Assembly: GCA_051819765.1 (NCBI GenBank)
Contig: JBNJGT010000001.1
Location: forward strand, 42,716-106,715
DNA: 64,000 nucleotides
From: Nanobdellota archaeon
GTDB taxonomy: Archaea > Nanobdellota > Nanobdellia > Woesearchaeales > JACJVW01
Reading direction: 5' to 3'
In this document: piece after piece, positions 1 to 64,000 of the stretch
Numbering within the stretch: the first letter of the stretch is position 1
How the letters are laid out: each line of letters begins with the position of its first letter
Made by a program: the position numbers and the translations under genes
The notes under the pieces: model-generated
What the model was told of the DNA's origin: nothing
Seen by the model: only the letters and a program-made list of their open reading frames with translations
The model's database searches: none

Positions 1-1632
1 ATTCCTCGCATTTGGAGCGATGAGCTCGTCAGATTCCTGCGTTCGCTTTAGTGCTGCCTTCACCAGGTCAAAGAACATGGGTGATGGTTGTTCAAGCCGG
101 GATGTGAGTTCCGGGTGGAACTGAGCCCCCATGAAGAAGGGGTGGTTGTCAAGCTCAACTACCTGCATGATTTTCTCGTCAGGGGTCATGCCGCTGAAGA
201 CCAGGCCTTTTTTCTCAAGTTGTTCTCTGTATTCTGGGTTGACCTCAAAGCGGTGCCTGAAGCGGCGCCTGATTGTGGTATCCTCAAATATCCTGTGGGC
301 TCTTGTGTGCTCCTTGATTTTCACATCATGGCCTCCCAACCGCATGGTACCACCTTTCTCGGTTACTTCCTTTTGCTCGGGCAGGATGTCAACAACTGGG
401 TGGGGTGTTTTCTTGTCGAACTCTGTTGAATTCGCATCTTTGAGGCCGCAGACGTTTCGGGCAAATTCAATGACTGCAATCTGCAGCCCTAAGCAGATAC
501 CGAGGAACGGGATCTTATTTTCCCTGATGTATTGGATGACTTTGATCTTTCCCTCGCTACCGCGGGAGCCGAATCCGCCTGGGACAATGACCCCATCTAT
601 TCCCTGGAGAGCCTGTTCCACTGAAGTGGTGCCTTCTTCAATCTCAGTTGTCTCGATCCAGCGGAGCTCCACGGCAGTATCCAGGTGGGCACCTGCATGC
701 TTGAGGGCTTCCATTATGCTGATGTATGAATCGTGCAGTTTAGTGTACTTGCCGCAGATCGCGATTGATACTTTCTTACGGGACCCCTTTATGTTTTTCA
801 CCAGCTTTTCCCAGTTTGCAAGGTCGCTAGTCTGCAGTGAAAGCTTGTCCTCCAGGATCTTGTCAAGGCGTTCCTGCTTGAAGATGAGGGGCAATTCATA
901 GACCTGGTCGAAGTCCGGGTCAGAGATCACATTCTCCTGGTCGACATTACAGAAGAGGGCAATCTTTTTCTTGGAGTCATTATCGAGTGTCCGGGGTGTT
1001 CTTCCTACTATGATGTCCGGCTGAATGCCGATCTCGCGGAGTTTCTGGACACTTTGCTGGGTGGGTTTTGTTTTCTGTTCACCCACGCACTCAAGTTCAG
1101 GGAGATAGGTCACATGGATGTAGAGAATGTTATCCCTGCCGACCTCGCTTCGTAGCTGGCGGGCTGCCTCATTAAAGAGCATCATCTCAATGTCTCCGAC
1201 AGTGCCTCCCATCTCGATGAGGACCACATCGGCGTTCTCTTTTTGGGCAATCTCGAAGAACCTATCTTTGATGGCGTTTGTCACGTGGGGAATCATCTGC
1301 ACTGTCTTTCCCAGGTAATCTCCTTTTCTTTCCTTTTCAATCACGTGTTGGAAGATTTTCCCTGAGGTCAGATTCCATGAGAATTTGCAGTCGATGTTGA
1401 GGAACCGCTCATAATGGCCAAAGTCCAGGTCAACTTCTCCTCCATCATCAAGCACAAATACCTCTCCATGCTCGAAGGGGTTCATGGTGCCGGGATCGAT
1501 GTTGAGATAGCCGTCGCATTTTATGCTTACAACCCTGTTTTTGGTTGAGAGCAATCTTCCGACGGATGCACTTACGATTCCTTTTCCTAGGCCAGATAGA
1601 ACTCCTCCTGTTGTGACAATGAATTTTGGCAT
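1..1632 (-). CDS. pyrG: CTP synthase (PyrG), 3' end runs off the window edge
   Basis: Minus-strand translation from the ATG at 1632..1630 starts MPKFIVTTGGVLSGLGKGI and contains GGTVGDIE, GICLGLQ and RHRFEVN-type motifs with the glutamine amidotransferase Cys. About 544 codons with no stop before position 1. Not in the ORF track because it is truncated at the window edge. Confidence 0.9.
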   Translation of the reverse strand, partial: MPKFIVTTGGVLSGLGKGIVSASVGRLLSTKNRVVSIKCDGYLNIDPGTMNPFEHGEVFVLDDGGEVDLDFGHYERFLNIDCKFSWNLTSGKIFQHVIEKERKGDYLGKTVQMIPHVTNAIKDRFFEIAQKENADVVLIEMGGTVGDIEMMLFNEAARQLRSEVGRDNILYIHVTYLPELECVGEQKTKPTQQSVQKLREIGIQPDIIVGRTPRTLDNDSKKKIALFCNVDQENVISDPDFDQVYELPLIFKQERLDKILEDKLSLQTSDLANWEKLVKNIKGSRKKVSIAICGKYTKLHDSYISIMEALKHAGAHLDTAVELRWIETTEIEEGTTSVEQALQGIDGVIVPGGFGSRGSEGKIKVIQYIRENKIPFLGICLGLQIAVIEFARNVCGLKDANSTEFDKKTPHPVVDILPEQKEVTEKGGTMRLGGHDVKIKEHTRAHRIFEDTTIRRRFRHRFEVNPEYREQLEKKGLVFSGMTPDEKIMQVVELDNHPFFMGAQFHPELTSRLEQPSPMFFDLVKAALKRTQESDELIAPNARN

Positions 1633-1650
1633 GGGGGTGATGTTCTCTAG

Positions 1651-2625
1651 GTGTTTTTAAATGTTTCTTCCTGCGAGAGTACAAAAATATTTAAGAATGG
1701 CCTGATTCACCACCGCCTGATGGTTGATGTTTCCACATATCTGCAAAACAGCAAACGGATTGTCATAAAGCTGGGGTCTGAACTGATCAATGAACGGCAA
1801 GTCATTGATTTTGCCGGGGATATCAGTGATCTTATCCAAAAGGACCAACGTGAGGTATTCTTGGTGTCAAGCGGCGCAATCAAACGTGGTAAACAGCGCT
1901 GCACTGCCCCTGGGCCTGATGATATCGTGAGAAAGCAGGTCAATGCGTCTGTTGGGCAGGGGGATCTCATTGACTTGTATCGGGATGCGTTCCAGTTTTA
2001 TGGGCTTGAACCTGCGCAGGTCTTGGTGTGCCGGAATGACATCGATCTGGATCTCTTTTTTGCGGATCCTTACTTCAAAGAGAACCCGGATATGCGGGAT
2101 TACCTTGAGGGACTGGGTCCTGTGCCAGGGGGTATGAACGGGGTGACTGGGCTCTTGTATAGGGAATATACGCGTAAGTACGAGCGCAGGCAAAACTTTG
2201 TTTCCATGACCCGACGGGTGATGCACCCTGATTCGGGGATAATCGCTATCGGGAATGAGAATGATACGATCGCAACGCAGGATATCACGTTCGGTGATAA
2301 TGATCTGCTTGCCGCACATTCAGCCAAGGCCCTTGAGGCAGATCTCCTTTTGATCATGACCCGGGTTGATGGCATTTATCCGAGGGAGGCATTCCATACG
2401 GGATGCTATGAGCCAATCCCGTACACCTGCGACATTGAGGGTTTGCGCCGCGAGTGCACCACTGAGCTGACAGCCCATGGTACGGGAGGTGGAATCTCTA
2501 AGGTGAAAGCGGCAGAGATCGCAACCCCCTATGGAACCAATGTGTTTGTTGCGGGTGGTATGCGGGATCATGCGATCAAGCGGATATTTGAGGGAGATAC
2601 TACCGGCACGTTCATATATCGATAG
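1651..2625 (+). CDS. Amino-acid kinase family protein, glutamate 5-kinase-like (no PUA domain); true start probably at the internal Met near 1720
   Basis: Contains IVIKLGSEL...FLVSSGAIKRG, ASVGQGDLIDLYRDAFQFYGL, IIAIGNENDTIATQDITFGDND and GTGGGISKVKAAEIA, which match ProB signatures. A TATA-like 'aaaaatattta' lies about 30 nt upstream of 1720, in a divergent promoter shared with pyrG. Confidence 0.6.
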   Translation: MFLNVSSCESTKIFKNGLIHHRLMVDVSTYLQNSKRIVIKLGSELINERQVIDFAGDISDLIQKDQREVFLVSSGAIKRGKQRCTAPGPDDIVRKQVNASVGQGDLIDLYRDAFQFYGLEPAQVLVCRNDIDLDLFFADPYFKENPDMRDYLEGLGPVPGGMNGVTGLLYREYTRKYERRQNFVSMTRRVMHPDSGIIAIGNENDTIATQDITFGDNDLLAAHSAKALEADLLLIMTRVDGIYPREAFHTGCYEPIPYTCDIEGLRRECTTELTAHGTGGGISKVKAAEIATPYGTNVFVAGGMRDHAIKRIFEGDTTGTFIYR

Positions 2626-2633
2626 GAATCGGT

Positions 2634-3221
2634 TCATTTGTGGGGGTTGCCCAATCTTAGTAATTTGCACGAACCAACGTACAAAGGGCCCATGGCGATG
2701 TATGCCAACTGCATCCAGGGTGGGGCGTGCAGGCAGTTACATCCGGGCAGTCCGGCATGTGCCGCGGTTGCCAGGTTTTGTATGTCCAGAACGTGATACC
2801 CTAACGATTCGGCCATGAGTAGCATTGTCCAATAGAACAGGATAAACCCTGCGATTTGCATATATGGGTTTGACAGGCGATGCTCCCAGGATGCGTGGAT
2901 GAAGTATACGAGGAAGAGGCCTGAGGCCCAGGCGAAAAGCGGAAAGAGGTTGAGTCCCAGGAGGTAGACATTTTCATGATTGTAGCTATACTGGGTATTG
3001 GCAATCATGACCCATCCCAGTGCAAATACCGAAGAGAGCAACAGGTAGTACAGGGCTACTGTCCGGCGCGTTTGCAACAGGTGGGCTGCGATGAGCAGGT
3101 ATATCGTGAGCGCAAGGATGGAGGGGTTTATGCGTGCCGCTATTATGAGTGCCAGGGCATAGACTGCGAACCTCTGGAGATTGGTATTGCTGTCCATCAT
3201 CAGTCTGAATACTGAGTTCAT
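2634..3221 (-). CDS. Polytopic integral membrane protein, unknown function
   Basis: 195-aa ORF with 5 to 6 hydrophobic helices. No recognisable motif. Confidence 0.4.
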   Translation of the reverse strand: MNSVFRLMMDSNTNLQRFAVYALALIIAARINPSILALTIYLLIAAHLLQTRRTVALYYLLLSSVFALGWVMIANTQYSYNHENVYLLGLNLFPLFAWASGLFLVYFIHASWEHRLSNPYMQIAGFILFYWTMLLMAESLGYHVLDIQNLATAAHAGLPGCNCLHAPPWMQLAYIAMGPLYVGSCKLLRLGNPHK

Positions 3222-3443
3222 TTTGGCTTGCCAGGCAGTGTCATATATAAATTATTCTTTTTGCGACGTGGATTTTGCTCCTCTTGTGATGCAGATTTGC
3301 CTTTTGAGGCTACTGACGGGGCCTTGTTTCTTACCTCTTTTTAAAGGACCCGGTCGAAGAGCATGCAATGGGATTGATGTGGCTATAGAAACTTTTAAAT
3401 AAATCATGGGATTCGGATAATCCAAAGAAGTATTTATTCAAGG

Positions 3444-4931
3444 GTGGTAAATGTGAGTGATGAAGATCCTGAAAATCTTAAGGAAACAAAAAAGAAATCT
3501 GCTAAGCCTAAGCGCGTCAAGGTAAACCGTAAGAAGACAAAGCGGCGCAAGACTGAGGTACAAAAGCCAAAAGACAATACCTTGCTCTATGTCCTTGCTG
3601 CTGTCGTGGTGGTTGCACTTGTTGTGTGGGCAGTTACCCTGACCAGTCCTGGAGGGGATCAAACGGATGATACGGATGATACGGATAGTTCTGGAATCGT
3701 TGCAACAGTCAATGGTGAGGAGATCACCATGGAAGAGATCAATCGGCAGTATGCCTTGCTCCCACCACAGATGAAGCAATCAATCACCAAGGAGACCCTT
3801 TTGAACCGAACCATCGATGAGTTGGCTTTGATACAGGAAGCAGAACAAAAGGGCATTACAGTCTCCAATACAGAAGTCCAGGAGTACATTAACCAGCTGA
3901 TGGCTCAGAGTGGTATCACTGAGGAAGCTTTGGACCAACAACTTAAGCAAACCAATATGACTCGTGATGACCTTGAGGAGATTTATAAGAAACAGCTGAT
4001 GATCACAAAACTGTTCAATCAGACCGATTTAGGAATCAGTGTAACAGATGAGGAAGTGGAAGAGTATTACAATGAGAACACCAATACAAGCCTCATCACC
4101 GTAGCACCACAGGTCCGGGCGCGTCATATCCTTGTGCAAAACGAGAGCACGGCAGAAGAATTGCTTGTCCGGCTTGAAGAGGGTGAAAGCTTTGCTGAGC
4201 TTGCACAGAACTATTCCCAGGATCCTGGTTCAGCCGAGAATGGTGGAGACCTCGGTTATTTCCCAGAGGGTGCTATGGTACCTGCCTTCAATGATGCAGT
4301 GTTCAATATGACGGTCAATGATAGTCCGCGGATTGTTCAGAGTTCATTCGGATATCATATCGTGGATGTCACAGGGACCAAGGAGGGACAGGTAAAATCC
4401 CTTGAAGAAGTAGAACCGGAAATCCGACAGGTGCTTGAACAACAGAAACAGCAAGTTGCACTGGCTGATTATATAGAATCCGTGCGGGAAGCGGCAACTG
4501 TAACTGTCAATAAGGAGGTTCTTACTGGTGGTGCAACACCTACCAACGATGAGATTGAGACCTTCTCCAAGACTGGTTCAGAGGTCTGCACTGAGGATGG
4601 AAAACCCGTGGTCCGGGTATATACATCTTCAACCTGTCCACATTGTACATGGGTCAACCCTGCTGTGGATGAGGTTCTGCGGGAATACTCTGGAGAGATT
4701 GTCGCACGACATTGGGAAGTTGACACAAAGGATGACCTTCTGACTCCGGAAGAGGAGGGGGCAATCCCTGCTCAGGACATGCAAGTGTACCAGGCAAACA
4801 ATCCGCAGGGGTATGTGCCGTACTTTGATTTCGGTTGCGTCTATACCCGTGTCGGGACCGGTTATGAACGGACCGATGACCTGGAACAGGAAAAGGCAGA
4901 ATTCCGGACAATCATTGAAGAGTTAATTTAA
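3444..4931 (+). CDS. Membrane-anchored SurA/PrsA-like parvulin peptidyl-prolyl isomerase fused to a C-terminal thioredoxin-like CxxC module
   Basis: GTG start. Polybasic N-tail (KKKSAKPKRVKVNRKKTKRRK), one TM helix, an acidic DDTDDTD linker and a SurA-N-like region. The parvulin core reads ARHILV...SQDPGSAENGGDLGYFPEGAMVPAFNDAVF...FGYHIV. The C-terminus carries VYTSSTCPHCTW. Confidence 0.7.
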   Translation: MVNVSDEDPENLKETKKKSAKPKRVKVNRKKTKRRKTEVQKPKDNTLLYVLAAVVVVALVVWAVTLTSPGGDQTDDTDDTDSSGIVATVNGEEITMEEINRQYALLPPQMKQSITKETLLNRTIDELALIQEAEQKGITVSNTEVQEYINQLMAQSGITEEALDQQLKQTNMTRDDLEEIYKKQLMITKLFNQTDLGISVTDEEVEEYYNENTNTSLITVAPQVRARHILVQNESTAEELLVRLEEGESFAELAQNYSQDPGSAENGGDLGYFPEGAMVPAFNDAVFNMTVNDSPRIVQSSFGYHIVDVTGTKEGQVKSLEEVEPEIRQVLEQQKQQVALADYIESVREAATVTVNKEVLTGGATPTNDEIETFSKTGSEVCTEDGKPVVRVYTSSTCPHCTWVNPAVDEVLREYSGEIVARHWEVDTKDDLLTPEEEGAIPAQDMQVYQANNPQGYVPYFDFGCVYTRVGTGYERTDDLEQEKAEFRTIIEELI

Positions 4932-5230
4932 TTTCATTCTAATTTTTCTTTCTTAAGATCGTAGGAGTCGATTGGCGCGTAGGTCATAGAGATGAGTGAT
5001 GCCACAAACATCAGTGTGAATACGATCATGAATGCGAACCCCCATGAAGGATAGCTTGCAAATACGTTGAATGATATAATAAGCCCGATAATACTTGTTA
5101 TCATGAAGGAACCGTTTAGTGGGGCAATTCCCATCTGCATCACCTCTTTTTTTGTTATATGTGGCCCATGTTTAAAAACTTTTTGAGTGAGAACTTTTAT
5201 AAATGAGGACCTTTTCCTCATCATAGTCGC

Positions 5231-5353
5231 GGGGGTGCCGGAGTGGCCAAACGGGATGGACTCAAGGGTATTGAGTGAAGAGCTCCCTGGAGCTATGACT
5301 GAGCAATCCATTGGCTTAGTGCCTACGAGGGTTCAAATCCCTTCCCCCGCATT
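5231..5353 (+). tRNA. tRNA-Leu(CAA) with a canonical-position intron of about 38 nt
   Basis: Acceptor GCGGGGG/CCCCCGC with discriminator A. D-arm CCG-GAGTGGCCAAA-CGG. Anticodon stem ATGGA/TCCAT with loop CTCAAG(G) interrupted by an insert after position 37. Long variable arm TGGCTTAGTGCC. T-arm GAGGG-TTCAAAT-CCCTT. CCA is not encoded. Confidence 0.8.
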
Positions 5354-5499
5354 TCTACTATAGGGTTTAATTCTGGACTCATTTGAGCTTAACTTCCCGG
5401 ATTTTCCTGTTTCTCTTTGCAGTTCTTCAAATCCTTCCAAATGTCTAATCCCTGATTGATTTGGCTATCAATGAAAAGGCTGGTTTCAGATCTTGTTTC

Positions 5500-5640
5500 G
5501 GGTTATTTTGTTTGGGGCTCTCGAGGAGATTCGTTATGGGCAACATCTCTTTGGGTGTGATTTTGATACCTCAGGCTTTAATCCTCATAATGAGACTAAT
5601 CTTCACAATGTTTCGGTCATCGCTTATTTTGAGGTTGAGG
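5500..5640 (+). pseudogene. Degenerate duplicated fragment of the downstream membrane-protein gene (5864..6505)
   Basis: 5508..5625 (ttgtttggggctctcgaggagattcgttatgggcaacatctctttgggtgtgattttgatacctcag...aatgagactaat) aligns at roughly 75% identity with 6100..6215 of the intact gene (FGALEEISYGQHFFGYDVDTS..NETN). No complete ORF is present. Confidence 0.45.
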
Positions 5641-5863
5641 CTTTTATTTGAGTACTGCGGCTATTGTAGCTTTTTTTCCTCTCTTCAGAGGTTTTTACCG
5701 TAAAATAAACTATCCCAGTGAGCAACCTAGGGGATTGATACTTGTGGTTTATTATGTCTGAAATCATATTTTCTTTTATTTTCTTAGATAGGTCTTGTAT
5801 TTTAGAGGAGCCTTTTGAGTTTTTGATATCTTTTTTGTTCTTTAGATGTAGCCAGAGAGGTAA

Positions 5864-6505
5864 TTGGTGATAAAGGGTATGTATTTTTTATATGAGTTTG
5901 CGTCAATACTTTTGATGAAAACCTTATACTGGGTAGCTTTTGCCATATTTTTTCTTAGTCTGTTTGGATTTATTGGTTGTGCAGAGACAGGCCTGATAGA
6001 GCTCTTGACGTTTGTGTTTTTCCTGCTTGCAGCATATTGGCAGTTTCGGATTTTCAGGTCTGGGAAGTATAGGCTATTCTCTTTGCTCTTTATGCTACTG
6101 TTTTTGTTCGGGGCTCTCGAGGAGATTAGCTATGGGCAGCATTTCTTTGGGTATGATGTGGATACGTCAGCCGTGAACAAACAGAATGAGACCAATGTGC
6201 ACAATATCGATTTTTATAGGATTGGTTGTCCTGAGATCATTCAAACTAGCATTGGGTGTGAAGGTGATGACTTCATCTATTTTGGGGTTCTTTTGTTCGG
6301 GGTGGCTTTATTGATGTCTCTCATTCCTGTGATTGCCCGTTTCTATAGGCGGATTGGATTTCCTGGCCATTATCCTTTGTATGGTTTGGCTTTTGGTTTG
6401 GTGATACTTTTGTCATATAACCTGTATTTTGGTTGTATCCAGGAATTTTTTGACTTCCTCATTGCCTTACTCTTTTATGGGTATAGTCATGATTTAAATA
6501 GATGA
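5864..6505 (+). CDS. Integral membrane protein, unknown family (conserved 'FGALEEISYGQHFFG' motif)
   Basis: 213 aa, multiple TM helices. A partial paralogous fragment lies upstream. Confidence 0.5.
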   Translation: MVIKGMYFLYEFASILLMKTLYWVAFAIFFLSLFGFIGCAETGLIELLTFVFFLLAAYWQFRIFRSGKYRLFSLLFMLLFLFGALEEISYGQHFFGYDVDTSAVNKQNETNVHNIDFYRIGCPEIIQTSIGCEGDDFIYFGVLLFGVALLMSLIPVIARFYRRIGFPGHYPLYGLAFGLVILLSYNLYFGCIQEFFDFLIALLFYGYSHDLNR

Positions 6506-7317
6506 GTGGATTCTTCTGGGGCATGTTTGATTATCATGTCCATACCAACTATACGTTTGATGCCCGGAGTACGGTGGATGAGTATTGTCAGGCGACATCG
6601 GCTGCAGGCATTGATGAGATCTGTTTCACGAATCATCAGGAAGCGAATCTGACACGTGGTCGCTACAAACTGGCTTTGACACGCCGCGAATGGGGGCGGC
6701 ATTTCAAGGAGGTCGAACTGGCCAGACAACAATATCCTGAATTAACCCTTCGGGTAGGGGTTGAGCTTGGCTATTATCCTGGTATGGAAGCGACGCTTGA
6801 GGCTTTCACCGCGAAGTATCCCTTTGACTATGTCCTGGGGAGTGTGCATTCAGTGAATGAGCAGATGATAAGTGCGCCTATGACCCGTGCAGTCTCAATT
6901 GACGAAGCTAATGAGGTCGCCCATGATTATTTCTCATTGGTCAAGCAGGCCATATCCTCGGAGCTTTTTGATGCTATCGGACATATAGAACTTCCCAGGA
7001 AACAGCTGCCGGGACTTCCCTTTCAAGTCTATCGGGATGAGTTGCTCGAATGTGGGGAGTTGATGCTTCGTCATGATGTGGGCTTTGAAGTCAACACTGG
7101 TGGATACCGCCATCAGGCCGGTGAAACGTATCCCCAGCCTGCTGCGTTGGAAATGCTATGTGAACTTGGCGTCACAAAGGTGAGTATGGGGTCTGATGCC
7201 CATATGACCCCAGAGTTAGGGCATGAGTTTCCTACTGCGGTTGCACTTTTAAAGCGGTGTGGGTATGGTTCTCTTTGTCGCTATGAGAACCGGGTAGCAT
7301 TATCCCAAAAACTATAA
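6502..7317 (+). CDS. PHP-domain metal-dependent phosphoesterase (histidinol-phosphatase family)
   Basis: FDYHVHTNYTFDA, GSVHSV, GHIELP and GSDAH motifs match the PHP fold metal ligands. The start overlaps the upstream stop (ATGA). Confidence 0.7.
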   Translation: MSGFFWGMFDYHVHTNYTFDARSTVDEYCQATSAAGIDEICFTNHQEANLTRGRYKLALTRREWGRHFKEVELARQQYPELTLRVGVELGYYPGMEATLEAFTAKYPFDYVLGSVHSVNEQMISAPMTRAVSIDEANEVAHDYFSLVKQAISSELFDAIGHIELPRKQLPGLPFQVYRDELLECGELMLRHDVGFEVNTGGYRHQAGETYPQPAALEMLCELGVTKVSMGSDAHMTPELGHEFPTAVALLKRCGYGSLCRYENRVALSQKL

Positions 7318-7342
7318 AAACACTGTCCTTCCTATAGTGTGA

Positions 7343-8680
7343 ATGGTCTTAGAGATACGAAGTGTTGGCGGATATAACGAGGTTGGCAAGAACATGACTG
7401 CCATCCGGGTTGATAACGAGGTCATTATCCTTGATATGGGGCTTCATCTGGAAAATTACATACGGGTCACCCAAGAGGAAGATGTGGTCAAGTTCGGAGT
7501 CAAGGATCTGACTGAGGCTGGTGCTATCCCTGACATCTCGCAGCTGAAGGAATGGAGAAGCCTGGTGTCGGCCATCATACCGACGCACGCGCATCTTGAT
7601 CACGTGGGAGCAATCCCGTATCTTGGCAACAAGTTTGCAGCGCCCATCCTGTGCACGCCTTTTACTGCTGAAGTCATTGAGTCAATCCTGCGGGATGAGA
7701 GAATAACCCTTAAGAACCCAATTAAGAAATTGAATGTCAATTCGCGATATACTCTCTCTGAATCAATCACTATTGAATTCCTGAACGGTACTCATTCAAC
7801 GCCGCATACGGTTATTGTCGCTATCCATACCCCGTATGGGGTCATTCTCTATGCAAATGATTTCAAATTCGACTTGTATCCGACTTTCGGAAAAAAACCG
7901 AATCTGGCGCGCCTCGAAGAGCTTGGGAAAGAAGGGAAGGTCCATTCACTTATTGTTGATTCCACGTATGCTCCCCACCGGAAGAAGACGCCGTCAGAGT
8001 CTGTTGCACAACTCATGTTACGGGATGTGCTCTTGGGTACTGATAGCTCCAAAAAGCTGGTGGTTGTCAGCACGTTTTCGTCGCATATTGCCCGGTTGAA
8101 GTCGATCGTCGAGTATGCGCGTAAACTGCACAGAAAGCCAATCTTCCTGGGGCGAAGCCTTGCCAAATACGCTGAGGCTGCGGAGCGGGCCAATCTCATC
8201 AATTTCAGTGAGGATGCGGAGGTCATCAAATACGCGCGCAAGATCAAGAAAAAATTGCGTGATGTGAACAAGAACAAAGAGGAGCGCCGCAAGCATCTTC
8301 TGGTTGTGACAGGTCATCAGGGAGAACCCCGGTCAGTATTATCCCGGATGATCAGCGGTGAGCTTGACTTTGAATTTGAGCCTGAGGATCATGTGGTCTT
8401 TTCCTGCACTGTCATCCCTACTGAGACAAACCTGAAGAACCGGCAGGACATGGAGGATAAACTGGCTCAGCGGGATGTGCGGATCTTTCGGGATATCCAT
8501 GTGAGCGGTCATGCTGCGCGTGAGGACCTGCGGGACCTTATCCACCTGGTGAAACCACAGCATATCATCCCTGCGCACGGTGATTTCAATATGACGTCTG
8601 CACTGGTTGATTTGTGCCGGGATATCGGCTATAAGTCTGTCTTATTGCTTCAGAATGGGGATAGTGTGGATCTCACATAG
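7343..8680 (+). CDS. Beta-CASP metallo-beta-lactamase ribonuclease (archaeal RNase J / aCPSF2-like)
   Basis: HAHLDHVGAIP (HxHxDH) plus downstream beta-CASP Asp/His motifs (HVSGHAAREDL). The 445-aa size fits archaeal RNase J. Confidence 0.8.
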   Translation: MVLEIRSVGGYNEVGKNMTAIRVDNEVIILDMGLHLENYIRVTQEEDVVKFGVKDLTEAGAIPDISQLKEWRSLVSAIIPTHAHLDHVGAIPYLGNKFAAPILCTPFTAEVIESILRDERITLKNPIKKLNVNSRYTLSESITIEFLNGTHSTPHTVIVAIHTPYGVILYANDFKFDLYPTFGKKPNLARLEELGKEGKVHSLIVDSTYAPHRKKTPSESVAQLMLRDVLLGTDSSKKLVVVSTFSSHIARLKSIVEYARKLHRKPIFLGRSLAKYAEAAERANLINFSEDAEVIKYARKIKKKLRDVNKNKEERRKHLLVVTGHQGEPRSVLSRMISGELDFEFEPEDHVVFSCTVIPTETNLKNRQDMEDKLAQRDVRIFRDIHVSGHAAREDLRDLIHLVKPQHIIPAHGDFNMTSALVDLCRDIGYKSVLLLQNGDSVDLT

Positions 8681-8683
8681 AAA

Positions 8684-8693
8684 TCTTTAAAAA
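8684..8693 (+). promoter_or_regulatory. TATA box (tctttaaaaa) about 36 to 45 nt upstream of the PCNA ATG; SD-like GGAGAGGGGG follows
   Basis: AT-rich hexamer in the archaeal promoter position. The purine-rich tract lies 5 to 14 nt before the ATG. Confidence 0.45.
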
Positions 8694-8728
8694 GATAGTA
8701 TCTCTCCAAAAGGGAGAGGGGGTTAATC

Positions 8729-9475
8729 ATGAAACTTACACTTGCAGAACCAAAATACCTGAAGGACAGTATTTCGATTATCTCTGAGTTAATCACAGAG
8801 GCACGCTTCACCGTAACCAGCCAGTCGATGAAACTGGTTGCCATGGACCCTGCGAATGTGGCCATGGTCATATTTGAGTTGTTCTCAAGCAGCTTCACTG
8901 AATATTCTCTTGAGAATGATACTGAATTTTCCATCAATCTGAATTATTTCAAGCAGATCCTCAAGCGGGCAGGCTCAAGCGATACGCTTACACTGGAGCT
9001 CAAGGAGAATAAGCTCAATATTATCCTGAAAGGATCCTCAAAGCGGAGGTTCAGCATGTCTGTGCTTGAGACAGAGGATAAGGAGCAAAAGGTTCCTACC
9101 CTTCAGTTTGCGGCAAGCATCACAGTGCCCTGTTCAATGCTTACCAATGTGGTTGAGGATGCGGCAGTCATCAACGCTGATTCCATCAGTTTCGTGTCTG
9201 ATGATAAAAAGGCATCTTTCCTTGCTGAGAGTGATCTTAACAAGGTTGATATAGACCTTGAGCCCAGTGATGAGGTGACCATCAAGAATGAGGCGGGGGA
9301 AACTGTAAAGGCAAAGTATTCTATCGAGTACCTCAAGAAGATGGTCTCGGGGGCGAAACTTTCTGAGACTGTGCGTATCAACTTCGGGAAGGATTATCCG
9401 CTGAAGCTTGAGTATGTATCAGTTGATAAGGTCAAACTCGAATTCGTGCTCGCACCTCGTGTCGAAAACGATTAG
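8729..9475 (+). CDS. pcn: DNA polymerase sliding clamp PCNA
   Basis: 248 aa. MKLTLAEPKYLKDSISIISELITEARFTVTSQSMKLVAMDPANVAMV shows the typical PCNA N-domain and duplicated fold length. Confidence 0.85.
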   Translation: MKLTLAEPKYLKDSISIISELITEARFTVTSQSMKLVAMDPANVAMVIFELFSSSFTEYSLENDTEFSINLNYFKQILKRAGSSDTLTLELKENKLNIILKGSSKRRFSMSVLETEDKEQKVPTLQFAASITVPCSMLTNVVEDAAVINADSISFVSDDKKASFLAESDLNKVDIDLEPSDEVTIKNEAGETVKAKYSIEYLKKMVSGAKLSETVRINFGKDYPLKLEYVSVDKVKLEFVLAPRVEND

Positions 9476-9477
9476 CC

Positions 9478-10014
9478 ATGAGATTGCTCGCTGGGATACT
9501 GGGTACTTTCTTATTTTGTTCTGCTTCTTATGCAGGGGATTTGCAGGTTTTTCTTTCTCGGGTGGATACCAATATGCGGAAGCAGGCGCAGGAGACTTCA
9601 GCGCGGGATGATGATACAGTCAGGGATGCGACGCTTGATGCAGTGGTTGAAGCGGTGAATGCAACCTCTCTTGGCGAGAAGGTTCGATGGGTGGAAGAGA
9701 AGATTGACCGGTTTTCAGGTGTGGGCATTGTCGGTACGGGCGAGGGTGCCAGCGTATATCATGGTAAAGGGTCTGATGCTCCAGAGAAGGAATATGAGAT
9801 CTCTCTGAGCGCGCGTATACAGGATTATAGGCCGGTGCCCTCACTCATGGTAGAATATAAAGGCCTGGATTTTGAGGCCGATTACACGGATGTGATCGGG
9901 TCGCGGCTGAGCTATAAGCCTTTAAACAAGTTTGTTCCCGGTGAGATGTCACTTCGCTCTGAATATGCTTCTGATAAGGCATCACTTGCGCTTGAATTTG
10001 AGTTTTCCTTTTGA
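9478..10014 (+). CDS. Secreted protein with OMP-like beta-barrel character (C-terminal ...LALEFEFSF)
   Basis: Signal peptide MRLLAGILGTFLFCSASYAG. About 158 mature residues with alternating hydrophobic beta-strand patterning (YEISLSARI, LMVEYKGL, SLALEFEFSF) and a terminal Phe. Confidence 0.45.
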   Translation: MRLLAGILGTFLFCSASYAGDLQVFLSRVDTNMRKQAQETSARDDDTVRDATLDAVVEAVNATSLGEKVRWVEEKIDRFSGVGIVGTGEGASVYHGKGSDAPEKEYEISLSARIQDYRPVPSLMVEYKGLDFEADYTDVIGSRLSYKPLNKFVPGEMSLRSEYASDKASLALEFEFSF

Positions 10015-10935
10015 TTTCTCAAGGGTGCTGTATGTGATTGCGCCAATGCCTGTTATCCAGCCCAAGGGGGTGATAAGCCAGGGCATGTAGGGCACTTGGT
10101 TCAAAAGCAGGAGGGTAAGCCAGCCTGCTGTGAATGCCAGGTATTTGTTCTTGATGAATATACTTCCCAGGGCAGTTGCCAAAAAGAACTTTGCGATGTA
10201 GAGCATTCCCACAAATATCCCCAAAGCCATGATTGCTGCCGGGATCCCGATGATTGTAACCATGGCAAGGGCTATTGTTGCTGGTATCACAAGAAGGGTG
10301 ATGAGTCCTGTGCCAAGAACTTTTTTAGGGTGTCTTCTGACCAAGTGTATCCGGTGTTCAGCCTGGATCCAGGGCAGATTAAAGAGGAGGAACCCCACTA
10401 GAAGGAATGAGACGAAATTGAAGGCTGTCCAGGAGATATTGAATGTGGGCTTGTGATATGTTCCGGTGATGTTAAGCCTTTTTTGTGAGGTGTAGTTGAG
10501 GTTCTGGATCTCTATGGTGGGGGCGATATAGATGTCTTTTGAATTTATGGTGGCTTTTGTGATGTTTGCTTGGATACGGGTTCTGGATGCGCCAATGGTA
10601 GCCCTTTTGATGGGGCCGCTTAGGGTTATGGTATTTGCGTAGGCGGTAAGGTTTGTTATGGGTGCATCCGTTTCAATCATATTTCCAAAGAGCAGGGCCT
10701 GGTCTACCTTCTTGTGGATGATAATCTCCTCCGCTGCAACCCTGAGGTGCTCTATGGGTGCGTTTATAATGACCTTGGATGCCACACCGTTGATTGTTTT
10801 GACAGGTGCCTCGATACGCAGTTGATTTGCTGCAACGGTTACTGAGTCCTGGGTCTCATTGAGAATGATCGTGTTCCCGCTGAGAAACTCGGCGTGGATA
10901 AGGGGAAGCAAAAGCAAGAGCAGGAGCAGTCTCAT
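9982..10935 (-). CDS. Membrane protein with N-terminal signal (MRLLLLLLLLPLIHA), an extracellular domain and C-terminal multi-TM region
   Basis: 317-aa ORF with a poly-Leu signal and 4 to 5 C-terminal hydrophobic helices. Its 3' end overlaps the convergent 9478..10014 by 33 nt. Confidence 0.5.
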   Translation of the reverse strand: MRLLLLLLLLPLIHAEFLSGNTIILNETQDSVTVAANQLRIEAPVKTINGVASKVIINAPIEHLRVAAEEIIIHKKVDQALLFGNMIETDAPITNLTAYANTITLSGPIKRATIGASRTRIQANITKATINSKDIYIAPTIEIQNLNYTSQKRLNITGTYHKPTFNISWTAFNFVSFLLVGFLLFNLPWIQAEHRIHLVRRHPKKVLGTGLITLLVIPATIALAMVTIIGIPAAIMALGIFVGMLYIAKFFLATALGSIFIKNKYLAFTAGWLTLLLLNQVPYMPWLITPLGWITGIGAITYSTLEKSKGKLKFKRK

Positions 10936-11303
10936 GCTATCACGATCTTTCTCTTTCTGGGTCCGTCAAATTCGCAGAAAAAAATGCCTTGCCAGGTGCC
11001 AAGGGCAAGTTTGCCGTCGATGATTGGAATCGTGACACTTGCGCCCATGAGGGATGCCTTGATATGACCGTCACTGTTGCCTTCAGCATGCTTGTAGTTG
11101 TCATGTTCCGGGACCAGCTCGCGTAATTTTCGCAGGATGTCCGCCTTGACCGTGGGGTCCGCGTTCTCGTTGATGGTTACCCCTGCTGTGGTATGCGGGA
11201 CGTAGACGGTGACGCTGGATGCGGAGGGGTCCATGTGCTGCTGTACTTGGTCGCTAATGTCAATAAGCTCGTTTTTTGTATTGCTTTGGATTGGAAGAAT
11301 CAT
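10932..11303 (-). CDS. YjbQ/UPF0047 family protein (secondary thiamine-phosphate synthase-like)
   Basis: VPHTTAGVTINENADPTV...HAEGNSDGHIKASLMGASVTIPIIDGKLALGTWQGIFFCEFDGPR matches the YjbQ signature. Confidence 0.75.
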   Translation of the reverse strand: MILPIQSNTKNELIDISDQVQQHMDPSASSVTVYVPHTTAGVTINENADPTVKADILRKLRELVPEHDNYKHAEGNSDGHIKASLMGASVTIPIIDGKLALGTWQGIFFCEFDGPRKRKIVIA

Positions 11304-11339
11304 AGGTAGTGCATAAATAAAAGAAGTATAAAAATATTG

Positions 11340-12284
11340 TTACGCTTCCTTGAAGCCGTGCTCCTCGACGCGGAAGGTGCACTCGCCGTCGGCAAGGTTT
11401 GGGGCGTCGATAAGCTTTGCGACCCGGGAGCCTTTCTTCCCTTTCCGCAGGTAAATCCGGAAGGTTGAGGCGTGGGCTACCACGTGGCCACCGATCGCCT
11501 GGGTGGGGTCGCCAAAGAACATGTCAGGCTTTGCCATGACCTGGTTGGTGACATAGACGCAGGCATTGTAGGTGTCAGCGATCTTCAAGAGCTGGTGCAT
11601 GTGACGGTTCAGCTTCTGCTGACGCTCTGCAAGGGTGCCTCGTCCCACGAATTCTGCCCGAAAGTGTGCGGTCAAGGAGTCCACGATGAGGGCCTTCACT
11701 TTGAGGTTTTCCTTGGTTATGAGGTCCTCAGCCTTCTCTGCCAGGAGGATCTGGTGGTCTGAGTTATAGGCGCGGGCCACCTTGATGTTTTTGAGGACCC
11801 GCTCGGGCTCCAGGCCTGCTCCTTCAGCCAGCTGGATGATCCGTTCAGGACGGAAGGTGTTCTCGGTATCGATGTAGACTGCTACACATTCTGGGTCATC
11901 CACCTGGCAGCGTACTGCCAGCATGTGGCCGATCTGGGTCTTTCCTGAACCGAACTCACCGAAGCACTCGGTGATCGCGCCGGTCTCAAGGCCTCCGCCG
12001 AGGAGCTCGTTGAGTGCCTCTGAACCGGTTGAGATCTTCTTGATGGTTGCTCGGCGGTTCAGGATATCCTCTCCTGACTCAAAACCCATGTCAAGGCTGT
12101 TTCGCGCGGCATTGATCATCTTCCTGGAGGCGGATTCGGTGATGCCTGCCGCATCCATCATCTCTCCGGGGCTTGAGACCGCAATGCTCATGAGGTTCTG
12201 GTATCCAGCCTCACGCAGCTTGTCTGCTGTTGCAGCTCCAACTCCTGGTAGGTCTTCGATTGACATTTCACTCATCATAATCAC
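11340..12284 (-). CDS. radA: DNA repair and recombination protein RadA
   Basis: N-terminal HhH ([17 protein letters not shown]), Walker [10 protein letters not shown], Walker B LIVDS, and full RecA-fold length of 314 aa. Confidence 0.95.
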
Positions 12285-12562
12285 CTGATATTTACTTCCT
12301 CAATAGATTCGGTGTCCTTAAGAATAAGGTACTCATACGCCTTCTGAAGTGCGAGAATCGCTTTGGGGATGTCGTTCACCCGCAAAGAATTTGCGTTCTG
12401 CCAGTTGCCATCCTTATCCTGATATCGTCGTTGGAGGTTGATGGTACTGAAGGAGACGTTTTCGCCCTTCTTATTGGTGGTATCGTTTTTCCAAATGCTT
12501 GCGGACACTGCGCCCGCATCGAATTTCTTTTCCGGTCTTTTTCCATCTGTCACACATTTCAC
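12281..12562 (-). CDS. Small PC4/Sub1-like ssDNA-binding protein (tentative); stop overlaps the radA start
   Basis: 93 aa. ...[43 protein letters not shown] resembles the PC4 C-terminal domain pattern (R.Y.D.DG.W...SL...D....L..A...L). 4-nt overlap with radA. Confidence 0.4.
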
Positions 12563-12646
12563 CTCTTGCTTGTCGCATCTTGTTTCACTTCCGCTTGGAA
12601 GGAGGTATATGGTGAGATGTGCTTGTCTTTTATATAGCTTACCTGC

Positions 12647-13081
12647 CTATGTCCAGTGCTTGAGGAGGAATCCTGTGGTGAGGGCTGCGAGGAGCAGGTA
12701 TTCCATGATGGAGCCGTTTCTGATGAATCCTTTGAGCTTGTATCTGAAGGGCCAGAACAGAGTGGTGCCTTTTGGATTGAGGCTGTCCAGGATGAGGTGG
12801 CTTGCATATCCTACTATGAAGGGGAGTGTGAATGCTGGTGCGTAGAGGAAGATGACGGCTGCACAGATTCCCATGACGAGGATTGAATGGATTGGGCCAC
12901 GATGGGTAAGCCCGATTCTCAGAAGCCAGGAGAGGGGTTTGAAGCGTTTTCCCAGCCAGGATTCAGCGGTGTCGATGTCTGGGAGGAGTGATGCGAGGAT
13001 GGCAACAACTCCCTGGAGAAGGGTAAAATTGAATAGGAAGGAAAGAATGAGTGCGGTTATCGCGTGGGTCTCATATCTCAT
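12647..13081 (-). CDS. Membrane-bound metal-dependent hydrolase, YdjM/DUF457-like
   Basis: 144 aa, 3 to 4 TM helices, with GLTHRGPIHS and ASHLILDSL His-rich motifs. 4-nt overlap with the upstream RPA gene. Confidence 0.55.
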   Translation of the reverse strand: MRYETHAITALILSFLFNFTLLQGVVAILASLLPDIDTAESWLGKRFKPLSWLLRIGLTHRGPIHSILVMGICAAVIFLYAPAFTLPFIVGYASHLILDSLNPKGTTLFWPFRYKLKGFIRNGSIMEYLLLAALTTGFLLKHWT

Positions 13082-14070
13082 GCTTGTTTGAGTTCCTCAT
13101 CAGGGTCAGGATTGCGATTCACGGTGAATGCCACAAATTCCAGGCGATCGAACATCTGGTTTTGCTGGGTCTTGCCCTGGACCTTGATGAGTTCTCCCAG
13201 GAGGTCGTTCTTGATCTGGGTGAACTTTTCGGGATCTGTCCTGAACTGCTGCATCTCATCCTCGGTCTTGTCAAGAAGGGCTGCGGCGGTGTTCCTGAAA
13301 CAGACTGTCCGGATCGTCTCTGTTCCATCGTCGAGGACAAAGTTGAGCAGGTAGGCATAGGCAGGATCGATTGAGCCATGTTGGGGGCAGTTGAATTGTC
13401 CGTCCTGGGGTTTGGTGCGTTTTCCGCATTCCGGGCAGACCTCATAGAACTTGGGGTCAAAGAGCTGGACGATGTGGCCAAGGAGCTCTACACCATCCTC
13501 ATTGTCCTGCAGTTCATTGATGTGCTTTCGTTTTCTTGAGGAAGTCTTGACCTCGATCTCTTCGCCTTCGGGATTGATCTCGATTGTGGAGGAGTCGTTG
13601 AGGTGGATCTCCTTGAAATCAGGATTGCGCTGGTTCTGCTTGGCAAACCCGTTGGTGACTTTGAGGATATTGTCCTGTTCCAGCTTTTTGAGGGTATCGG
13701 CCTTGTCATTCCACATGACGATGCGGATTGTGCCGGTCTCATCAGCGATCATGCAGGATCCAACTTTTCCAGAGCGTTGCTCGTTCTTGAATTCCCGGAT
13801 GTCATAGACTGCGGTGACCTTCCCTGTCACCTCTACGTTCCTGTTGCCGGCAGCGATATCTTGTATCTTCTGTTTGCCGCTTTCCTCAATAAGTTTGACA
13901 CCGAGCTCGTTTGCGATGATGTGTGCCGCTCCTTCTTTAGAGATGAGGCCTGTGAGTTGCGTGAGTTTTTCCTGGATCTTTCCTTCTATCTCTGATTGGC
14001 TTTTGCCAGACTGTTCTGATATCATTGTGACTGCTTTGTCATACGAAATGTTCATCATATCACCTATCAA
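13078..14070 (-). CDS. Replication protein A-like ssDNA-binding protein (OB folds plus C4 zinc ribbon)
   Basis: 330 aa. OB-fold segments with the VTGKVTAVYDIREF pattern. Zn ribbon CPECGKRTKPQDGQFNCPQHG. Confidence 0.8.
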   Translation of the reverse strand: MIGDMMNISYDKAVTMISEQSGKSQSEIEGKIQEKLTQLTGLISKEGAAHIIANELGVKLIEESGKQKIQDIAAGNRNVEVTGKVTAVYDIREFKNEQRSGKVGSCMIADETGTIRIVMWNDKADTLKKLEQDNILKVTNGFAKQNQRNPDFKEIHLNDSSTIEINPEGEEIEVKTSSRKRKHINELQDNEDGVELLGHIVQLFDPKFYEVCPECGKRTKPQDGQFNCPQHGSIDPAYAYLLNFVLDDGTETIRTVCFRNTAAALLDKTEDEMQQFRTDPEKFTQIKNDLLGELIKVQGKTQQNQMFDRLEFVAFTVNRNPDPDEELKQA

Positions 14071-14339
14071 ATCGGTATCTGAAGGAGTTTATAAGTTTTT
14101 ATGTCTTTTGGAGTCTTTCGAAAAAGTAACTTGCATCATTGTTGCGAAGGTATCCTTATAGAAGGTGAAAGGTGTTGTGCATAACGTTCGGAGCGCGACA
14201 TCACTCCAGAATCCCTTGCAGGGGGTCACTTTAAAAAAGAAACCGAAGTCGATCTTAACGGAATCATTCGAGAACTCTGCTTTTGGCCAAAACCTTTATA
14301 TATGACACTGTCTGGTTTTTTATAAAAGAGGTGTCGATT

Positions 14340-16751
14340 ATGCAGAAGGAAAGTAAGTTCATTCTATGGTTTAATGAAATAGGTATTTCTGATGTTCATC
14401 TGGTAGGTGGGAAAAACGCCTCATTGGGAGAGATGCATCGTACATTGACAAAAAAGGGTGTTGCTGTACCCAATGGGTTTGCAATCACTGCGTATGCCTA
14501 TCGGTATTTCGTCGAGAGTGCGGGTCTGACCCAAAAGATTCGCAAAATCCTTAAGGGCCTTGATACCGGTAACATGAAGAACCTGAGCAGTAAGGGCCAT
14601 CAGGTCAGGGAGCTTATCCGTAACACGCCGTTTCCAAAAGAGCTTGAGCACGAAATCCTGCAGGCCTATGACAAGATGTGTGGCCAGTACCGGGAGAAGG
14701 ACACTGATGTTGCTGTCCGAAGCAGTGCCACTGCTGAAGACCTGCCTGATGCAAGCTTTGCCGGACAACAGGAGACATATCTGAATATCAAGGGAAAGCA
14801 TACGCTGCTTGAATCCTGTAAGAAGTGCTTTGCTTCCCTTTTCACCAACCGGGCAATCTCGTATCGGAATGACAAGCAGTTTGACCACTTCAACGTGTAT
14901 CTGTCCATCGCTGTACAGAAGATGGTAAGAAGCGATCTGGCGTGTTCAGGGGTCATGTTCTCTATTGATACTGAAAGCGGGTTCGAAAACTCTGTCTTTA
15001 TAACCGGTGCATATGGACTGGGTGAGAACGTGGTCCAGGGTGCAGTCAATCCGGATGAGTACTATGTGTTCAAGCCTACGCTCAGGCAGGGACATAATGC
15101 GATAATCTCAAAGAATGTGGGCCGGAAAAAGATCAAGATGGTCTATAGTCATGGCGGCAATACCTATACAAAGAATGTGAATGTGCCTGAAGAAGACCGA
15201 AAGGCGTTCGTATTGACTGATAAGGAAGTCCTCAAACTTGCTCGGTGGGCTGTGGAGATCGAGGAGCATTATTCCAAGAAGCGTGGTAAGTTCACACCGA
15301 TGGACATGGAGTGGGCAAAGGATGGCAAGAGCGGGAAGCTCTTTGTTGTGCAGGCACGCCCTGAAACTGTCCAGAGCCAGGTTGACCGGACAAAATACGA
15401 AGAGTATGTGATGAAAGGTACGGGAAAGGTCATCAGTAAAGGGAAAAGCGTCGGCAATCGCATCGGTTCGGGTGTGACAAATGTCATCAAGGATGTCAAA
15501 GACATCGGTAAGTTCAAGAAAGGGGAAGTGCTTGTTACAGACATGACCGATCCTGATTGGGAACCGATCATGAAGATTGCAAGCGCGATTGTCACCAATC
15601 GTGGCGGGCGGACTTGTCATGCGGCAATCATCTCCCGGGAACTGGGTATCCCTTGTGTTGTGGGGACGCTTGATGCGACGGAGAAGGTCAGAAACAAGCA
15701 GAAGGTCACAGTCTCCTGTGCAGAAGGGAATGATGGCTATGTGTATGATGGTATCCTCAAGTATGAGGTCAATACTGTGGACCTGAAGAAGATGCCGCAT
15801 ACGAAGACAAAGATCATGATGAATGTTGGAAGCCCTGAACAGGCATTCAACCTGAGCTTTGTTCCCAACAGTGGTGTTGGTCTTGCGCGTGAGGAGTTCA
15901 TCATCAATTCCTATGTCAAGATTCATCCTAACGCGTTGATCGACTACAACAAGTTGACTGACAAGAAACTCAAAAAACGCATTGATGAGTTGACGTACGG
16001 GTATAAGGACAAGAAGGAGTTTTATGTAGAGAAGCTTGCTTTTGGTATCGGAAGCATCGCTGCCGGGTTCTATCCCCATGATGTCATTGTGCGCTTGTCT
16101 GATTTCAAGACCAACGAGTATGCGAATCTGATTGGTGGCAAGCACTATGAGCCGGTGGAGGATAACCCCATGATAGGATGGCGTGGCGCATCCCGATACT
16201 ATAACCCTAACTTCAGGAAAGCCTTCGGCCTTGAATGCCAGGCACTCAAACGAGTGCGGGATGAGATGGGTCTTACCAATGTGAAGGTCATGGTTCCGTT
16301 CTGCCGGACTGTGGACGAGGGAAAGAAGGTCATAAAGGAGATGGAGAAGCATGGTCTCAAGCAGGGAAAGAATAAGCTTGAGGTTTATGTGATGTGTGAG
16401 ATTCCAGCGAATGTCATCCTGGTTGATGAGTTCTCCAAGATCTTTGATGGCTTCTCAATCGGAACCAATGATCTGACGCAGCTTGTGCTGGGCCTTGATC
16501 GGGATTCAGAGATTGTTGCTGATATCTATGATGAACGAAACGAGGCAGTGAAGAACTTCGTGAGCCAGGTTATTGCGGGGGCTAAGCGGAACAAGCGAAA
16601 GATCGGTATCTGCGGGCAGGCACCAAGCGATTACCCTGAATTTGCTGAGTTTCTGGTAAAGTGTGGTATAGATTCTATCTCACTGAATCCGGATACGGTT
16701 GTCCCGACCACTTTGCGCATCGCTGCGATGGAAAAGAAAGTCCGAAAATGA
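14340..16751 (+). CDS. ppsA: Phosphoenolpyruvate synthase (pyruvate, water dikinase)
   Basis: ATG at 14340 preceded by AAAGAGGTG. ATP-grasp N-domain, phosphohistidine region GGRTCHAAIISRELGIPCVVG, and C-terminal PEP-utilising domain. About 803 aa. Confidence 0.95.
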   Translation: MQKESKFILWFNEIGISDVHLVGGKNASLGEMHRTLTKKGVAVPNGFAITAYAYRYFVESAGLTQKIRKILKGLDTGNMKNLSSKGHQVRELIRNTPFPKELEHEILQAYDKMCGQYREKDTDVAVRSSATAEDLPDASFAGQQETYLNIKGKHTLLESCKKCFASLFTNRAISYRNDKQFDHFNVYLSIAVQKMVRSDLACSGVMFSIDTESGFENSVFITGAYGLGENVVQGAVNPDEYYVFKPTLRQGHNAIISKNVGRKKIKMVYSHGGNTYTKNVNVPEEDRKAFVLTDKEVLKLARWAVEIEEHYSKKRGKFTPMDMEWAKDGKSGKLFVVQARPETVQSQVDRTKYEEYVMKGTGKVISKGKSVGNRIGSGVTNVIKDVKDIGKFKKGEVLVTDMTDPDWEPIMKIASAIVTNRGGRTCHAAIISRELGIPCVVGTLDATEKVRNKQKVTVSCAEGNDGYVYDGILKYEVNTVDLKKMPHTKTKIMMNVGSPEQAFNLSFVPNSGVGLAREEFIINSYVKIHPNALIDYNKLTDKKLKKRIDELTYGYKDKKEFYVEKLAFGIGSIAAGFYPHDVIVRLSDFKTNEYANLIGGKHYEPVEDNPMIGWRGASRYYNPNFRKAFGLECQALKRVRDEMGLTNVKVMVPFCRTVDEGKKVIKEMEKHGLKQGKNKLEVYVMCEIPANVILVDEFSKIFDGFSIGTNDLTQLVLGLDRDSEIVADIYDERNEAVKNFVSQVIAGAKRNKRKIGICGQAPSDYPEFAEFLVKCGIDSISLNPDTVVPTTLRIAAMEKKVRK

Positions 16752-16785
16752 TTTTTTAGTTCTTTTATCTCTTTTTCTTGAATGT
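16752..16785 (+). terminator. Oligo-T tracts immediately after the ppsA stop (archaeal-type terminator signal)
   Basis: tgattttttagttcttttatctctttttcttg. Confidence 0.4.
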
Positions 16786-17498
16786 TCTTTGGGTACGTAT
16801 CCTGAGTTAGATAGGGATCGGATTGCAGATGAGATATTGTTTGATCTTGACGATCAATTCAGGCTTGGCGTATCACTGGAATTTATATCAATTACGCGAT
16901 GCAAATTGGGATTCTCTCGGTGATGAATATGAAGCACTGTATTCCAAAAATTTCACCTTAGTGGACGCTTGTGGTGATCCTATGTACTGGAAGCAAAGCA
17001 TTACCCAGGGTTTTAATCCGTCTCATGGCCCCATCTTTCTTCAGGAACCTTAGATAAAACGATAGTCTTGGTTGAAGACGGGTATGAGCATAATGCAACG
17101 TTTTTTGTTTCTGTGTCCATTGGATATAAGAGCATTTCTCACTCTCGAAAAATGTAAGGAACGCTATGGAAGTCTTATTATTGGCTGCTACGGATCAATG
17201 CGAGGTCCGTATATGTGATAGCATACAGAATGAGTCTTTTCGGATGCATCTATGATGTTATCAAAAAGAAGCCTGGACGATTCGCAGCAGATGATTGTGA
17301 ATCCATCCGTGATGAGCGTATTCACAAGCATTATATTGGTTAATCTTGCAAAAATTACCTCACGTGATTTCTATAACAGCATTTCCGGATCTTTCCCGGT
17401 GGCTTCCCAGTCGAAAGTTGGGCATCTCTCCTGGGCTACTATTGATGCGGTCCATTGATGGAAACTCTTTTATACCAGTAGACCTGTTGAATGCAAAT

Positions 17499-18701
17499 AT
17501 GAAAGGGCAGATTGCTGTTTTTTTGATTCTTGGTCTGATAATTATCGCCTCTTTCATACTCGTTTATGCCTTAAATAAAACAAGCATGTTAGAGGAAAAC
17601 GTGCATGCCATCCGGACCACCCCTGAGATGAATGTTATGCAGATACGTGCAAATATCTCCAGCTGTCTCCAGCAGCAATTCGATACTGTCCTTGAAACCG
17701 CTCTGCATCAAGGTGGTGTCTATTATACAGATGTGGATTCAAAGGAGTATGCTGTGCAGTCACAAGGGGATCATGTGGTCCCATTCTTCTATCAGTATGG
17801 GAGGCGGGATATCCCTACCACACAGCAGATCATCAATAATCTCTCTGCTGCTCTTGTGATTGAGAGCAGGCACTGTTCTAATGTCTCTGATGTTGCTGTA
17901 TTTCCTTCAGTCGGTGAGCGTGTGAGTGCACGAATCAATTTCCCGGTTCAGGTCTCAACAGAAAATAAGATTGTCACTCTCGAGGATTTTCATGTGCAGT
18001 CGCATCTTAACGTATCCAACTTCATCAATATCAGCCACCAAGTGGACCAATTCCAAAAAAGAGGATTTTGCGTCAGTTGTCTCAATGAGCTCCCAGAGGT
18101 GAGTTACAGGGAATGGGTCTATGAGGACCGGGTGGATCGGCTTTATAGCGTCAATGATACGTTCTATTTTGCGCATCGTATCAATCGCTCCCTTGGTGTT
18201 GCCCAGAGTGCGGTGTTGTTGGAAGATGTCCCTGATCAGTATGCAACCGCCAATTATCCTTTTGTGTATAATCTGACATTAAGCGGTCGGGGGGTTGAGA
18301 TGCGGGACAATACAGACTTGTTTGAAGTCGAAGAAGGTAAGATCAATTTTACTCCCGGTCTCGAGGATGTGGGGAGACACCTTATCGCCATCACTGCGGA
18401 GAACTCTCAAGGTTCCAAGACTGTATTTTTCAATCTTACAGTCGATACTCTGGTATGCGTGCCAACTATCCACTATATCGGAGGACATAGTGTTGGTGTG
18501 GGTGAGCCATTCATCTATAATGTCACGGCAACATGTGATGAACCTGTCTTCTTTTTTGATGATACTGAGTTATTCAATATCTCAGATGATGGAATGATCA
18601 ATTTCACACCAGAGGTCAAAGGGGAGTATGTGTTTAACATATCTGTCTTAAGTAATAGCGGTGGTACTGATAGCCAGGATATGCAGTTGAGGGTAGAATG
18701 A
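17499..18701 (+). CDS. Type-II membrane-anchored extracellular protein with cadherin-like/Ig-like repeats and many N-glycosylation sequons
   Basis: Start MKGQIAVFLILGLIIIASFILVYAL (signal anchor). Two C-terminal repeats: DLFEVEEGKINFTPGLEDVGRHLIAITAENSQG and ELFNISDDGMINFTPEVKGEYVFNISVLSNSGG. Stop overlaps the next gene. Confidence 0.5.
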   Translation: MKGQIAVFLILGLIIIASFILVYALNKTSMLEENVHAIRTTPEMNVMQIRANISSCLQQQFDTVLETALHQGGVYYTDVDSKEYAVQSQGDHVVPFFYQYGRRDIPTTQQIINNLSAALVIESRHCSNVSDVAVFPSVGERVSARINFPVQVSTENKIVTLEDFHVQSHLNVSNFINISHQVDQFQKRGFCVSCLNELPEVSYREWVYEDRVDRLYSVNDTFYFAHRINRSLGVAQSAVLLEDVPDQYATANYPFVYNLTLSGRGVEMRDNTDLFEVEEGKINFTPGLEDVGRHLIAITAENSQGSKTVFFNLTVDTLVCVPTIHYIGGHSVGVGEPFIYNVTATCDEPVFFFDDTELFNISDDGMINFTPEVKGEYVFNISVLSNSGGTDSQDMQLRVE

Positions 18702-20992
18702 GAGGCTTCATATTATTGTTAGGCATTTTAAGTGTGATCTTCAGTATCGGGATTGCTGAGGAGCAAGGGTTTGATACAGATGACCCTGCTACATATGCGC
18801 AAAATCCTGAAGAGGTCATTGAAAATTTTGATACGATTGTTGATTCGAAGCCTGATATGCTTATCCAAAAGATGGATGAGAATCCTGGACTGCGCAGCAG
18901 GATTCTTGAGGATAAAGAGACCCGTGATACTCTTTTCTTGAAGGACAATTCGCTTCTCAATAGGGACGGGTATAGGACCGCTGCAAAAGACATGTTCAAT
19001 GATAAGTTTACCGGGTGCACCTTTACTGAAATTGATGGAGATATCGAATCCTTCTCTGAGGATCCTTTGGAGATAACGACTGCTAAAGGCTCATTGGCTT
19101 TGGGAGACCTTCAGGGTGGGGACTATGATGTCAGTATCGAGGAAGATGGTAGGATTAACCTCAATGGCCGTTCCTTTGAGGGTCAGATAACCGGTAATGG
19201 TGATACTCTTGCGGTCGATGGGAGCTATATGGTGGATGGGGAGTCATATAGCATTGCCGGGGACATCCGTGATGTTGGGGAGGGTCGCCTAGAAGGGACC
19301 TTCACGGAATTCAATGGGATTTCGGGTGAAGATCTGGATCTTACTTATCAGGATGGGATTGTTACACTTGGTGGTGGGAGAGTGGATTCTATCGATGAAC
19401 CTGTACGCATCGCAGGGCGCTTTACGTGCGCCAAGGAAGATATCGGGAGTTTTATGTCTGACGGGGCACAGATCACGGTCCTGGACAATGGAGATTTCGA
19501 TCGGCGGTATACTCTGCCAAAGGATACCACTGTCAATCTTCTCATGGATACTCCGGTGGACGAGGACTATCCTGAAGATGCCATCTCTTTATATGCTGAC
19601 GGCTATGCGGCAGATTACGAGAGTGGCGGGGCAACGGGTGACCTTTATGATATGGATCTTCCTCCACGGGGATATCTTGATGTAGGTGATTCCGGGGTGG
19701 AACAGTTGCAGCGGCAGATAAATGCTGAGTTGCGAGATCAACCGGGGTTTGAACCGATCAGCGTTGATGGGATATATGGCCCTGAGACCAAAAATGCTGT
19801 AAGAGAACTACAAAGGAAATATGGGTTGACTCAAGACGGATTATTCGGTTCCAATACTAAGGATGCTCTTATGCAAACCACGAATATGTTTGAAGTGCAA
19901 CGCTATGACCCTAATCTTGGTTCTCGTGGATTTCTATCACCTGGTAATAGAGGTGTTGAGGATGTTCAGCGGATTCTTAATGAGGAATTAATGATGCATG
20001 AGGATTTCGAGCCACTGCAGGTGGATGGAGTCTATGGTCCGAAGACTGAGGCCGCTGTCAAGATGTTGCAGAGGCAGTATGGTCTCACTGTGGATGGCAA
20101 ATTCGGAAGCCAAACTACGCAGGTACTTTCTGAGGCTTATCAGTTGACCGGTGAGGGGGGGTTTCGGGTGGTAGAGACTGAGTCTACCATGGAGTATTCT
20201 GAGGGAGCGTATCAGAATGGGGATCCTCTGCAAACCACTACCTACTTTAAGGGGGATTTTAATTACGGACGCTTTATCGCAGGTAATGATGGTGGGTATC
20301 AACCCATAATATATACGCAAGATGGCAAGGTCATGAATGAACCTGGGTACAGTTATGTATTAGATGATTTTGAGTATTTTGATGGCAATACTTACCAGGA
20401 ACTGGGTGATGTTGTTTCCCGCACTGACGGTTCAGAGGTCAATGGTCCCCCTCATGTCCAGAGTGGGGTTGATACTGAAGGCACTTCTGGCCTTACAACC
20501 AGAACAGTAGGATTGAATCCCCAGGAGATGGATCCTGAGATGAAGCAGTATGTGATGGAGAAGGCGCAGGGTGCAGGATTGGATCCAAAACGATTATTGC
20601 AGCAGATGAAACTTGAATCTCAGTTCGATCCATATGCTTTAAGTCCTGATAATTGCGTGGGTTATGGGCAGATCTCTGAAATTGCAGTTGATGATATAAA
20701 TGCTAACTATGGAACGTCATATGGGTATGATGATAGATGGCACCCCAAAAAAAATGTGGATATGGCTGTGGCTTACCTAGGCCTTCTGGATAGACGTGTA
20801 CGAAACAAGTACCCTAATGGAAAAACAACTCCTGATGGGAGGCATTATACACCTTTGGAAATTCGTGATCTGTATTATGTTGCAGGATCAGGGAACACTG
20901 ATAAATTTTTGAATGGCGAAAAATCAGGTGTCGGTGATGTCTCTGAAAGCTATTCTGAGAATGTTGAAAGGCAGCCGGTGTCTCTTCCCTAA
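18698..20992 (+). CDS. Secreted peptidoglycan-binding protein with a C-terminal lytic transglycosylase (SLT/lysozyme-like) domain
   Basis: Signal peptide MRGFILLLGILSVIFSIGIA. Two PG_binding_1-type repeats: ...VDGIYGPETKNAVRELQRKYGLTQDGLFGSNTKDAL and ...VDGVYGPKTEAAVKMLQRQYGLTVDGKFGSQTTQVL. SLT core MKLESQFDPYALSPDNCVGYGQISE...NVDMAVAYLGLL. Confidence 0.75.
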   Translation: MRGFILLLGILSVIFSIGIAEEQGFDTDDPATYAQNPEEVIENFDTIVDSKPDMLIQKMDENPGLRSRILEDKETRDTLFLKDNSLLNRDGYRTAAKDMFNDKFTGCTFTEIDGDIESFSEDPLEITTAKGSLALGDLQGGDYDVSIEEDGRINLNGRSFEGQITGNGDTLAVDGSYMVDGESYSIAGDIRDVGEGRLEGTFTEFNGISGEDLDLTYQDGIVTLGGGRVDSIDEPVRIAGRFTCAKEDIGSFMSDGAQITVLDNGDFDRRYTLPKDTTVNLLMDTPVDEDYPEDAISLYADGYAADYESGGATGDLYDMDLPPRGYLDVGDSGVEQLQRQINAELRDQPGFEPISVDGIYGPETKNAVRELQRKYGLTQDGLFGSNTKDALMQTTNMFEVQRYDPNLGSRGFLSPGNRGVEDVQRILNEELMMHEDFEPLQVDGVYGPKTEAAVKMLQRQYGLTVDGKFGSQTTQVLSEAYQLTGEGGFRVVETESTMEYSEGAYQNGDPLQTTTYFKGDFNYGRFIAGNDGGYQPIIYTQDGKVMNEPGYSYVLDDFEYFDGNTYQELGDVVSRTDGSEVNGPPHVQSGVDTEGTSGLTTRTVGLNPQEMDPEMKQYVMEKAQGAGLDPKRLLQQMKLESQFDPYALSPDNCVGYGQISEIAVDDINANYGTSYGYDDRWHPKKNVDMAVAYLGLLDRRVRNKYPNGKTTPDGRHYTPLEIRDLYYVAGSGNTDKFLNGEKSGVGDVSESYSENVERQPVSLP

Positions 20993-21023
20993 TAGGATAA
21001 TCCTTATAAAGTTGGGGTGATTT

Positions 21024-21773
21024 GTGTATTGTATGAATATCCTAGATATCGATGAGCTTCAGGTGTCTGTGGGTGATACGCAGATCCTCAAAGGGCTTTC
21101 GCTCTCTATCAAACAATCAAATGTCTATGTGTTGTTCGGACCAAATGGCTCTGGGAAGACAACACTCATGAAGGCGCTTGTGGGGTTCCCAAACCTTACT
21201 GTCAGTGGCCAGATGTCCTTTAACGGAGAGGATATCACAGGGAAGACTATCGATGAACGGGCCAGACTTGGATTGAATATCTCATTCCAGGACCCTCCTG
21301 CTGTCAAGGGTGTTACCTTGCGCAACATCCTAAATATCTGTCTGAAAAAGAGTCCTGATGACCAACTTTCTGAGGATGTTTTGAATCTGGTGCAGCGATT
21401 CGGGCTTGAGCATCTCCTGGAGCGGGACATCAACGCGGATTTCTCAGGCGGCGAGCGAAAGCGGGCTGATATCCTGCAGCTTATCCTGTTGAAACCTAAA
21501 CTGCTGTTATTGGATGAGCCGGATTCTGGGGTCGATGTTGAAAGCCTGAAGGTCATCGCGCGTGAGATCGCGCGATACGTACGGGAGCATGACGCATCAG
21601 CGCTCGTGATCACCCATCATGGAGAGGTCCTTGATTATATCTCATCTACAACTGCTTGTGTGCTTTTGGAGGGGCAGATCAGGTGTTACCAGGATCCGAT
21701 AAAGATACTTGCGGAGATCAAAGAGAAAGGATACATCGAATGCATCAATTGTCATGAAAAATGGAAGAACTGA
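21024..21773 (+). CDS. sufC: Fe-S cluster assembly ATPase SufC
   Basis: Walker A GPNGSGKTTL, ABC signature FSGGERKRADI, Walker B LLLDEPDSGVD, H-loop ITHH. Length about 246 aa. Confidence 0.85.
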   Translation: MYCMNILDIDELQVSVGDTQILKGLSLSIKQSNVYVLFGPNGSGKTTLMKALVGFPNLTVSGQMSFNGEDITGKTIDERARLGLNISFQDPPAVKGVTLRNILNICLKKSPDDQLSEDVLNLVQRFGLEHLLERDINADFSGGERKRADILQLILLKPKLLLLDEPDSGVDVESLKVIAREIARYVREHDASALVITHHGEVLDYISSTTACVLLEGQIRCYQDPIKILAEIKEKGYIECINCHEKWKN

Positions 21774-22822
21774 ATCGTGTTGGAATCGAAGACCCGAAGA
21801 ATCGGTCAGGGACCTATCTATATGAGGATGATTCTGCGAGGCTTTCCGAATCACGGGATGACAATATCGAGATCATGGATATCCGTGAGGCCCTCAAGAA
21901 GTATGACTGGCTCGCCAATTACATGTGGAAAGCCCTTGACCCTGAAAAGGATGAATACACAAAGATGGCGCGTAACCACTACCGTGGTGGGTATTTCATC
22001 TGGGTTAAGAAGGGGGCCCATATCTCCCTTCCTATCCAATCCTGTATGTTCATAAAGGAAGATCATTTCACCCAGGTAGTCCATAACATCGTGATCGTGG
22101 ATGAGGGTGCATCAGTTGATATCATGACAGGATGCCTAACTCATCCGAATGTGCATACGGCTGAGCATGTGGGTATGTCTGAATTCTATGTGAAGAAGAA
22201 CGGGCGCCTGAATTTCACGATGATCCATGACTGGAATGACAAGTCATTTGTCAGGCCACGAAGCGCGACCATCGTCGAGGAGGGAGGCTCATTCATCAAT
22301 AATTATGTGCTTCTTGAGCCAGTGAAGGATATTCAGGCTGCGCCAATCACGTATCTGAAAGGTGCTAACAGCAGGGCAACTCTCACGAGCCTGTTGCAGG
22401 GGGTTGGAACATCCAGTATCGATATGGGTGGGACTGTTGTGCTCCAGGGAAAGGGTTCACAGGGTGATATCATCTCCCGGGCGATCGCAAAAGATTCTTC
22501 AACTATCTATGCCCGGGGCATCATCCAGGGTGAACATGAGGAATCACGGGCGCATCTGGAATGCAATGGTCTGTTGCTTTCGCCGCACGCGAAGATCCAT
22601 GCCATCCCTGAGCTTGTTGCTACGACAGAGGGTGCGGATCTGTCCCATGAAGCAGCAGTCGGGAAGATCGCTGAGGAGGAGATAATCTATCTCATGTCCC
22701 GGGGAATGACAAAGGAAGAGGCTGAGGCCATGATCATCCGTGGCTTTCTGGATGTCAATATGCTGTCCCTGCCTGATGCCTTCAGGGAACGAGTCAAGGA
22801 TCTCATCAATCAGCTTAACTGA
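21761..22822 (+). CDS. Fe-S cluster assembly protein of the SufB/SufD family
   Basis: 353 aa immediately overlapping sufC. C-terminal beta-helix region (..GANSRATLTSLLQG..IISRAIAKDSSTIYARGIIQGEHEESRAHLECNGLLLS..). Confidence 0.7.
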   Translation: MEELNRVGIEDPKNRSGTYLYEDDSARLSESRDDNIEIMDIREALKKYDWLANYMWKALDPEKDEYTKMARNHYRGGYFIWVKKGAHISLPIQSCMFIKEDHFTQVVHNIVIVDEGASVDIMTGCLTHPNVHTAEHVGMSEFYVKKNGRLNFTMIHDWNDKSFVRPRSATIVEEGGSFINNYVLLEPVKDIQAAPITYLKGANSRATLTSLLQGVGTSSIDMGGTVVLQGKGSQGDIISRAIAKDSSTIYARGIIQGEHEESRAHLECNGLLLSPHAKIHAIPELVATTEGADLSHEAAVGKIAEEEIIYLMSRGMTKEEAEAMIIRGFLDVNMLSLPDAFRERVKDLINQLN

Positions 22823-25800
22823 ATTCTCTCCGGTTGTAATAGTTTGCAGCAATCACGATACCGATGAGAATCAGGATAAGGGTCGCAAGGATTATGCCAA
22901 TGATTGTAAGCGGTACCTTGTTCCTGTTCAGGTACCCTCTCCATTCGCTCATCTCCTGGGGCTGCTCTATCTGCTGCTCTTTACCGCTGATAAGATACCG
23001 ACAGGTGTCGATGGTCTTTTGCAAGAGTTCCTTTGACTGCTCGGTCTTGCCCTGTTCAATCAGGTCTCGTGCACGGGCTATCTGCTCGTTGAGTTCCAGG
23101 CATTCAGGGTTTGAGGTAAGCAGGTCACGGACAAACTTCACTTCATTCTCCAGACTCTCCCCTTCAAGAGGCGTGATTGATACAAATGCATAGTCCATGA
23201 GTTCAGGGTTCAGGGAATGGGCACTGATATTGATATTGACTGCCTCTGCGTTTTGCCAGGATGCTTCTACCTGGGTCTCCAGGGTTTCCTGGGGGCTGAG
23301 TGTTGCAATGACCTTGTCCTGAAAATTGAATGTGACGTCTTCATTGCTCTGGGCATCAAGGGTGATCTGGTTGAGGGTGATATTCCCTTGGTTCTTCAGT
23401 GTAAGGGGAATTATTACTGAATCGTTATCTGTCTGTATAAGGGGTTGCGGGGTGATGAGCTGGAGGAACTCTGGCTGTGTGACGTTTTCTGTCTCAGGGA
23501 ACGGGACAATGACCCGTCTTATGTCTCCACCTCCTCCTCCTGAGCTTTCGGGAGGTGGCTGGTCATAGGTGTCGAGGACTGTTATGGTTATGTTGTTTGA
23601 TTGGATGCTTGCGTTTTTTGGATCTTGTGCCTCTACCCTGAAACGCGCGATGCCGTACCAGTCTGTTGCCGGAGAAAGGCTGAGCTGGTTTTGCTGGTTG
23701 ATTGATATGCCTAGATTGTCGCTGTTTTGTATGTCTATTATGGAGAAATTGAGGGTGTCTTTGTCCTTGTCTGAGAAATAGTGGTCAAGGTCAATCCAGG
23801 GAGAGATGTCGTATTCCTCTTTCATTATGAAATCCGGGATTCGCATATTGAGGAGAGGTTCGTTGACTGTCGCATTGCTTATGGTGAGTGCGTACTGGAT
23901 GTAACGGTTTTCCCAATGGTACGTCATATTCTGGGTGCGGTTTTCGTCATGGAACAGGCTTTGGTTTGATAGTGGGTCGGACCATGATGACCAGGCATTC
24001 GCGTTGTATGATGTGCGTGCCTGGAGTGTTGCAGCGCTGACCTTGTGGAGCCTTAGTTCGTTCACTTGTATCTGACCTGTGAAATCCAGTTTCATTCGAT
24101 CCATAGGGGTTGGAGGGATGGTAAGGGTCTGGTTGCCGTTGCAGTCTGATGAAAGGAGATGATTGGAAGTGCCATTGAAGGTGTATGTGATGTTGATGGT
24201 TGTAGGTTGTCTTGTTGAGAGTGAAATGTTCCGGATGAAGGTTGGGGTATTGAATGCGATCGAGAGGGTTGCGGGTGAGTCAGCCTCCCAGTAGGTAAGG
24301 TAATTGTCATCATATGTTCTTGAGATGTTGTGGAATGAACTTGTTGTATGTGATGCGGTGCGTTCTCCTATGATCTCAGAGGTGTGGTTCCCTCTGACAC
24401 GGTACTTGATGTTTCGAAAATCCGGCTTTAAAAGATGGGTTGTGTCGTCCAGGGTGTCCTTTGGCTCTGAGATGAATCTTCCTTGCCCCCTGAATGAGTC
24501 GGTATAGGAGGTATTGTAGAAGGTACCATCAATGCCGAGGGGGACCTCTCCGAAAGAGGGTGGGCGGTTTACATCAATGACGGTGATATTCCATAGTACG
24601 TGGTTTGCTGTGACATTGTCAGATACGGTCAGATTGAGGGTGTGTGTGCCTGAGCTGGAATGATTAAAGTATATGGTGAGGTTCTTTGTTGTATGGGAAT
24701 GGTTATCATATATCCAGGTGGTGAGGATGGTGTCATTCTCATTGTCTGAGCTGTTGTGCATGAAGGTTATTGTCGTGTCCTCGGCGGTTGTAAGATTTAT
24801 CCGGGTCTTGTTTGTCCAATTCCCATGATAGACCTCATGGATGATTGGGGGGGTGTTGTTTTCTACCTCTATTGTTATCAGGTTTGAGCTTGTTGTCGCA
24901 ATGGAGTCGTTTGCGACGAATGCGACGGACAGGTTTCCCACGAAGTCGGTTGCAGGAGCGGCTGTGACACGTGATCCATTGAACCAGAGGGTCATGTCTG
25001 TGGTTGGGCTGTGGGTGAAGTTCATTGACTGGTTGCATGCGTCAATCTGGTAGAAATAATCTGTGAGGTCAAGTATCTCTTTGACCTGGTTCTTTTTTAT
25101 TGTGATATTGGGTATGGGCCTGTCAAGTATTGGTGGTATATTATTATTCTGGACTGTGAGGTTCCATGTGAGGCCTGTGGAGAGATTGCCGTCGGAAACG
25201 TTGACGCTTATGTTATACTGGCCTGCTGCGCAGAAATCGGGAGTGAATGACCAGTTCTGCGTTGTTGCTATAGGTTGGTTGTTGATTGTCCAATTGTAGA
25301 AAAGCAGGTCACTATCTGGGTCATGGATCGTAATGTTGAAGTCCTGTGTGGTGTTCTCCTGAATCGTGTGGTTCAGGGGAGGGATGAAGCTTGTTATCTC
25401 AGGCGGCTTACTTACGTTTATTATATGGTACAATGCTTGCTTGTAGGTGGTGTTGATGCCATCGGTCACGCTAAAGTTGAGGGTCAGGTTTCCCGGCTGT
25501 TTGGGTGTGAAGTTGAATGTTCCTATGGTGGTGGCGCCGATCGGCTCTGTTTGTATGGATGAGGAAATGTTGAAAAGCAAAGGTGATACATTGAGTGCGA
25601 GAAGATCTGCGTCCTCGTCATAGGCTTTGATTGTTATCTCATAGGTATGGTCTTCTCGTAATGAATTGCCGCCGGTCTTGTTCTCCAGCAGTGTAAAATA
25701 CGGGATATCGTTCGTGTCGGTGATGTTTATCACAAGCGTTGATGAGTTGATGCCTCCGTAGGGGTCTGAGACGGTGATGTTGAATGGGTGTACACCTACC

Positions 25801-27797
25801 TCTGATTGGTTGGCTGTGAGGTTTATCATGAGGGTGTTGTTTTGTATCCATGAGGATAGGTTGTGAAAGGAAAGGTTGGTTGAGTAGTTGAGTGTGTCAT
25901 CATCTGGGTCGGTTGCCTGTATTGTGAAGTTGCAGGGGTAATCCTCGCGGCAGGTGACTGATTTGTTGCTTATTTGTGGGTTGTGGTTGCTTGTGATATT
26001 GAATATTGCGATTGTTGAATCATTGAATTCACCATCAGAGACGGTGAGGTTAACCTGTACAAGGCTGACATTGTCAGGGGTGAACTGGACGAGCCCCGTG
26101 GACTGGATGTCGAAGAGGGAGGTGTTGTCCCAGTACATGTGGGTGTCATCGATGTCACGGTCTTCTACATATGAGGAAAGGTCACGGCTGAAGCTCGTGT
26201 TCACCCGTGGGTTGAATGTGGGCAAGGGTTGCCATTGGGGGCGGTTATTGATGTCTATTACTTCAAGGTGGAAGGCCTGGTTGTCTCGTGCTCCTTTTGA
26301 ATCTTCGACAGTCACCTGTACTGTATGATTGCCTGTATGGTTGTCCATCAGTTGCACTTCCAAGCGGGCACTGGCGTTTTCTTTATCATCTATCGGTATG
26401 ACATTGATCCATGAGATGTTTGTTGAGAAGGTGAGGTTGTCTTCAGGGTCAAGGTCTGTTGCGTTGACTATGAGCTGGAACAGGTTGCCTTCAGTATCTG
26501 TCTGGTTGTCTATTGGTGAGAGTACAGGGATATTATTCTTTTTGACTTCTATAGACACATTTGTGCAGGTAGTATTGATTGAATCGCTTGCGCAAATGTT
26601 TACAGTGTGGTTCTTTACTTGTGAGGGAGTCGTATTGATGATGCCGTCGGTCGTATTGAATACACTGCTGTTTGAGGTGAATGTATGAGAGTCATGGGGG
26701 TCATTGTCTGTGAGGTAGTCATTGAGATTTAATGTGAAATAGGCGCCTTGCGCTGTTGTCTGGTTGGGAATGGGAAGGAAAACCGGCGGGTTGTTGACGT
26801 TATTTACAGTTATGGTTATGTTGTTTGAATCAGTGGTGGTGTAACTGTCATTTGCCCTGAACCGTATGGTGACATTACCGAACCAGTAATCCTCAGGATT
26901 GATTGAGACTGTGTGGTTTCCCTCTATCGCTATGGTGACATTCACTTCAGGTATTGCGTTGATTACTGAGTAGGTAAGATTATCCTTGTTTGCCCCTGAG
27001 CAGGTAGTATCCGGGTCATTAAAGTAATCCTCCAATACCAAAAAGTCTTCGAGCTGTTCTCCTTCATTAAGAGTGATGTTTGCGATTGGACCATTGAACT
27101 CGGGCTGGCGGTTGCTATTGTTCACTGTTATATCCCAGGTGTAGGTGTCTGACTCGTTTTGGTCGGTTATGTCCACTTCTACTGTGTGGGTTCCTGCGGT
27201 GCAGTGGCCAAAGCCTATGCTGTATAGTCCAGAGGTTGAATTTGTCTTGTTTACGAGAATGTTATTGTGGTACCAGGTAGTCTCAAGGCTGTCCCCCCAG
27301 GGGATGTCAGGGTCTGATAGGGAATAGTTGTATCTGAATTCCTGGGTTGTACCCTCTGTGATGCTGATTGGGGAAAGGGGAGTTACGCCTTTCAGGGCCG
27401 GCGGGTCGTTTACGTTTTGGATCCTAAAGTAGAGCCGTACGGTCTCATACTCTGATGAGGGTCCTGAATCTTCGGCAATAATGTAAATTGTGTAATTTTG
27501 TGGTCCACTTTCGGTTCCGACATCCTCGTTTGTAGGTGTGAAATTCATGATGGCGCTGGTATCATTGTAGCTTTCCAGTTGGAAGGATGGGAATAGTTCG
27601 CTTGCCAGTGCCCCGGCTTCAGTTGTTTTGAAAGTGATAGGGTAATCCTCATCAGGGTCGATCGCCTTGATAAAATAGGGCGGCGTGGGTTGATCTTCAG
27701 TCAGGATGAACCAGTCGTCATCTGCTACGTTCGTGAATTGAGGGGTTGCCCCATAGGCCAATGTTACCAGTAGCAGTATCAGTAGCAGTCGTTTCAT
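22815..27797 (-). CDS. Giant (1660 aa) surface adhesin-like glycoprotein: signal peptide, many cadherin/Ig-like repeats, C-terminal TM anchor
   Basis: N-terminal MKRLLLILLLVTLAYG. Dozens of NxS/T sequons. Repeated '...FTP..V......NLTVSDG' units. C-terminal IIGIILATLILILIGIVIAANYY followed by a short tail. Confidence 0.7.
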   Translation of the reverse strand: MKRLLLILLLVTLAYGATPQFTNVADDDWFILTEDQPTPPYFIKAIDPDEDYPITFKTTEAGALASELFPSFQLESYNDTSAIMNFTPTNEDVGTESGPQNYTIYIIAEDSGPSSEYETVRLYFRIQNVNDPPALKGVTPLSPISITEGTTQEFRYNYSLSDPDIPWGDSLETTWYHNNILVNKTNSTSGLYSIGFGHCTAGTHTVEVDITDQNESDTYTWDITVNNSNRQPEFNGPIANITLNEGEQLEDFLVLEDYFNDPDTTCSGANKDNLTYSVINAIPEVNVTIAIEGNHTVSINPEDYWFGNVTIRFRANDSYTTTDSNNITITVNNVNNPPVFLPIPNQTTAQGAYFTLNLNDYLTDNDPHDSHTFTSNSSVFNTTDGIINTTPSQVKNHTVNICASDSINTTCTNVSIEVKKNNIPVLSPIDNQTDTEGNLFQLIVNATDLDPEDNLTFSTNISWINVIPIDDKENASARLEVQLMDNHTGNHTVQVTVEDSKGARDNQAFHLEVIDINNRPQWQPLPTFNPRVNTSFSRDLSSYVEDRDIDDTHMYWDNTSLFDIQSTGLVQFTPDNVSLVQVNLTVSDGEFNDSTIAIFNITSNHNPQISNKSVTCREDYPCNFTIQATDPDDDTLNYSTNLSFHNLSSWIQNNTLMINLTANQSEVGVHPFNITVSDPYGGINSSTLVINITDTNDIPYFTLLENKTGGNSLREDHTYEITIKAYDEDADLLALNVSPLLFNISSSIQTEPIGATTIGTFNFTPKQPGNLTLNFSVTDGINTTYKQALYHIINVSKPPEITSFIPPLNHTIQENTTQDFNITIHDPDSDLLFYNWTINNQPIATTQNWSFTPDFCAAGQYNISVNVSDGNLSTGLTWNLTVQNNNIPPILDRPIPNITIKKNQVKEILDLTDYFYQIDACNQSMNFTHSPTTDMTLWFNGSRVTAAPATDFVGNLSVAFVANDSIATTSSNLITIEVENNTPPIIHEVYHGNWTNKTRINLTTAEDTTITFMHNSSDNENDTILTTWIYDNHSHTTKNLTIYFNHSSSGTHTLNLTVSDNVTANHVLWNITVIDVNRPPSFGEVPLGIDGTFYNTSYTDSFRGQGRFISEPKDTLDDTTHLLKPDFRNIKYRVRGNHTSEIIGERTASHTTSSFHNISRTYDDNYLTYWEADSPATLSIAFNTPTFIRNISLSTRQPTTINITYTFNGTSNHLLSSDCNGNQTLTIPPTPMDRMKLDFTGQIQVNELRLHKVSAATLQARTSYNANAWSSWSDPLSNQSLFHDENRTQNMTYHWENRYIQYALTISNATVNEPLLNMRIPDFIMKEEYDISPWIDLDHYFSDKDKDTLNFSIIDIQNSDNLGISINQQNQLSLSPATDWYGIARFRVEAQDPKNASIQSNNITITVLDTYDQPPPESSGGGGGDIRRVIVPFPETENVTQPEFLQLITPQPLIQTDNDSVIIPLTLKNQGNITLNQITLDAQSNEDVTFNFQDKVIATLSPQETLETQVEASWQNAEAVNINISAHSLNPELMDYAFVSITPLEGESLENEVKFVRDLLTSNPECLELNEQIARARDLIEQGKTEQSKELLQKTIDTCRYLISGKEQQIEQPQEMSEWRGYLNRNKVPLTIIGIILATLILILIGIVIAANYYNRREFS

Positions 27798-30322
27798 TTT
27801 AGCTGTTCGAACAGGTCACCTATCTTTTTGAAGTATCTCTTTTTCTTCTCAATGTCAGCCTTCTCATATAATGCTGAGAGTTCTTTGTAAAGTTTTCGCG
27901 CCTCATCGAGATGATCGGTTTTCAGGAGTACCTCGATGTGTTCGGCGAGTGTTTCCATCTCATCCTTATCTTTTGCAGTGAGAGCAAGGGTGAGCTCGTG
28001 GTGGAGGTGATCGATGTGTGATTGGTCAATCTCTTTGCCAGCATATTCTATCTCAGACAACTGCTCAAGAAGCCGTTTGATGTGTGTCTGTTTTTCTGGA
28101 GGGAGATCCTTGATCCTTTCTTCCATCTCTTCGTATGTCAGTTGTTCATCTGTGTCAAGCGCTTCCTGGATATGGTCCTTAAAGGTCTTTGAGACATGAT
28201 CAATACTGGGCTGTTTCTTCTCAGGCACGGGCACTTCCTTTATGATTGTCTTTTTGTGGGATATGATCACTGTTCCGATAAGACCTAGAATCATGATTCC
28301 GATCACTGTTGCGATGAGTATCGCGTATTCCTCAATATTGGCTTTGATGACGACTGCGGGTTCTTCCGTGATGCTGCATTTGGGGCAGGGCCCTCCACAG
28401 TCAACTCCTTCTTCTCCCTGGTTTTGCCTGCCATCATCGCATGTTTCACACGGGTCGCATGGCCCTCCGCAATCAACTCCTTCTTCTTCCTGATTTTGCA
28501 TGCCATCATCGCATGTGGGGCATGGTTCGCATGGTCCTCCGCAATCGATACCTTCTTCACCCTGGTTCTTCACCCGGTCATAGCAGGTATAGCATGGCTT
28601 GCATGGCCCTCCGCAATCAATCTCTGTCTCTGCCTGGTCAAGTCGGCCATTCTGGCAGGCAGGGATGTAGGTGCAGCGACGGAATTCAAGCGGTTTTCCT
28701 TCATCGGTTCCACATTCTGCCAGGTCGTAGCAGATTCTGCTGGAGACATTTGACCTGTTACAGTGGCTCCAGTCGCCGCAGAACCACACCGGCTCACAAT
28801 CACCGGACCCGGTTTGGGGCATTGCTCCTCCACCGCCGCCTGCGCCTTCACCAGAGTCTTCACCATCTGAGCCTTCAGTCTGGCCTTGTTCACCTTCAGC
28901 GACTTCAAGGGTTATCCAGTTGCTGGTATCTCTTGCTCCTGCCTGGTCTTGCACATGGAAGCGCACCTCTTCTGTGCCGATCCAGTCACGGGGTTGGGAG
29001 AAGATTGCTTGTGTGTTCTCTTCATCAATAGTGACATCAATGGCATGGAAGGGTGAGGCGTACTCCACTGAGTATGTGAGTGAATCATCCAGGTCTGGGT
29101 CTTCGGTGTAGTCATCGAGTATGAAACCGGCTCGTATCCTGTTCCTTTGCCAGGTCTGATTCGGGAGGGGTCTTGTGAATAGGGGAGGCCTGTTCCTGTC
29201 GAGTACTAGCACCTGCCATCGGTGGATTGCACTATAATGGCCATCACTGACGTTTGCGGTTATGGTATGATTCCCAGCTGAATAATGATTAGTCTCCCAT
29301 ACATATGTGCTTGAGCGGTCTGTATACTCTGAGTCTGTATATGTGGAGAGAAGGCTCGCGCCATCGTACCAGGTGATTGTAAGGTCTTTATCATCCGTGG
29401 GGTCGGCGTTCTCCAGCTCGAAATCACGGTACCGGATGAAAAAGGTCTGGTTGTCGGTCTCATTCACTGTGATATTTGTCTGAGGGGATGCGATCGTGAT
29501 CTCTGGGGGATGGTTCCTGATGGATACATTCACCTCGCCGGGCTTGATCGTCAGGTGGTTCTGGCATTCGCTTCCATCAGTACCATACCATTGCACTGTA
29601 TAAGGGTTGTTGCGGGTGAATGTGTCATCAGTTGTGAGTGGAAGGGTGAAGTTCACAAAGCCGGTGTCCGGTTCTATGGAAAGCTCTGAGTCAAGGGGTT
29701 CAATTGAATAGACGTTGAAGGTGTAATTTGTGGGGCAGTCTTGGATCTGTCTGGTTACGGTCTTGTTAGGGTAGCGTTCGATTATGATTGTGCGGTTAGA
29801 GTCCTGCACCTGTATTATACTCTGGAAGCGTGAGATGTTTTCAGAGAAATGGAAGGTGAGGTTGGCGTGCAGGAGTTTTTTATCAACGGTTACTGGTGTC
29901 TGTTTTGGCACGTTGGTGTCTAGCACAGTCTGGTTTAGACGAATCTCTCGGAGGTTCGCGCTGGTGTCCCAGGAAGGAGTGATGGTGTTGATGCGTGGAG
30001 TCCGTGCGCAGGTGTTTTCTATGGTGAGGTTGACATCTCTTTCATCCATGGTGGTGTTTATCCGCAGGCAGCTTTCCCTGCAATCGGGATCGATAATGTT
30101 CAGGTCGCATTGGTATGATTCTCCCTGGTAGATCATGCCTGGGCAATCGTGCACTATGAGTGGGGGGTGGTTGTAGCAGAGTGAGACTGTGCCAGTGGAG
30201 ACAGCCTTACCAGTAATCAGATGATCCCTGGTGCTTATGATAGTCCAGTTCAGGGTAATGGATGATATCATAAGCGCGATTGCCAGGGCTGCAATCATGT
30301 TGTTTGATATGCGTACTTTCAT
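27794..30322 (-). CDS. Type-I membrane surface protein (842 aa) with Ig-like ectodomain, four tandem Cys-rich 'DCGGPCxPCxTC' repeats, TM helix and cytoplasmic coiled-coil tail
   Basis: Signal/anchor at the N-terminus. Repeats EIDCGGPCKPCYTC / GIDCGGPCEPCPTC / GVDCGGPCDPCETC / GVDCGGPCPKC. TM YAILIATVIGIMILGLIGTVII. K/E-rich C-terminal tail. 4-nt overlap with the giant gene downstream (operon). Confidence 0.7.
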   Translation of the reverse strand: MKVRISNNMIAALAIALMISSITLNWTIISTRDHLITGKAVSTGTVSLCYNHPPLIVHDCPGMIYQGESYQCDLNIIDPDCRESCLRINTTMDERDVNLTIENTCARTPRINTITPSWDTSANLREIRLNQTVLDTNVPKQTPVTVDKKLLHANLTFHFSENISRFQSIIQVQDSNRTIIIERYPNKTVTRQIQDCPTNYTFNVYSIEPLDSELSIEPDTGFVNFTLPLTTDDTFTRNNPYTVQWYGTDGSECQNHLTIKPGEVNVSIRNHPPEITIASPQTNITVNETDNQTFFIRYRDFELENADPTDDKDLTITWYDGASLLSTYTDSEYTDRSSTYVWETNHYSAGNHTITANVSDGHYSAIHRWQVLVLDRNRPPLFTRPLPNQTWQRNRIRAGFILDDYTEDPDLDDSLTYSVEYASPFHAIDVTIDEENTQAIFSQPRDWIGTEEVRFHVQDQAGARDTSNWITLEVAEGEQGQTEGSDGEDSGEGAGGGGGAMPQTGSGDCEPVWFCGDWSHCNRSNVSSRICYDLAECGTDEGKPLEFRRCTYIPACQNGRLDQAETEIDCGGPCKPCYTCYDRVKNQGEEGIDCGGPCEPCPTCDDGMQNQEEEGVDCGGPCDPCETCDDGRQNQGEEGVDCGGPCPKCSITEEPAVVIKANIEEYAILIATVIGIMILGLIGTVIISHKKTIIKEVPVPEKKQPSIDHVSKTFKDHIQEALDTDEQLTYEEMEERIKDLPPEKQTHIKRLLEQLSEIEYAGKEIDQSHIDHLHHELTLALTAKDKDEMETLAEHIEVLLKTDHLDEARKLYKELSALYEKADIEKKKRYFKKIGDLFEQLK
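28380..28650 (-). repeat. Tandem ~75-bp coding repeats (4 units) encoding the Cys-rich DCGGPC motif
   Basis: + strand shows reiterated 'ggccctccgcaatc(a/g)a(c/t)(t/a)cc...catcatcgcatgt' units. Confidence 0.6.
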
Positions 30323-30439
30323 TTCTTGTAGCGCAGTAGTATCTGGCGGATGCCTTCCCTGGCAATCTCAGCTTGGTTGCTGAACAGACCTGAATCTATC
30401 AGTTCTTCCATCTGTTTCTTCATTTCTTTTCCGACACGG

Positions 30440-30598
30440 ATATGGAGGAGGTCTGCCATGTATATAATGTATATCAATATGATATATTTATAATACTTTC
30501 TGTGAGGGATTTATCTGTTATACTATATCGTATATATATCAAAATGATATACTTTATTACTCAGAAGTTTTTTAAATCAAGAACTGTTAATAGGCAGT
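30440..30598. promoter_or_regulatory. AT-rich divergent promoter region with reiterated TATA-like elements (tatatca / gatatat / tatatat)
   Basis: More than 80% AT. Lies between the surface-protein operon start (30322, -) and the DUF116-like gene (30599, +). Confidence 0.4.
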
Positions 30599-31192
30599 AT
30601 GGAAGTATACCTGCTCATGTTGCTTGCTATCAGCTTTTTGTTGATGTTGCTGGTGGGGGTGGGATACATCTTATATCGTTTGGAGAAACCAGTGCTTTCT
30701 CAGTTGTATGTTCCATTATTCTCATTTTTGGGTGGGCCGCTTCGCCGCATCTTTGGGCAGACATTGTACAATAAGATATTTGTTCTCTTTGGGAATCAAT
30801 ACTCACGAAAAAAGTTCAAGGCCACTCCATTCTCTAATCGGGCGGTCTTTTTGCCCCAGTGCCTGCGTCATACCGATTGTCCGGCCCGACTTGGGACTGA
30901 AGGGATCCAATGCGTCAAGTGCGGGCGCTGCGGCATCGGATCTTATGTTAAAAAGGCTGAGAACTATGTGTATGTGTTTGTTGTGCCTGGAAGTTCATTC
31001 ATCAAGCGTATGGTACGAAAATATAATCCCCATGCTATTCTTGGGGTCGGGTGTCTTATGGAGGTGCGGGAAGGATTAGAGTTGATGGCATCACTCAAGA
31101 TACCTGGTCAGGGGGTTGTGCTTGCTGATGATGGGTGTGTGGGGACCCATGTGGCATGGGATGATGTGCTTGATGCAACCTTTCGGTCCTAG
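30599..31192 (+). CDS. Membrane protein with a Cys cluster, DUF116-like
   Basis: N-terminal TM helices then LPQCLRHTDCPARLGTEGIQCVKCGRCGI...VVPGSSFIKRMV...AILGVGCLMEVREG...GVVLADDGCVGTH. Confidence 0.45.
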   Translation: MEVYLLMLLAISFLLMLLVGVGYILYRLEKPVLSQLYVPLFSFLGGPLRRIFGQTLYNKIFVLFGNQYSRKKFKATPFSNRAVFLPQCLRHTDCPARLGTEGIQCVKCGRCGIGSYVKKAENYVYVFVVPGSSFIKRMVRKYNPHAILGVGCLMEVREGLELMASLKIPGQGVVLADDGCVGTHVAWDDVLDATFRS

Positions 31193-32571
31193 TTCTTCTT
31201 GGCGCGCAGATATATTATTTGACCGGGTTGGAGCTCTTCTCCAACGTATTCTTTAGAGTCTGGGGCATTCACCAAGTTCATGTACGTCTTTTCTTTGAAG
31301 AGACGAGGGGTCATGTCCTTGTAGAAATCGCCACTACTGTTGTCGTCCCTGTCAAATTTCCTGATGATCTCTGCGGGATGGTCCCCACTGTTTACTATGT
31401 AGCGGAATATTGTGTGTGTTCCATCCTGTACCTTTTCAAAGCCGCCAAATTGCGAGGAGGGTATAGTCCCGCTGGGGATGTATGGATTTGGTCTCGTGGT
31501 AATGCCTGAGAGTGCTGCCAGATTCTCGCTGGTCTTGTGGATATAGGGGAGTAGTCTCTCTGAGCATGAGACACGCAGGTCATGCTGTGCATCATTTTCA
31601 GCCCAGTATTGAAATGCCTTATGTGCATCCTTTGGGTGGTGGTTTGCGACAGCAATGTAGCGTGCCAGGTCACCAATGTGGTTTTCCCAATTGTCTGAGA
31701 GGGTTTGCAGGTGCTGGTCATCAACCTTACGCAGGGCGTCTGCGATATTGTTGATTGCAAGCAGGTATGCTACGCGGTGATGTTCTTCACCAGTCACTTC
31801 CTCCAGGGAGGTGGGGGGTTTCAGGTGCTCTGGAAGGGCTTTTCCGATGATGGATGCGCCGGTGGCATCGTATTTGCCGCTTTCTCCGACCACTGGTGGG
31901 GTGAGTTGGTAGGGGCCAAAGGAGAAGTGATTGTCACCTTGGGAGGCTATGTTGTAGATAAATTCAGGCCCTGCTTTTTCTACCAGGAATTCAAACACTG
32001 CTAGATTCTTTTCGCCGTGGGAGGAAGGCATGGTTTCAGTGCAGGCATAGCTTGTCATGTGATCTGCGGTGATTACTCCTGCCATCCCTTTCAAGATGTC
32101 AAGGCGGGTATCATCGAGGGGGATTGCTTTGCGTACATCATCCACTTTCTTGAAGCCGATGGGTTTGCGACGTCTCACTTTTTCCCAATCAATGTGTTGG
32201 TATGTATTATCAATAATCTGGTCGATCGAGTCAAGATATTCCTGGAATGAAACCTTTTCTGTTGTGGTATGGTCATATTGGAGCACTTCGTTCTGGTAGA
32301 AGTTCTTGATAGTGTCAGAATCATTGGCCTTCATCTTTTCGTGCCAGGTTGATCGGATTTGCGCGGTAAAATCAATGGTGGCTTTTTCCGGGACGAGGCC
32401 TTCGATGCCCGTGTAGTCAGTGAAAAGATTTGCAAAGCGTGAGCCTGCCAGTTCTCCCATCTCCACGACGGTGGGTTTTGGTGTATCTGGGATTTGGGAT
32501 TTTCCAGCTGCCGCTGAGCCGCAGAGAGCCAGGATGAGTGTGGAGGCGATGGCGGATTTGAATCTTTTCAT
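31189..32571 (-). CDS. Secreted protein of unknown function with a possible C-terminal LysM-like module
   Basis: Signal peptide MKRFKSAIASTLILALCGSAAAG. The C-terminus ...YIVNSGDHPAEIIRKF...LVNAPDSKEYVGEELQPGQIIYL loosely fits the LysM pattern. Confidence 0.45.
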   Translation of the reverse strand: MKRFKSAIASTLILALCGSAAAGKSQIPDTPKPTVVEMGELAGSRFANLFTDYTGIEGLVPEKATIDFTAQIRSTWHEKMKANDSDTIKNFYQNEVLQYDHTTTEKVSFQEYLDSIDQIIDNTYQHIDWEKVRRRKPIGFKKVDDVRKAIPLDDTRLDILKGMAGVITADHMTSYACTETMPSSHGEKNLAVFEFLVEKAGPEFIYNIASQGDNHFSFGPYQLTPPVVGESGKYDATGASIIGKALPEHLKPPTSLEEVTGEEHHRVAYLLAINNIADALRKVDDQHLQTLSDNWENHIGDLARYIAVANHHPKDAHKAFQYWAENDAQHDLRVSCSERLLPYIHKTSENLAALSGITTRPNPYIPSGTIPSSQFGGFEKVQDGTHTIFRYIVNSGDHPAEIIRKFDRDDNSSGDFYKDMTPRLFKEKTYMNLVNAPDSKEYVGEELQPGQIIYLRAKKN

Positions 32572-32620
32572 GCTTTGGGGGGGCTTTGTGGTATTATTTA
32601 AATCTTCCTCTTTTTAACCA

Positions 32621-33895
32621 CTAACCAGTGATGAATTTATAGCGTGCCCGGCTTGTTTCTACCTCATTCTCATGGACAACCATTGGGGGTTCATAGCCTT
32701 GGATTGGGTTTTGTTTGTGGTTCTTGATCTCTTTTGGGCTTTTGTTTTTCAACTCGGGAACGAAGCGCTTGATATAGGTGCCTTCGGGGTCAAAGCGTTC
32801 CTGTTGGCGCCAGGGGTTGAAGATGCGAAAATAGGGCTGTGCATCACAGCCGGTTGATGCGGCCCATTGCCAGTTGCCGTTATTGACTGCGGGATCATAA
32901 TCGATGAGTCTGGTCGCAAAGTACTGTTCTCCCCAGCGCCAGTCTATGTGCAGGTCTTTTGTGAGAAACGAGGCTGTTATCATGCGTGCCCTGTTGTGCA
33001 TGTAGCCGGTGGTGTTGAGCTCTCGCATGCCGGCATCCACGATGGGCACACCGGTCCTTCCTTCACACCAGCGTCGGAAGGCGGTCTTGTTGTTCTTCCA
33101 TTTGATGTGGCGGAACTTTGGCTGGAAGGCCTGACCGAATACAGGGGGGAAGTGGTATGCGATGTGGGTGAAGAAGTCACGCCAGTAGAGCTCTGCTGTG
33201 AAGGTTGCAGGGGTGGGATGCCAATAGCTCTCCCTTATTGAGATGGTCCCGAATTTATGGTGTGCCGAAAGACCACTCGTATGCTCACTGAGCCTGTCAC
33301 GATTCCTCTCATAGTCATCCGGGATGTTTTTGAGCAGGTGTAGACCTGTGCGTCTGCCGCCTTTGGTATACAATTTCTTGTATGGTCTGCTTGGAAGCTT
33401 TGGGGTACCTGAGGTCAAGTTCTTTGGTGTGTGGGTATCAGGCTTTTTTACGGGAATTTTTGCGGCATTGCGGTGGAAGGGAGTGAATATGGTGTAGGGA
33501 GTGTTGTTTTTCTTGAGGGCCATTTCCGGCTCCAGGAGGAGGTAATCTGCGTATGAATGGAAGGCGAGCCCTTGTTTTTCACAGATGTCCTGGATTCGTT
33601 TATCACGCTTGCTGCTGAAAGAGGTATAGTCCCTGTTCACGAATACGGCGTCAATCCCTTTCAGGGTGGGGATTATCCTTTCGGGCTGACCTTGATAGGT
33701 GGTGACCGGCAGCTCTTTCAGGGATTCGAGCATGAACTGGAAGGCGTGGGGGCTGAAATACGCATGATCCCTTTGGCGTGGATCGAAGAAGAACGCGCAG
33801 GTCACCTTCTTTGAGAGGCGTGAGGCTTCATTCAAGGCTGTGTTGTCGACTGTCCGCAGGTCTCTCCTGAATATGAAAAGGGCGTGGTTGTACAT
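32621..33895 (-). CDS. phr: Deoxyribodipyrimidine photolyase (CPD photolyase/cryptochrome family)
   Basis: N-terminal alpha/beta domain ALFIFRRDLRTVDNTAL. FAD-binding region WREF.., DAGMRELNTTGYMHNRARMITASFLTKDL, WQWAASTG. Confidence 0.9.
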   Translation of the reverse strand: MYNHALFIFRRDLRTVDNTALNEASRLSKKVTCAFFFDPRQRDHAYFSPHAFQFMLESLKELPVTTYQGQPERIIPTLKGIDAVFVNRDYTSFSSKRDKRIQDICEKQGLAFHSYADYLLLEPEMALKKNNTPYTIFTPFHRNAAKIPVKKPDTHTPKNLTSGTPKLPSRPYKKLYTKGGRRTGLHLLKNIPDDYERNRDRLSEHTSGLSAHHKFGTISIRESYWHPTPATFTAELYWRDFFTHIAYHFPPVFGQAFQPKFRHIKWKNNKTAFRRWCEGRTGVPIVDAGMRELNTTGYMHNRARMITASFLTKDLHIDWRWGEQYFATRLIDYDPAVNNGNWQWAASTGCDAQPYFRIFNPWRQQERFDPEGTYIKRFVPELKNKSPKEIKNHKQNPIQGYEPPMVVHENEVETSRARYKFITG

Positions 33896-33936
33896 TTGCA
33901 GAAATGTTATAAAAGTAGCGATCCTTTTTTAGAGTT

Positions 33937-34506
33937 ATGAATATCCTCGTGATACTAGGGCATCCAGATGAAGAGACGTTATGTGGTACGCTTATGCAGC
34001 GGTATGCTGCCGGTGCACGAAAGGGCGGAGCCCGGGTGAAGACCCTGAACCTGGGAGAGCTCTCCTTTGATCCCATCTTGCATAAGGGCTATAAGGAAAT
34101 CCAGGAGCTTGAGCCTGATCTCGTGCATGCCCAGAAGTTGATCACTTGGGCTGATCACCTGGTGTTTGTATATCCTAACTGGTGGGCGTCGTTTCCGGCG
34201 CTCCTCAGTGGGTTCTTTGATCGGGTCATATTGCCGGGCTTTGCGTTCAACTACACTGGAAAATACGCCTGGAAGAAATACCTGAAAGGAAAGACAGCCC
34301 GTCTGATCGTTACCATGGGTGGGCCAGCCTTATTCTATCGTTTCATATTGGGCGCTCCTGGGCATAAGGTCATGCGGGCGAGCCTTCATTTCTGTGGGGT
34401 CAAGCCGGTGCGTTCAACGGTGTTCGGGCTTGCAGCAGATGTCTCAGCAAAGCGGGCAAAGAAGATGAAAGAGCGCGTCTACCGTGTAGGGATACGGGAT
34501 GCCTAA
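33937..34506 (+). CDS. Flavodoxin-like NAD(P)H dehydrogenase (quinone), KefF/MdaB-like
   Basis: MNILVILGHPDEETLCGTLMQRY... with conserved ...FVYPNWWASFPALLSGFFDRV. Confidence 0.7.
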   Translation: MNILVILGHPDEETLCGTLMQRYAAGARKGGARVKTLNLGELSFDPILHKGYKEIQELEPDLVHAQKLITWADHLVFVYPNWWASFPALLSGFFDRVILPGFAFNYTGKYAWKKYLKGKTARLIVTMGGPALFYRFILGAPGHKVMRASLHFCGVKPVRSTVFGLAADVSAKRAKKMKERVYRVGIRDA

Positions 34507-34787
34507 TTTCGGTAGATCTCCACTGTCCGGTTGGCGGCTTCGATGTTTTTCCTGAGTTCTTCAACCCGCTGATCCCGATACTTCTGGCAGACCAATTGGC
34601 CTGTCTGTTCATTGTTGATGCTCAGTCTTGGGTCAAGTTCCTGGAACATTTGTCCGTTGTGTCCGTAGAGTTTGTAGTGTGCTCCACATGGCTGGCAGCT
34701 GTATGCGAGGTGTGCCATTGGGATTCCGTCAATGCTATGCACCATCCCTGTGGTGAAACCGTTTGAATATACTTTTATCTGTTCCAT
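34503..34787 (-). CDS. Small hypothetical protein (94 aa if started at the internal Met, avoiding overlap with the upstream DAHP synthase)
   Basis: MEQIKVYSNGFTTGMVHSIDGIPMAHLAYSCQPCGAHYKLYGH.... The longer ORF 34503..34889 would overlap aroG-like by 50 nt. Confidence 0.3.
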   Translation of the reverse strand: MEQIKVYSNGFTTGMVHSIDGIPMAHLAYSCQPCGAHYKLYGHNGQMFQELDPRLSINNEQTGQLVCQKYRDQRVEELRKNIEAANRTVEIYRN

Positions 34788-34839
34788 GCAGATTGTGTGG
34801 ATGATCTTTCTTTTCTCGTTTATGAAAGAAAAAAAGAAT

Positions 34840-35919
34840 TTACTGTTCCGTGATCCTCCGTCGCAGGTCGTAAAACTGGCGGCAGTCATCGATGACCCGG
34901 GCTAACCCGTCTTTGTCCCCGTTTTTGTGGGAGTACAGGCTTTGGGGGCCGTCGCTTAATGCATCCTCGGGAGAGGGATGGGCTTCAATTATCAGGCCAT
35001 GGGCTCCGTGTCCGATAGCTCCTAATCCTGTGGAGTAGACCAAATCCCTGTGTCCTGGCGCGTGGCTCACATCGTAGACGATGGGCAGGTTGCATTCCTT
35101 TGTAAGGACACTGACATCACCGGTATCGATGGTATTTCTGGTGTATTTCTGGTCGATCCCTTTAATTCCCCGGAGGCAGAGGATGACATTTTGCATGTCA
35201 CCTGACAGCAGGTATTCGGCGCCCTGGATGTATTCTTCCAGAGGAGTCGCAAAGCCACGCTTGTAGAGGACCGCTTTGTCTGTGCCTTTGAGATCTTCTG
35301 CCAGAGCATTGAGAAGGTCATAGTTCTGGCAGTTCCTGGTTCCCACTTGGAAGACGTCGACATCGTAGTCCAGGTAGAGCCCGATATTTCGCTGGTCAGT
35401 TATTTCAGTTACTATGGGAAGGCCCGACTCTTGCTTTGCCTGCTTTAGCAGCTTGAGTCCTTCCTCTTTTAGGCCCTGGAATGAGTAAGGGCTCGTCCGT
35501 GGCTTGTAGGCCCCGCCTCTCAGCATGTCTGCGCCCGCATCCCGGGCATCACGTGCGGACCTGACTATCTGTTCCTCACTCTCAACTGCGCAGGGGCCTG
35601 CGATGGTGCACAGCCTGCCATTACCGATCTCTATGCCATTGACAGTGACAATCCGGGTGTTGTCGCGGTACTTGCGGGAGGCAAGCTTGAAACTGTCAGC
35701 GATGGCAATAATCTCCTGGACTGGTTCGAGTTGTTCCAGGCGCTCTTTTGAATGGATCAAGTTCCTGGTGTTTCCTTTGACCGCAATCACCGGCAACTCC
35801 TCGCCAAAAACTGTGCGGTAGTGTATCTTTGCGTTGACTTCATCTGCCAGTTCTGTCAGTCTGGTAACTGTCTTGTACATATCTTCATCATTCACATCAT
35901 GTTTCAATCGGATTATCAT
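34840..35919 (-). CDS. 3-deoxy-7-phosphoheptulonate (DAHP) synthase, type I-beta with an N-terminal regulatory domain
   Basis: About 100-aa ferredoxin-like/ACT-like N-domain, then LCTIAGPCAVESEEQ, KPRTSPYSFQGL, GTRNCQN and HAPGHRD, typical of the KDO8PS/DAHPS I-beta family. Confidence 0.8.
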   Translation of the reverse strand: MIIRLKHDVNDEDMYKTVTRLTELADEVNAKIHYRTVFGEELPVIAVKGNTRNLIHSKERLEQLEPVQEIIAIADSFKLASRKYRDNTRIVTVNGIEIGNGRLCTIAGPCAVESEEQIVRSARDARDAGADMLRGGAYKPRTSPYSFQGLKEEGLKLLKQAKQESGLPIVTEITDQRNIGLYLDYDVDVFQVGTRNCQNYDLLNALAEDLKGTDKAVLYKRGFATPLEEYIQGAEYLLSGDMQNVILCLRGIKGIDQKYTRNTIDTGDVSVLTKECNLPIVYDVSHAPGHRDLVYSTGLGAIGHGAHGLIIEAHPSPEDALSDGPQSLYSHKNGDKDGLARVIDDCRQFYDLRRRITEQ

Positions 35920-36242
35920 ACTATCACCTTGTATTAATTGTTAGTGTTGGAATCAATACCAAAACTGATAAAAGCGATAGCTAAACTGATAGAAAGAGCA
36001 CTGTTCATGTTGACAACTATCTCGACCGATGCCGTCCATTGGTTTATCTGTTGGTTCCATTTTTTTCACCTGAGAACATGATGTGGGTGCCAACGGCACA
36101 AACTAATAAAAGAATACAGTTGTGGAATAAGCGGTTATCTGCATGAATAGTGGTAGGTGTTTTTGATTTATAATTTTTTTGGTTTGCCTGTCCAGGTGCT
36201 CGTCAGAAATCTTTATTAAGCATTTATTTTTTCCTCGAGGGC

Positions 36243-36563
36243 ATGAGTCAACTCTATGAATTGAGGGATGGGAGTTTGGGCCATGCGTGTGATATAGCCC
36301 GGGAGTCCCGTATTATCAGATATGAAACACTTGGAGATTTGATGTATGATTATATCTCTGAGATGCAGGCAGCGCCGTACCTTTCAGAACAGGATCAGAC
36401 TCTGCTTGGAACAATTGATAAGCTTACGCCTGGCTCTTTGGATTCTGTGGCACGTATCGAGCAGTCTATGTTGTATAGTGGAAATGAGGCGGTGCGGGAT
36501 CATATGCGGCAGGTTGCTGCAAAGTATACTGGGCTGAAGAATGCTGCTGGGAATCGTCTCTGA
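36243..36563 (+). CDS. Small hypothetical protein (106 aa)
   Basis: ORF with a plausible globular composition. 3' end overlaps the phosphoesterase gene by 23 nt (possible operon). Confidence 0.35.
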   Translation: MSQLYELRDGSLGHACDIARESRIIRYETLGDLMYDYISEMQAAPYLSEQDQTLLGTIDKLTPGSLDSVARIEQSMLYSGNEAVRDHMRQVAAKYTGLKNAAGNRL

Positions 36564-36990
36564 TACGCATAGCAATGAAACTCGTTTTCGTCGGGTCCTT
36601 GAGCTTCTTGCGGAGTGTGACTTGATCATACATTGCGGAGACTGGACTTCCTCTTCCATGGTTGAGTTGTGCCGGGGTCTTCCCGTCCACGGGGTGCGGG
36701 GCAACTGCGACTTTGAGGTTGATGGGCCAATCAAGTTTCATGAGCCCTATCTTGCTATGACACTTGATGGTATCCGGGTCGGGGCATGCCATGGGCATGA
36801 CCTGTGGCTTTCAGAACTCTTATCGGGTGGCTTTGATGTGGTCCTTTCTGGGCATACCCATCGGTCGAAGATAGAGTGGGTGCAAGATACCTTACATATC
36901 AATCCTGGCTCTCCTGCAAAGCCGCGAAATGGAGCAAGCTGTGCATTATGTGATACAGAAAAAAGGGAAGGAAAAATACTTCTTTTATGA
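36541..36990 (+). CDS. Metallophosphoesterase, MJ0936/YfcE family
   Basis: GIVSDTHSN, HCGDW, GVRGNCD, ACHGHD and LSGHTHR metal-ligand motifs. Confidence 0.8.
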   Translation: MLLGIVSDTHSNETRFRRVLELLAECDLIIHCGDWTSSSMVELCRGLPVHGVRGNCDFEVDGPIKFHEPYLAMTLDGIRVGACHGHDLWLSELLSGGFDVVLSGHTHRSKIEWVQDTLHINPGSPAKPRNGASCALCDTEKREGKILLL

Positions 36991-37920
36991 GGCTCCGTGT
37001 TTTACCAGGACTTTTGCGGTCTGTTCCTGCTCGTAGTCGTATGTTGCCTTAATTTTGATCGGTGTCTGGTAATCGCTTTGCGTGCTTACTTCTTGTGTGC
37101 AACTTACCTGGTGGGACCTGTCGTAAAGCCGTACATATCCGCTGGTATCGTCTCCTTCACTGAGGCCTGAGCATTTAAGTCCTGATCCAAGTTCGCTGCT
37201 CACTTCGAGCCAAACCTTATCCTCATCAACTTCGTTTTGTTTTGAGCACTCGGTCTCTTTCTTGAAGATCTCACCTGATCCAACATGTGTCACCTTGAAG
37301 GTGAAGCCTACCTTGTCTTGGGCGCGTGGGTATTCCTTGAAATCTGTAATATGGACTGGGGCTCCTGAGTTATAGACCACTTTTGGTTCATTTACATTAC
37401 ACACTCCTTCCTTTGTTGTGTCCAGGTTGTTTTCTCGTACACAGATATCGGCGATAGCGGTTGTCTGATAAAGGTAACATACATCAGCCCGAATGGGATA
37501 TTCCTTGTTGCCTTCGAGTTTTTCGTGGCGGTTGAGGCCATCAAAGGTGACGTATACCTGTGGTCCTTCAATTACTCCTCCCTCTGCATTCTTTTCAGTC
37601 GTGATGAGGTCTTCTTCAGGATGTTTTTTGAGGTCGGATTCACTGACTGAAAATTCAGATGGTAGGATTCCGCTGAGGGTGACTAGCACATTGTTGCTTT
37701 CAACAGTGTGTTCTCCTTTGTTCTGGAGTATAACTGAGACTTCAAAGGGATTGCTTCCTCCGTCATAGACCTCCTGGGGAGGGCTTCCTTCCGCAAAATT
37801 GACATCAATTCCGTTGACGCCTCCGATGAATGGGTCGCTTTTTGTACCGGTTTGGTTCTCACCGTCGGTGCACCCGGTTATTGCAATCATCAAAAGTAAG
37901 AGCATCAGTACCTTTTTCAT
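36985..37920 (-). CDS. Secreted lipoprotein-like protein, paralog of 37973..38893
   Basis: Start MKKVLMLLLLMIAITGCTDG preceded by GGAGGT. Shares the CYLYQTTAIADICV...CN...SGAP core with its neighbour. Confidence 0.55.
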   Translation of the reverse strand: MKKVLMLLLLMIAITGCTDGENQTGTKSDPFIGGVNGIDVNFAEGSPPQEVYDGGSNPFEVSVILQNKGEHTVESNNVLVTLSGILPSEFSVSESDLKKHPEEDLITTEKNAEGGVIEGPQVYVTFDGLNRHEKLEGNKEYPIRADVCYLYQTTAIADICVRENNLDTTKEGVCNVNEPKVVYNSGAPVHITDFKEYPRAQDKVGFTFKVTHVGSGEIFKKETECSKQNEVDEDKVWLEVSSELGSGLKCSGLSEGDDTSGYVRLYDRSHQVSCTQEVSTQSDYQTPIKIKATYDYEQEQTAKVLVKHGAS

Positions 37921-37972
37921 TATCGTAACCTCCAGGTCTCTCAATGGAATAATCCTTATATAAACTTTTTGA

Positions 37973-38893
37973 TTAGGGAGTGGCAATTATCTTTACTGGA
38001 CGGGATGTTGTGGTCCTGTAGCCGTATTCGAGTTCAATCCTTAGGGGGGTGGTGTATGCGGGTCCACTCAGGCCGGTAACATCGCAGACGAAATAGCCAT
38101 GTCCATCAATCAGTTTCAATTGGCCATCGTCCAGGGGCCTGCAGGTGCCCCGGATATCTGTGCTTGCGATCTCAACTGCATTGACTGTCACGTAATCCAC
38201 ATCTTTGTATTCAAGGCCTTCAGGACTGTAAGGGCTGCAATCTGTAAGATGGGAATACCCTGATTTGAATACTGTGCCTGGCCCTGCGTTATCGACGTGG
38301 ATCTTGAACTTGGTCTTCCCTTTCATAGGCTCCATCTCAATCGCACTTACGGTTATGGGCGCGCCTTGTGAGCCGACAGAAGGGTTGAGTTGGGCGTTGC
38401 ATGCCTTATTCTTTGATGTTGTGGAGTAGGGGTCAGGGTCAATGCAGACGGTTGGTTCAGCTATTGTCTTGTATAGGTAGCAGGCAGTGGCCATGAGGTT
38501 GAATTCGTATTTGTCTCTCTTTTGGGCGTCCAAGCTACGGATAGAACCGTCGAATTCAAGGCTCGTGAATTCTCCCTGGTGATTATACATGCTTTTTCCT
38601 TCAAGGTCCTTAATCGTGTTCCCTTCGCTGACTCCTGTGATTATGTTCTTGTCATAACCGCTCAGGTAGACCTTGCTGTTGGAGCCTGTCTCAATGTCTG
38701 TTGCGCCCCTGTTGTGTACCTTGAGCATCGCAGTGAAGGGTTCATCATCATATATCTTCATTGGGGGCATGTTTGACATGAACTCCAGTGTGAGTCCTTG
38801 CGTGCCTGTGCGGTAATTCTCATCCTGGTTCTGGGATGGTTCAGAACTACAGGCTATCAGAAACAGGATGGAAAGGATAAGGATTTTTTTCAT
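37973..38893 (-). CDS. Secreted lipoprotein-like protein, paralog of 36985..37920
   Basis: MKKILILSILFLIACSSEP signal/lipobox-like. ...ATACYLYKTIAEPTVCIDPDP...CNAQLNPSVGSQGAP... is shared with the paralog. Confidence 0.55.
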   Translation of the reverse strand: MKKILILSILFLIACSSEPSQNQDENYRTGTQGLTLEFMSNMPPMKIYDDEPFTAMLKVHNRGATDIETGSNSKVYLSGYDKNIITGVSEGNTIKDLEGKSMYNHQGEFTSLEFDGSIRSLDAQKRDKYEFNLMATACYLYKTIAEPTVCIDPDPYSTTSKNKACNAQLNPSVGSQGAPITVSAIEMEPMKGKTKFKIHVDNAGPGTVFKSGYSHLTDCSPYSPEGLEYKDVDYVTVNAVEIASTDIRGTCRPLDDGQLKLIDGHGYFVCDVTGLSGPAYTTPLRIELEYGYRTTTSRPVKIIATP

Positions 38894-38931
38894 GAATAAA
38901 ATTTAAGAAAAAGAGTTTAAATATTTTTCGA

Positions 38932-39345
38932 CTAAATCCCAGTGAGTTTGCTCTCAATCATCTGAAGCTCGTTCTCAAGCTTTTCAAGCTCAGAAGGCAT
39001 CGGCTTCTTTTTCTTGGTCTCCTTGGGTTTTTCCTTTTTCTCTTTTTTCTCTTCTTTTGGAGCCTGTTTCTTTGGTTCCTTTTGTGAGAGATGCCTTATC
39101 TTGGTCTCTGGCATGAGTGTATTGAGCTTTCCCAGGAGATGGTTTATCTGCTGCACATCCTGTTTTAATTTGCTGAAGAGTTCCACCTTCTCCTTTCGTC
39201 CCTGCTTGAGTTTCTCATAGTTCTTTAGAGTTACAATGGTTCCTTTTGCAGCACTCAGTACTTCTCTTTGAAGGTCCTTTGGGTCTTCTATCCCAATATA
39301 GTAGATGTGCTTCTCGTTTTTACTCCTATCTTCTGGGGCCATCAT
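38932..39345 (-). CDS. K/E-rich coiled-coil protein of unknown function (start at the internal Met pair to avoid overlap)
   Basis: MMAPEDRSKNEKHIYYIGIEDPKDLQREVL... with the C-terminal KEPKKQAPKEEKKEKKEKPKETKKKKP low-complexity tail. 7-nt gap to the upstream gene. Confidence 0.4.
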   Translation of the reverse strand: MMAPEDRSKNEKHIYYIGIEDPKDLQREVLSAAKGTIVTLKNYEKLKQGRKEKVELFSKLKQDVQQINHLLGKLNTLMPETKIRHLSQKEPKKQAPKEEKKEKKEKPKETKKKKPMPSELEKLENELQMIESKLTGI

Positions 39346-39352
39346 CACCACT

Positions 39353-39586
39353 CTAAAATGCCTCTGGTTCGAAAAGTGTCCGGTCGACAAATTCAATCTT
39401 CCTTTCCACTTCATCCAGTTCGTTTGTCCATGTCTCAATCTCGGTATCTTCCGTGTTCTTCAGTTCGTTGATTCGAGCAAGGGTCGTTTTTGATTCTTTG
39501 ATCTTAGCCTTGACGAGTTCAATCACGTCAAGTACATCCTTGTATTCATCAATCTTTACGAAAACTGGTGCATCTTTTTGAGCCAT
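39353..39586 (-). CDS. Small acidic protein (77 aa), 'KIDEYK' domain family, paralogous to the C-terminus of 39597..40223
   Basis: PVFVKIDEYKDVLDVIELVKAKIKESKTTLARINELKNTEDTEIETWTNELDEVERKIEFVDRTLFEPE. Confidence 0.45.
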   Translation of the reverse strand: MAQKDAPVFVKIDEYKDVLDVIELVKAKIKESKTTLARINELKNTEDTEIETWTNELDEVERKIEFVDRTLFEPEAF

Positions 39587-39596
39587 TTAACATCAC

Positions 39597-40223
39597 CTAT
39601 TGTTTTTCTTCAAAGAAAGTCCTATCAATATAATGGATCTTCCTGTAAACGTCTAAAAGCATCTTTTTCCATTTCTCATACTCTTTGTCTTCCTCAACCT
39701 TAATTTCGTTGAGGCGTTTGAGTATCTCGTCACAGTCCTTCAGTGACCCTTTCATGTGGTCTGATGCTTCCAGTATTGCCTTATAATCCTCAATCTTAGT
39801 GAAAAGCGGTTCGTCGGAAAGCTTAATCTCCTCGCGCTTCTTCTTTACCTCCTGTGCGCCCATCTTCTGGCGGTCAATCGGGTCAATCTGTGACTCCATC
39901 TGAACCTCTTTTTGTGGCTCTGTTGATTGAGCCTCTTGTGGTGGTTCTGGTTGAGAAGTCTCCTGGACAGCCTGCTGTTGATAAGGCGCCTCAGGCTGGG
40001 CCGATTGATTGAATTGCTGGTTAAAATCAAAAGATGGTTGCGCCTGGGTCGACTCTGCTGGTTGCTGTTCCTGTACAGGGTTTTGAAAAAATTGATCCTG
40101 TTGTGGTTCTTGTGGGGGTTGGTCAAGATTGGGAGGCGGTGGAATCTCCATTCCACTGTTCTGAGGTTGTTCCTCTTTTTTTCCGAAAAGTTTACTCATT
40201 AGTCCCATACTGCACCTCTGCAT
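39597..40223 (-). CDS. Protein with a long Q/P-rich intrinsically disordered N-region and a C-terminal 'KIEDYK' domain (paralog of 39353..39586)
   Basis: ...PPPPNLDQPPQEPQQDQFFQNPVQEQQPAESTQAQP... then PLFTKIEDYKAILEASDHMKGSLKDCDEILKRLNEIKVEEDKEYEKWKKMLLDVYRKIHYIDRTFFEEK. Confidence 0.45.
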   Translation of the reverse strand: MQRCSMGLMSKLFGKKEEQPQNSGMEIPPPPNLDQPPQEPQQDQFFQNPVQEQQPAESTQAQPSFDFNQQFNQSAQPEAPYQQQAVQETSQPEPPQEAQSTEPQKEVQMESQIDPIDRQKMGAQEVKKKREEIKLSDEPLFTKIEDYKAILEASDHMKGSLKDCDEILKRLNEIKVEEDKEYEKWKKMLLDVYRKIHYIDRTFFEEKQ

Positions 40224-40581
40224 ATATCTTACTATTTAACTTTTTAATACTTTTCGAGCACTCAAAAATAGCAACACAATCTCCCGTCTGTTTTGTTTTT
40301 GCACTGATAGTGACTCCTTGAGGGTACTCTTAGGGTTTTCTCTCAACCAGTCAGGTTGCGGCCTCACTTTTTTAGATCTCCAGGATGATCCTTACATGCC
40401 GTATTCGGCAAAGTGTTGCTGATATACCTCTGGATGGACTTTGAGATAGGGGTTGGGCTGTAAGCGATTTGATGGGCAAGGGGCTGTTGGCTTCTTTAAA
40501 GCGGGGTGCTTCGGTGATGTATCGGCGATATCTCTTAGTAACATTTTTATATACGATGGGCACAAACATTTTTGAAAAAAG

Positions 40582-41163
40582 ATGGTTACGGCAGGTCGCG
40601 AGCGAGAGGTTTGTTCTCGGGTATTCAAGATTATACTTGAGTATGTCCGGGAAGTAAAGCAGGATGATGGTCTGGTTGCGGACCTTCTTAAACAGGTCTC
40701 CCTTTCCAAAGATGATTATGAAAATGCTAATCATTGGGAGTCCCGGAATCAGCTTGTTGCCCTTTTTGAATGTGTCAAACGCCTTTTCCATGAACCGTCT
40801 CCCTTTTTGACAATCGGGAGGCATTCGGTGGATTTCAAGAAAATTGGGCTTCTCCTGTCAATTGTGCGTCCGATGAGTGGGCCTGAGAAACTTTATCAAC
40901 TGGTGCCTCAGTATGATAAGAAGTTTGTGCGGTATACCACCTTCAAAATCATTCACTCCGGGGATTGTTTTGTAACGTTTCAGCTCTCATTTCAGGAAGG
41001 ATATTCGCTCTTAAAGGAGGATCTAGATCTTATCAGTGGGATGTTGAGTGCAATCCCAACCATATGGGGATTTGAGTTCGCGGAAGTGACGCAGATAGAA
41101 TCTCACTTTGACGAGAGGTGGGCTATTCTCAGATGTGATTGGATTGAACAGCAAAATTTATAA
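40582..41163 (+). CDS. Hypothetical protein (193 aa); possible frameshift with the overlapping ORF 40469..40657
   Basis: Two ORFs in different frames overlap at 40582..40657. Neither has a recognisable motif. Confidence 0.3.
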   Translation: MVTAGREREVCSRVFKIILEYVREVKQDDGLVADLLKQVSLSKDDYENANHWESRNQLVALFECVKRLFHEPSPFLTIGRHSVDFKKIGLLLSIVRPMSGPEKLYQLVPQYDKKFVRYTTFKIIHSGDCFVTFQLSFQEGYSLLKEDLDLISGMLSAIPTIWGFEFAEVTQIESHFDERWAILRCDWIEQQNL

Positions 41164-41188
41164 GTGTACCATCAGTCTCGCTTAGGAT

Positions 41189-41262
41189 GGCGGCCGTGGT
41201 GTAGCCTGGCAGCACAAAGGACTGTGGATCCTTTAGGGCGAGTTCAAATCTCGCCGGTCGCC
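41189..41262 (+). tRNA. tRNA-His(GUG) with a genomically encoded G-1
   Basis: G-1 pairs with discriminator C73. Acceptor GCGGCCG/CGGTCGC. D-arm GTGT-AGCCTGGCA-GCAC. Anticodon stem AAGGA/TCCTT with loop CTGTGGA. T-arm GCGAG-TTCAAAT-CTCGC. Confidence 0.85.
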
Positions 41263-41264
41263 CT

Positions 41265-41717
41265 TTACGCTAATATCCCTTTTTCTTCAAGGACCTCGAG
41301 CAGTTCGAGCACTTGTTTGTAGTAGGCCATCACAGAATCTATCGTGGCTTGGACTGTCTCATCGTCAAGCTCGAATGTGGTGGTAACGTTACGCCTGTAT
41401 TCGTTGATGCTTGTGTATTCAGAGAGGTTGAGGCGTCTGAGAAACAGATAAAGGTCCATGCCTTCGGTAATGATCCTGCTTTCGGGATACTGCTCTTTTA
41501 TTATCTGTGCTTGCCTAAGTGGTACTTTTGTCTCGTCGATCTCCTCTTTTGCAACCAGGTGGTCTATTACTCCCTGGCTTATGTACTCAAAAGAGCTTAC
41601 CAGCCGATTGATGACGCTTTTGATGACATCGCCTGTCCGGGTATATTTGAGGCTGACATAGATTAGATGATCGACTCGTTTCAGTTCTTCCTTTGCATAG
41701 TATAGGTTCTCATTCAT
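41265..41717 (-). CDS. Hypothetical alpha-helical protein (150 aa), tandem paralog of 41710..42168
   Basis: Shares the 'L..V(D/E)HL.....Y.......L......F..F..' architecture with its upstream neighbour. Confidence 0.4.
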   Translation of the reverse strand: MNENLYYAKEELKRVDHLIYVSLKYTRTGDVIKSVINRLVSSFEYISQGVIDHLVAKEEIDETKVPLRQAQIIKEQYPESRIITEGMDLYLFLRRLNLSEYTSINEYRRNVTTTFELDDETVQATIDSVMAYYKQVLELLEVLEEKGILA

Positions 41718-42168
41718 GTGTTACCCTCCTGATCTCTTTAATGAAGTCCTTTGCTTTATAGAGGTGTTTTTTTATTGTGGCGTCTGTAACGATGTTTAGG
41801 CTGTAGTCATCAGAGCAGATGACCAGGCGGTCTTTCTTGGTGAATTCAACCGCGCTTTTTTGGTGTGCGACCAAAACCTCCCGTAATTCGCGTATGGTAT
41901 TTAAATATTCCTCTAGTTTGTATCGTTTCGCGCTTTCATGGAACATGGTGAGTTTTCCTTCCAAAGTCTCGGGAAACTTAGGGATGCGCTTGTATTTTCG
42001 CTCAAAATACAGAAGGGCTGAAATCGCTTTGGTGAACCCGAGGAATGTGTTTTCAAGGCCTGAAAGAAGGAGCCGGGAATCACCTATCATCTGATAGGTT
42101 CTATTTACCAGATGCTCTGCAACAGTGATGTTTTGAAGGGCCTCTTCAAGTAGCTTATTGGGTTCCAT
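41710..42168 (-). CDS. Hypothetical alpha-helical protein (152 aa), tandem paralog of 41265..41717
   Basis: 8-nt overlap with the downstream paralog and 14-nt overlap with the NAC ORF upstream (operon). Confidence 0.4.
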   Translation of the reverse strand: MEPNKLLEEALQNITVAEHLVNRTYQMIGDSRLLLSGLENTFLGFTKAISALLYFERKYKRIPKFPETLEGKLTMFHESAKRYKLEEYLNTIRELREVLVAHQKSAVEFTKKDRLVICSDDYSLNIVTDATIKKHLYKAKDFIKEIRRVTHE

Positions 42169-42496
42169 TCGTCAGGTCTAGTATGGCTTGGGCAAGGTCC
42201 CCCTCGGTTCTTTTGAGAGCTTCTTGGGCTTGCGCCTTCTCTACCTGAGCCTGTTCCATGACTGTCTGTATATCTTCCTCTGAAATCTCTGTCTCAAGTG
42301 GCCTTTCCAGGGGTTGTCCTACAATCTGGTAGGTCTCCTGGCCCATCATGTTCACCTTGCTGACCTGGGGATTTTGGAACACCAGTTCCTTGTCCGCGGT
42401 CCTAATAATCACTTCTGTTGCTTCTAACTCATTCTGAGAAACGCCCATGCGCTTCATCATCTGATTCATCTTTTTTTGATTCATTCCGGGTATCAT
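42155..42496 (-). CDS. nac: Nascent polypeptide-associated complex protein (archaeal NAC alpha) with UBA domain
   Basis: MIPGMNQKKMNQMMKRMG...EVIIRTADKELVFQNPQVSKVNMMGQETYQIVG...ISEEDIQTVMEQAQ...ALKRTEGDLAQAILDL. Start chosen at the Met giving the canonical N-terminus (track ORF 42155..42511). Confidence 0.85.
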   Translation of the reverse strand: MIPGMNQKKMNQMMKRMGVSQNELEATEVIIRTADKELVFQNPQVSKVNMMGQETYQIVGQPLERPLETEISEEDIQTVMEQAQVEKAQAQEALKRTEGDLAQAILDLTNGTQ

Positions 42497-42672
42497 CCTA
42501 ATCCCAACCAACTGTTTCCGAAGGTGTGCAGCGCAGCAAGTATGATCATGACAAGCAGGCAGAGCACGATCACGTGCCCTGGAGAAAGCTCAATCTTGCT
42601 TTTATAATCGTCAAAATATCTGGTGATACCTGCTGTGCTCGAGGGCATGTTTACTTTGTTGTTTTTTGCCAT
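42493..42672 (-). CDS. Preprotein translocase subunit Sec61-beta (SecG-type, archaeal), 59 aa
   Basis: MAKNNKVNMPSSTAGITRYFDDYKSKIELSPGHVIVLCLLVMIILAAL matches the Sec61-beta 'SSAGLxRYxDE..KIxLxP' motif plus a C-terminal TM. The longer track ORF (to 42825) is rejected because it overlaps the RNase P RNA. Confidence 0.7.
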   Translation of the reverse strand: MAKNNKVNMPSSTAGITRYFDDYKSKIELSPGHVIVLCLLVMIILAALHTFGNSWLGLG

Positions 42673-42679
42673 TTTGATC

Positions 42680-42990
42680 AAATGTGGTAAGGTAGCAGTA
42701 AGCCGCCTTCTGTCAGGCCCAAACATCTTCTTGGGGATGCGATGGCCTGTCTTAGCATTTAACTGAGCGCATACTGCTTGCACAAGCCAAGGGTGGCTTT
42801 TCACCTGTTCCTCATACGATGTCAACGGGTTAACTCCCAGGCCGTTGCCGGCTGGTTCACCGCATCATCCCTATATGAGGGAGTGTTTTTTCTGAGCCAT
42901 TGCCATCCTTCTCAGGATCTCCTCAGAGTGGCATTTCCTGTGGGCGGACTTTCCTCACGGGTGCGATAGCTAAGTTGCTACCTTACCTTG
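42680..42990 (-). ncRNA. rnpB: RNase P RNA (archaeal type-A-like), about 310 nt
   Basis: Minus strand contains CR-I GAGGAAAGUCCGCCCACAG and CR-V ACAGAAGGCGGCUUA, with covarying P4 pairing (GCC/GGC in place of the E. coli GGG/CCC). P1 is formed by 5' GGUAAGGUAGCA (42976..42987 region) and 3' UGCUACCUUACC (42686..42698). It includes the J11/12-like CAGGUGAAAAGCCACC. Confidence 0.8.
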
Positions 42991-43012
42991 ATGGAGAAGT
43001 ATTTTTCCTTTT

Positions 43013-44116
43013 TTAAGCTTTTTGTATGATGACTGCGAAAAACTCTTCTTGGCCCTGGTTTATAGGAATCTCTTCAATAATGGAGAATTGGTCATTCTGG
43101 AGAAGGTCATCAGGAGTCCTGGTCAGCAGTACAGCCTTTCCCTGTTGGTTGAGCACGTATTTAAGCTGGTGGAAAAACTCGGTGTAGATCTTCTGGATGT
43201 CTCTTGGGTTCTTGTGGCGTGACAGTTGTGGCGGGGCGGTCACCACGCAATCGACTTCCTTTTCCTTGTGCTTTGTATCAAGCCAGGAGATGTCTATGCG
43301 GGAGAACCTGAGTGCTTTATGGATCCCGGCAATCTTTGCGTTCTTGTTTGCGGCTTTAACATTCTTTAGCATGCTGTCATAGCCGATGATTGTGGCTTCC
43401 GGTTCCTTTTTCGTGTCCAATCCTGTAAACCAGGCATCAGGATCTTGTGTGAATTGGGGAAAATATTGGAATGCCAGCTGATCCTTGTTGAAGAAATGGG
43501 GTGAGAGGCCTCGTGCACGGAGGGCTGCCTCAATCGGTATGATGCCACTTCTTGAGAAGGGGTCGATAAGAGTCTGGTTACTGGTGAACCCAGCAAGCCG
43601 GGTAAGGGCATAGGCTATCGTGCCTTTGAGGCTCAGGCGGGTGGTGAAGAGCATGAAGCTGCGTTTGCTCAAATCAATCCCTGCAAGGTCGATGCCTATG
43701 ATGCAGGTATCATCCTGGATATGGATCTGGACTGTGTAGGTGGGGTGATCAAGGTCTACGGGTGCCTTGTATTGCTGCTTGACCTTTGCACCAATGCGTT
43801 CTTCCACATCTTTGCTGGAAAAAGGATGATCTCCATGCCTGTCACAGCGTGCGGCAAAAGGTGTCTGTTCAGTGATCCAGTCTGTCGTGAGGCAGGCTTT
43901 TTCGAGGTGCTCCAGGGTCTGGAATCTGAAGCTGTCAAGGACATAGAGGATCTTATGGATTGACTGGGCCTGATAGGTTACCCTGCAGGCAGATTCAAAA
44001 TCAGTCTCAAAGAATACTGCTGTCTCTGAGAGTTTGCCCTCAACTCCGATGAGCTCTTCTATCTCCTCTTTTGTTACTCTTTCGATCCCTTTGCTCGTGA
44101 TGGCTGCGAATCTCAT
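43013..44116 (-). CDS. THUMP-domain SAM-dependent N2-guanine tRNA methyltransferase (Trm11/TrmG10-like)
   Basis: N-terminal THUMP-like region. MTase motif I DPFSRSGIIPIEAAL. Motif IV variant VVTAPPQ (degenerate D/NPPY). 367 aa. 4-nt overlap with gyrA. Confidence 0.65.
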   Translation of the reverse strand: MRFAAITSKGIERVTKEEIEELIGVEGKLSETAVFFETDFESACRVTYQAQSIHKILYVLDSFRFQTLEHLEKACLTTDWITEQTPFAARCDRHGDHPFSSKDVEERIGAKVKQQYKAPVDLDHPTYTVQIHIQDDTCIIGIDLAGIDLSKRSFMLFTTRLSLKGTIAYALTRLAGFTSNQTLIDPFSRSGIIPIEAALRARGLSPHFFNKDQLAFQYFPQFTQDPDAWFTGLDTKKEPEATIIGYDSMLKNVKAANKNAKIAGIHKALRFSRIDISWLDTKHKEKEVDCVVTAPPQLSRHKNPRDIQKIYTEFFHQLKYVLNQQGKAVLLTRTPDDLLQNDQFSIIEEIPINQGQEEFFAVIIQKA

Positions 44117-46533
44117 TTTGCAACCTTCGCTGTTGTCGCTATGCGGTCTTCAGGGTTTAGTCTCATCAGGCGTACCCCTTGGGTGTTCCTCCCTATGACT
44201 GAGATATGTTCCATTGAAGTCCGGATGGCTTGTCCCTGTTGGCTGATCAGTACAATGCTGTCGTCTTGGGTGACTGAGGTGATGCTTACCACTTTCCCGG
44301 TCTTTGCAGTGATAAGCATGTTCCTGACACCTGAGCCTCCTCGTTTTATCAGGCGGTATTCGGCAAGCTCGGTGCGTTTTCCATACCCTTTCTCTGTGAC
44401 AGTGAGGATTGTTTTTGTTTCATCTGCTATGATCATGCCGACCACTTCATCCTTTATCAATCGGATTGCGCTCACTCCACGGGCTGTCCGTCCAACAGGG
44501 CGTACGTCGGTTTCCTTGAATCGCACTGCTTTTCCATTGCGGGTCGCAATCACCACTTCCTGTTCTCCGTCGGTGATTTTTGCGCTAATGAGTTCGTCAC
44601 CCTCCTCCAGGTTGATTGCGATGATGCCTGTACGGCGTGGTCGGGAGAATAGTCCTGCATCCACCTTCTTGATAATCCCTTTGCGGGTGCACATGAGGAC
44701 ATATTTATCCTCGAATGAACTGATGGGGAGAATGGCATTCACCCGTTCATCTTTTGCAAGGTTAACCAAATTGACGATCGCAGTCCCCTTTGACTGGCGG
44801 TTGGCAAGGGGGAGGCGGTATACCTTGAGCCAAAAGAGATTACCTTTATTGGTGAAAAAGAGAAGGTAGTCATGGGTGTTTGCCATGAATATGTCCTCAA
44901 CAAAGTCCTCTTCTTTCTTCCCTGTTGCGATCACGCCTTTGCCCCCCCGTTTCTGTTCACGGTAGGTGTCGGTCTGAAGCCTTTTGATATATCCGTGATG
45001 CGTGATGCTGACCATCATATCTTCCTTTTCTATGAGGTCTTCTATGTCTGGATTGTAATTGTCAACAACGTCCATTATCTCTGTCCGTCGGTCGTCCCCG
45101 TACTTTTTCTTCATCTCCTGGGTCTCTTCCTTGACGATTGTGTAAATCTTTTGTTCATCAGCCAGGATCGCTTCCAACTCTTCAATCAGTCTGATCGTCT
45201 CGTCATAGTCTGTCTGGATCTTCTGGCGCTCCATGGACGAGAGCTTTTGCAGGCGCATCTCAAGTATGACTTTTGCCTGTTTGTCAGATAGCTCGTAATC
45301 CTGCATCAGGATTTCTGCGGCTTCTTTCGGGTCACGGGATTTCTTGATCTTATCAATGATCTCATCAATATGCTTTAGCGCGATGAGGAGCCCTTCGAGG
45401 ATGTGGGCTTTTTCTTTTGCCTTCCTGAGGTTGAATTCCGTGCGTTTTGTGACCACAACTTTGCGGTGCTGAATAAAGTTATGGATGAGCTCCTTAAGGT
45501 TGAGGGTCTTTGGTTCGTTGTCCACAAGGGCCAGCATGTTGATTGCGAAGCTGTCCTGAAGCCGGGTATGCTTGTAGAGTTGGTTAAGAATCACGTCCTC
45601 GTTTGCGCCGCTCTTTATCTCAAGGACTATGCGCATGCCTGTGCGGTCTGATTCATCACGAATGTCGGTAATGCCCTCAATCTTTTTTTCCTTTACAAGA
45701 TGGGCGATATTCTCCAGAAGTTGCGCCTTGTTGACCTGGAAAGGTATTTCGGTTATGACAATCTGCTGGGCGCCTTTCTTACGATCTTCCATGTGGTGCC
45801 TGCATCGGACAATTGCTCTACCACGGCCGCTCATGTAAGCTGCTCTCACACCGCTTGTTCCTTGGAGGATGCCGCCAGTGGGAAAGTCCGGAGCCTTCAC
45901 ATGTTCCATAAGTCTTTCTATGGTGATTTCAGGGTCGTCAATCATTGCCTCAATGGCATCTGACACCTCTTTGAGATTGTGTGGCGGCATGTTGGTCGCC
46001 ATGCCTACTGCAATACCTGCTGTGCCATTGACCAGCAATTGCGGTATCTTGGCTGGAAGCACGCTCGGTTCTTTGGCGCTGTTGTCAAAATTGTCCATGA
46101 AGGCAACAGTCTCTTTGTCGATATCCTCGAGCATCTCTTCTGCAAGCGGGGCCATGCGTGCTTCAGTGTAACGCATTGCTGCGGCATTGTCCCCATCGAT
46201 GCTTCCAAAATTACCTTGGCCGTCAACCAAGATGTAGCGAAGAGAGAACGGTTGTGTCATCCGTACCAGGGTATCATAGATTGATGCATCCCCGTGGGGG
46301 TGAAACTTTGCCATACAGTTACCAACCACGTTTGCGGATTTACGGTATGGTTTGTTGGAAAGCACCCCTGTGGTGTGCATTGTGTAGAGAACACGTCGAT
46401 GAACAGGTTTCAGGCCGTCCCTTACATCAGGAAGGGCCCGCCCTACGATGACACTCATTGCGTAGTCCATGTAGGACTGTTTCATTTCCTCTTCAATCTC
46501 TTGTGAGATAATCCTGTCACTTTGTTCTTCCAT
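44113..46533 (-). CDS. gyrA: DNA gyrase subunit A
   Basis: 806 aa. Active-site region ...RYTEARM..., N-terminal [30 protein letters not shown], and C-terminal beta-pinwheel repeats. Confidence 0.95.
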
Positions 46534-46730
46534 GGTTGAGAAATCTCCTTGTCTATTATGAATTTTGGGGCCTTTATAAAGTTTTTGATGGGTGCTGTAG
46601 CGTCTCTCTCTGTTGTTTTTGGCGTTTTCAGGTGGTGGAATCGGATGGGGGTCCGGCCTAGGTGGTATAGGAAAGAGGATACTAATCTATAAAACAATAA
46701 CATTTATATACTAGTTCACTCTATTTCTTT

Positions 46731-47141
46731 TTGATGGTTATCCTCTATGACCGGTTCAATTTTCCAGAGAATATCTTTGAGATAATCTTTGCCACAAAGC
46801 AACAGATTATAGTGGGAAAGACACTCATAGAGTTCATGAAGCAGAACGGGAATGAACTGAACAAATCACAGATGTCATTCTTTGCCACTTCCCTGCATGA
46901 TGGAGAATTGCAGACTCAGGTGGATGACCCTGAATATAAGGGCAAGACAGTCAAGCTGACCTATAATAAGCGCCAGTTCTATGACCGTATCCTTACCCCG
47001 TTCAAGACTATGGGCATGATCGACTATGATATGTACAAGAAGGTTTATACCCTGTCAGATAAGTTCAATAAAGACATGATCAAGATTGGCCTTATGTGGG
47101 TCAATGAACTGAAGAAAACACCAAAAGGACTACTCCACTAA
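46731..47141 (+). CDS. Hypothetical protein (136 aa)
   Basis: ORF with balanced composition, followed by two strong hairpins. Confidence 0.4.
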   Translation: MMVILYDRFNFPENIFEIIFATKQQIIVGKTLIEFMKQNGNELNKSQMSFFATSLHDGELQTQVDDPEYKGKTVKLTYNKRQFYDRILTPFKTMGMIDYDMYKKVYTLSDKFNKDMIKIGLMWVNELKKTPKGLLH

Positions 47142-47228
47142 TGGCTCCCCACATCCATTCTTAACCACCCAACCCACTCGCCAAACCGGGGAGCCATTTC
47201 CCTCTCGCGTAGCACACCACAGGACCTT

Positions 47229-47254
47229 CGGGCGAGTCCGACTCGCCCGTTTTT
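47229..47254 (+). terminator. Perfect 9-bp hairpin (CGGGCGAGT-ccg-ACTCGCCCG) followed by TTTTT
   Basis: Directly read: cgggcgagtccgactcgcccgttttt. Preceded at 47141..47197 by a 10-bp inverted repeat (ATGGCTCCCC...GGGGAGCCAT) with a 37-nt C/A-rich loop. Confidence 0.5.
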
Positions 47255-47259
47255 CACCC

Positions 47260-47601
47260 TTAAAAAAAAGTTATGAAGGGTATGGTGATTCCTACCAAGA
47301 ACAAGATTGTTACGATAATTGCCAATACGATGAACTGGGTCACCCAGATGAGGAGGGCAGCGATCCACCCCACATTGAATGCTATCTTGTAGATGATGAT
47401 GAGGAGTATGAAGAGCAACAGGGGGGATAGAGGACCAAACATCCCGCCTAAGAATGCTGAAATCACCCAGAACAGTATGTGTATGACAATGACCTTGAGA
47501 ATGGATGATCTGCCACCAAGGAGGGATGCTGCGATGTGCAGAGGCAGCGCTGAAAGGATTGCTACGCCGATTGCGATGAGGATGAGATAGAGGAGTTCCA
47601 T
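47260..47601 (-). CDS. Small integral membrane protein (113 aa, 3 to 4 TM helices)
   Basis: Highly hydrophobic ORF: MELLYLILIAIGVAILSALPLHIAASLL.... Confidence 0.4.
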   Translation of the reverse strand: MELLYLILIAIGVAILSALPLHIAASLLGGRSSILKVIVIHILFWVISAFLGGMFGPLSPLLLFILLIIIYKIAFNVGWIAALLIWVTQFIVLAIIVTILFLVGITIPFITFF

Positions 47602-47806
47602 ACGTGTAAGAATGTTTCAGAGTATAAGAAAGTTGTGTTCAGATGGGTCACGAAACTTTTTCCGTGATGGACATTTCTTTTTGTAGGTATATTTCTGAGG
47701 GATCTATCCTTTAGTTCCATTGCAACCCTTCGACAATATTTGATTTTTAATTCCACTAGAAATTTTTTGAAAATATTCTCATCACGAAGCGATTTGGGTG
47801 ACCCGT

Positions 47807-49585
47807 TCAGACTCCCCAGACTGGGTTGTTCTTCCGCTTTATTTCTGCAATCTCTTTTAAGAGGTCCTTTTCCTCCTGGCTAAGCAGTTTCTTGAATTGC
47901 TTGAAACTCTTGAACTCATCTTCGCTGAGTGCTGTATAGAGGATGTCATTTTCCTTGATCTGTCTTCCGACTATCACTCCTTCCATGGCCACTGCCACTT
48001 CCTTATTCTTTTCTGCTGCCTCGATGTTCTTTTGCTCAAGCTGGATCCCTTTGACCCGGGTGATGCGTTTTCCTTCCAGGTTCATGAGTGGAGAGTTTGA
48101 TTTGAGGGTGCCTTCAAGAACGTCCACTCCGACGACGGCAGGGTTGCACTGGCGGAATGTGTAGCCTTCCATGATGCGGATCTTTGCCGGTTTTGTGAGC
48201 TTCTTGTATTCTTCTGTCTCTTGTTCGAGCTGCTTTTGTTTTTGCCATTCGAACAGGTCGTCGATGAGCTTGTAGATAACGTCGTTTGTGATGATCTTGA
48301 CATCGGAGGGTGGTTGGTCTGATTTCACGTTGAAACCAAGGATTACTGTGTAGAGGGGCTCCTTTTCCCTGTTTGATTGTGCCTCAATGACATCCTTCTT
48401 GGAGATGTCTCCTATGGAGGCACGCCTGATTGGCACATCATGCTCATGAAGCAGGTTCATGAGGGCTTCCAGGCTTCCGATGCTGTCAGCCTTTATGACA
48501 ATGCCTTCCTCGTCCTTTTCGGTTATGACCTCATCAATCTCTTCCTGGAGCTCCTGGAATACCTCCTCTTGGGTCTCCTGGGTGTAGACTGCGAGGGGCA
48601 TGCCTGCTATGACCTGATCAAGGTTGGGTCCTGAGATCTTGACTCCGCAGGCGGCGGTTATCTGCTTGACTGACTTGAACTTGGCTTTCTTGTCGCGGAT
48701 CTCAGCCAATGGGGCTGGCTCCAAGAGTGCTTTTACCCGGGCAGGGATCGGCTCATCCAGACTACCGATTGCGATGAGATCGTTTGTGCGGATGGTACCG
48801 TCGTAGATGATGACATCTATCGTCTTTCCAAGGCCCTTCTCTTCCTTCACTTCAAGGACTACCCCTCTTGCAGGGCCTTTGAGGTCGCACTGGAGACAGT
48901 TCTCCAGGAACCGCTGGGCGAGGCCTGAGATCAGCATGAGAATCTCGGGCATACCGATGCCCTGTTTTGCTGAGGTTGGGATGATTGCGATCTGCTGGGT
49001 GAAGTCTTCCACCTTGTCGTAGCGCTCTGAATTGAAGCCGTACTGGCTCAACTTCCCGACAAGCTCGTAGTGTTTTGTGTCAAGTTCACGTTGAACTTGC
49101 TCTGATTGTTTCTTTATGTTTTCTAGAAGTGGTCCTTTGAAATCATGAAAGCCTGTAATGAGGTCGATCTTGTTTGCAGCAACCACGAATGGTGTTTTGC
49201 TGCTCTTAAGGATCTCTAAGGCCTCGATTGTCTGCGGTTTGAAACCTTCATTGATGTCAACGACCAGGATTGCGATGTCTGCCAGGTTGCCACCTCTTTT
49301 TCGGAGCGAAGTGAAGGCTGCATGGCCAGGGGTGTCAATGAACAGCAGGCCTGGTATGGTGAATTTCATGCCGAGTGTGTCGAGGAGTTTGCCGCAGATC
49401 TTCTTGATAGTATCCAGGGGGACGATGGATGCGCCGATGGACTGGGTGATCTTTCCAGCCTCAGTATTGACAATAGAGGAGCCTCTGATCGAGTCGAGAA
49501 GGGTTGATTTTCCATGGTCCACGTGGCCCAGGGTAGTGCAGATTGGGCTTCTGATTTCCGGGCCACACCCTTTCTTTTTTGCCAT
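47807..49585 (-). CDS. infB: Translation initiation factor aIF5B (IF-2 homolog)
   Basis: G domain GHVDHGKSTLLD, DTPGH, NKID. 592 aa with the C-terminal beta-barrel domains. Confidence 0.95.
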   Translation of the reverse strand: MAKKKGCGPEIRSPICTTLGHVDHGKSTLLDSIRGSSIVNTEAGKITQSIGASIVPLDTIKKICGKLLDTLGMKFTIPGLLFIDTPGHAAFTSLRKRGGNLADIAILVVDINEGFKPQTIEALEILKSSKTPFVVAANKIDLITGFHDFKGPLLENIKKQSEQVQRELDTKHYELVGKLSQYGFNSERYDKVEDFTQQIAIIPTSAKQGIGMPEILMLISGLAQRFLENCLQCDLKGPARGVVLEVKEEKGLGKTIDVIIYDGTIRTNDLIAIGSLDEPIPARVKALLEPAPLAEIRDKKAKFKSVKQITAACGVKISGPNLDQVIAGMPLAVYTQETQEEVFQELQEEIDEVITEKDEEGIVIKADSIGSLEALMNLLHEHDVPIRRASIGDISKKDVIEAQSNREKEPLYTVILGFNVKSDQPPSDVKIITNDVIYKLIDDLFEWQKQKQLEQETEEYKKLTKPAKIRIMEGYTFRQCNPAVVGVDVLEGTLKSNSPLMNLEGKRITRVKGIQLEQKNIEAAEKNKEVAVAMEGVIVGRQIKENDILYTALSEDEFKSFKQFKKLLSQEEKDLLKEIAEIKRKNNPVWGV

Positions 49586-49931
49586 GCTTGGCAGGGATAT
49601 AGGTATCCTTTTAAATGTTTTCGGTGCTGGACAGGAATGTGCGGCTTTATTCTGACACTAAAGGTGATGGGAGAACTGTCCTTTTGGGGCCCTTGCTTTA
49701 TTGAGGGTGCTATACAAGGATGGCGGTCTTGAGTAGATTTGGCCTCTTGGTAGTGGGAAAAGAAAAAAAATTGGGGGAATGAAGGACTCAGGATGTAGGG
49801 GGAGGGAGGGGTTGTTCGAGAAGAACTATCCCGAGTCCTCATTAACTAGTGGTAACGACACCGTCTTTATAAATATTTCTCTTTTAGTTGTCCCTGGGAG
49901 GGTAAAACAGTTAGGGCCAAGGGTTAAATAG

Positions 49932-50429
49932 GTGGAGAAATTGATGGATTGCATGAAACTAGTGTATGGGTTCAGGCCCTTCCTGCATTACCCTGAGAAT
50001 ATCACTGAGGGGATATTGAGACGTCTTCGGGGTAAGGATATCGCCACTGTGGCTTTTGATGTTCGCTTCAATAAGCGGCAGTTCATTGATGAGGTCAGGC
50101 GGGTGGATCCTGAGGTGATTGTGGGTCTTGGGCAATACCCACGGGGGAAGAAACTTCGTATCGAGCGGAAAGCGGTGAATGCTAAGCGGTTGAGGAAGGG
50201 GGACGAGGCGCAGCCTATCCTGAAGGGCCCTCCTGCCTATTTTCTCACCTGGCGGGTGCAGCCGGATGGACGGAGTTGGCGGTCCTATGATGCGTCCGAC
50301 TATGTGTGCAATTATTTCCTGTATATTATTTCTCATTATTTTAATAATAAGAAATTAGCTTCTATCCATATCCCTGTTGGCTATGATATTGGTGCGGCAA
50401 CCCGGTATGTCAGGGAGTTGTTGGGGTAA
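49932..50429 (+). CDS. Pyroglutamyl-peptidase I-like (peptidase C15), short form
   Basis: KLVYGFRPF, the N-terminal region, and DASDYVCNYFLY resembling the Pcp catalytic-Cys motif (GTFVCN). Start site uncertain. Confidence 0.5.
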   Translation: MEKLMDCMKLVYGFRPFLHYPENITEGILRRLRGKDIATVAFDVRFNKRQFIDEVRRVDPEVIVGLGQYPRGKKLRIERKAVNAKRLRKGDEAQPILKGPPAYFLTWRVQPDGRSWRSYDASDYVCNYFLYIISHYFNNKKLASIHIPVGYDIGAATRYVRELLG

Positions 50430-50489
50430 TTCAGTCTCTGTCATTGCGTTTGGATTAGTTTATTAAACAAGCTGGTATCCCTCTGTTGC

Positions 50490-51530
50490 ATGGAGCATAT
50501 TGAGGAAGGGCTGGCACGTGTGAAGGTCTATGACGGGAAGGTCTCAAAGGATCTGCCGGTATTCTATAACCCTGATATGAGACTGAACCGGGACATCACG
50601 ATTGAGATCTTGCAGGCAGTTGGTCGGCCGCTTGAGGTGGGTCTGCCACTTGCAGGCTCTGGTATCAGGGGGATTCGCATCCTCAGAGAGGTGCCCGGCA
50701 TGACTGTGTATATGAATGACAATAACCCTGAAGCTGTTCGGCTCATCAGGGAAAATCTGGAGTCTAACAGCTGCAGTGCCGCAGTCTTTGAGCAAGAGGC
50801 AAATGATTTTCTTGGGGCGCGGTATTATGATTATATTGATGTGGATCCATTCGGGAGCCCGAATCCCTTCCTTGACACAGCCTGTCGACGCATCCGGCGT
50901 AAGGGAATCCTGGCGGTGACTGCTACTGATACAGGCTGCCTGTGCGGAACGTATCCCAAGGCGTGCCAGCGCAAATACTGGGCGCGGCCGCTTCGCAATC
51001 CGCTGATGAAAGAGCTGGGGCTTCGCATCCTGATCCGTAAGGTGCAGCTTGTTGCCATGCAATACGACAAGGCGTTGATCCCTCTGGTGTCCTATGCGAA
51101 GGATCATTATTTTCGAGTATTCTTTTTGGTGCGTAAGGGGAAGCAGGTATGTGATTCACTGATCAGCCAGCATGGGTACTACATCTCCCGTGACGTCGGG
51201 TGGGCAATGAGTCGGCATGTTTTCAATGAGGGTGATGACTATGCAGGGCTCATGTGGCTGGGGCCTCTTGCGACAGAATTCCTGTGGGACCTTTCTGGTG
51301 GCTTCATGCGGGAATTGCAGGGGGACTACTCGGTTGATGTACCCTTCTTCTATGATCTGCCGACGATTGCAAAGAAAACAGGGCATGTTTTGCCTATGGA
51401 TGCTCTATTTGACAAGGTCCAAGAGCGGGGCTATGCTATCAGCCGCACGCATTTTGCAAAGCAGGGGGTGCGTACTGATATTCCAGAAAAAGAATTGATG
51501 GAAATCTTAGCCGAGGGCTCGGCTGACTGA
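50490..51530 (+). CDS. trm1: tRNA (guanine26-N2)-dimethyltransferase Trm1
   Basis: VFYNPDMRLNRDITIEIL, LAGSGIRGIR, VYMNDNNPEA, DYIDVDPFGSPNPFLDTA, ILAVTATDTGCLCG. Confidence 0.8.
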   Translation: MEHIEEGLARVKVYDGKVSKDLPVFYNPDMRLNRDITIEILQAVGRPLEVGLPLAGSGIRGIRILREVPGMTVYMNDNNPEAVRLIRENLESNSCSAAVFEQEANDFLGARYYDYIDVDPFGSPNPFLDTACRRIRRKGILAVTATDTGCLCGTYPKACQRKYWARPLRNPLMKELGLRILIRKVQLVAMQYDKALIPLVSYAKDHYFRVFFLVRKGKQVCDSLISQHGYYISRDVGWAMSRHVFNEGDDYAGLMWLGPLATEFLWDLSGGFMRELQGDYSVDVPFFYDLPTIAKKTGHVLPMDALFDKVQERGYAISRTHFAKQGVRTDIPEKELMEILAEGSAD

Positions 51531-51782
51531 TGCGACCTGAACAGAATTGACGTCTTGTACTTGCGCGATGTCCTGTTCAAGTTGTTCTGTATCCCCGAGG
51601 TCTTCATCCATGCTGAAAGTGATGTTGACTGATTTGAGTCCGAAGGCAACAGGTTCAGTCTCTGATTTCTGGACGGTACCCCCAAATTCTTCGATCTTTA
51701 GCTTTGCTGCTTCCTCAATCTGTTCTAGGTCCTTTTCAGGGCCTTCTGGCATGATCTTTAATCCAACTATTACCTGTGCCAT
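51507..51782 (-). CDS. Elongation factor 1-beta (aEF-1B)
   Basis: MAQVIVGLKIMPEGPEKDLEQIEEAAK...EPVAFGLKSVNITFSMDEDLGDTEQLEQDI...VQVASVSR, 91 aa. Confidence 0.85.
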   Translation of the reverse strand: MAQVIVGLKIMPEGPEKDLEQIEEAAKLKIEEFGGTVQKSETEPVAFGLKSVNITFSMDEDLGDTEQLEQDIAQVQDVNSVQVASVSRALG

Positions 51783-51791
51783 CTTGTCACC

Positions 51792-51959
51792 TCAGTTTGG
51801 TCCGATGAATCCGCATTCCGGACATTCGTATTTTGCCACGATCTGTCGGCAGTGCTTGCACCGGACAATCTCGTAGTTGTTGCATCCTGGACACATGAAA
51901 ATCACACTGCCTTCGTCATTTGTGATATCCTTTTTGCATGAAATACATGTTTTCTTCAT
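51792..51959 (-). CDS. Zn-ribbon protein (55 aa, four CxxC pairs) of the family conserved upstream of aEF-1beta
   Basis: Minus-strand translation MKKTCISCKKDITNDEGSVIFMCPGCNNYEIVRCKHCRQIVAKYECPECGFIGPN. Below the 60-aa ORF-track cutoff. 9-nt gap to the EF-1beta start. Confidence 0.6.
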   Translation of the reverse strand: MKKTCISCKKDITNDEGSVIFMCPGCNNYEIVRCKHCRQIVAKYECPECGFIGPN

Positions 51960-52010
51960 TATGATTCCTCCAATCCAAAAAAATAAAGGTTATTTTATAA
52001 ATCTTTCTTA

Positions 52011-53624
52011 TCAGTACATGCCCTGCTGCTGGTTCTCTGAGTCAGAGCTTGCGATGACATCGTCGATCCTGAGAATCATCTCTGCAACTTCTGACGCAGA
52101 GGAGATGGCTTGCTTCTTGACCTTCATGGGCTCGATGACGCCGCCCTTGAAGGCGTCAACCACCTTGCCGGTGAAGACATCGATACCGCCCCACTTCATG
52201 CCATTCTCATGGGCTGCCTTGAGTTCGGTAAGGATATCAATAGGGTCAATCCCTGCGTTCTCGGCAAGGGTCTTTGGGATGATTTCCATCGCATCCGCGA
52301 AGGATTCCACTGCCAGCTGTTCCCTCCCTGAAAGGCTTTCTGCGAATTTTCGAAGGTTGCGGGCGATCTCGATCTCTGGGGCGCCGGCGCCGGCAACAAA
52401 AAATCCTGTGGTGAGTGTTGCGGCCACATCACCGATAGCGTCTTCCATTGCGCGCTTGATCTCATCGACGACATGGTTGGTCGCTCCCTTGATGAGGATA
52501 GTCACGGAGCGCGGGTTCTTACAGTCTTTGACAAAGACCATGTCATCGTCACCCACTTTCACTTCCTCAATTATGCCGGACTGGCCGAGGTCATCAGCTG
52601 AGAGTTCATTGAGATTTGTGACGATCTTTGCGCCGGTAGCTTTGGCAAGAGATATCATGTCACTCTTCTTGACGCGGCGAATGGCGAAAATGCCTCGCTT
52701 TGCAAGGAAATGCTGGGCAATATCGTCGATACCCTTTTGGCAGAGGACAACGTTTGCGCCGGATTCTGCGATGCGCTCAACCATATCCTTTATCATCTTC
52801 TCTTCCTGGTTGACAAAAGCCTCGAGCTGGGAGGGGTCATTGATCTGGATCCGCGTATCGGTCTCAGGGCCCCGCACTTCTATTGGGGTGTCAATCAAGG
52901 CAAGCTTTGCATTCTTTATGACGCGAGGCATGCCTGAATGAACCCGCTCCTTGTCAAGCACAATACCTTCAATAAGGTTTGACTCTTCGATGGACCCGCC
53001 AACCTTTGTCACGACGTTGATGTCGTTTTTTGAATAGTAGATTGATTCATCAGTTTTCTCGATGACGCTTTGGACTGCTTTTACCGCAATGTCTGCCAGG
53101 ATGTCCTTTGAGGCTTCGGCGCCTTTTCCGGTCATGGCAGTTGTTGCGATCTGCCGCAGGATTGTGGAATCCTTTTCCTTCACCGGTTCAGAGATATCTT
53201 TAAGGACCCTCAGGGCCTTTTCTGTTGCCATGCGGTAGCCTTTTGCAATGATTGTCGGATGGACGTTCGAATCAAGCAGTTTCTCGGCATTCTTGAGGAG
53301 CTCGCCTGCGAGGACCACTGCAGTGGTTGTGCCATCCCCTATCTCTGATTCCTGTGTCTTTGCCACTTCAACAATCATTTTTGCGCTGGGCTGCTCGATT
53401 GACATCTCGTTTAAGATAGTGACTCCGTCGTTTGTAATGGTGATGTCGCCGATGTTGTCAACAAGCATCTTGTCCATCCCCTTGGGCCCAAGGGTGGTGC
53501 GGACGGTCTCTGCTACCATCTTTGCAGCTTCGATGTTCGTCTTTTGGGCATTCTTGCCCTGTGTTCGTTGTGTTCCTTCCGGAAGAATGAATATTGGTTG
53601 TTGATTGTTAGACACTTCCCTCAC
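52011..53624 (-). CDS. ths: Thermosome subunit (group II chaperonin)
   Basis: 537 aa. ...[14 protein letters not shown]..., [15 protein letters not shown], the apical domain, and the C-terminal ...IDDVIAS.. tail. Confidence 0.95.
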
Positions 53625-53650
53625 CTCACAGAGCGAGTGTTGGCCTTAGA

Positions 53651-53660
53651 TATTTAAATC
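53651..53660 (-). promoter_or_regulatory. TATA box (minus strand gatttaaata) about 27 to 36 nt upstream of the thermosome ATG
   Basis: AT-rich element in the canonical archaeal position. Confidence 0.4.
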
Positions 53661-53811
53661 TTTATTCCATACAGTCCTCTCGTAGCTGAAGTCCTTTGCA
53701 TTTTGGTGCCTTGTTCTTTAAGGATACGTTCTGACCATGCAAATCTATGACACAGGGTGGTGTTGTCCATTTTTGGCACTCGGTTTGGCATTAGACTCAA
53801 ATCCACCATAA

Positions 53812-53822
53812 CTTTTATAAAG
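53812..53822 (+). promoter_or_regulatory. TATA box (cttttataaag) about 35 to 44 nt upstream of the aIF5A start
   Basis: Canonical TTTATA core. Confidence 0.45.
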
Positions 53823-53855
53823 CAACCCAATTTCTTTTGTGAAAGGTGTCGCACT

Positions 53856-54257
53856 ATGAGTGGAGAGAAAACATTAAAATCCGTCGGATCACTAAAAGAA
53901 GGAAATTATGTAGTCATTGATGAGGCAGCTTGCACAGTCAGCAGCACTCAGACCTCTCGGCCCGGAAAACATGGGCACGCAAAGGTGCGTCTTGAAGGTG
54001 TCGGCTTGATAGACGGTAAGAAGCGTGTTGTTGTCATGCCGGGACATGATAAAATTGAGGTTCCCATCATCGATAAACGAAATGCGCAGGTACTCTCGGT
54101 CACAGATGGTATGGCCAATGTGATGGACTCTGAGACCTACGAAACCTTTGATCTTGAAATCCCTGAAGAACTCAAGGGCCAGTGCAAGGAAGGGTCAACT
54201 GTTCTTTACTGGATCATTCTTGATGATAAGGTCATGAAACAAGTAAAAAGTGAATAA
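53856..54257 (+). CDS. Translation initiation factor 5A (aIF5A; hypusine-site GKHGHAK)
   Basis: MSGEKTLKSVGSLKEGNYVVIDEAACTVSSTQTSRPGKHGHAKVRLEGVGLIDGKKRV.... The track ORF 53757 start is extended; this start is the conserved N-terminus. Confidence 0.9.
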   Translation: MSGEKTLKSVGSLKEGNYVVIDEAACTVSSTQTSRPGKHGHAKVRLEGVGLIDGKKRVVVMPGHDKIEVPIIDKRNAQVLSVTDGMANVMDSETYETFDLEIPEELKGQCKEGSTVLYWIILDDKVMKQVKSE

Positions 54258-54260
54258 CCA

Positions 54261-54422
54261 TGGCAAAATTCCCAGAAGCAGAAGCGCGAAAGTTCAAGCG
54301 AAAGTTTGTGTGCAAGAGTTGTAAACGCTCTCTGATGACATCCAATATGCTTGTATTGCAGGAGAAGGTTAAATGCAGAAAATGTCATTCAACTTCATTG
54401 CGACCTGCACGGAAGAAGTAAG
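54261..54422 (+). CDS. rpl40e: Ribosomal protein L40e
   Basis: MAKFPEAEARKFKRKFVCKSCKRSLMTSNMLVLQEKVKCRKCHSTSLRPARKK (53 aa). Below the ORF-track cutoff. 3 nt after the aIF5A stop. Confidence 0.75.
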
Positions 54423-54468
54423 CTTTAAATATTACTTTACTTTATTCTTTGTATAGGAGGGTTTTACA

Positions 54469-54744
54469 ATGCTAAAGATGAAAAATATTACTGATACCTT
54501 TGATATGAAGGTTTTTACTGATAGTGGTGAGTACTTCGGTGACATTGAGGAATCAATACTCACCCAGACCAAAGTCTTTGGATGGCGGGTCAAGGCGACC
54601 AAGAATTCCTATCTTTCCAAGGTACTTGGGAATGCGAAGGGAGTTATCGTTCCCCACCAGCTTGTAAAAGCCATCGGCGATATCATGCTCATAAGCAAGG
54701 CTGCGGTTCCGTCGTATAACCCGGAATCGAATGATTACGAATAA
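54469..54744 (+). CDS. PRC-barrel domain protein
   Basis: 91 aa of beta-rich sequence (...VFTDSGEYFGDIEESILTQTKVFGWRVKA...KGVIVPHQLVKAIGDIMLI). Overlaps the queH start by 14 nt. Confidence 0.45.
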   Translation: MLKMKNITDTFDMKVFTDSGEYFGDIEESILTQTKVFGWRVKATKNSYLSKVLGNAKGVIVPHQLVKAIGDIMLISKAAVPSYNPESNDYE

Positions 54745-55252
54745 GCTATTGCATGTGTGTTGTGCTTCCTGTGCGCTCGTTGCGTTGGAGCGTTGGGATG
54801 GCCTTTCTCTTTTCTTCTATAATCCTTCTATACCTCCTGGGGAGTATGATGCGCGTTTTTCTGATGTGAAACTGGTTGCCCTGCGGTATGGGGTGGAGCT
54901 TGTGCCCGCGCCGTATGATCACCAGGCGTGGCTTGATCGCGTTTTTGGGCTGGAGGGTGAGCCTGAGAATGGCAGGCGCTGCCTTTTGTGTTACCGGGAC
55001 CGGCTGGAGAAGACCTATGAGATGGCGGTGAATAAGTTTGATGCCTTTGCGACGACATTGACTCTAAGCCCCCACAAGAACGCAGAAATCATCAACCGCA
55101 TCGGGAAGGAGGTCGGTGGTGACCTGTACCTTGAGAGTAACTTCAAAAAGCAGGCCGGGTATGATCTCAGTGTACGTCTGAGCAAAGAGATGGGCTTGTA
55201 CCGTCAGAGTTTTTGCGGCTGCGAGATGAGCATGCAGTCTCCCAGTGAATAG
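54731..55252 (+). CDS. queH: Epoxyqueuosine reductase QueH (DUF208)
   Basis: LLHVCCASCA near the N-terminus, FFYNPSIPPGEY, a conserved Cys pattern (..GRRCLLCY.., FCGCE) and about 170-aa length. Confidence 0.7.
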   Translation: MITNKLLHVCCASCALVALERWDGLSLFFYNPSIPPGEYDARFSDVKLVALRYGVELVPAPYDHQAWLDRVFGLEGEPENGRRCLLCYRDRLEKTYEMAVNKFDAFATTLTLSPHKNAEIINRIGKEVGGDLYLESNFKKQAGYDLSVRLSKEMGLYRQSFCGCEMSMQSPSE

Positions 55253-56181
55253 AATCTGTACTTCTTTTGGATGGCATGGTGGTAGGCTTCAAATACTTTC
55301 TCTTTTCCTATGAATGCGCTGATGAGGAGTAGCAGGGTTGATTTTGGAAGGTGGAAGTTGGTGAGGAAGCCCTGGGGATGTACCCTGAACTGGTAGCCTG
55401 GCTTGATGAAGAGGTCTGAGTAGCCTTCATAGGGGTGGATAATCCCATTGCTGTCAGCAGCTGTCTCCAGGGATTTCATGGTGGTGGTCCCGACCACAAA
55501 CAGACGGCCCTTGCGGTTGTTGATCTGGTCAGCGGTCTCTTTGGTGATTGTTATGTATTCGGGTTCCATCTGATGGGTCGCAAGGTCATAGACCTTGTTG
55601 AAGGTGCCATAGCCAACGTGGAGGCAGACGGAGGCGAATTGGATGCCTTTCTGTCTGAGTTCTTGAATGAGGTTCCTTGTGAAATGGAGGCCTGCAGTGG
55701 GGGCGGCAAGGGAGCCGGGGTTGTTGGCATAGACAGTCTGGTATTCGGATTCGTCATGAAGCTCTCCTGTGATATAGGGTGGGGTGGGGAGCAATCCTTC
55801 GAGTGGTTCTTTCCGGAATTCGAGAAGGAAGGTGTCCTTTTCTTTCTTTCTGATGGTTGCCTTTGTATCCGTGAAGATAAGGGTGTTTCCGACCCGTGGT
55901 TTCCCTTTGATGCGGCAACGGTGTAGATTCCCTTCCTGTTGCATGAGCATGACTTCTACTGGGCTTCCAGTCTCTTTTTTGCCGAGAAGGCGCGCTCTTT
56001 TGACTTTGGTGTCGTTGATGACGATGAGGTCATCCTTTCTCAGATAGTCTTTTATCTGATAGAACCGTTTGTCTGTGAGCCTTTTAGAGAGTACCAACAT
56101 GCGTGAGTAGCTTTTGGGCTTTGCTGGTTCTTGGGCAATGAGTGCCGGGGGCAGGTGGTAGTCAAACTCCTCAAGCTTCAT
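55204..56181 (-). CDS. queA: S-adenosylmethionine:tRNA ribosyltransferase-isomerase QueA
   Basis: MKLEEFDYHLPPALIAQEPAKP..., RLFVVGTTTMKSLE, GYSDLFIKPGYQFRVHPQGFLTNFHLPKSTLLLLISAF, 325 aa. Confidence 0.85.
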   Translation of the reverse strand: MKLEEFDYHLPPALIAQEPAKPKSYSRMLVLSKRLTDKRFYQIKDYLRKDDLIVINDTKVKRARLLGKKETGSPVEVMLMQQEGNLHRCRIKGKPRVGNTLIFTDTKATIRKKEKDTFLLEFRKEPLEGLLPTPPYITGELHDESEYQTVYANNPGSLAAPTAGLHFTRNLIQELRQKGIQFASVCLHVGYGTFNKVYDLATHQMEPEYITITKETADQINNRKGRLFVVGTTTMKSLETAADSNGIIHPYEGYSDLFIKPGYQFRVHPQGFLTNFHLPKSTLLLLISAFIGKEKVFEAYHHAIQKKYRFYSLGDCMLISQPQKL

Positions 56182-56202
56182 GGGGATGAGAAATCAGGTG
56201 TT

Positions 56203-56210
56203 GTATATAA
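56203..56210 (-). promoter_or_regulatory. TATA-like element (minus strand tttatata) about 22 to 30 nt upstream of the queA start
   Basis: gtatataa on the + strand. Confidence 0.35.
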
Positions 56211-56214
56211 AGGA

Positions 56215-56297
56215 TTATGCGGTTACGCTAAGGTGATAATAATAGTTTTGGACACAGTCCTTTGGTTTTATTGAGCACCCTTTTGGTAACCGCATAA
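56215..56297. promoter_or_regulatory. Perfect 12-bp inverted repeat (TTATGCGGTTAC ... GTAACCGCATAA) with a ~59-nt spacer, upstream of queA
   Basis: Read directly at 56215..56226 and 56286..56297. Lies between the stop of 56308..56763 and the queA promoter. Confidence 0.45.
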
Positions 56298-56307
56298 CCC
56301 ATTCAGA

Positions 56308-56763
56308 TTAAAATTGATTTTTCTTTATAACTTTTTTTATTTCGGGGGAGGTTATTTGGCTCACTGAATCGAACATAGCTTTCAATCCGGTCTTAAGTGT
56401 CTTCTTATCAGCAATCTTATCGTGGACATAGGGTGAGATGATCCATTTCTGGTCCCTCACACTGTTAGGGTTGATAAAGTAGATGAAGAGGTGCTTGAAT
56501 TTGATGAGCTCTTTCCAGAGACTCTGGAGGCTTTTGAGGTTATCTTCAGTGTTGAAAACGATCACAGCGGTGTGCTGGTCTTCCTTGCTTACCTTAAGCA
56601 CTTCTTCCAAGGTCTCAAAACCATAGACATAAAGTGTCTTGTCCTTGTAGTTGATTTCCAGGTGGTGGGATTTTTCATCAATTGCGATGATTTTCTTGTA
56701 GATTATGTCCTTGTTGCGGAAATATTCCTTTGCCCAATGGAGAAGGTAATCCTGACTATTCAT
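56308..56763 (-). CDS. Hypothetical protein (151 aa)
   Basis: ORF with Lys-rich mixed alpha/beta composition. No motif recognised. Confidence 0.4.
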   Translation of the reverse strand: MNSQDYLLHWAKEYFRNKDIIYKKIIAIDEKSHHLEINYKDKTLYVYGFETLEEVLKVSKEDQHTAVIVFNTEDNLKSLQSLWKELIKFKHLFIYFINPNSVRDQKWIISPYVHDKIADKKTLKTGLKAMFDSVSQITSPEIKKVIKKNQF

Positions 56764-56809
56764 CAGGTACTGGCACGTTTTCTCCCTTTAAATATTTTTC
56801 TTAAATAGG

Positions 56810-58312
56810 TTATTCTGTGAAACCTTGTACCATGAACTGGCAGAGCTTTGGCAGGAGTTCCTTTCGGGGGATGCGCACCTGCTTTGTGCTGTCACGGTCA
56901 CGCAGGGTGATGTCATCGTTTTCCACGCTCTCGAAATCGATGGTGATGCAGAACGGTGTTCCGATCTCATCCTGGCGGGCGTAGCGCTTGCCGATGGAGC
57001 CAGATTTATCATATGTGCAGTTGAATTCCCGCTTCAATTCGTCAAAGATGTCCCGGGCCATCCTGGTGAGCGGTTCCTTATTCATGAGCGGAAATACTGC
57101 GCATTTGATCGGTGCAAGCTCAGGTTTTAGTTTGAGGACGATGTTGCCTCGTTCCTTATCATCATTGAATGCGTCAACGAGTGTTGCAAGAAAGACCCGG
57201 TCCATCCCAAAGGTTGGTTCAATGACCCGGGGCACCACTTTCTGTTTGCTGTCCTCGTCGAAAAGGTCCAGTTTCTGCTTACTCTCGTTCATGTGCTGGG
57301 TGAGGTCATACTGGCCACGGTTGGCATTACCGGCCACTTCCTTTGATCCGAACGGGAAACTGTAATCCATGTCGAAGGTTGCTGAAGAGTAATGGGAGAG
57401 CTCGTCCGTCGTGTGTTCGCGCACCTTGAAATTGTTCAGGTCAAGCCCCATGCTTTTGAACCAGTTGATCTGTTCAGCGAGCCAGTAGGCATGCCATTCG
57501 CCAAGGCGCTTTTCCTTGAGAAGCTGCCGTATGGTGGTCTGGGTGAGTTGGTTCTCGTTTTTCTCCTGGCTTTCGGCACTGAGGAAATTGAATTGTGTGT
57601 CCAGGGCCTTATCTGTCAGATTCTCACATTCCTCGACCTCTGGGTGTAGGAAGAACTCGAACTCTCCGATGGTGAATTCTCTGCATCGGAATATGAAATC
57701 CCGGGGAGATATCTCATTCCGGAAGCATTTCCCGATCTGGCCGATGCCGAAGGGTAATTTCATGCGCTGGGACTCGGCGATGAGCTTGAAGTCGGTGAAC
57801 ATCCCTTGTGCGGTCTCTCCTCTGAGATATGCCTCTGAGGCCTTGTCCTCGTCAGCACCGACGTGGGTCTTGAAGAGGAGGTTGAAGTTTTTGAGTTCGC
57901 CGAACTGGCCGCCACAGTCAGGACAGGCAAGGTTGTTTTCCTGGATGATCTGGTTTATCTTTTCAATCTCCATACCTTCCACATTCATGTCCAGCTTGTC
58001 CTCGATGAGGTGGTCAGCCCTATATTTCTTCTTGCATTTGGTGCAGGCGATAAGCAGGTCTCCGAAGGAATCCAAGTGGCCAGAGGCCTTCCAGACTCGA
58101 GGATGGGATATTATGCTTGCGTCAAGGCCTACCATGTTCTCCTGGGAATGGATAAAGGTCTTCCACCAGTGTTGCTTGATATTGTTGAAGAGTTCTACTC
58201 CAAGGGGGCCGTAGTCCCAGAATCCGGCGATGCCGCCATAAATCTCGGAGCTTTGGAAGATAAACCCTTTCTGCTTGCAGAATGTTGATATTTTCTCGAT
58301 TGTCAGGTCCAT
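56810..58312 (-). CDS. glyS: Glycyl-tRNA synthetase (archaeal/eukaryotic alpha2 type)
   Basis: MDLTIEKISTFCKQKGFIFQSSEIYGGIAGFWDYGPLG, class II motifs ...FRNEISPRDF... and ...GQYDL.., and the C-terminal anticodon-binding domain. 500 aa. Confidence 0.95.
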   Translation of the reverse strand: MDLTIEKISTFCKQKGFIFQSSEIYGGIAGFWDYGPLGVELFNNIKQHWWKTFIHSQENMVGLDASIISHPRVWKASGHLDSFGDLLIACTKCKKKYRADHLIEDKLDMNVEGMEIEKINQIIQENNLACPDCGGQFGELKNFNLLFKTHVGADEDKASEAYLRGETAQGMFTDFKLIAESQRMKLPFGIGQIGKCFRNEISPRDFIFRCREFTIGEFEFFLHPEVEECENLTDKALDTQFNFLSAESQEKNENQLTQTTIRQLLKEKRLGEWHAYWLAEQINWFKSMGLDLNNFKVREHTTDELSHYSSATFDMDYSFPFGSKEVAGNANRGQYDLTQHMNESKQKLDLFDEDSKQKVVPRVIEPTFGMDRVFLATLVDAFNDDKERGNIVLKLKPELAPIKCAVFPLMNKEPLTRMARDIFDELKREFNCTYDKSGSIGKRYARQDEIGTPFCITIDFESVENDDITLRDRDSTKQVRIPRKELLPKLCQFMVQGFTE

Positions 58313-58385
58313 TGTGTATCCCTTTTATGTGGTAGTCTTGTACATATATAAATTCTTTGGAGAAGTCGCGTGTCTCCTTGGAGTG

Positions 58386-59990
58386 ATGACTCGCATAAGA
58401 TTTATAAGAACACTGTCGCTCCTTTCGGTCATGGAGCCGTATCGGGTCTTTGTTCATCTTGCAGGGTACAACAAGAAATCCCATGCTCAGGCAGACCAGT
58501 CAGGATTGTTGGGGTTGCTCGATTCAGTCCGGCTGGAGCGGACCAAAGTGTACCTGAAAAGGTGGCTGGTCAAACAGAGTTATGGTGAGAACCTGATAGA
58601 TGAGGAGAACAAGGCACTCAAGCCGATCGATGATTCTGGAAAGCGTGCGATCCACCCTGGCCTTGAGGCAGTGGCAGGTCTTGGTAATAGTCATAGCGTC
58701 ATTGTCGGTGACAGGAGTTCATTGGAATCAGTGATTGATGATGAGGTCATCGAACAAGGTGACCATTTCCTTGAAAACCTGGATTTGGGCTATCAACGTG
58801 CGGTTGCCCGTCGGGAAGAACTCCTCTCCCAAGGAGCTCAGGTATCGGATCATATCTATTTCCTGTTTGGGGATGTGTTTGCTGCAACAACAGATGCTAT
58901 CAAACACTTTGCTGATAGGGTTGAAGAACATGATGCAGATTTGAGTGTGGGCATCTGCCTGCGACAGGAGAACGGGGTGGATGATGGGCGTCGGTATTTC
59001 AATATCCGGCCATGGGTCAAGTTTGCTGACGCAGAATTTCGAAACTCAAACATCGGGGCTCTGAGAGTGCCGACTGAGACACGTGGGATTCCGCGTGAGC
59101 GGTATTTCTTGTTTTCAGCAGGCTATACCCTTCGGAAGCTCAAGAATCCTCTTAATCTGGCATTGCTTGGAAAAAACATGGTCACACCCAACTCCCAGAA
59201 TGTGGGTGACTATCCTATTGATGGGAAAAGTCTCTACATAGCTTCTTCTGGTCTCCTGAAAACCTATGCGCAGGATTTCCTGGGTAAGTTCAATCCTTCG
59301 TGGAAGCCAACTCTTGCGGGCGTTGAAGCGATCCTGAATCGTAGTTTCGAAACAGAGGACAAAGCCCCTACTATCTCTTTTCTCCCGGCTGATTGTTGCC
59401 TGGAGCCGGACATCGATTCGCGGAAGGATGAGGAGCGGGCCCGGAAGCTGGTTGCTGTCTCTCGACTTCAGGATGTGACCTATGAGGATTGCCTGTCCAT
59501 GTATGGGCAATGCGAGGATGTTGGTTGTAAATTTGTGCGGTTGGTGGGGACTGATATGAACCGCCGGGTCTTTGGGATGCGTACCAATAGCTCACGGGGC
59601 AAGAAGGATTATCGTCTGCCGCTCTCTAAAGTGCAGCGGGAACTGGATACAATCGCTCAGGAGCCGACCAAATCGCTGTATTTTCATCCTCATATGCCTC
59701 CGGAGACCAATTATTTGGCTGACTTGTATCATGATATGCAGCGGGCATATGCCATCAGGGTCTCGGACAATCAGTCAATCATCATGAGTGTGCTTCGGGA
59801 AACGACGCAAAAGCTTGGCACTACAGATTTTTCCTCTTTATCTGTCCAACCTCTTACCGGTGCAGAAAGACGTGTGCTTTACCGCTCAGTCGCAAAGATC
59901 AACCAGGTTGAAGGGCTTTCTTTTGGGGGGGCAAAGTATGATTCTGCCCGGGCAGATGCCATAGTGCGGCGCTATTTGGAAAACATTTAA
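58386..59990 (+). CDS. Large hypothetical protein (about 535 aa); start placed after the divergent glyS start
   Basis: The track ORF begins at 58275 but would overlap the glyS 5' end. ATG 58386 (MTRIRFIRTL) follows GGAG. No motif recognised (..FHPHMPPETNY..). Confidence 0.45.
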   Translation: MTRIRFIRTLSLLSVMEPYRVFVHLAGYNKKSHAQADQSGLLGLLDSVRLERTKVYLKRWLVKQSYGENLIDEENKALKPIDDSGKRAIHPGLEAVAGLGNSHSVIVGDRSSLESVIDDEVIEQGDHFLENLDLGYQRAVARREELLSQGAQVSDHIYFLFGDVFAATTDAIKHFADRVEEHDADLSVGICLRQENGVDDGRRYFNIRPWVKFADAEFRNSNIGALRVPTETRGIPRERYFLFSAGYTLRKLKNPLNLALLGKNMVTPNSQNVGDYPIDGKSLYIASSGLLKTYAQDFLGKFNPSWKPTLAGVEAILNRSFETEDKAPTISFLPADCCLEPDIDSRKDEERARKLVAVSRLQDVTYEDCLSMYGQCEDVGCKFVRLVGTDMNRRVFGMRTNSSRGKKDYRLPLSKVQRELDTIAQEPTKSLYFHPHMPPETNYLADLYHDMQRAYAIRVSDNQSIIMSVLRETTQKLGTTDFSSLSVQPLTGAERRVLYRSVAKINQVEGLSFGGAKYDSARADAIVRRYLENI

Positions 59991-60026
59991 ATAGAGTACA
60001 TCCCTTCCGTAGGGGTGGTGAATATA

Positions 60027-60434
60027 ATGACAATAGTGGGTTTCAATTTTACAAAGATGCATGTTGAGCGTAAGTCACAGGTCAGTGGCAAGGTGAATAT
60101 CACAAATAATGTCTCTATCAAGTCAGTTGAGGAATCTCAACTGTCTTTGGGTCCGAACAAGCAGACCGGCCTGAAATTTGGCTTTGAGTTTGTGACCAAG
60201 TATGAGCCAGGTATCGGTGAGATCCTTCTGACTGGTGAGGTACTGACCATTGAGCAGGATGAAAAGCATAAGGCCATTCTTGCGGAGTGGGAAGCTGAAG
60301 AGAAAGTCAACAAGGAGACTATGACCAAGATTCTGAACCACGTGCTCAAAAAGTCCAATCTGGAGGCACTGATACTGAGCCGGGAGATCAATCTGCCGTC
60401 GCCTATACCCCTTCCTAAGGTACAGGACAAGTAG
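60027..60434 (+). CDS. Hypothetical beta-rich protein (135 aa) immediately upstream of cdc48
   Basis: ATG 60027 preceded by GGGGTGGTG. MTIVGFNFTKMHVERKSQVSGKVNITNNVSIKSVEE.... 39-nt gap to cdc48. Confidence 0.45.
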   Translation: MTIVGFNFTKMHVERKSQVSGKVNITNNVSIKSVEESQLSLGPNKQTGLKFGFEFVTKYEPGIGEILLTGEVLTIEQDEKHKAILAEWEAEEKVNKETMTKILNHVLKKSNLEALILSREINLPSPIPLPKVQDK

Positions 60435-60473
60435 TCGAAACTTTTATTAGCTTACCAATATTTTTTCTTACTT

Positions 60474-63400
60474 ATGACTCAGGAAATCAAGTTAAAAGTA
60501 GCCGAAGCGGTTCAGGATGATGTGAATAAGGGGCTTGTGCGGATAGATTCAGCGGTAATGCGAGACCTGGGTCTACGACCGGGGGATCCTATCGAAATCT
60601 ATGGGGAACGTACGACTGTCGCAACTGTTGAGCGTGCGTATCCTGGAGACATTGGCCTGAATATCATCAGGATGGATGGTCTCTTGAGACGGAATGCCAA
60701 GACAGGTATCGGTGAGTATGTCACGTTGAATCCGGCAGATGTGAAGGAAGCAAAGAAGGTAGTGATTGCGCCTGCCCGAAAGGATATCGTTGTCAAGGCT
60801 GATCCTGTCTTTTTCAGGCGGGGACTCCATAATCGTGTTGTCCTGACAGGAGATATCATCTCTATTGGTGGAAGACGCCGGACGCGCAAAGGGACTTATT
60901 CGGGTTCACCATTCTTTGATGATATTGTTGAGCTCTTTGATGAGGGCATGATGAGCAGTTTCGGTTTCTCTGATATCAAGTTCATTGTGGTTGATACCCA
61001 GCCAAAGCAGGCTGTGCGGATCACTGACATGACAGAGATAGTATTCAATCCTGAAGCCAAAGAGGCTGAGGAGGAACATGACGTACCAGAGGTAACCTAT
61101 GAGGATATAGGAGGCCTGCAGGACGAGATCAAAAAGATCCGTGAGATGATTGAGCTTCCGATCAAACATCCTGAGGTTTTTGACCGGTTAGGGATCGAGC
61201 CGCCAAAAGGAGTCCTTTTGCATGGGTCACCTGGTGCGGGTAAGACCCTGCTTGCAAAGGCAGTTGCTAATGAGACCAAGTCCCATTTCATTGTCATCAA
61301 TGGGCCTGAGATCATGTCCAAATTCTATGGGCAGTCAGAAGAGAACCTCCGGAAGAAGTTCGAGGAGGCTGAGGCAAATGCACCTGCGATCATCTTTATC
61401 GATGAGATCGATGCGATCGCTTCCAAGCGTGAAGAGACGCATGGTGAGGTGGAAAAGCGGGTAGTGGCACAGCTTCTTGCGATCATGGACGGGTTGAAGA
61501 GCCGCGGGAAGGTTGTGGTGATCGCGGCAACAAATATCCCGAATTCCATCGATCCGGCGCTTCGCCGGCCTGGTCGGTTTGATCGTGAGATTGAGATAGG
61601 GGTTCCAAAAGAGCATGACAGACTTGAGATTCTCAAGGTCCACACACGGAATATGCCGCTGAATCCGCCTTTTGATAGTTCGATCGCACGAAAAAGCATC
61701 AAGGATTATGTGGACAAACTCAATTCCGATATTGTCGGGTATGATAAAGAGCTCAAGAATATCTCTGAGGAACTTGAGAAGCGTGAGGAAGAACTCAAGA
61801 ATGTTGAGGTGCAGCTAGAACGCCAGGATTACTCTAACACCCAGAACCTCTATCGGGAGAAGAAACGATTGCGTGATCGCATAGAGAATATGAAGGAGCG
61901 GCAGCGTCAGAAATCAGCTGAGCTCAAGACTGCGCAGACCAAGATTGATGAGGTTGAGGCAATCAAAGGAGAGATTGAGGATGCGATCAAATCGTCTGAC
62001 CCTGAACGTGAGTTGTTTGGTCTTAATTATGTTGACCTCAAGAGTCTGGCTGATATCACCCTGAATTATATCCTCTCTGAGGTCAAGAAAAAGTTCCGGG
62101 ACCAGGACCGTCACATCGAGGGCTTGGATGAGGTGCGGGGAATCCGTGACCTTAAGGAGAATGTGTTGAATCAGCTTGAAGCTGATGATCCTCGTTCAAA
62201 ACTGATTCATGAGACTCTCTCTGAGGTCAATTTCGATCTTGACAACTTCAGGTTTTCACGATCCGGTCTTCAAAAGATCGTTCCTTCAATCAAAGATAAG
62301 AAGCTAAAGAGTTTCCTTGAACGCGTCCTCAAATCCAAAGATGATGAGGAAGTGAACTCACGGATCTCTGCAAGCTGGATGAGTGATGAACTCAAAGAGC
62401 GAGTGCGTGTTGAGCTGGTTGAAGATATGCTGACCTGGGTTGCGAAGAAGACTCACGGGTTTGTGGGTGCAGACCTTGCATCGCTTTCCAAAGAATCGGC
62501 TATGATTGTTCTTCGGCGAATCATATCTGATATGGGTTCGCTCGAGGAGGGGGATATCTCAAAGTACCTTGACAAACTGAATATCTCCATCACTGATTTC
62601 AAGGAGGCGCTCAAGTTTGTCCGGCCAAGCGCAATGCGTGAGGTGTTGGTTGAGATCCCCAAGGTCAACTGGAACCTTATTGGGGGGCTTTCTGATGTGA
62701 AGCAGGAACTCAAAGAAGCAGTGGAGTGGCCGCTCAAATATCCAAAGGTCTTCAATAAGATGGGGATTCGTGCACCAAAGGGTGTTCTCATCTATGGTCC
62801 ACCAGGAACAGGTAAGACCTTGCTTGCAAAGGCTGCGGCCAATGAGGCTGAATCAAATTTCATCCTTGTGAAGGGTCCAGAAATGCTTTCCAAATGGGTT
62901 GGAGAGAGCGAGAAGGCTGTTCGCCAGATCTTTGAGAAGGGGCGCCAGACTGCGCCGACTATCATCTTCTTTGATGAGATCGACTCTATCGCGCCACGAC
63001 GTGGAGCTGGTGGTGACTCCAATGTCACCGAGCGGGTGGTCAACCAGCTCTTGACTGAGATTGATGGGCTTGAAGAGCTCAATGATGTGGTTATCATCGC
63101 TGCGACAAATCGGCCTGATATCGTTGATACTGCCTTGCTTCGGCCGGGACGGTTTGATCGGATCATCCTTGCAAGCACTCCTGACAAGGCTGCCAGGGAA
63201 GAGATCTTTAAGGTGCATACGCGGGGGATGCCTCTTGAGAAAGGTGTGAGTCTTTCCACCCTTGCGGGACGGACCCAAGGGTATGCTGGCTCAGATATCG
63301 AGGCGGTCTGCCGTGAAGCTGCAATCTTTGCATTGCGTGAGTCCATCAAGGCAAAGAAAGTGAAACAATCACATTTTGATGAGGCCCTAAAGAAGGTTCC

Positions 63401-63509
63401 ACCCTCTATCACAAAAGAGATTGAGGAATCTTATGAGGGCATGAAGCACCAGTTCTCCAGTGCTCAAGGCAAAGAAATGCGACAACAGAGGCCAGCATAT
63501 TTCGGTTAG
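60474..63509 (+). CDS. Cdc48/VCP-like AAA+ ATPase (N domain plus D1 plus D2) with a ~270-aa coiled-coil insertion in the D1 helical subdomain
   Basis: N-domain ...[19 protein letters not shown].... D1 Walker [16 protein letters not shown] and D2 Walker [19 protein letters not shown] motifs. 1011 aa versus about 740 typical. The insertion lies between HTRNMPL and [12 protein letters not shown] and is rich in E/K/R heptads. Confidence 0.9.
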
Positions 63510-63548
63510 GCAAAACACATAAAAATATTCTTTTTTTATCTCTCTTAT

Positions 63549-64000
63549 ATGATTACAACTTTGAAGTTGTCCCGGTTCTTGAATGCGTATCTTTCAATCA
63601 AACAGATTCCGGATTTTTCCAGGAATGGGTTGCAGGTGCATGGTGCACGACAAGTAACCAAAATCGCTGTTTGTGTGGATGCGTGCATGGATAGTTTTGA
63701 GAGGGCCCGTCATGCAGGATGTGATTGTGTCATTGCTCATCATGGCATATTCTGGAAAGGGGTGCGCGATCACATGGGTACCCGTGCCCATCGGATTGCC
63801 TACCTGGAAAAGCATGGCATGACTCTCTATGGGATCCATCTTCCCTTGGACATGCATGGAGTTGTGGGAAACAATGCGGTCCTTGCCCAAGAGCTTGGCA
63901 TTGAGGATCTGCAGCCTTTCGGGGAATATCACGGGATGCAGATCGGTCTGAAGGGTCGGTTGCTGGCAGATATGCCTACTTTGGTCAAGCGCGTCACTCA
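63549..64000 (+). CDS. NIF3/YqfO/YbgI family dinuclear-metal protein, C-terminus beyond the window
   Basis: + frame from ATG 63549: MITTLKLSRFLNAYLSIKQIPDFSRNGLQVHGARQVTKIAVCVDACMDSFERARHAGCDCVIAHHGIFWKG...LYGIHLPLDMHGVVGNNAVLAQELGI matches NIF3 motifs (HH...LDxH). Confidence 0.7.
   Translation, partial: MITTLKLSRFLNAYLSIKQIPDFSRNGLQVHGARQVTKIAVCVDACMDSFERARHAGCDCVIAHHGIFWKGVRDHMGTRAHRIAYLEKHGMTLYGIHLPLDMHGVVGNNAVLAQELGIEDLQPFGEYHGMQIGLKGRLLADMPTLVKRVT

What the first reader, a model, noticed from the sequence alone, without database searches (positions are those of the whole stretch)
17499..20992. Archaeal operon encoding a cadherin-like membrane protein and a secreted peptidoglycan-binding lytic transglycosylase
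The locus is otherwise unmistakably archaeal (RadA, PCNA, thermosome, aIF5B). Yet 18698..20992 encodes a signal-peptide protein with two PG_binding_1-type repeats (…DG(I/V)YGP(E/K)T..AV..LQR.YGLT.DG.FG…) and a C-terminal SLT-like catalytic core (ESQFDPYALSPDNCVGYGQI…AVAYL). It is translationally coupled (4-nt overlap) to an upstream type-II membrane protein with cadherin-like repeats. Archaea lack murein, so a murein-binding muralytic enzyme implies a role against bacteria: predation, episymbiosis, competition, or acquisition from phage/bacteria. Pseudomurein remodelling is the alternative. A second exported protein with a LysM-like C-terminus lies at 31189..32571.
Basis: partly seen in the sequence, partly recalled or inferred. 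Interest (0 to 1): 0.7.

Follow-up and report, generated by a model that had tools for sequence, protein, structure and literature searches.

The report
DPANN archaeal murein-cutting enzyme cassette
A tiny symbiotic-type archaeon (Woesearchaeota) carries a two-gene insert that encodes a surface-anchored adhesin-like protein and an exported enzyme built to bind and cut bacterial cell-wall peptidoglycan.

Summary
The core observation holds. Gene 18698..20992 encodes a 764-aa exported protein with two PG_binding_1 repeats (Pfam E 3.6e-27). Its C-terminal family-1 lytic transglycosylase (SLT/GH23) domain scores 33.3 bits against a cut-off of 21.3, has AlphaFold pLDDT 96-98, and matches MltE, MltC and Slt by fold. 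Catalytic Glu640 aligns with the MltC residue mutated to Gln in 4cfo.

The gene overlaps by ATGA an upstream 400-aa N-terminally anchored, sequon-rich protein. That protein's two 85-aa repeats resemble the Big_9/cadherin-like repeats of the neighbouring 1660-aa surface protein.

The host is a Woesearchaeote (DPANN), not a pseudomurein producer. The nearest available genome (about 78-80% nucleotide identity, perfectly syntenic) lacks exactly 16769..20991. The pair is therefore a 4.2-kb indel between the ppsA terminator and the sufC promoter. It has the lowest GC3 in the window.

The SLT domain has no close relative among 1.84 billion representative proteins, so no donor can be named.

Murein transglycosylases in Woesearchaeota and Pacearchaeota, and bactericidal archaeal PG hydrolases, are already published. 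This is a new, very divergent member of a known kind with an unusual PG_binding_1+SLT architecture. The LysM claim for 31189..32571 is unsupported.

The parts
16769..20991 (.). 4,223-nt segment with no counterpart in the nearest syntenic Woesearchaeota genome (L001, JAWOGQ010000011.1). It lies between the ppsA terminator region and the sufC promoter.
   Evidence: blastn: L001 1-5670 matches window 26670-20992 and L001 5676-8165 matches window 16768-14281, leaving 5 nt in L001 against 4,223 nt here. tblastn synteny. Junction alignment. No flanking repeats, tRNA or integrase.
16769..17467 (+). Non-coding left part of the insert (GC 0.41) with only broken ORF fragments in several frames. It may be a decayed gene or a long upstream region.
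   Evidence: Three-frame translations. No Pfam hit for the concatenated fragments. No Rfam family. GC value.
17468..17474 (+). TATA-like box TTTTATA centred about 28 nt upstream of the ATG at 17499. This suggests a leaderless-type archaeal promoter for the pair.
   Evidence: Read from the sequence. The conserved sufC promoter element AATCCTTATAAAGTT lies a similar distance (about 27 nt) upstream of the ATG at 21036. Inference only; there are no transcript data.
17499..18701 (+). Gene 1: a 400-aa N-terminally anchored, sequon-rich surface protein. It is an orphan with one distant homologue.
   Evidence: ORF. NCBI MGM5487367.1, hypothetical. Only one homologue, P0123, at 28% identity over 39% of the query. 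15 N-X-S/T sequons against 3.5 expected.
17499..17591 (+). N-terminal anchor MKGQIAVFLILGLIIIASFILVYAL. It is either a type-II signal anchor or a class III (type IV pilin-like) signal peptide (KG|Q).
   Evidence: Hydropathy segment 1-31. AlphaFold helix 2-38 at pLDDT 74-82 over roughly the first 20 residues. Regex match to [KRDE][GA][ALIFQMVED][ILMVTAS]x3, seen in only 2 of 44 window proteins.
18234..18698 (+). Two Ig-like (Big_9/cadherin-like type) repeats with an 85-aa period (…LF.v..G.INFTP…G…i.v.…).
   Evidence: DNA repeat D3 with 255-nt spacing. Sub-threshold Big_9 and Y_Y_Y hits. In-register alignment with repeats of the 1660-aa Big_9/Cadherin_5 protein, E 1e-6. Beta strands at residues 330-400 with pLDDT 64-83. 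Alignment with P0123.
18689..18693 (+). Shine-Dalgarno-like GAGGG, 5-9 nt upstream of the second gene's ATG.
   Evidence: Read from the sequence. Inference.
18698..18701 (+). ATGA overlap of the stop codon of gene 1 and the start codon of gene 2 (translational coupling).
18698..20992 (+). Gene 2: a 764-aa exported modular peptidoglycan lytic transglycosylase. It is very acidic (138 D+E against 64 K+R) and has no N-glycosylation sequons.
18698..18757 (+). N-terminal export signal MRGFILLLGILSVIFSIGIA|EE. It fits a Sec/SPase I site (G-I-A) and also fits the class III motif (RG|F).
   Evidence: Inspection only; no signal-peptide predictor was available.
18758..19687 (+). N-terminal region of about 310 aa with no detectable homologue. 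The model shows helices at about 31-103 and a beta-rich part at 145-206.
   Evidence: No Pfam, PDB or homologue coverage. AlphaFold low to moderate confidence.
19688..19879 (+). PG_binding_1 repeat 1 (residues 331-394; …VDGIYGPETKNAVRELQRKYGLTQDGLFG…).
   Evidence: Pfam. PDB relatives include the SleB PG-binding domain 6tci and 1lbu. Repeat-to-repeat alignment.
19946..20143 (+). PG_binding_1 repeat 2 (residues 417-482; …VDGVYGPKTEAAVKMLQRQYGLTVDGKFG…).
   Evidence: (pLDDT 78-90)
20144..20500 (+). Gly- and aromatic-rich linker region (residues 483-601) with no detectable homologue.
   Evidence: pLDDT below 50
20501..20989 (+). Family-1 lytic transglycosylase (SLT/GH23) catalytic domain, residues 602-764.
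   Evidence: Pfam SLT 33.3 bits. MltC phmmer E 3e-7 to 6e-7. NCBIfam MltC model, E 2.8e-8. pLDDT 96-98. Foldseek matches to MltE, MltC and Slt at probability 1.0.
20615..20617 (+). Codon of the predicted catalytic Glu640 (motif MKLESQFDPYALS). Other family-1 LT motif regions: GYGQ at 655, AVAYL at 690, YYVAGSG at 726 and SESYSENV at 749.
   Evidence: Alignment to MltC wild type and to 4cfo, which has Q at this column. Residue positions.
20998..21012 (+). Conserved sufC promoter element AATCCTTATAAAGTT at the right edge of the insert, starting 6 nt after the SLT stop codon.
   Evidence: Shared with L001.

Best explanation
This is a two-gene surface module in a Woesearchaeal (DPANN) archaeon, present as a 4.2-kb lineage-specific indel.

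Proposed components:
- Gene 1 makes an N-terminally anchored, heavily N-glycosylated protein with two Ig-like repeats of the organism's own surface-protein type. I read it as an adhesin or spacer.
- Gene 2 is translationally coupled to gene 1. It makes an exported enzyme that docks on bacterial murein through two PG_binding_1 repeats. Its family-1 lytic transglycosylase domain (general acid Glu640) would cleave the MurNAc-beta-1,4-GlcNAc bond and produce 1,6-anhydro-MurNAc ends.

The archaeon has no murein of its own, so the target would be the wall of neighbouring bacteria. Possible purposes are locally opening the sacculus of a bacterial host or prey, killing competitors, or releasing muropeptides.

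Shown here: gene structure, domain identity, fold, conserved catalytic Glu, archaeal host lineage, and the indel relative to the sister genome.

Inferred: export, co-transcription, enzymatic activity, substrate and ecological role.
For: - Domains and fold: PG_binding_1 x2 at E 3.6e-27 and SLT above its gathering score. The Glu of the ES motif aligns with the MltC residue that is Gln in 4cfo. The SLT domain has pLDDT 96-98. Its top structural matches are MltE, MltC, Slt, MltF and MltD. The PG-binding repeats match solved murein-binding domains of SleB and 1lbu.
- Export and coupling: hydrophobic N-termini and the ATGA overlap with an SD-like GAGGG.
- Host identity: archaeal markers. The nearest RadA relatives are all Woesearchaeota/Nanoarchaeia.
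- Indel: L001 is syntenic gene for gene but lacks 16769-20991. The SLT gene has the lowest GC3 of 44 genes, 0.427 against 0.561 +/- 0.059.
- Native partner: gene 1 repeats resemble those of the adjacent native giant surface protein. Gene 1 is sequon-rich like other surface proteins of the window.
- Lineage context: other Woesearchaeota loci fetched here also encode anchored SLT or NlpC/P60 proteins.
- Literature: murein transglycosylases have been reported in Woesearchaeota and Pacearchaeota and interpreted the same way (PMC8204110, PMC9723730, PMC10936187). Archaeal modular PG hydrolases with two PG_binding_1 repeats have been shown to kill bacteria (PMC12352652).
Against: - There is no functional, expression or localisation evidence.
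- The protein is a singleton. It has no orthologue in 15 billion proteins, so purifying selection cannot be measured.
- The SLT score is modest (33 bits). Motif II is GYGQ rather than GLMQ. The Asn of the AYNxG-type motif is Val by the HMMER alignment.
- About 55% of the protein (N-terminal 310 aa plus linker) is of unknown function and is poorly modelled.
- The polarity of the indel (gain here or loss in L001) is not resolved with two genomes.
- The signal-peptide type is ambiguous.
- No bacterial partner is known for any cultivated DPANN archaeon, as far as my literature search shows.
Confidence: 0.6

Rival explanations
1. The enzyme acts on a substrate other than murein. Candidates are chitin or chito-oligosaccharides, pseudomurein of a methanogen partner, or glycans of another archaeon's envelope. 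The PG_binding_1 repeats would then serve as general glycan or protein-binding modules.
For: GH23/SLT-fold enzymes bind chito-oligosaccharides in crystals, for example MltE with chitopentaose (4hjy) and the phi6 lysin with chitotetraose (4dqj), both among the hits. All cultivated DPANN have archaeal hosts (my own knowledge). Strock et al. note that binding domains can recognise other polymers. The catalytic motifs are divergent.
Against: Both module types are murein-specific in every characterised relative found. Pseudomurein has beta-1,3 linkages to N-acetyltalosaminuronic acid, and its known lysins are endoisopeptidases with different binding repeats (established knowledge). No such domain was detected. 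Strock et al. found only 2 of 210 archaeal PGH homologues in pseudomurein producers.
Confidence: 0.12
2. The gene is a functionless or decaying relic of a horizontal transfer. It is intact by chance and is not used by the archaeon.
For: It is a singleton with no orthologues. Its GC3 and codon usage are atypical. Next to it lies 700 nt of broken ORFs. It is absent from the sister genome.
Against: A 2,295-nt ORF with no stop codon keeps every catalytic motif region and two well-formed binding repeats. It has a precise ATGA overlap and an SD-like site joining it to an archaeal-type partner gene. The insert has diverged beyond recognisable similarity to any donor, which implies long residence as an open frame.
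Confidence: 0.12
3. The pair belongs to an integrated virus or other mobile element, for example as a virion-associated or lysis muralytic protein, rather than to the archaeon's own physiology.
For: The PG-binding repeats hit phage endolysin families (PHROGs E 1e-25). The SLT domain hits phage internal-virion and transglycosylase families weakly. Some of the nearest SLT hits are polyvalent mobile-element proteins (P0130 with LPD39; P0166 with Amidase_2+SLT+VanY). It is an indel.
Against: The 4.2 kb contains no integrase, capsid, terminase, tRNA target or terminal repeats. There was no match in IMG/VR or in INPHARED beyond weak domain similarity. A virus of a murein-less archaeon has no use for a murein hydrolase.
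Confidence: 0.06
4. The segment is an assembly or binning artefact, with a bacterial fragment spliced into an archaeal contig.
For: Bacterial-type domains, atypical GC3, and a MAG as the source.
Against: The segment is internal to a 109-kb contig. Both flanks continue the synteny seen in an independent genome. Gene 1 of the segment carries archaeal-type repeats and sequon enrichment. It also has an archaeal-type TATA spacing. No bacterial sequence is more than 43% identical over any domain.
Confidence: 0.03

Closest known systems
E. coli membrane-bound lytic transglycosylases MltC and MltE, and Slt70/Slt (family 1 LTs, Pfam SLT PF01464, CAZy GH23)
   Same: The catalytic domain has the same fold (Foldseek probability 1.0). 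The ES motif with the catalytic Glu aligns. The MltC NCBIfam model is hit at E 2.8e-8.
   Different: Sequence identity is only 17-23%. The host is an archaeon with no murein of its own. There is no lipobox or outer-membrane anchor and no MltC or Slt accessory domains. Motif II is GYGQ, and the Asn of the AYNxG-type motif is replaced. The domain is fused to two PG_binding_1 repeats and 310 aa of unknown sequence.
Murein-like lytic transglycosylase proteins of Woesearchaeota and Pacearchaeota (Rinke 2013; Castelle 2015, AR20; Castelle 2021, fam00969; Vigneron 2022), and the 'LysM+SLT' Woesearchaeales proteins in Strock 2025, Table S2
   Same: Same host lineage, same catalytic domain family, extracellular, and the same proposed anti-bacterial or attachment role.
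   Different: The binding module is PG_binding_1 x2, not LysM. No archaeal PG_binding_1+SLT entry appears in the stored part of Strock's table. The protein is 764 aa rather than up to 3,000 aa. The SLT domain scores 10 bits or less against the Woesearchaeal SLT proteins I could fetch, and 35-45 bits against the best database hits, so it appears to be a separate lineage. fam00969 sequences themselves were not available to me.
Woldo and Danwoldo of Halogranum salarium (PG_binding_1 x2 + Peptidase_M23 or Glucosaminidase; Strock et al. 2025)
   Same: Both are archaeal, exported, modular PG hydrolases with two tandem PG_binding_1 repeats. Both have a patchy, gain-and-loss distribution, as with the indel seen here.
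   Different: The catalytic domain differs: M23 endopeptidase or glucosaminidase there, lytic transglycosylase here. The export signal there is Tat. Killing of a bacterium was demonstrated experimentally there and nothing was tested here.
Aciduliprofundum boonei GH25 muramidase (Metcalf et al. 2014, cited in PMC12352652)
   Same: An antibacterial muralytic gene acquired horizontally by an archaeon.
   Different: It is a GH25 hydrolase with an identifiable Bacillaceae-like donor. Here the enzyme is a GH23 lytic transglycosylase with no identifiable donor.
SleB-type and phage-endolysin PG_binding_1 modules of Bacillota
   Same: The two repeats are most similar (34-39% identity, E down to 3e-45) to proteins whose named members are all Bacillota: Allofournierella, Ruminococcus, Clostridia and Metabacillus. 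They also match the SleB PG-binding domain structures.
   Different: Those proteins carry other catalytic domains or none that is recognised. The similarity stops at the repeats, which cover about 20% of the query.

Membership tests
Family 1 lytic transglycosylase (Pfam SLT PF01464 / GH23) | Profile match above the curated gathering score | tested here: met
   33.3 bits against a cut-off of 21.3, E 4e-8, residues 618-702.
Family 1 lytic transglycosylase (Pfam SLT PF01464 / GH23) | Catalytic Glu in the E-S motif at the end of the first core helix | tested here: met
   MKLE640SQFDPYALS aligns with MltC MQTESSFNPYAVS. The 4cfo chain has Q at that column.
Family 1 lytic transglycosylase (Pfam SLT PF01464 / GH23) | Goose-lysozyme-like all-alpha fold | tested here: met
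   AlphaFold pLDDT 96-98 for residues 610-764. Foldseek top hits are MltE, MltC, Slt, MltF, MltD and the phi6 lysin, at probability 1.0.
Family 1 lytic transglycosylase (Pfam SLT PF01464 / GH23) | Remaining consensus motifs (GLMQ; AYNxG; C-terminal Tyr motif) | tested here: inconclusive
   GYGQ replaces GLMQ. YYVAGSG aligns with AYNGGAG, putting Val in place of Asn. SESYSENV resembles the E…Y…V motif but was not covered by any alignment.
Family 1 lytic transglycosylase (Pfam SLT PF01464 / GH23) | Non-hydrolytic cleavage of MurNAc-GlcNAc giving 1,6-anhydro-MurNAc | not testable with these tools
   Requires an enzyme assay and muropeptide LC-MS.
PG_binding_1 (PF01471) murein-binding module | Profile match above the gathering score; tandem copies | tested here: met
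   94.7 bits against 23, with two stretches. The repeats are about 50% identical to each other. They match the SleB and 1lbu domains in the PDB.
PG_binding_1 (PF01471) murein-binding module | Binds peptidoglycan | not testable with these tools
   Requires a sacculus pull-down.
Archaeal modular peptidoglycan hydrolases (sensu Strock et al. 2025) | At least one PG-catalytic and at least one cell-wall-binding Pfam domain in one protein of an archaeal genome | tested here: met
   SLT plus PG_binding_1. Both domains are on their lists (file 11). The archaeal contig is confirmed by synteny with L001 and by marker genes.
Archaeal modular peptidoglycan hydrolases (sensu Strock et al. 2025) | Recognised secretion signal | tested here: inconclusive
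   There is a hydrophobic N-terminus with a plausible G-I-A|E SPase I site. It also matches a class III pattern. No predictor was run.
Archaeal modular peptidoglycan hydrolases (sensu Strock et al. 2025) | Bactericidal activity | not testable with these tools
   Experimental.
Woesearchaeota/Pacearchaeota large LT proteins (Castelle 2021, fam00969) and the pilin-like SLT family near RPA-RadA | Sequence membership, meaning closer to the lineage's own SLT proteins than to others | tested here: not met
   The window SLT scores 10 bits or less against L062, L035, L076, L003 and L025, and 35-45 bits against the best database hits. The N-domain HMM of that family finds nothing in the window. fam00969 sequences themselves were not available.
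Pseudomurein-directed enzymes | Host is a pseudomurein producer, or the protein carries pseudomurein-binding repeats or a Pei-type endoisopeptidase | tested here: not met
   The lineage is Woesearchaeota. No such Pfam domain was detected.
Cadherin-like / Big_9 Ig-like repeat surface proteins (upstream gene) | Profile match above the gathering score | tested here: not met
   Big_9 13.6 bits against 23.6, and Y_Y_Y 14.6 against 26.6. The resemblance is supported only by pairwise alignment to the neighbouring Big_9/Cadherin_5 protein (E 1e-6) and to P0123.
Archaeal type IV pilin-like proteins (class III signal peptide) | [KR][GA]|hydrophobic N-terminal motif, plus prepilin peptidase and pilus assembly genes | tested here: inconclusive
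   A motif recalled from the FlaFind rule matches both cassette proteins and no other of the 44 window proteins. The pattern is permissive. No pilus genes were recognised in the window. The rest of the genome was not available.
LysM (claimed for 31189..32571) | Pfam LysM match | tested here: not met
   No Pfam family at E<=1. Nothing in NCBIfam, PHROGs or the PDB.

The most novel reading that the evidence does not exclude
Both proteins of the cassette begin M-[KR]-G-[QF] followed by a hydrophobic helix, which is the pattern of archaeal type IV pilin-like (class III) signal peptides. Many Woesearchaeota carry a conserved pilin-like protein whose variable C-terminus is an SLT or NlpC/P60 domain. 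The most novel reading not excluded is that these archaea mount murein-cutting enzymes on a pilus-like or stalk-like surface fibre. Such a fibre would attach to bacterial cell walls and breach them, giving a cross-domain (archaeon-on-bacterium) episymbiosis or predation apparatus. The cassette here would be a horizontally swapped 'warhead plus adhesin' variant of it.
Probability: 0.1. Interest if true: 0.75.

Novelty: new member of a known kind. Interest (0 to 1): 0.35.

Why it matters
Archaea make no murein, so an exported murein-binding, murein-cutting enzyme is one of the few sequence-level signs that an archaeon physically engages bacteria. For DPANN archaea, whose partners are mostly unknown, such genes are candidate handles for finding hosts or prey, and they are a possible source of new antibacterial enzymes.

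This locus adds four things to the published picture:
- It uses a PG_binding_1+SLT architecture, which is absent among archaeal entries in the stored part of the 2025 survey table.
- It is a clean 4.2-kb presence/absence polymorphism between two syntenic Woesearchaeal genomes, consistent with the gain-and-loss dynamics expected of weapons.
- The enzyme is translationally coupled to a native-type glycosylated Ig-repeat surface protein.
- The SLT domain is so divergent that no donor is traceable.

None of this changes the concept, which has been in the literature since 2013-2015 and was tested experimentally for other archaeal PG hydrolases in 2025.

Tried and rejected
**Donor phylogeny.** The exhaustive HMMER search with the SLT domain gave only 48 weak hits (best E 1.4e-6, 43% identity over 68 aa). 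These have almost no taxonomic labels. Their domain contexts are mixed: small SLT proteins, EF-hand fusions, and polyvalent mobile-element proteins. A tree would be uninformative, so I did not build one.

**Searches for close relatives.** All of these returned nothing:
- Word-index search with the C-terminus.
- GTDB genomes.
- JGI metagenomes.
- IMG/VR.
- The exact-protein contig look-up.

**Phage origin.** tblastn against INPHARED and Foldseek against BFVD gave only generic SLT similarity, no better than bacterial LTs.

**Terminal repeats, tRNA or integrase at the insert borders.** None found.

**Remnant gene in 16769-17467.** No family hit.

**Homology of gene 1 to other proteins.** I tested it against the L076 upstream TM protein and the conserved Woesearchaeal pilin-like N-domain. 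Neither was significant (BLASTP E 6.7; hmmsearch --max E 0.11).

**Homology of the window enzyme to the L076 754-aa SLT protein.** Only the core motif aligns.

**Structure of gene 1.** The AlphaFold model was too poor for fold search (mean pLDDT 39.5).

**AFDB fold search.** The library was unavailable.

**LysM or SLT in the 460-aa protein at 31189..32571.** Rejected.

**Organism names for the top PG_binding hits.** The cluster look-up returned no names.

Full report
**1. What is in the sequence**

ORF listing shows two co-directional genes: 17499..18701 (400 aa from the ATG) and 18698..20992 (764 aa). The stop of the first and the start of the second share ATGA at 18698-18701. A GAGGG lies 5-9 nt upstream of the second ATG. 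Both proteins exist verbatim in NCBI as singleton clusters on a 109,576-bp contig of a 'Nanobdellota archaeon' MAG. They are annotated 'hypothetical protein' and 'peptidoglycan-binding protein'.

**2. The enzyme**

- Pfam gives PG_binding_1 twice (E 3.6e-27) and SLT PF01464 at residues 618-702 (33.3 bits against a gathering score of 21.3).
- phmmer against PDB sequences aligns the C-terminus with E. coli MltC (E 3e-7 to 6e-7). Glu640 of MKLESQFDPYALS falls on the MltC residue that is Gln in 4cfo. That this is the catalytic Glu is from my knowledge of MltC.
- The NCBIfam MltC model also hits.
- I made an AlphaFold2 model from a 62-row alignment. Residues 610-764 have pLDDT 96-98. The second PG-binding repeat has 78-90 and the first 56-72.
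- Foldseek against the PDB returns MltE, MltC, Slt, MltF, MltD and the phi6 lysin at probability 1.0.
- The two PG-binding repeats (331-394 and 417-482) are about half identical to each other. They match the solved PG-binding domains of SleB and the Streptomyces Zn D-Ala-D-Ala carboxypeptidase.
- The other family-1 LT motif regions are recognisable but altered. GYGQ replaces GLMQ, and Val sits at the Asn of the AYNxG-type motif.
- The N-terminal 310 aa and the 120-aa linker have no homologue anywhere and are poorly modelled.
- The N-terminus MRGFILLLGILSVIFSIGIA|EE is hydrophobic with a plausible SPase I site.

**3. The partner**

The upstream protein has one strongly hydrophobic N-terminal segment (AlphaFold helix 2-38). 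It has no Pfam domain above threshold and a single distant homologue. Its C-terminal 150 aa consist of two 85-aa repeats (DNA repeat D3). These align in register with several repeats of the neighbouring 1660-aa surface protein (best pairwise E 1e-6). That neighbour carries Big_9 (E 3.8e-29) and Cadherin_5.

The upstream protein has 15 N-X-S/T sequons against 3.5 expected. The other large exported proteins of the window are similarly enriched: 99 against 32.5, and 19 against 5.9. The enzyme has none against 4.1 expected (shuffle P 0.0075).

Gene 1 therefore looks like a native-type archaeal glycoprotein, and gene 2 looks like a foreign-type enzyme that avoids glycosylation sites.

**4. Whose genome**

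The window encodes RadA, RPA, PCNA, thermosome, aIF5B, CDC48 and Trm1. It also holds an archaeal RNase P RNA and an intron-containing tRNA.

A scan of GTDB species representatives with RadA returns only Woesearchaeota/Nanoarchaeia-type MAGs. Some of these are evidently mislabelled 'Methanosarcinales'. The best match, at 94%, is 'Candidatus Woesearchaeota archaeon BLK6-3.bin.78' (L001). Woesearchaeota are DPANN archaea, not pseudomurein producers.

**5. The cassette is an indel**

L001 is syntenic with the window gene for gene, by amino-acid identity: RadA 93%, RPA 87%, PpsA 93%, SufC 82%, SufBD 84% and the 1660-aa protein 79%. It has neither cassette gene.

blastn puts the break exactly. L001 1-5670 matches window 26670-20992, and L001 5676-8165 matches window 16768-14281, at 78-80% nucleotide identity. 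Window 16769-20991 (4,223 nt) is therefore replaced by 5 nt in L001.

The left border lies in the T-rich stretch after ppsA. The right border lies 6 nt before the conserved sufC promoter element AATCCTTATAAAGTT.

The insert has no terminal repeats, tRNA or integrase. Its first 700 nt are non-coding with broken ORFs. A TTTTATA box sits about 28 nt upstream of the gene 1 ATG, a spacing similar to that at sufC.

The SLT gene has the lowest GC3 of 44 genes (0.427 against 0.561 +/- 0.059), and gene 1 is also low (0.464). The insert's tetranucleotide distance is in the top 6% of windows.

Gain in this lineage is the more likely polarity. Loss in L001 is not excluded.

**6. Origin**

All non-self hits to the whole protein cover only the PG-binding repeats (34-39% identity, E down to 3e-45). 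The named hits are all Bacillota.

The SLT domain was searched exhaustively against 1.84 billion representatives. It finds only itself and 48 weak hits (best E 1.4e-6). These have mixed contexts, including polyvalent mobile-element proteins.

Phage collections give nothing closer. No donor can be named. The domain has either resided and diverged for a long time or comes from an unsampled source.

**7. Lineage context found in passing**

I built an HMM of the SLT domain and ran it on the 80 Woesearchaeal RadA loci (1.1 Mb). It found SLT-bearing ORFs in several of them. Pfam confirmed them: SLT at E 1e-29 in L062 and L035, and NlpC/P60 in L059.

These ORFs belong to a conserved family with a pilin-like N-terminus (…KKG|Q…, …KKA|M…) and a shared N-domain. 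The family is found upstream of RPA-RadA on the same strand, often directly adjacent, in 28 loci. Eight of them gave an SLT-HMM hit in the same ORF; four of these are strong, and one weak hit (L059) is Glucosaminidase/NlpC-P60 by Pfam.

The window and L001 lack this gene at that position. The window's SLT domain scores 10 bits or less against the family.

L076 also has an analogous pair. A 245-aa KRKG|Q-anchored protein overlaps by 4 nt a 754-aa Sec-type protein with a C-terminal SLT domain. It shows no significant sequence similarity to the window pair.

Both cassette proteins here match the class III signal pattern, as 2 of 44 window proteins. That is a lead, not a test.

**8. Comparison with the literature**

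- Castelle et al. 2021 describe large extracellular murein-like LT proteins as characteristic of small-genome Woesearchaeota and Pacearchaeota. They propose bacterial episymbiosis, citing Rinke 2013 and Castelle 2015.
- Vigneron et al. 2022 report GH23 LTs in five Woesearchaeal MAGs and propose 'vampiristic' predation.
- A 2024 mBio study of oxygen-deficient-zone DPANN archaea (PMC10936187) reports such enzymes in three DPANN MAGs.
- Strock et al. 2025 find modular PG hydrolases in about 5% of archaeal genomes, most prominently in Nanoarchaeota. They note a patchy distribution and show that two haloarchaeal enzymes with tandem PG_binding_1 repeats kill a bacterium.
- In their Table S2, Woesearchaeales entries are mostly LysM+SLT. 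PG_binding_1+SLT occurs only in bacterial rows of the stored part.

**9. Verdict**

The concept is already established for this lineage.

The specific contributions are a new and extremely divergent member with an architecture new for archaea, a precisely delimited 4.2-kb presence/absence polymorphism, and coupling to a native-type Ig-repeat glycoprotein. The LysM remark on 31189..32571 is unsupported.

Function, export route, substrate and bacterial partner remain to be tested.

Noticed in passing
L062:6849-8444, L035:6296-7975, L076:3101-4537, L003:6639-7757, L059:1848-4769, and 23 further RadA loci (table): A conserved Woesearchaeal gene family lies upstream of RPA-RadA on the same strand. 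It has a pilin-like N-terminus ([KR][GA] followed by a hydrophobic helix), a shared N-domain of about 200 aa, and a variable C-terminus. That C-terminus is an SLT domain in several members (Pfam E 1e-29), NlpC/P60 plus a glucosaminidase-like region in L059, or FN3-like. Some members have lost the ES Glu (L074, L011). It may correspond to the 'large murein-like LT' family of Castelle 2021. It is absent from the window and from L001.
   Followed up: partly
L076:16576-19574: A second Woesearchaeote has an analogous two-gene arrangement. A 245-aa N-terminally anchored protein (MQSKRKGQTTIF…) overlaps by 4 nt a 754-aa Sec-signal protein with a C-terminal SLT domain (Pfam E 1.8e-11). It has no significant sequence similarity to the window pair, so any relation is architectural only.
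   Followed up: partly
window 18698-20992 compared with 17499-18701, 22815-27797 and 27794-30322: The enzyme has zero N-X-S/T sequons in 764 aa (4.1 expected, shuffle P 0.0075). The other large exported proteins are 3- to 4-fold enriched (15/3.5, 99/32.5, 19/5.9). This could reflect selection to keep the enzyme unglycosylated, or its foreign origin.
   Followed up: partly
window 16769-17467: About 700 nt of low-GC (0.41) non-coding sequence at the left end of the insert carries ORF fragments in alternating frames. It may be a decayed third gene of the acquired segment. It has no family or Rfam match.
   Followed up: partly
window 22815-30322 (- strand): Two large exported proteins overlap by 4 nt. 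One is 1660 aa, with Big_9 x7, Cadherin_5, PKD, 99 sequons and a C-terminal TM anchor. The other is 842 aa, with 30 Cys, no Pfam domain and a TM segment near residue 670. The 1660-aa protein is conserved in L001 at 79% identity. Together with the cassette and the 460-aa protein, they make 17.5-32.6 kb a cell-surface-rich region.
   Followed up: partly
window 31189-32571 (- strand): A 460-aa orphan has a lipobox-like signal (LILALCGS) and no detectable domain in Pfam, NCBIfam, PHROGs or the PDB. The C-terminal 'Y.V..GD…PGQ.I.L' string looks LysM-like by eye but is not detected by any profile.
   Followed up: yes
window 36985-38893 (- strand): Two adjacent orphan proteins (333 and 306 aa) have lipoprotein-like signals (…LLLLMIAITGCTDG, …LSILFLIACSSEP) and no Pfam match. 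They are followed by several small orphans up to 42168.
   Followed up: no
window 3444-4931, 14283-16751, 44113-46533: Bacterial-type genes sit in the archaeal context: a SurA-N/PpiC-type peptidyl-prolyl isomerase, PEP synthase, and DNA gyrase subunit A. This is in line with the hybrid bacterial/archaeal protein sets reported for DPANN.
   Followed up: no
window 5229-5351 and 42687-42986: There is a tRNA spanning 123 nt that ARAGORN missed and Rfam found, presumably intron-containing. There is also an archaeal RNase P RNA (114 bits).
   Followed up: no
L002, L006, L010, L012, L013 and other loci: Many public MAG records titled 'uncultured Methanosarcinales archaeon' carry RadA (up to 94%) and RPA genes that group with Woesearchaeota, and they share the window's gene order. 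The record titles appear to be taxonomically mislabelled.
   Followed up: no

Follow-up and report, generated by a model that had tools for sequence, protein, structure and literature searches.

We lean towards reading the locus described here, which lies in a 64-kb stretch of DNA (the window), as encoding a regulated surface complex of two glycoprotein subunits that contacts a host or substrate; one subunit, B842, would be coupled to the cytoplasm, the other being the giant protein A1660. Cell-surface attachment, as adhesion or as envelope structure, is the most likely function of the gene set, and the sequences support a predicted operon whose co-transcribed genes would encode sequon-rich extracytoplasmic proteins with Ig repeats and membrane anchors. 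The host is a DPANN archaeon of the Nanobdellota/Woesearchaeota type, as shown by an archaeal RNase P in the window and by a 100% identical database protein, P0001, that carries the name Nanobdellota.

Gene order and promoter region

A sequence-only reading of this DNA had proposed an operon of two large genes that overlap by 4 nt. Both ORFs are indeed present and uninterrupted on the minus strand: B842 (27794..30322, 842 aa) is a predicted type-I membrane glycoprotein from its hydrophobic segments, and A1660 (22815..27797, 1660 aa) a predicted giant type-I surface glycoprotein from its repeats and segments. The junction between them reads CTAAAATGAAACG, so that the TGA of B842 overlaps the ATG of A1660 as ATGA; B842 is the upstream gene and A1660 the downstream one, which corrects the earlier order. 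What the two-gene description overlooked is a small gene for a 46-aa RHH-like protein (30319..30459, minus strand; translation MADLLHIRVGKEMKKQMEELIDSGLFSNQAEIAREGIRQILLRYKK), whose TGA overlaps the B842 ATG, again as ATGA, and the operon therefore has three genes. An assembly artefact is ruled out by the intact orthologous pairs, with the same four Cys units, in two other assemblies (loci L001 and L006); the orthologues are intact at 70% and 79% identity and have the same ATGA overlap.

Is the 46-aa protein a regulator? It shares with RHH (ParD/CopG/CdrS) proteins a small size, a beta-strand/helix/helix sequence pattern and a palindromic site over its own promoter, but its scores all lie under the curated cut-offs: NCBIfam ParD TIGR02606 gives E 8.4e-5 and 22.5 bits (cut-off 46.2), the CdrS model gives E 5e-3, and Pfam gives no match. 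In the PDB it comes closest to ParD and CopG/Arc/MetJ proteins (E 0.03-0.7; ParD E 0.034). Unlike ParD-type systems, the locus has no toxin gene, and the RHH-like gene shares its operon with surface-protein genes. The protein is 100% identical to its L001 counterpart over 45 aligned residues, and at 10 other loci an RHH gene immediately precedes a B-like gene. The palindrome ATATCA-N3-TGATAT is present in a proximal copy (30471..30485) 12-26 nt upstream of the RHH-like ATG, within an AT-rich putative promoter, and in a distal copy, a candidate operator (30536..30550), 77-91 nt upstream of the gene. These are the only matches in the 64 kb at no more than one mismatch (0.21 expected), and in relatives the palindrome recurs immediately before the RHH gene at five distinct loci (L001/L009, L006, L019, L034 and L052). 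The gene order of the predicted operon is the RHH-like DNA-binding protein, B842 and then A1660, and the operon may be autoregulated by binding of the RHH protein to both palindromes over the promoter.

Architecture of A1660 and B842

The signal peptide and C-terminal TM anchor ascribed to the giant protein are both seen as hydrophobic segments of A1660, a signal-like one at aa 4-22 and one at aa 1625-1655 (core ~1630-1652), 8 residues from the C-terminus. The dozens of N-glycosylation sequons described earlier number 99 N-x-S/T sites, where shuffles give 32.5 +/- 5.3 (z 12.6); for the B842 ectodomain the figures are 18 observed and 5.9 in shuffles (z 5.4), and cytoplasmic proteins of the same window give z values of at most 0.4, except for a photolyase-family protein at z 2.0. 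This ectodomain-confined sequon enrichment and the hydrophobic segments together show a predicted extracytoplasmic topology for A1660 and B842, both of which would be exported, carry dense N-glycosylation and stay anchored in the membrane through a C-terminal helix.

The reiterated cadherin/Ig-like units of A1660 are equally evident. It matches Big_9 (PF17963) at 101.8 bits (cut-off 23.6) over 6 stretches, the tandem-95 repeat (NF012211) at 121.9 bits (cut-off 90) over 7 stretches, PKD, and Cadherin_5 at 37.9 bits, above the cut-off (Cadherin_4, at 16.7 bits, is below); classical cadherin PF00028 is not among the Pfam matches at E<=0.1. Searching with a self-derived HMM gives 11 units of ~95 aa for A1660 and 2 for B842. 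From the N-terminus, and with all coordinates on the minus strand, A1660 consists of an Ig-like array (24570..27740, aa 20-1076) of an N-terminal domain and ten contiguous ~95-aa units, a non-Ig insert (23850..24569, aa 1077-1316), a last cadherin-like unit (23568..23849, aa 1317-1410; Cadherin_5 at aa 1341-1404, where the self-derived HMM agrees) and an anchor module (22842..23567). The insert has no Pfam family match and an AF2 model of low confidence, and is conserved in the protein P0128 (36% identity, 99% coverage). The anchor is made up of a Gly5 hinge, a beta-sandwich (~aa 1446-1541), a two-Cys helical hairpin (Cys1566 and Cys1599) and the TM helix (aa 1630-1652); the hairpin motif NPECLELNE (aa 1563-1571) is invariant in the anchor alignment (A3). 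In the AF2 model the sandwich reaches pLDDT 70-87 and the helices 59-76, and Foldseek with the anchor returns generic Ig-like sandwiches only. A1660 would be a long arm in which ~12 beta-sandwich domains of cadherin/PKD-like type and the 240-aa insert are followed by the hinge, sandwich, hairpin and TM helix, with almost nothing in the cytoplasm. It resembles Big_9/tandem-95 and cadherin-like adhesins in passing both thresholds and in its long ~95-aa arrays, signal peptide and predicted surface location, but differs from them in its specific anchor, its obligate-looking upstream partner and its very dense sequons. No ligand-binding domain was identified.

B842 had been described as a type-I protein with a Cys-repeat part, a TM helix and a cytoplasmic tail, and this layout holds. 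Its N-terminal hydrophobic signal or anchor (30230..30298, aa 9-31; hydrophobic from aa 5) is followed by the conserved motif ITGKAVSTGTVSLC, and its ectodomain (28883..30172, aa 51-480) by a Gly run at aa 494-499; further on comes the transmembrane helix (28259..28324, aa 667-688, in a hydrophobic segment of aa 661-694), all on the minus strand. Two cadherin/PKD-like units are clear in the ectodomain, at aa 270-476, whereas its N-terminal part diverges more. These two units match those of A1660 (self-derived HMM, E 1e-24 to 1e-28), and BLASTP aligns the two proteins at 29% identity (E 3e-18); B842 is under the cut-offs of Big_9 (17.9 vs 23.6 bits) and of the tandem-95 repeat (17.5 vs 90 bits).

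Two kinds of Cys module lie between the Gly run and the membrane. The 6-Cys module CEPVWFCGDWSHC...C (28673..28798, minus strand, aa 509-550) has the pattern CxxxWxCxxWxxC, is present as a single copy in 36 of 38 B-like partners in related genomes, and recalls the thrombospondin type-1 repeat. The second kind is a set of four DCGG units with four Cys each (28370..28657, minus strand, aa 556-651) and the consensus C-x-D-G-x-x-N-x-x-E-x-G-[IV]-D-C-G-G-P-C-x-x-C. Four tandem, near-identical units of ~25 aa or ~75 bp had been proposed; the four tandem units stand, but their length is 24 aa or 72 bp (TRF: period 72 bp, 3.3 copies, 79% matches, 28385-28620), and since pairs have 12-18 of 24 residues (50-75%) and 61-76% of bases in common they are diverged rather than near-identical. 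Across 37 sequences the Cys, D, N, E, D and G positions vary little or not at all, and AF2 gives pLDDT 80-87 over the repeats. Pfam (E<=10) has no match for the B842 Cys module, and neither Pfam (E<=10) nor NCBIfam (E<=1) has a model that matches the DCGG repeat; a PDB profile search with the Cys module gave a spurious top match (E 0.053), Foldseek nothing at E<=0.001, and the known Cys-rich repeats (EGF, TSP1, disintegrin, LNR, Kazal and acid_disulf_rpt) no match in sequence or fold. In being a short four-Cys unit with conserved acidic residues, set in tandem within secreted proteins, the DCGG repeat is like other small disulfide-rich extracellular repeats (NF033662, EGF-like, disintegrin loop CGNGxxExGEECDCG), of which NF033662, the NCBIfam 'acidic double-disulfide repeat', reaches only one homologue, weakly (P0012, E 0.026). 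The pattern D-G-x-x-N-x-x-E-x-x-x-D-C-G resembles the Ca-site spacing of disintegrins. The repeat is special neither to B842 nor to archaea: it is found in 929 protein clusters, Bacteroidota among them.

The tail (27797..28258, minus strand, aa 689-842, ~154 aa) has no Asn and no Cys. It had been called a cytoplasmic coiled coil; the cytoplasmic tail is retained, and a crude heptad test (a/d-position contrast) does no better than shuffles, 26% of which reach the observed value. The tail aligns as a conserved domain with soluble paralogues, in an alignment (A5) of the B842 tail, 19 other B-like tails and 24 soluble C-like proteins with the motifs LTYEEM...EY and, C-terminally, A+xLYxxLxxLYxxxxxxKKKxYxKIxxLF. 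The homologous proteins, soluble and TM-less, are encoded right after the A-like gene at ~40 loci; by phmmer the B842 tail has only 3 matches among 1.84 billion representatives. DUF4129 (PF13559) scores 16.4 bits on the tail, under its cut-off of 24.8, and was rejected as the tail family, as it matched only 1 of the 44 aligned tail or C-like sequences. B842 would be, in our model, the shorter partner, with Ig-like domains and a Gly hinge, whose 6-Cys module and four disulfide-rich DCGG units form a rigid membrane-proximal stalk that leads through the TM helix to the conserved 154-aa cytoplasmic domain.

The module and its neighbours in related genomes

The A anchor module is present in 74 species-level genomes (74 related loci), and by sequence comparison the B-A module is conserved across Woesearchaeota/Pacearchaeota-type DPANN archaea, many of the loci being titled 'uncultured Methanosarcinales archaeon'. 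Among the 46 loci with more than 3 kb of upstream DNA, in 38 a B-like gene precedes the A-like one in the same orientation, and in 8 the A-like gene has no such partner upstream. All 38 partners have at least two DCG units and a TM helix, with tails of 130-240 aa in 33 and of 6-93 aa in five, and eight of the 38 pairs have a 4-nt overlap at the B-A junction. The present locus fits this module, its A protein having the Gly hinge, beta-sandwich, NPECLELNE hairpin and TM helix and its upstream B protein the CxxxWxCxxWxxC module, at least two DCGG units, the TM helix and the tail domain. Full-length A-like proteins are ~1190-2864 aa long, two mini forms have 355 aa, and a genome fragment has the gene once or, occasionally, twice. 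In 22 loci an upstream gene encodes another beta-sandwich protein that has a TM helix at its C-terminus.

Downstream of the pair, MoxR, DUF58 and BatA genes follow on the same strand in 34 of the 48 loci with at least 7 kb of downstream DNA and are missing in 14. Some form of cytoplasmic coupling is plausible from these MoxR-DUF58-VWA neighbours and the tail paralogues; of the signalling or cytoskeletal coupling suggested earlier this much can be kept, but nothing points to the cytoskeleton. The B tail would link the complex to cytoplasmic partners, which in most relatives may be the soluble tail paralogue and the MoxR AAA+/DUF58/BatA-VWA trio next door. Phmmer finds no match to MoxR-DUF58-VWA anywhere in the 64-kb window, and neither the trio nor the soluble tail paralogue is near the pair here or in the two closest relatives, so this coupling may not apply here. 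Described MoxR-DUF58-VWA (Bat-type) clusters (PMC5700661, PMC8430577) include the Bacteroides aerotolerance operon, Borrelia BB0170-0176 and Bifidobacterium PFNA, the last with an FN3 surface protein. The relatives' loci are like these in the trio (MoxR, DUF58, BatA-N/VWA) that follows the pair and, like PFNA, have an Ig/FN3-type surface protein attached to the cluster; they differ in that B, A and C-like proteins are not among the components described in the papers found, and the present window differs in having no trio.

The operon had also been joined with the PG-hydrolase pair (17346-20992) and SufCB into a surface or cell-cell interaction island. These genes are physically close, and the 451-aa protein beside the PG hydrolase is sequon-rich with two cadherin-like Ig domains, but we consider such an island very improbable. 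The PG-hydrolase pair is missing at the equivalent position in the nearest relative, L001, where PPDK adjoins SufC; the PG hydrolase has zero sequons and no homologue at any of the 74 related loci; and SufC and SufBD, which are housekeeping genes of Fe-S assembly, lie convergently on the opposite strand and, among the relatives, adjoin the B-A pair in the two closest ones only.

Alternative readings and significance

Do A1660 and B842 act together, and in what capacity? Conserved adjacency and overlap suggest that they associate physically, and we infer that they assemble into one surface complex that contacts a host cell or substrate. If instead they were independent paralogous adhesins merely sharing a transcript, with the B tail a passive charged spacer and the MoxR/VWA synteny coincidental, their common Ig-domain types, the missing trio here and in 14 of 48 loci, and the tail's few phmmer matches would be accommodated; the B-then-A order in 38 of 46 loci, the eight 4-nt overlaps and the conserved motifs that the tail has in common with soluble neighbours in ~40 loci argue against this, and we think it quite unlikely. 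A structural envelope (S-layer or canopy), in which the pair would provide lattice and membrane stalks and not adhesion, is doubtful too, if less so. Archaeal S-layer glycoproteins typically have Ig-like arrays, a C-terminal TM anchor and helical segments near the membrane, and A1660 shows all three; conservation across many species in one or occasionally two copies per genome fragment, the extreme sequon density of A1660 and the additional beta-sandwich protein upstream in 22 loci also suit a lattice. The slaA-slaB genes of Sulfolobales are likewise two adjacent genes for large glycosylated envelope proteins, one of which combines beta-sandwich domains with a helical stalk and a TM anchor at its C-terminus. 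Here, however, neither protein matches an archaeal S-layer family in Pfam or NCBIfam scans, both are TM-anchored, B842 extends into the cytoplasm as a domain, and a candidate regulator gene belongs to the operon; either feature, the cytoplasmic domain or a regulator of its own, would be unusual in an S-layer locus, and the variable Ig arrays of A-like proteins (lengths above) are more adhesin-like.

The two-subunit surface complex that we favour invites comparison with integrin alpha/beta, by analogy only: both have two type-I subunits, B842 having four Cys-rich repeats before its TM helix and tail and A1660 Ig-like 'leg' domains and a minimal tail, and VWA proteins belong to the relatives' system. 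They differ in that no integrin, EGF or PSI family is matched, VWA is on separate proteins and the heterodimer here is a putative one. That the B-A pair, the soluble tail paralogue and the MoxR-DUF58-VWA trio make up an integrin-like host-contact apparatus, with DCGG a new, possibly Ca-binding fold, is a bold and rather improbable extension. If true, the membrane would be spanned by an arm of Ig domains and by a stalk subunit with Cys repeats, an AAA+/VWA machine would engage the stalk subunit's cytoplasmic domain and so couple outside attachment to inside events, and the DCGG fold would be a widespread, disulfide-rich one common to Bacteroidota surface proteins.

If the pair is an ordinary adhesin or S-layer only, its value would be limited to better annotation. 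Four of its modules lie outside the curated libraries (the DCGG repeat, the CxxxWxCxxWxxC module, the NPECLELNE hairpin anchor and the tail domain), and since the DCGG repeat marks hundreds of Bacteroidota surface lipoproteins, one structure would annotate many proteins. DPANN archaea live attached to other cells, and we know of no contact molecules for the large Woesearchaeota/Pacearchaeota groups, which to our knowledge have few or no cultivated members. The locus offers a concrete, widely recurring candidate for DPANN cell contact, with a defined gene order, a candidate regulator, a candidate operator and, in relatives, a MoxR/VWA link.

The B842-A1660 gene pair and its close relatives

The two open reading frames have the sizes and positions that the sequence-only reading assigned to them: B842, a Cys-repeat membrane protein of 842 aa, is encoded at 27794..30322 and A1660, a giant Ig-repeat surface protein of 1660 aa, at 22815..27797, both on the minus strand. 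The B842 stop codon overlaps the A1660 start in the sequence ATGA, so B842 is the upstream gene. The N-terminus of A1660 resembles a signal peptide, a hydrophobic segment lies close to its C-terminus (aa 1625-1655, core ~1630-1652), and the protein is indeed rich in sequons (99 N-x-S/T versus 32.5 ± 5.3 in shuffles, z 12.6). The claimed reiterated cadherin/Ig-like units are also real: A1660 scores above the curated thresholds for Big_9 (101.8 bits) and the NCBIfam tandem-95 repeat (121.9 bits) and belongs to that class, and an HMM built from the protein's own sequence picks out 11 units of ~95 aa (aa 130-1078 and 1311-1409). An AF2 model of A1660 aa 1077-1660, for which five sequences were aligned, had low confidence (pLDDT 48.7) and matched only generic beta-sandwiches in Foldseek, so no inference was made for the 240-aa insert.

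B842 falls below the curated Big_9 and tandem-95 thresholds and so lies outside the class. Its N-terminus is hydrophobic, and it contains 30 Cys, a second hydrophobic segment (aa 661-694, core ~667-688) and a 154-aa tail without Asn or Cys. Its ectodomain holds 18 sequons where 5.9 are expected (z 5.4); z is at most 0.4 in the cytoplasmic proteins of the window, with the exception of a photolyase-family protein (z 2.0). Within B842 aa 5-50 (window 30230-30298) lies the signature [RK]-I-[ST]-N-N-x-[IL]-A-A-L, then I-T-G-K-A-x-x-x-G-x-V-x-L-C, which is common to distant B842-like (B-like) proteins, the search hits P0004 and P0132, and an unrelated 207-aa neighbour at the related locus L012. This signature may direct processing or targeting.

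Among the genes of the window is one for an archaeal RNase P RNA, and B842 is identical to a protein from a Nanobdellota MAG. In L001, a locus of a Woesearchaeota MAG, the orthologues of B842 and A1660 are 70% and 79% identical, and the 4-nt overlap, the four Cys units and the convergent SufBD/SufC genes are shared with the window; a third assembly, L006, resembles both. Because L001 and L006 carry matching orthologous pairs, the concern that the repeats are an assembly artefact or that the reading frames are interrupted is removed.

Cysteine modules and cytoplasmic tail

Four tandem Cys units are present as described (B842 aa 556-651), each of 24 aa with four Cys, and not ~25 aa. The DNA period is 72 bp rather than ~75 bp (3.3 copies, 79% matches by TRF), and "near-identical" does not hold: any two of them agree at 12-18 of 24 residues and at 61-76% of bases. 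With so little shared, the units are old and diverged, and assembly collapse is unlikely. A query with B842 aa 507-655 gave 929 protein clusters at E≤0.01, many of them short Bacteroidota lipoproteins or T9SS proteins and others from Altiarchaeota and Woesearchaeota. In the resulting consensus of this "DCGG unit", C-x-D-G-x-x-N-x-x-E-x-x-x-D-C-G-G-x-C-x-x-C, there is little or no variation at the four Cys or at the D, N, E, D and G positions. Four Cys per unit make two intra-unit disulfides likely, and the arrangement of acidic residues would fit a metal site. No model in Pfam (E≤10) or NCBIfam (E≤1) matches the DCGG repeat or the 6-Cys CxxxWxCxxWxxC module that precedes it, a PDB sequence profile search with these modules gave nothing meaningful, and their AF2 model, with pLDDT 80-87 across the DCGG repeats, had no Foldseek match at E≤0.001.

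The B842 tail had been read as a coiled coil; a crude heptad test, in which 26% of shuffles reach the observed value, gave no support for this. At L012 the gene for a 241-aa protein (10675-11400, minus strand) is convergent with the A1660-like (A-like) gene and directly follows it. Homologues of this protein occur at 54 loci and fall into two classes, B-like tails and free-standing proteins that lack TM helices, Cys and any enrichment in sequons, the latter taken from these features to be cytoplasmic. The soluble proteins are found at ~40 loci, though not in the window, and have 220-340 aa (some 550-1300 aa); there too their genes are convergent, lie next to the A-like gene and often overlap its end by 4 nt. 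Alignment of 20 tails, including that of B842, with 24 soluble proteins resolves two modules, an F..hF...YEFT.EEL...EY domain and one or more C-terminal A+..Y..I...Y..L....KK..Y..I..LY helix pairs; because these are shared, the tail is a conserved domain with free cytoplasmic paralogues and not a mere charged spacer. The domain diverges quickly, and an exhaustive phmmer search with the B842 tail returned no more than three proteins, of which two are B-like. When the tail domain and the A-like anchor served as profile queries against the PDB, nothing beyond weak TPR-like noise came up. DUF4129 accompanies MoxR-DUF58 clusters; a link of the tail to it was rejected, as one of 44 members matches, below the cut-off.

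Distribution and genomic setting of the module

A word-indexed search with full-length B842 missed most relatives, which were recovered with module-based queries. With the C-terminal 584 aa of A1660 as query, four distant relatives came to light, whose contigs have an upstream partner gene and downstream MoxR, DUF58 and BatA/VWA genes. The C-terminal 260 aa of A-like proteins align well as a Gly hinge, beta-sandwich, helical hairpin and TM helix, in the hairpin, NPECLELNE is invariant, as is another Cys 33 residues further on. A scan of one genome per species located this anchor motif at 74 loci, most of them titled Woesearchaeota, Nanoarchaeota/Nanoarchaeia or Pacearchaeota. About 28 (L006, L011, L013, L015, L016 and ~23 more) are titled "uncultured Methanosarcinales archaeon" and have the same Woesearchaeota-type operon; these labels are probably placeholders or errors.

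In our ORF analysis a same-strand upstream ORF with at least two DCG units was present at 38 of the 46 loci with >3 kb of upstream sequence. All 38 of these B-like partners have a TM helix, 36 have a single CxxxWxCxxWxxC module, and the tail is 130-240 aa long in 33 and 6-93 aa in five; in eight the gene overlaps the A-like gene by exactly 4 nt. The number of Cys repeats, which the sequence-only reading had proposed to compare, ranges from two (9 loci) through three (9) and four (14, the commonest) to five (6). MoxR, DUF58 and BatA/VWA genes follow on the same strand at 34 of the 48 loci with at least 7 kb downstream; the trio is missing from the window and from its two nearest relatives, and none of MoxR, DUF58 and BatA occurs anywhere in the 64-kb window.

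Several variants were seen. Two relatives have a split A-like gene, L002 (3957-8146) through a frameshift and L003 (5553-9977) through one in-frame stop codon, which could reflect sequencing error, decay or recoding. At L012 (1331-2937) and 22-23 other loci two further genes, neither of them in the window, lie upstream of the B-like gene and encode a ~390-aa beta-sandwich-repeat protein with a C-terminal TM helix and a ~140-aa N-anchored Ig-fold protein. A giant B-like subfamily (~1950-2030 aa, 85-89 Cys) occurs at L021, L039, L045, L054, L057, L060, L062 and L078, and in at least two of these, L045 and L078, a further small ORF (TM + Ig) separates B from A.

Directly upstream of B842, a 46-aa ribbon-helix-helix (RHH)-like ORF (30319..30459, minus strand) ends in a TGA that overlaps the B842 ATG; this third gene had been overlooked in the sequence-only reading of a two-gene operon. 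Its product and the L001 counterpart agree at all 45 aligned residues (100%), compared with 21-30% divergence of B and A, and the gene immediately precedes B-like genes at 10 other loci. It is most similar to ParD/CopG-type RHH proteins and to CdrS, a regulator of archaea, with no score reaching a curated cut-off, and Pfam gave nothing. Two copies of the palindrome ATATCA-N3-TGATAT (30471-30485 and 30536-30550) precede its ATG by 12-26 and 77-91 nt and are the only matches in the window (0.21 expected). The palindrome also stands just upstream of the RHH gene at loci of five distinct relatives and is kept even where the RHH protein is only ~55% identical; the two copies may be an autoregulated operator. 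A DUF116 gene (30599-31192, plus strand), absent from this position in L001, lies between the operon promoter and an upstream gene for a 460-aa secreted protein.

The proposal that the pair forms a surface or cell-cell interaction island with the PG-hydrolase operon and SufCB fails. The PG-hydrolase pair (17346-20992, plus strand) is a two-gene insert relative to L001, where PPDK directly adjoins SufC, so it is a local insertion or was lost elsewhere; none of the related loci encodes a homologue of the hydrolase, which is devoid of sequons. This 764-aa protein (PG_binding_1 x2 plus SLT) is lytic-transglycosylase-like, and the presence of a murein hydrolase of bacterial type in an archaeon points to horizontal transfer and perhaps to a target in bacteria. 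Its 451-aa membrane-protein neighbour is sequon-rich (z 6.4) with two cadherin-like Ig domains, and its apparent homologues at other loci share these domains and are not orthologues.

Elsewhere in the window, a 495-aa protein with a SurA-like N-domain and PPIC rotamase (3444-4931, plus strand) has weak thioredoxin-like matches and sequon enrichment (z 3.4). It is a candidate for a factor that acts outside the cytoplasm in folding or disulfide formation, which would bear on Cys-rich surface proteins. A 123-nt tRNA match (5229-5351, plus strand; Rfam 43.8 bits), not reported by ARAGORN, probably represents an archaeal tRNA with an intron. At 54731-56181 this archaeon has two queuosine genes of bacterial type, one for QueH (epoxyqueuosine reductase) and one for Queuosine_synth (QueA-type).

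Proposed role of the pair

A search of the accessible literature found no publication on the B-A module, an absence that is not proof, no paper with the literal "DCGGPC", and nothing relevant on Woesearchaeota or DPANN with MoxR or on DPANN surface proteins. Among the papers found, the closest system-level parallels are MoxR-DUF58-VWA clusters with a surface FN3/Ig protein; the likeness to integrin-like two-subunit receptors is by analogy only.

We propose that A and B would assemble into one glycosylated surface complex, in which A could be an arm that reaches out and B a rigid Cys-stalk subunit whose cytoplasmic domain may contact soluble partners, with transcription presumably controlled by the RHH protein. 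The main rival, less likely but with an appreciable probability, is that the pair is a structural part of the envelope (an S-layer). Searches gave no support for S-layer, integrin, EGF or TSP1 membership of the pair. In view of the DPANN lifestyle and of Ig arrays that vary in length, the most likely role of the pair is adhesion to a host or substrate.

Follow-up and report, generated by a model that had tools for sequence, protein, structure and literature searches.

Five co-directional genes of a Nanobdellota (Woesearchaeota-like DPANN) archaeon, arranged in the order g1-g2-g3-C2-C3 on the minus strand, on balance probably represent two independent lineage-specific modules, a membrane-tethered coiled-coil triad (g1, g2 and g3) and a pair of envelope lipoproteins (C2 and C3), that were juxtaposed by a rearrangement in a small clade. 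The genes lie in a 64,000-nt stretch of DNA, referred to here as the window, the archaeal origin of which is corroborated by an archaeal RNase P RNA within the same window and by proteins assigned to 'Nanobdellota archaeon' that match C2, g2, and g3 with 100% identity. Both modules are made up of uncharacterised, lineage-specific families, and the triad would act as a membrane-tethered coiled-coil scaffold.

All five open reading frames (ORFs) are present and are separated by gaps of 10, 7, 38, and 52 nt, as the earlier note had described (five genes, with gaps of 7 to 52 nt), and, judging from the many conserved homologues found for each, they are real genes. The mechanical ORF of g1 covers positions 39597-40223 (-), and its true start is likely to be at 40208 (MGLMSKLF...), because an SD-like GAGGTG precedes this position and an MG(F/L) start is conserved in the relatives, giving a protein of 203 aa (39597-40208). 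Extensions of the g3 and C3 ORFs from TTG codons, to 39438 and 37986, respectively, were rejected as artefacts. A peptidoglycan-binding lytic transglycosylase and a 1660-aa Big_9/PKD protein are also encoded in the window.

The five proteins have no family match in Pfam, NCBIfam, PADLOC, PHROGs, or the PDB sequences, which agrees with the earlier statement that none belongs to a nameable family, and the weak Pfam and PDB matches of the triad proteins involve unrelated proteins, most of them coiled-coil or helical. An origin of these genes in anti-phage defence or in phages was also considered and rejected, given that the PADLOC and PHROGs searches returned only insignificant matches (E>=0.017).

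The gene order in other genomes separates the two modules. Ordered, same-strand g1-like, g2, and g3-like genes with small gaps or overlaps are found in 78 of 80 GTDB species-level loci, the two exceptions being loci cut by contig ends, and g3 lies directly downstream of g2 in 79 of the 80. C-family genes follow the triad in only three of these loci (L011, L012, and L013), and the five-gene order is retained only in the closest relatives of the window (L005/L011, L012, L013, and L006). The C2 proteins of these relatives, where reported, share 61-76% identity with that of the window. In the 75 remaining testable loci, no C-family gene lies within 6 kb of the triad. C2 and C3, for their part, are orthologues of the fourth and fifth genes of a cluster, A-B-C1-C2-C3, that is found in at least 23 other loci, always with C2 and C3 last and never, among these loci, adjoined by the triad. 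For C3, tblastn with the third paralogue of L001 and L002 gives E-values of 1.5e-65 and 6.7e-71. A is a single-pass membrane protein and B a polytopic membrane protein with an ectodomain, and neither these two nor C1 were found in the 64,000-nt window.

The earlier proposal of a single operon or module therefore stands as far as the conservation of the gene order in the closest relatives is concerned, but it fails as a general rule, since this order is restricted to three of the 80 loci plus L006 and the window itself, and a single five-gene functional cluster conserved across related genomes was rejected on these grounds. The further proposal that the five genes make up one envelope-associated module is not supported, given that the triad stands alone elsewhere and that C2 and C3 elsewhere follow A-B-C1.

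On one side, the triad is usually flanked by GyrA, ScpB, a winged-helix protein, and an LTD surface protein that is transcribed divergently; on the other side, a PHP protein, RNase J, and PCNA are typical. A Trm5-type methyltransferase is also present in the neighbourhood. The RNase J and PCNA genes of the window are found approximately 30 kb from the triad, at 7343-9475. The LTD protein, a secreted LTD/CARDB-like surface protein, adjoins the triad in 61 of the 80 loci and is divergent to it. Together with the co-directional genes, the gaps of no more than 52 nt, and the order kept in the window and its closest relatives, this neighbour would be consistent with one operon encoding a single envelope machine, with the acidic proteins of the cytoplasm assisting both of the exported lipoproteins through, for example, lipoprotein targeting, anchoring, or trans-membrane coupling. 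Such a machine is nevertheless considered unlikely, in view of the 75 loci in which the triad has no C-family gene nearby, the 23 or more in which C2 and C3 lie behind A-B-C1 and away from the triad, and the conserved promoter-like elements that directly precede C2 and C3. The adjacency of the LTD gene looks more like inherited synteny, because this gene is divergent and lies within a block of unrelated housekeeping genes. The triad may still be tied functionally to the envelope, given that the five-gene order persists down to a C2 identity of about 61% and that the LTD gene is a neighbour in 61 of the 80 loci.

A scan of the window with a BRE/TATA pattern returned 14 matches, 11 of which precede the start of an ORF by 18-42 nt. 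A putative promoter, CGAAAAGTATTAAAA, is found upstream of g1 (40242-40256, -) and is conserved in L011 and L012. A second one, CGAAAAATATTTAAA (38916-38930, -), lies 22 nt before the ATG of C2, within the g3-C2 gap, and is followed by a T5 run; it is identical in L011, L012, and L006, where the g3-C2 gap reaches 264 nt, and occurs as a variant in L013. The third, CAAAAAG TTTATATAA (37956-37971, -), is located upstream of C3, is followed by a GGAGGT Shine-Dalgarno sequence, and is conserved in L011 and L012, with the variant TTTTAAATA in L013. These consensus archaeal BRE/TATA elements before g1, C2, and C3 suggest three transcription units, with a leaderless C2 transcript that would be separate from g1-g3, and the same motifs may be compatible with co-transcription by read-through.

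Within the triad, g1 has the architecture of a tether, which is kept across 78 orthologues. It begins with a basic amphipathic helix, MGLMSKLFGKK (40176-40208, -), continues through a disordered Gln/Pro/Glu-rich linker (about 39834-40172, -), and ends in a g2-like coiled-coil domain (39600-39815, -). The MG(F/L)xxF(L)K(K/R) start is seen in most of the 78 orthologues, and a (M/L)(D/E)(I/L)PPxP motif, which g1 also carries, was recovered in 61 of them by a regular expression. The hydrophobic moment of the N-terminus is modest in the protein of the window (0.27) and reaches up to 0.32-0.52 in the orthologues. As the hydrophobic runs of g1 never exceed five residues, it has no transmembrane segment. 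The composition of residues 13-125 (26% Gln, 16% Pro, and 12% Glu) confirms the disordered Q/P arm described previously; the richness in Gln is found only in this lineage, whereas the linker is Pro/Glu-rich throughout the family. The C-terminal domain that g1 was said to share with g2 has about 70 aa and was recovered as an alignment with 43% identity across 69 aa (E=9e-19), and both proteins are acidic, with pI values of 4.7 and 4.5, respectively, as had been claimed for this pair.

The second gene, g2 (39353-39586, -; 77 aa), encodes an acidic coiled-coil protein that is the best-conserved member of the triad, with orthologues that are 50-65% identical across Woesearchaeota, and it is known only from Nanobdellota, with its domain profile retrieving 3287 cluster representatives. 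Residues Y14, E45, and W52 are invariant, and both ends of the protein are conserved (APVFVKIDEYKDVLD ... IDxxLFEPE). The AlphaFold2 model consists of one helix of 60 residues (11-71) with a pLDDT of 89. On the surface, charged residues are strongly conserved, as in NELKNxEDxE..W; such conservation is not usually seen in a purely structural coiled coil and hints at a specific partner.

The third protein, g3 (38932-39345, -; 137 aa), is basic (pI 9.6) and is formed by an N-terminal domain of heptad repeats, a linker rich in Lys, and a conserved amphipathic helix at the C-terminus, SELEKLENELQMIESKL. The poly-K/E tail assigned to it previously corresponds to a stretch with 41% Lys and 21% Glu, and no relationship of g3 to g1 or g2 was detectable, with hhalign used for g2. 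The best hydrophobic period is 3.5 residues in g2 (columns 10-75) and in the N-terminal domain of g3 (columns 8-80), and 3.4-3.5 in the C-terminal helix of g3, with a power at 3.5 of approximately 9 to 23 times the median in these three regions. This period indicates that the triad proteins are coiled coils, a structural class to which they belong by virtue of heptad periodicity over tens of residues and of the single-helix AlphaFold2 model of g2.

In the preferred reading, g1, g2, and g3 would be cytoplasmic proteins that form a hetero-oligomeric coiled-coil bundle at the inner face of the membrane. The anchor would be given by g1, through its short basic amphipathic N-terminal helix, together with a long and flexible spacer rich in Pro, Gln, and Glu and a single coiled-coil strand, while g2 would provide a paralogous strand of about 9 nm in length, and g3 would add further heptad helices, the Lys-rich linker, and a conserved C-terminal helix that could dock either with the bundle or with some other partner. 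Such a triad would most likely serve as a scaffold or adaptor at the membrane, acting in cell division, in membrane shaping, or in organising the cell interior.

The Lys-rich stretch of g3 and its high pI also raise the prospect of an adaptor for the nucleoid or chromosome, in which the g3 linker would bind DNA while g1 ties the complex to the membrane, following a membrane-to-chromosome logic like that of ZapB-MatP or RacA-DivIVA. The presence of GyrA, ScpB, a winged-helix protein, and PCNA in the conserved neighbourhood is in line with this, but the neighbourhood is one of mixed housekeeping genes that include RNase J, the Trm5-type methyltransferase, and the surface protein as well. Family searches found no DNA-binding domain in g1, g2, or g3, and the linker varies in length and sequence, being nearly missing in L037, L015, and L044, so that this adaptor appears improbable.

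The N-terminus of g1 leads to yet another reading, in which the triad is a divergent or split membrane-remodelling system of the ESCRT-III/PspA type, with the 'MGLF...'-type helix as alpha-0, the long helices as the hairpin, and the C-terminal helix of g3 as a MIM-like motif for an AAA ATPase. We see a resemblance of g1 N-termini such as MGLFGRKKNKELPP and MGFLKFLKR to helix alpha-0 of ESCRT-III, PspA, and Vipp1, and g3 does end in a conserved amphipathic helix after a charged linker. Against this, the proteins of the window have no Snf7 or PspA_IM30 match, neither family is among the recurrent weak Pfam matches of 53 g2 and 49 g3 members, and entries for ESCRT-III, PspA, and Vipp1 are absent from the results of PDB profile searches even at E<=10. 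The triad proteins are, in addition, far shorter than ESCRT-III subunits, and the triad has no linked MIT-domain ATPase. Neither the profile similarity nor the helical-hairpin core of about 200 aa that characterises ESCRT-III, PspA, and Vipp1 was found, and this reading is regarded as highly improbable.

The proteins of the second module, C2 (37973-38893, -; 306 aa) and C3 (36985-37920, -; 311 aa), are 27% identical across about 295 aa (E=4e-17), which upholds their description as divergent paralogues. At each N-terminus, a K-rich n-region is followed by a hydrophobic core and then by a lipobox (LIAC with Cys15 in C2, ITGC with Cys17 in C3), and each protein has six more Cys at equivalent positions. 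Among 69 homologues, there is little or no variation in the lipobox Cys and the Cys framework, with LxGC as the lipobox consensus, and the lipobox and conserved Cys framework reported for both proteins thus hold throughout this set. The sequences satisfy the [LVI]-x-[GAS]-C pattern with a conserved Cys, and both proteins are putatively lipidated; the Pfam model LPAM_1 gave a weak match to C3 only (E=0.11).

The AlphaFold2 model of C2 (pLDDT 94.4, pTM 0.86) comprises two Ig-like beta-sandwich domains, and its fold matches are generic tandem beta-sandwich domains. As modelled, this generic fold gives no pointer to a specific function, and we read C2 as an envelope surface protein. According to the two-module interpretation, C2 and C3 would be lipid-anchored extracellular proteins, each with two disulfide-stabilised Ig-like beta-sandwich domains. 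They would be the last two members of an ancestral envelope cluster (A, B, C1, C2, C3) and most likely belong to a conserved complex at the cell surface, with a clade-specific rearrangement having brought them together with the triad.

DPANN archaea are generally episymbionts, and C2 and C3 might instead be adhesins for attachment to a host, rather than structural components of the envelope. Tandem Ig-like domains do resemble those of bacterial adhesins and the leg domains of integrins, and the lytic transglycosylase and the Big_9/PKD protein of the window would be in line with this function. The conservation of C2 is, on the other hand, unusually high (40-50% identity across the order, with the invariant Cys framework), and its place in an unvarying cluster of five genes, two of them for membrane proteins, is more typical of a core envelope complex than of a fast-evolving determinant of host range, which makes attachment a rather doubtful function.

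The proposed role of the triad is analogous, and not homologous, to that of tethers of the ZipA, SepF, or ZapB type. ZipA and the archaeal and bacterial SepF are membrane tethers of the FtsZ ring. As in ZipA, g1 combines a putative membrane-binding element at the N-terminus with a long, flexible linker rich in Pro and Gln and with an interaction domain at the C-terminus, and it shares an N-terminal amphipathic helix with SepF. No sequence similarity to either was detected, however, and the C-terminal domain of g1 is a heptad-repeat helix, in contrast with the alpha/beta core of SepF or the FtsZ-binding fold of ZipA. Membership in the SepF family was rejected, with g1, g2, and g3 lacking a Pfam SepF match and the domain shared by g1 and g2 being predicted as a single long heptad helix. 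ZapB has 81 aa and is essentially one long coiled-coil helix, and g2, with its approximately 77 aa, one long predicted coiled-coil helix, and co-encoded coiled-coil partners, resembles the small scaffolds of the ZapB, DivIVA, and GpsB types. It differs from them in the absence of detectable homology, in its confinement to Nanobdellota, and in its terminal motifs (PVFVKIDEYKDVLD and IDxxLFEPE), which have no counterpart in these families. Across archaea, SepF is systematically found together with FtsZ (PMC8178401), so that no replacement anchor would be needed.

The beta-sandwich of C2 superposes on Ig-like domains of the CARDB and DUF11 types, with TM-scores of about 0.2, as only single domains are superposed, and neither C2 nor C3 matches Pfam CARDB or DUF11 at E<=1. 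Both proteins are set apart from the CARDB, DUF11, and macroglobulin-type domains by their own invariant six-Cys framework and by the lipobox. Membership in the HAP2/fusexin class II fusogens was rejected, as the combination of a three-domain class II fold with fusion loops and a C-terminal transmembrane anchor was not found. Lipobox lipoproteins of the bacterial type have also been reported in haloarchaea, and C2 and C3 appear similar to these in their K-rich n-region, hydrophobic core, and L-x-[GA]-C with an invariant Cys.

Finally, archaeal phyla are known to have lineage-specific modules of hypothetical proteins, often membrane or secreted ones (PMC9258230). Neither the particular families described here nor their gene order are found in the main text of that study, and both of the present modules are like those reported there in their conservation within a single lineage, in having no Pfam or KEGG annotation, and in their enrichment for signal peptides and membrane association.

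The five minus-strand genes that the earlier note had described are all present in the ORF list. The first three, g1 (39597-40208, 203 aa), g2 (39353-39586, 77 aa) and g3 (38932-39345, 137 aa), here called the triad, encode predicted coiled-coil proteins, and the last two, C2 (37973-38893, 306 aa) and C3 (36985-37920, 311 aa), encode lipobox proteins. The start of g1 was corrected from the over-extended mechanical ORF list to MGLMSKLF, which has a Shine-Dalgarno-like GAGGTG ahead of it and an MG(F/L) start that is kept in relatives, and with g3 beginning at its first ATG the intergenic gaps from g1 to C3 are 10, 7, 38 and 52 nt. The two proposed paralogous pairs are borne out, with 43% identity over 69 residues (E=9e-19) between the C-terminus of g1 and g2, and 27% identity over ~295 residues (E=4e-17) between C2 and C3. 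The same is true of the Q/P-rich arm of g1, a linker of 113 residues with 26% Gln, 16% Pro and 12% Glu, and of the K/E-rich stretch of g3, with 41% Lys and 21% Glu. The pI values, 4.7 for g1, 4.5 for g2 and 9.6 for g3, make the first two proteins acidic and the third basic. The lipoboxes, LIAC in C2 and ITGC in C3, are each accompanied by six more Cys at equivalent positions, in agreement with the reported Cys framework. Scans of all five proteins against Pfam, NCBIfam, PADLOC and PHROGs gave no significant match, which leaves them, as claimed, outside any nameable family.

The interpretation given in the earlier note is partly supported. The five genes do not form one module but two, both conserved dark matter, which lie side by side in one lineage only. 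The window belongs to a DPANN archaeon, the nearest relatives are labelled Woesearchaeota, and homologues of g2, which are 50-65% identical across the order, lie in three distant genomes between g1-like and g3-like genes, without lipoproteins. When the triad was surveyed in one genome per GTDB species, which yielded 80 loci whose ORFs were searched with HMMs, the g1-like, g2 and g3-like genes were found in order on a single strand, with small gaps or overlaps, in 78 loci, and the remaining two are truncated at contig ends. Genes of the C family (the homologues of C2 and C3) lie downstream of the triad in only three of the 80 (L012, L013 and L011, the last of which is on the same contig as L005), and the five-gene order is thus restricted to one small clade made up of L011/L005, L012, L013, a further locus, L006, and the window.

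Elsewhere, the lipoproteins have partners of their own. The 211 proteins homologous to C2 at E<=1e-3 are all unannotated, and on their contigs the gene order in distant Woesearchaeota is Pelota, then the cluster A-B-C1-C2-C3 (two membrane proteins, A and B, and three C paralogues), then RFC and a PRC-barrel protein, as at L001 2228-7959, at L002 2227-7932 and in L102-L147. By tblastn, C2 and C3 of the window are orthologous to genes four and five of this cluster, and a tblastn search of the 64-kb window for A, B and C1 did not find them. A metagenome scan with a tighter C alignment added 58 further C loci, in which A-B-C-C-C recurs wherever the upstream sequence suffices. The full cluster is present in at least 23 loci, and about six more, cut by contig ends, show B-C-C-C; none of these full or partial cluster loci has the triad adjoining C2. 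The two refuting conditions named in the earlier note gave different outcomes: no assignment to a well-known family was obtained, as the note had expected, and the order of all five genes is not conserved beyond a narrow clade, which takes away the ground for regarding them as a single machine.

The neighbourhood of the triad suggests how the two modules may have met. It is usually flanked on one side by GyrA, ScpB, a winged-helix protein and a divergent LTD/CARDB-like surface protein (61/80 loci), and on the other by a PHP-domain protein, RNase J (41/80) and PCNA (26/80). In the window, GyrA is still near the triad (44113-46533) and RNase J and PCNA lie ~30 kb off (7343-9475), which is consistent with a rearrangement that would have brought a detached C2-C3 pair in behind the triad. 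The LTD protein, which is missing at this position in the window, is a secreted protein of ~400-570 aa that carries an LTD domain, a region weakly like CARDB and, at its C-terminus, a membrane anchor (e.g., L023 2581-4293, minus strand).

Putative promoter signals also bear on the single operon. A consensus archaeal BRE/TATA element, CGAAAA-N-TATTTAAA (38916-38930), stands 22 nt ahead of the C2 ATG, within the 38-nt gap between g3 and C2, with a T5 run behind it; the element is identical at the same place in L011, in L012 and in L006, the last with a gap of 264 nt, and a variant is found in L013. A near-identical element (40242-40256) lies upstream of g1, and TTTATATAA followed by GGAGGT upstream of C3 (TATA element at 37956-37971), and the gaps of 10 and 7 nt before g2 and g3 hold Shine-Dalgarno-like sequences only. 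The degenerate motif [CGA][GC]AAA-N1-4-TWTWWAWA has 14 occurrences in the 64-kb window (e.g., at 38916-38930, 40242-40256, 56787-56801 and 7305-7320), and since 11 of the 14 precede an ORF start by 18-42 nt, it behaves like a genuine promoter signature, which would imply leaderless or very short-leader transcripts for many genes of the window. The most economical reading of these signals would be three transcription units, g1-g2-g3, C2 and C3, between which read-through is possible.

The proteins of the triad share the features of coiled coils. In an alignment of 53 g2 sequences, Y14, E45 and W52 are invariant and the ends are nearly so (APVFVKIDEYKDVLD ... INELKNxEDxEL..W ... IDxxLFEPE), and AlphaFold2 predicts g2 as one unbroken helix over residues 11-71, with a mean pLDDT of 89 and ~98 in the core. 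Averaged by column, hydrophobicity has its peak period at exactly 3.5 residues for g2 and the N-domain of g3, and at 3.4 for the C-terminal helix of g3, with a power at 3.5 that is ~9 to 23 times the median. Such a period marks the heptads of coiled coils, an isolated amphipathic helix having one of 3.6. The g3 orthologues, which were gathered from the triad loci, given that a database search with g3 returned only itself and one close relative, have an N-terminal heptad domain (FFV.I.DP.E.RR.ILES.K.IV..LQR.EKFK, closed by LP.T.LR), a linker rich in Lys whose length varies greatly, and a nearly invariant helix at the C-terminus, TELEKLESEL..IE.KL..L. The 78 orthologues of g1 begin with a basic amphipathic segment, such as MGFLKFLKR, MGIFDFLKK or MGLFGRKK, followed 10-25 residues later by the motif (L/M)(D/E)(L/I/V)PPxP (61/78 by regular expression), a linker that varies in length, with 19% Pro and 14% Glu, and the g2-like domain. 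No membrane-spanning hydrophobic run was found in g1, g2 or g3.

The profile of the g1/g2 domain reached 3287 cluster representatives at E<=1e-3 among 1.84 billion proteins, and the best 150 of these have two architectures only, the domain of ~75 aa alone or at the C-terminus of a protein of ~100-300 aa. Profile searches of PDB sequences with g2 and g3 gave insignificant matches to unrelated, mostly coiled-coil or helical proteins. Pfam scans run member by member on 53 homologues of g2 and 49 of g3 gave scattered insignificant ones to unrelated families, many of coiled-coil proteins (NPV_P10, MtrG, Laminin_II, DUF7785 and SKA1), and V-SNARE_C and the syntaxin N-domain matched only six members each; all of these were treated as noise. 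The 'PVFVKID + helix' of g2 was rejected as a ribbon-helix-helix or DNA-binding motif, because g2 is acidic (pI 4.5), is predicted as one continuous helix and has no RHH match in Pfam, and g3 was rejected as a third paralogue of g1 and g2, given an hhalign probability of 2-3% in which only the N-terminal 'FFV.I' strand aligns.

Taken together, we infer a hetero-oligomeric, membrane-tethered coiled-coil scaffold, in which g1, g2 and g3 would form a bundle, the amphipathic helix and flexible tether of g1 would hold this bundle at the cytoplasmic face of the membrane, and the basic linker and terminal helix of g3 would close it or recruit another partner. The triad is a credible candidate for a membrane scaffold particular to its lineage; it could serve division, membrane shaping or nucleoid attachment, among which its mixed housekeeping neighbourhood does not decide. 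A bolder reading would make the triad a Nanobdellota-wide cytoskeletal or division apparatus, tethered to the membrane, without a homologue elsewhere in archaea or bacteria, and coupled across the membrane to the envelope or host-contact surface of these ultra-small symbionts. The repeated position of the triad beside genes of surface proteins (the LTD protein in most species, C2/C3 here) would then reflect this coupling; we regard this reading as unlikely.

The lipoproteins, in turn, are predicted to belong to the cell surface. AlphaFold2 modelled C2 from an alignment of 69 sequences (pLDDT 94.4, pTM 0.86) as a signal helix followed by two beta-sandwich domains, and Foldseek matched this model in the PDB to integrin thigh/calf domains, transglutaminase barrels, AglB C-terminal domains and Gram-positive adhesins, with TM-scores of only ~0.2, so that the model resembles tandem Ig-like domains in general. 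The best match in the viral-protein library (BFVD) was a DUF11 protein, and a likeness to fusexin/HAP2 was set aside as generic Ig-domain similarity. The C family is 40-50% identical across the order, and its lipobox Cys, six more Cys and motifs such as ATACY.Y.T.A...VCIDPDPYS and QGAP are invariant or nearly so, a conservation that would be high for an adhesin and appears more in keeping with a core envelope component.

Of the partners, A (~390 aa) has one N-terminal membrane helix, and its N-terminus (e.g., KRAQ-AGTLIGIIALLLIFYILFLPP) looks like a class III (pilin-type) signal peptide of archaea; B (500-1200 aa) is polytopic, with a large C-terminal ectodomain. This ectodomain may be distantly C-like, as it aligns colinearly with the second C domain and has the same terminal Y.Y motif, in a comparison that is not significant (hhalign E=0.015, probability 3%); no match was obtained between A and C. 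Pfam scans of A, B and C1 gave no matches, and PDB sequence-profile searches with A, B and the C family gave no relatives. C2 and C3 are therefore best described as probable lipid-anchored, disulfide-stabilised Ig-like surface proteins, which in most relatives would act together with A, B and C1, and such a complex might form a surface lattice, serve in attachment or resemble a pilus, among other possibilities.

Other genes of the window also concern the cell surface. A 764-aa protein (18698-20992, plus strand) has two PG_binding_1 domains and an SLT lytic transglycosylase domain, and in an archaeon without peptidoglycan of its own this capacity to bind and cleave murein would suggest interaction with, or predation on, bacteria. 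The product of 3444-4931 (plus strand) has the architecture of a bacterial-type extracytoplasmic chaperone (SurA-like N-domain, PPIC rotamase and a weak thioredoxin-like region) and could help to fold Cys-rich proteins of the surface, C2 and C3 among them. On the minus strand, at 22815-30322, a surface protein of 1660 aa (Big_9/PKD/cadherin-like) shows translational coupling to an ORF of 842 aa that lies upstream of it and has no Pfam match; the strongest GC skew of the window, 0.345, falls in this region, at 24-26 kb.

Closer to the five genes, at 2.5 kb, an archaeal RNase P RNA (42687-42986, minus strand, 114 bits) extends into the mechanical ORF 42493-42825 at its 5' end; this long ORF is an artefact, given the overlap and a Sec61-beta of just 57-59 aa at that place in relatives. 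Divergent from g1 is a 193-aa protein without a Pfam match (40582-41163, plus strand), with tRNA-His (41190-41263) just downstream, and two adjacent 150-aa proteins, also without Pfam matches, lie downstream of NAC (41265-42168, minus strand) and are syntenic in L005 and L006; on comparison, they were rejected as mutual paralogues. Further off are a tRNA detected by Rfam over 123 nt (5229-5351, plus strand), presumably intron-containing and not reported by ARAGORN, and an unusually long CDC48-type double-AAA ATPase of 1011 aa (60474-63509, plus strand), in which the domains begin at residue 247 and at about residue 770, with ~400 residues between them, suggesting a large insertion.

Woesearchaeota and their DPANN relatives are abundant, uncultivated archaea, and, to our knowledge, almost nothing is known of their cell biology, whether division, envelope make-up or host contact. 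One misleading "operon" has here been resolved into two sharply defined dark-matter modules, the coiled-coil triad and the five-gene envelope cluster A-B-C1-C2-C3. Both are compact and strongly conserved, which makes them good subjects for multimer modelling, for localisation in heterologous hosts and for cryo-electron tomography. The triad was found in practically all the species sampled from the order; its domain profile reaches more than 3000 cluster representatives, and Pfam has no model for it.

In its architecture, the triad would work like the ZipA/SepF-type tethers and the ZapB/DivIVA-type scaffolds. As a member of SepF or of ESCRT-III/PspA, it failed every applicable test, and archaeal SepF systematically co-occurs with FtsZ (PMC8178401), so that no replacement FtsZ anchor is needed. 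Lineage-specific modules of hypothetical membrane and secreted proteins have already been recognised in archaeal phyla (PMC9258230), in the main text of which no mention of the triad or the C families was found. On present evidence, the two modules amount to two conserved, uncharacterised families and do not demonstrate a new mechanism; they are sequence families without described relatives, and they fall within known kinds, that of the membrane-tethered coiled-coil scaffold and that of the Ig-like surface lipoproteins.
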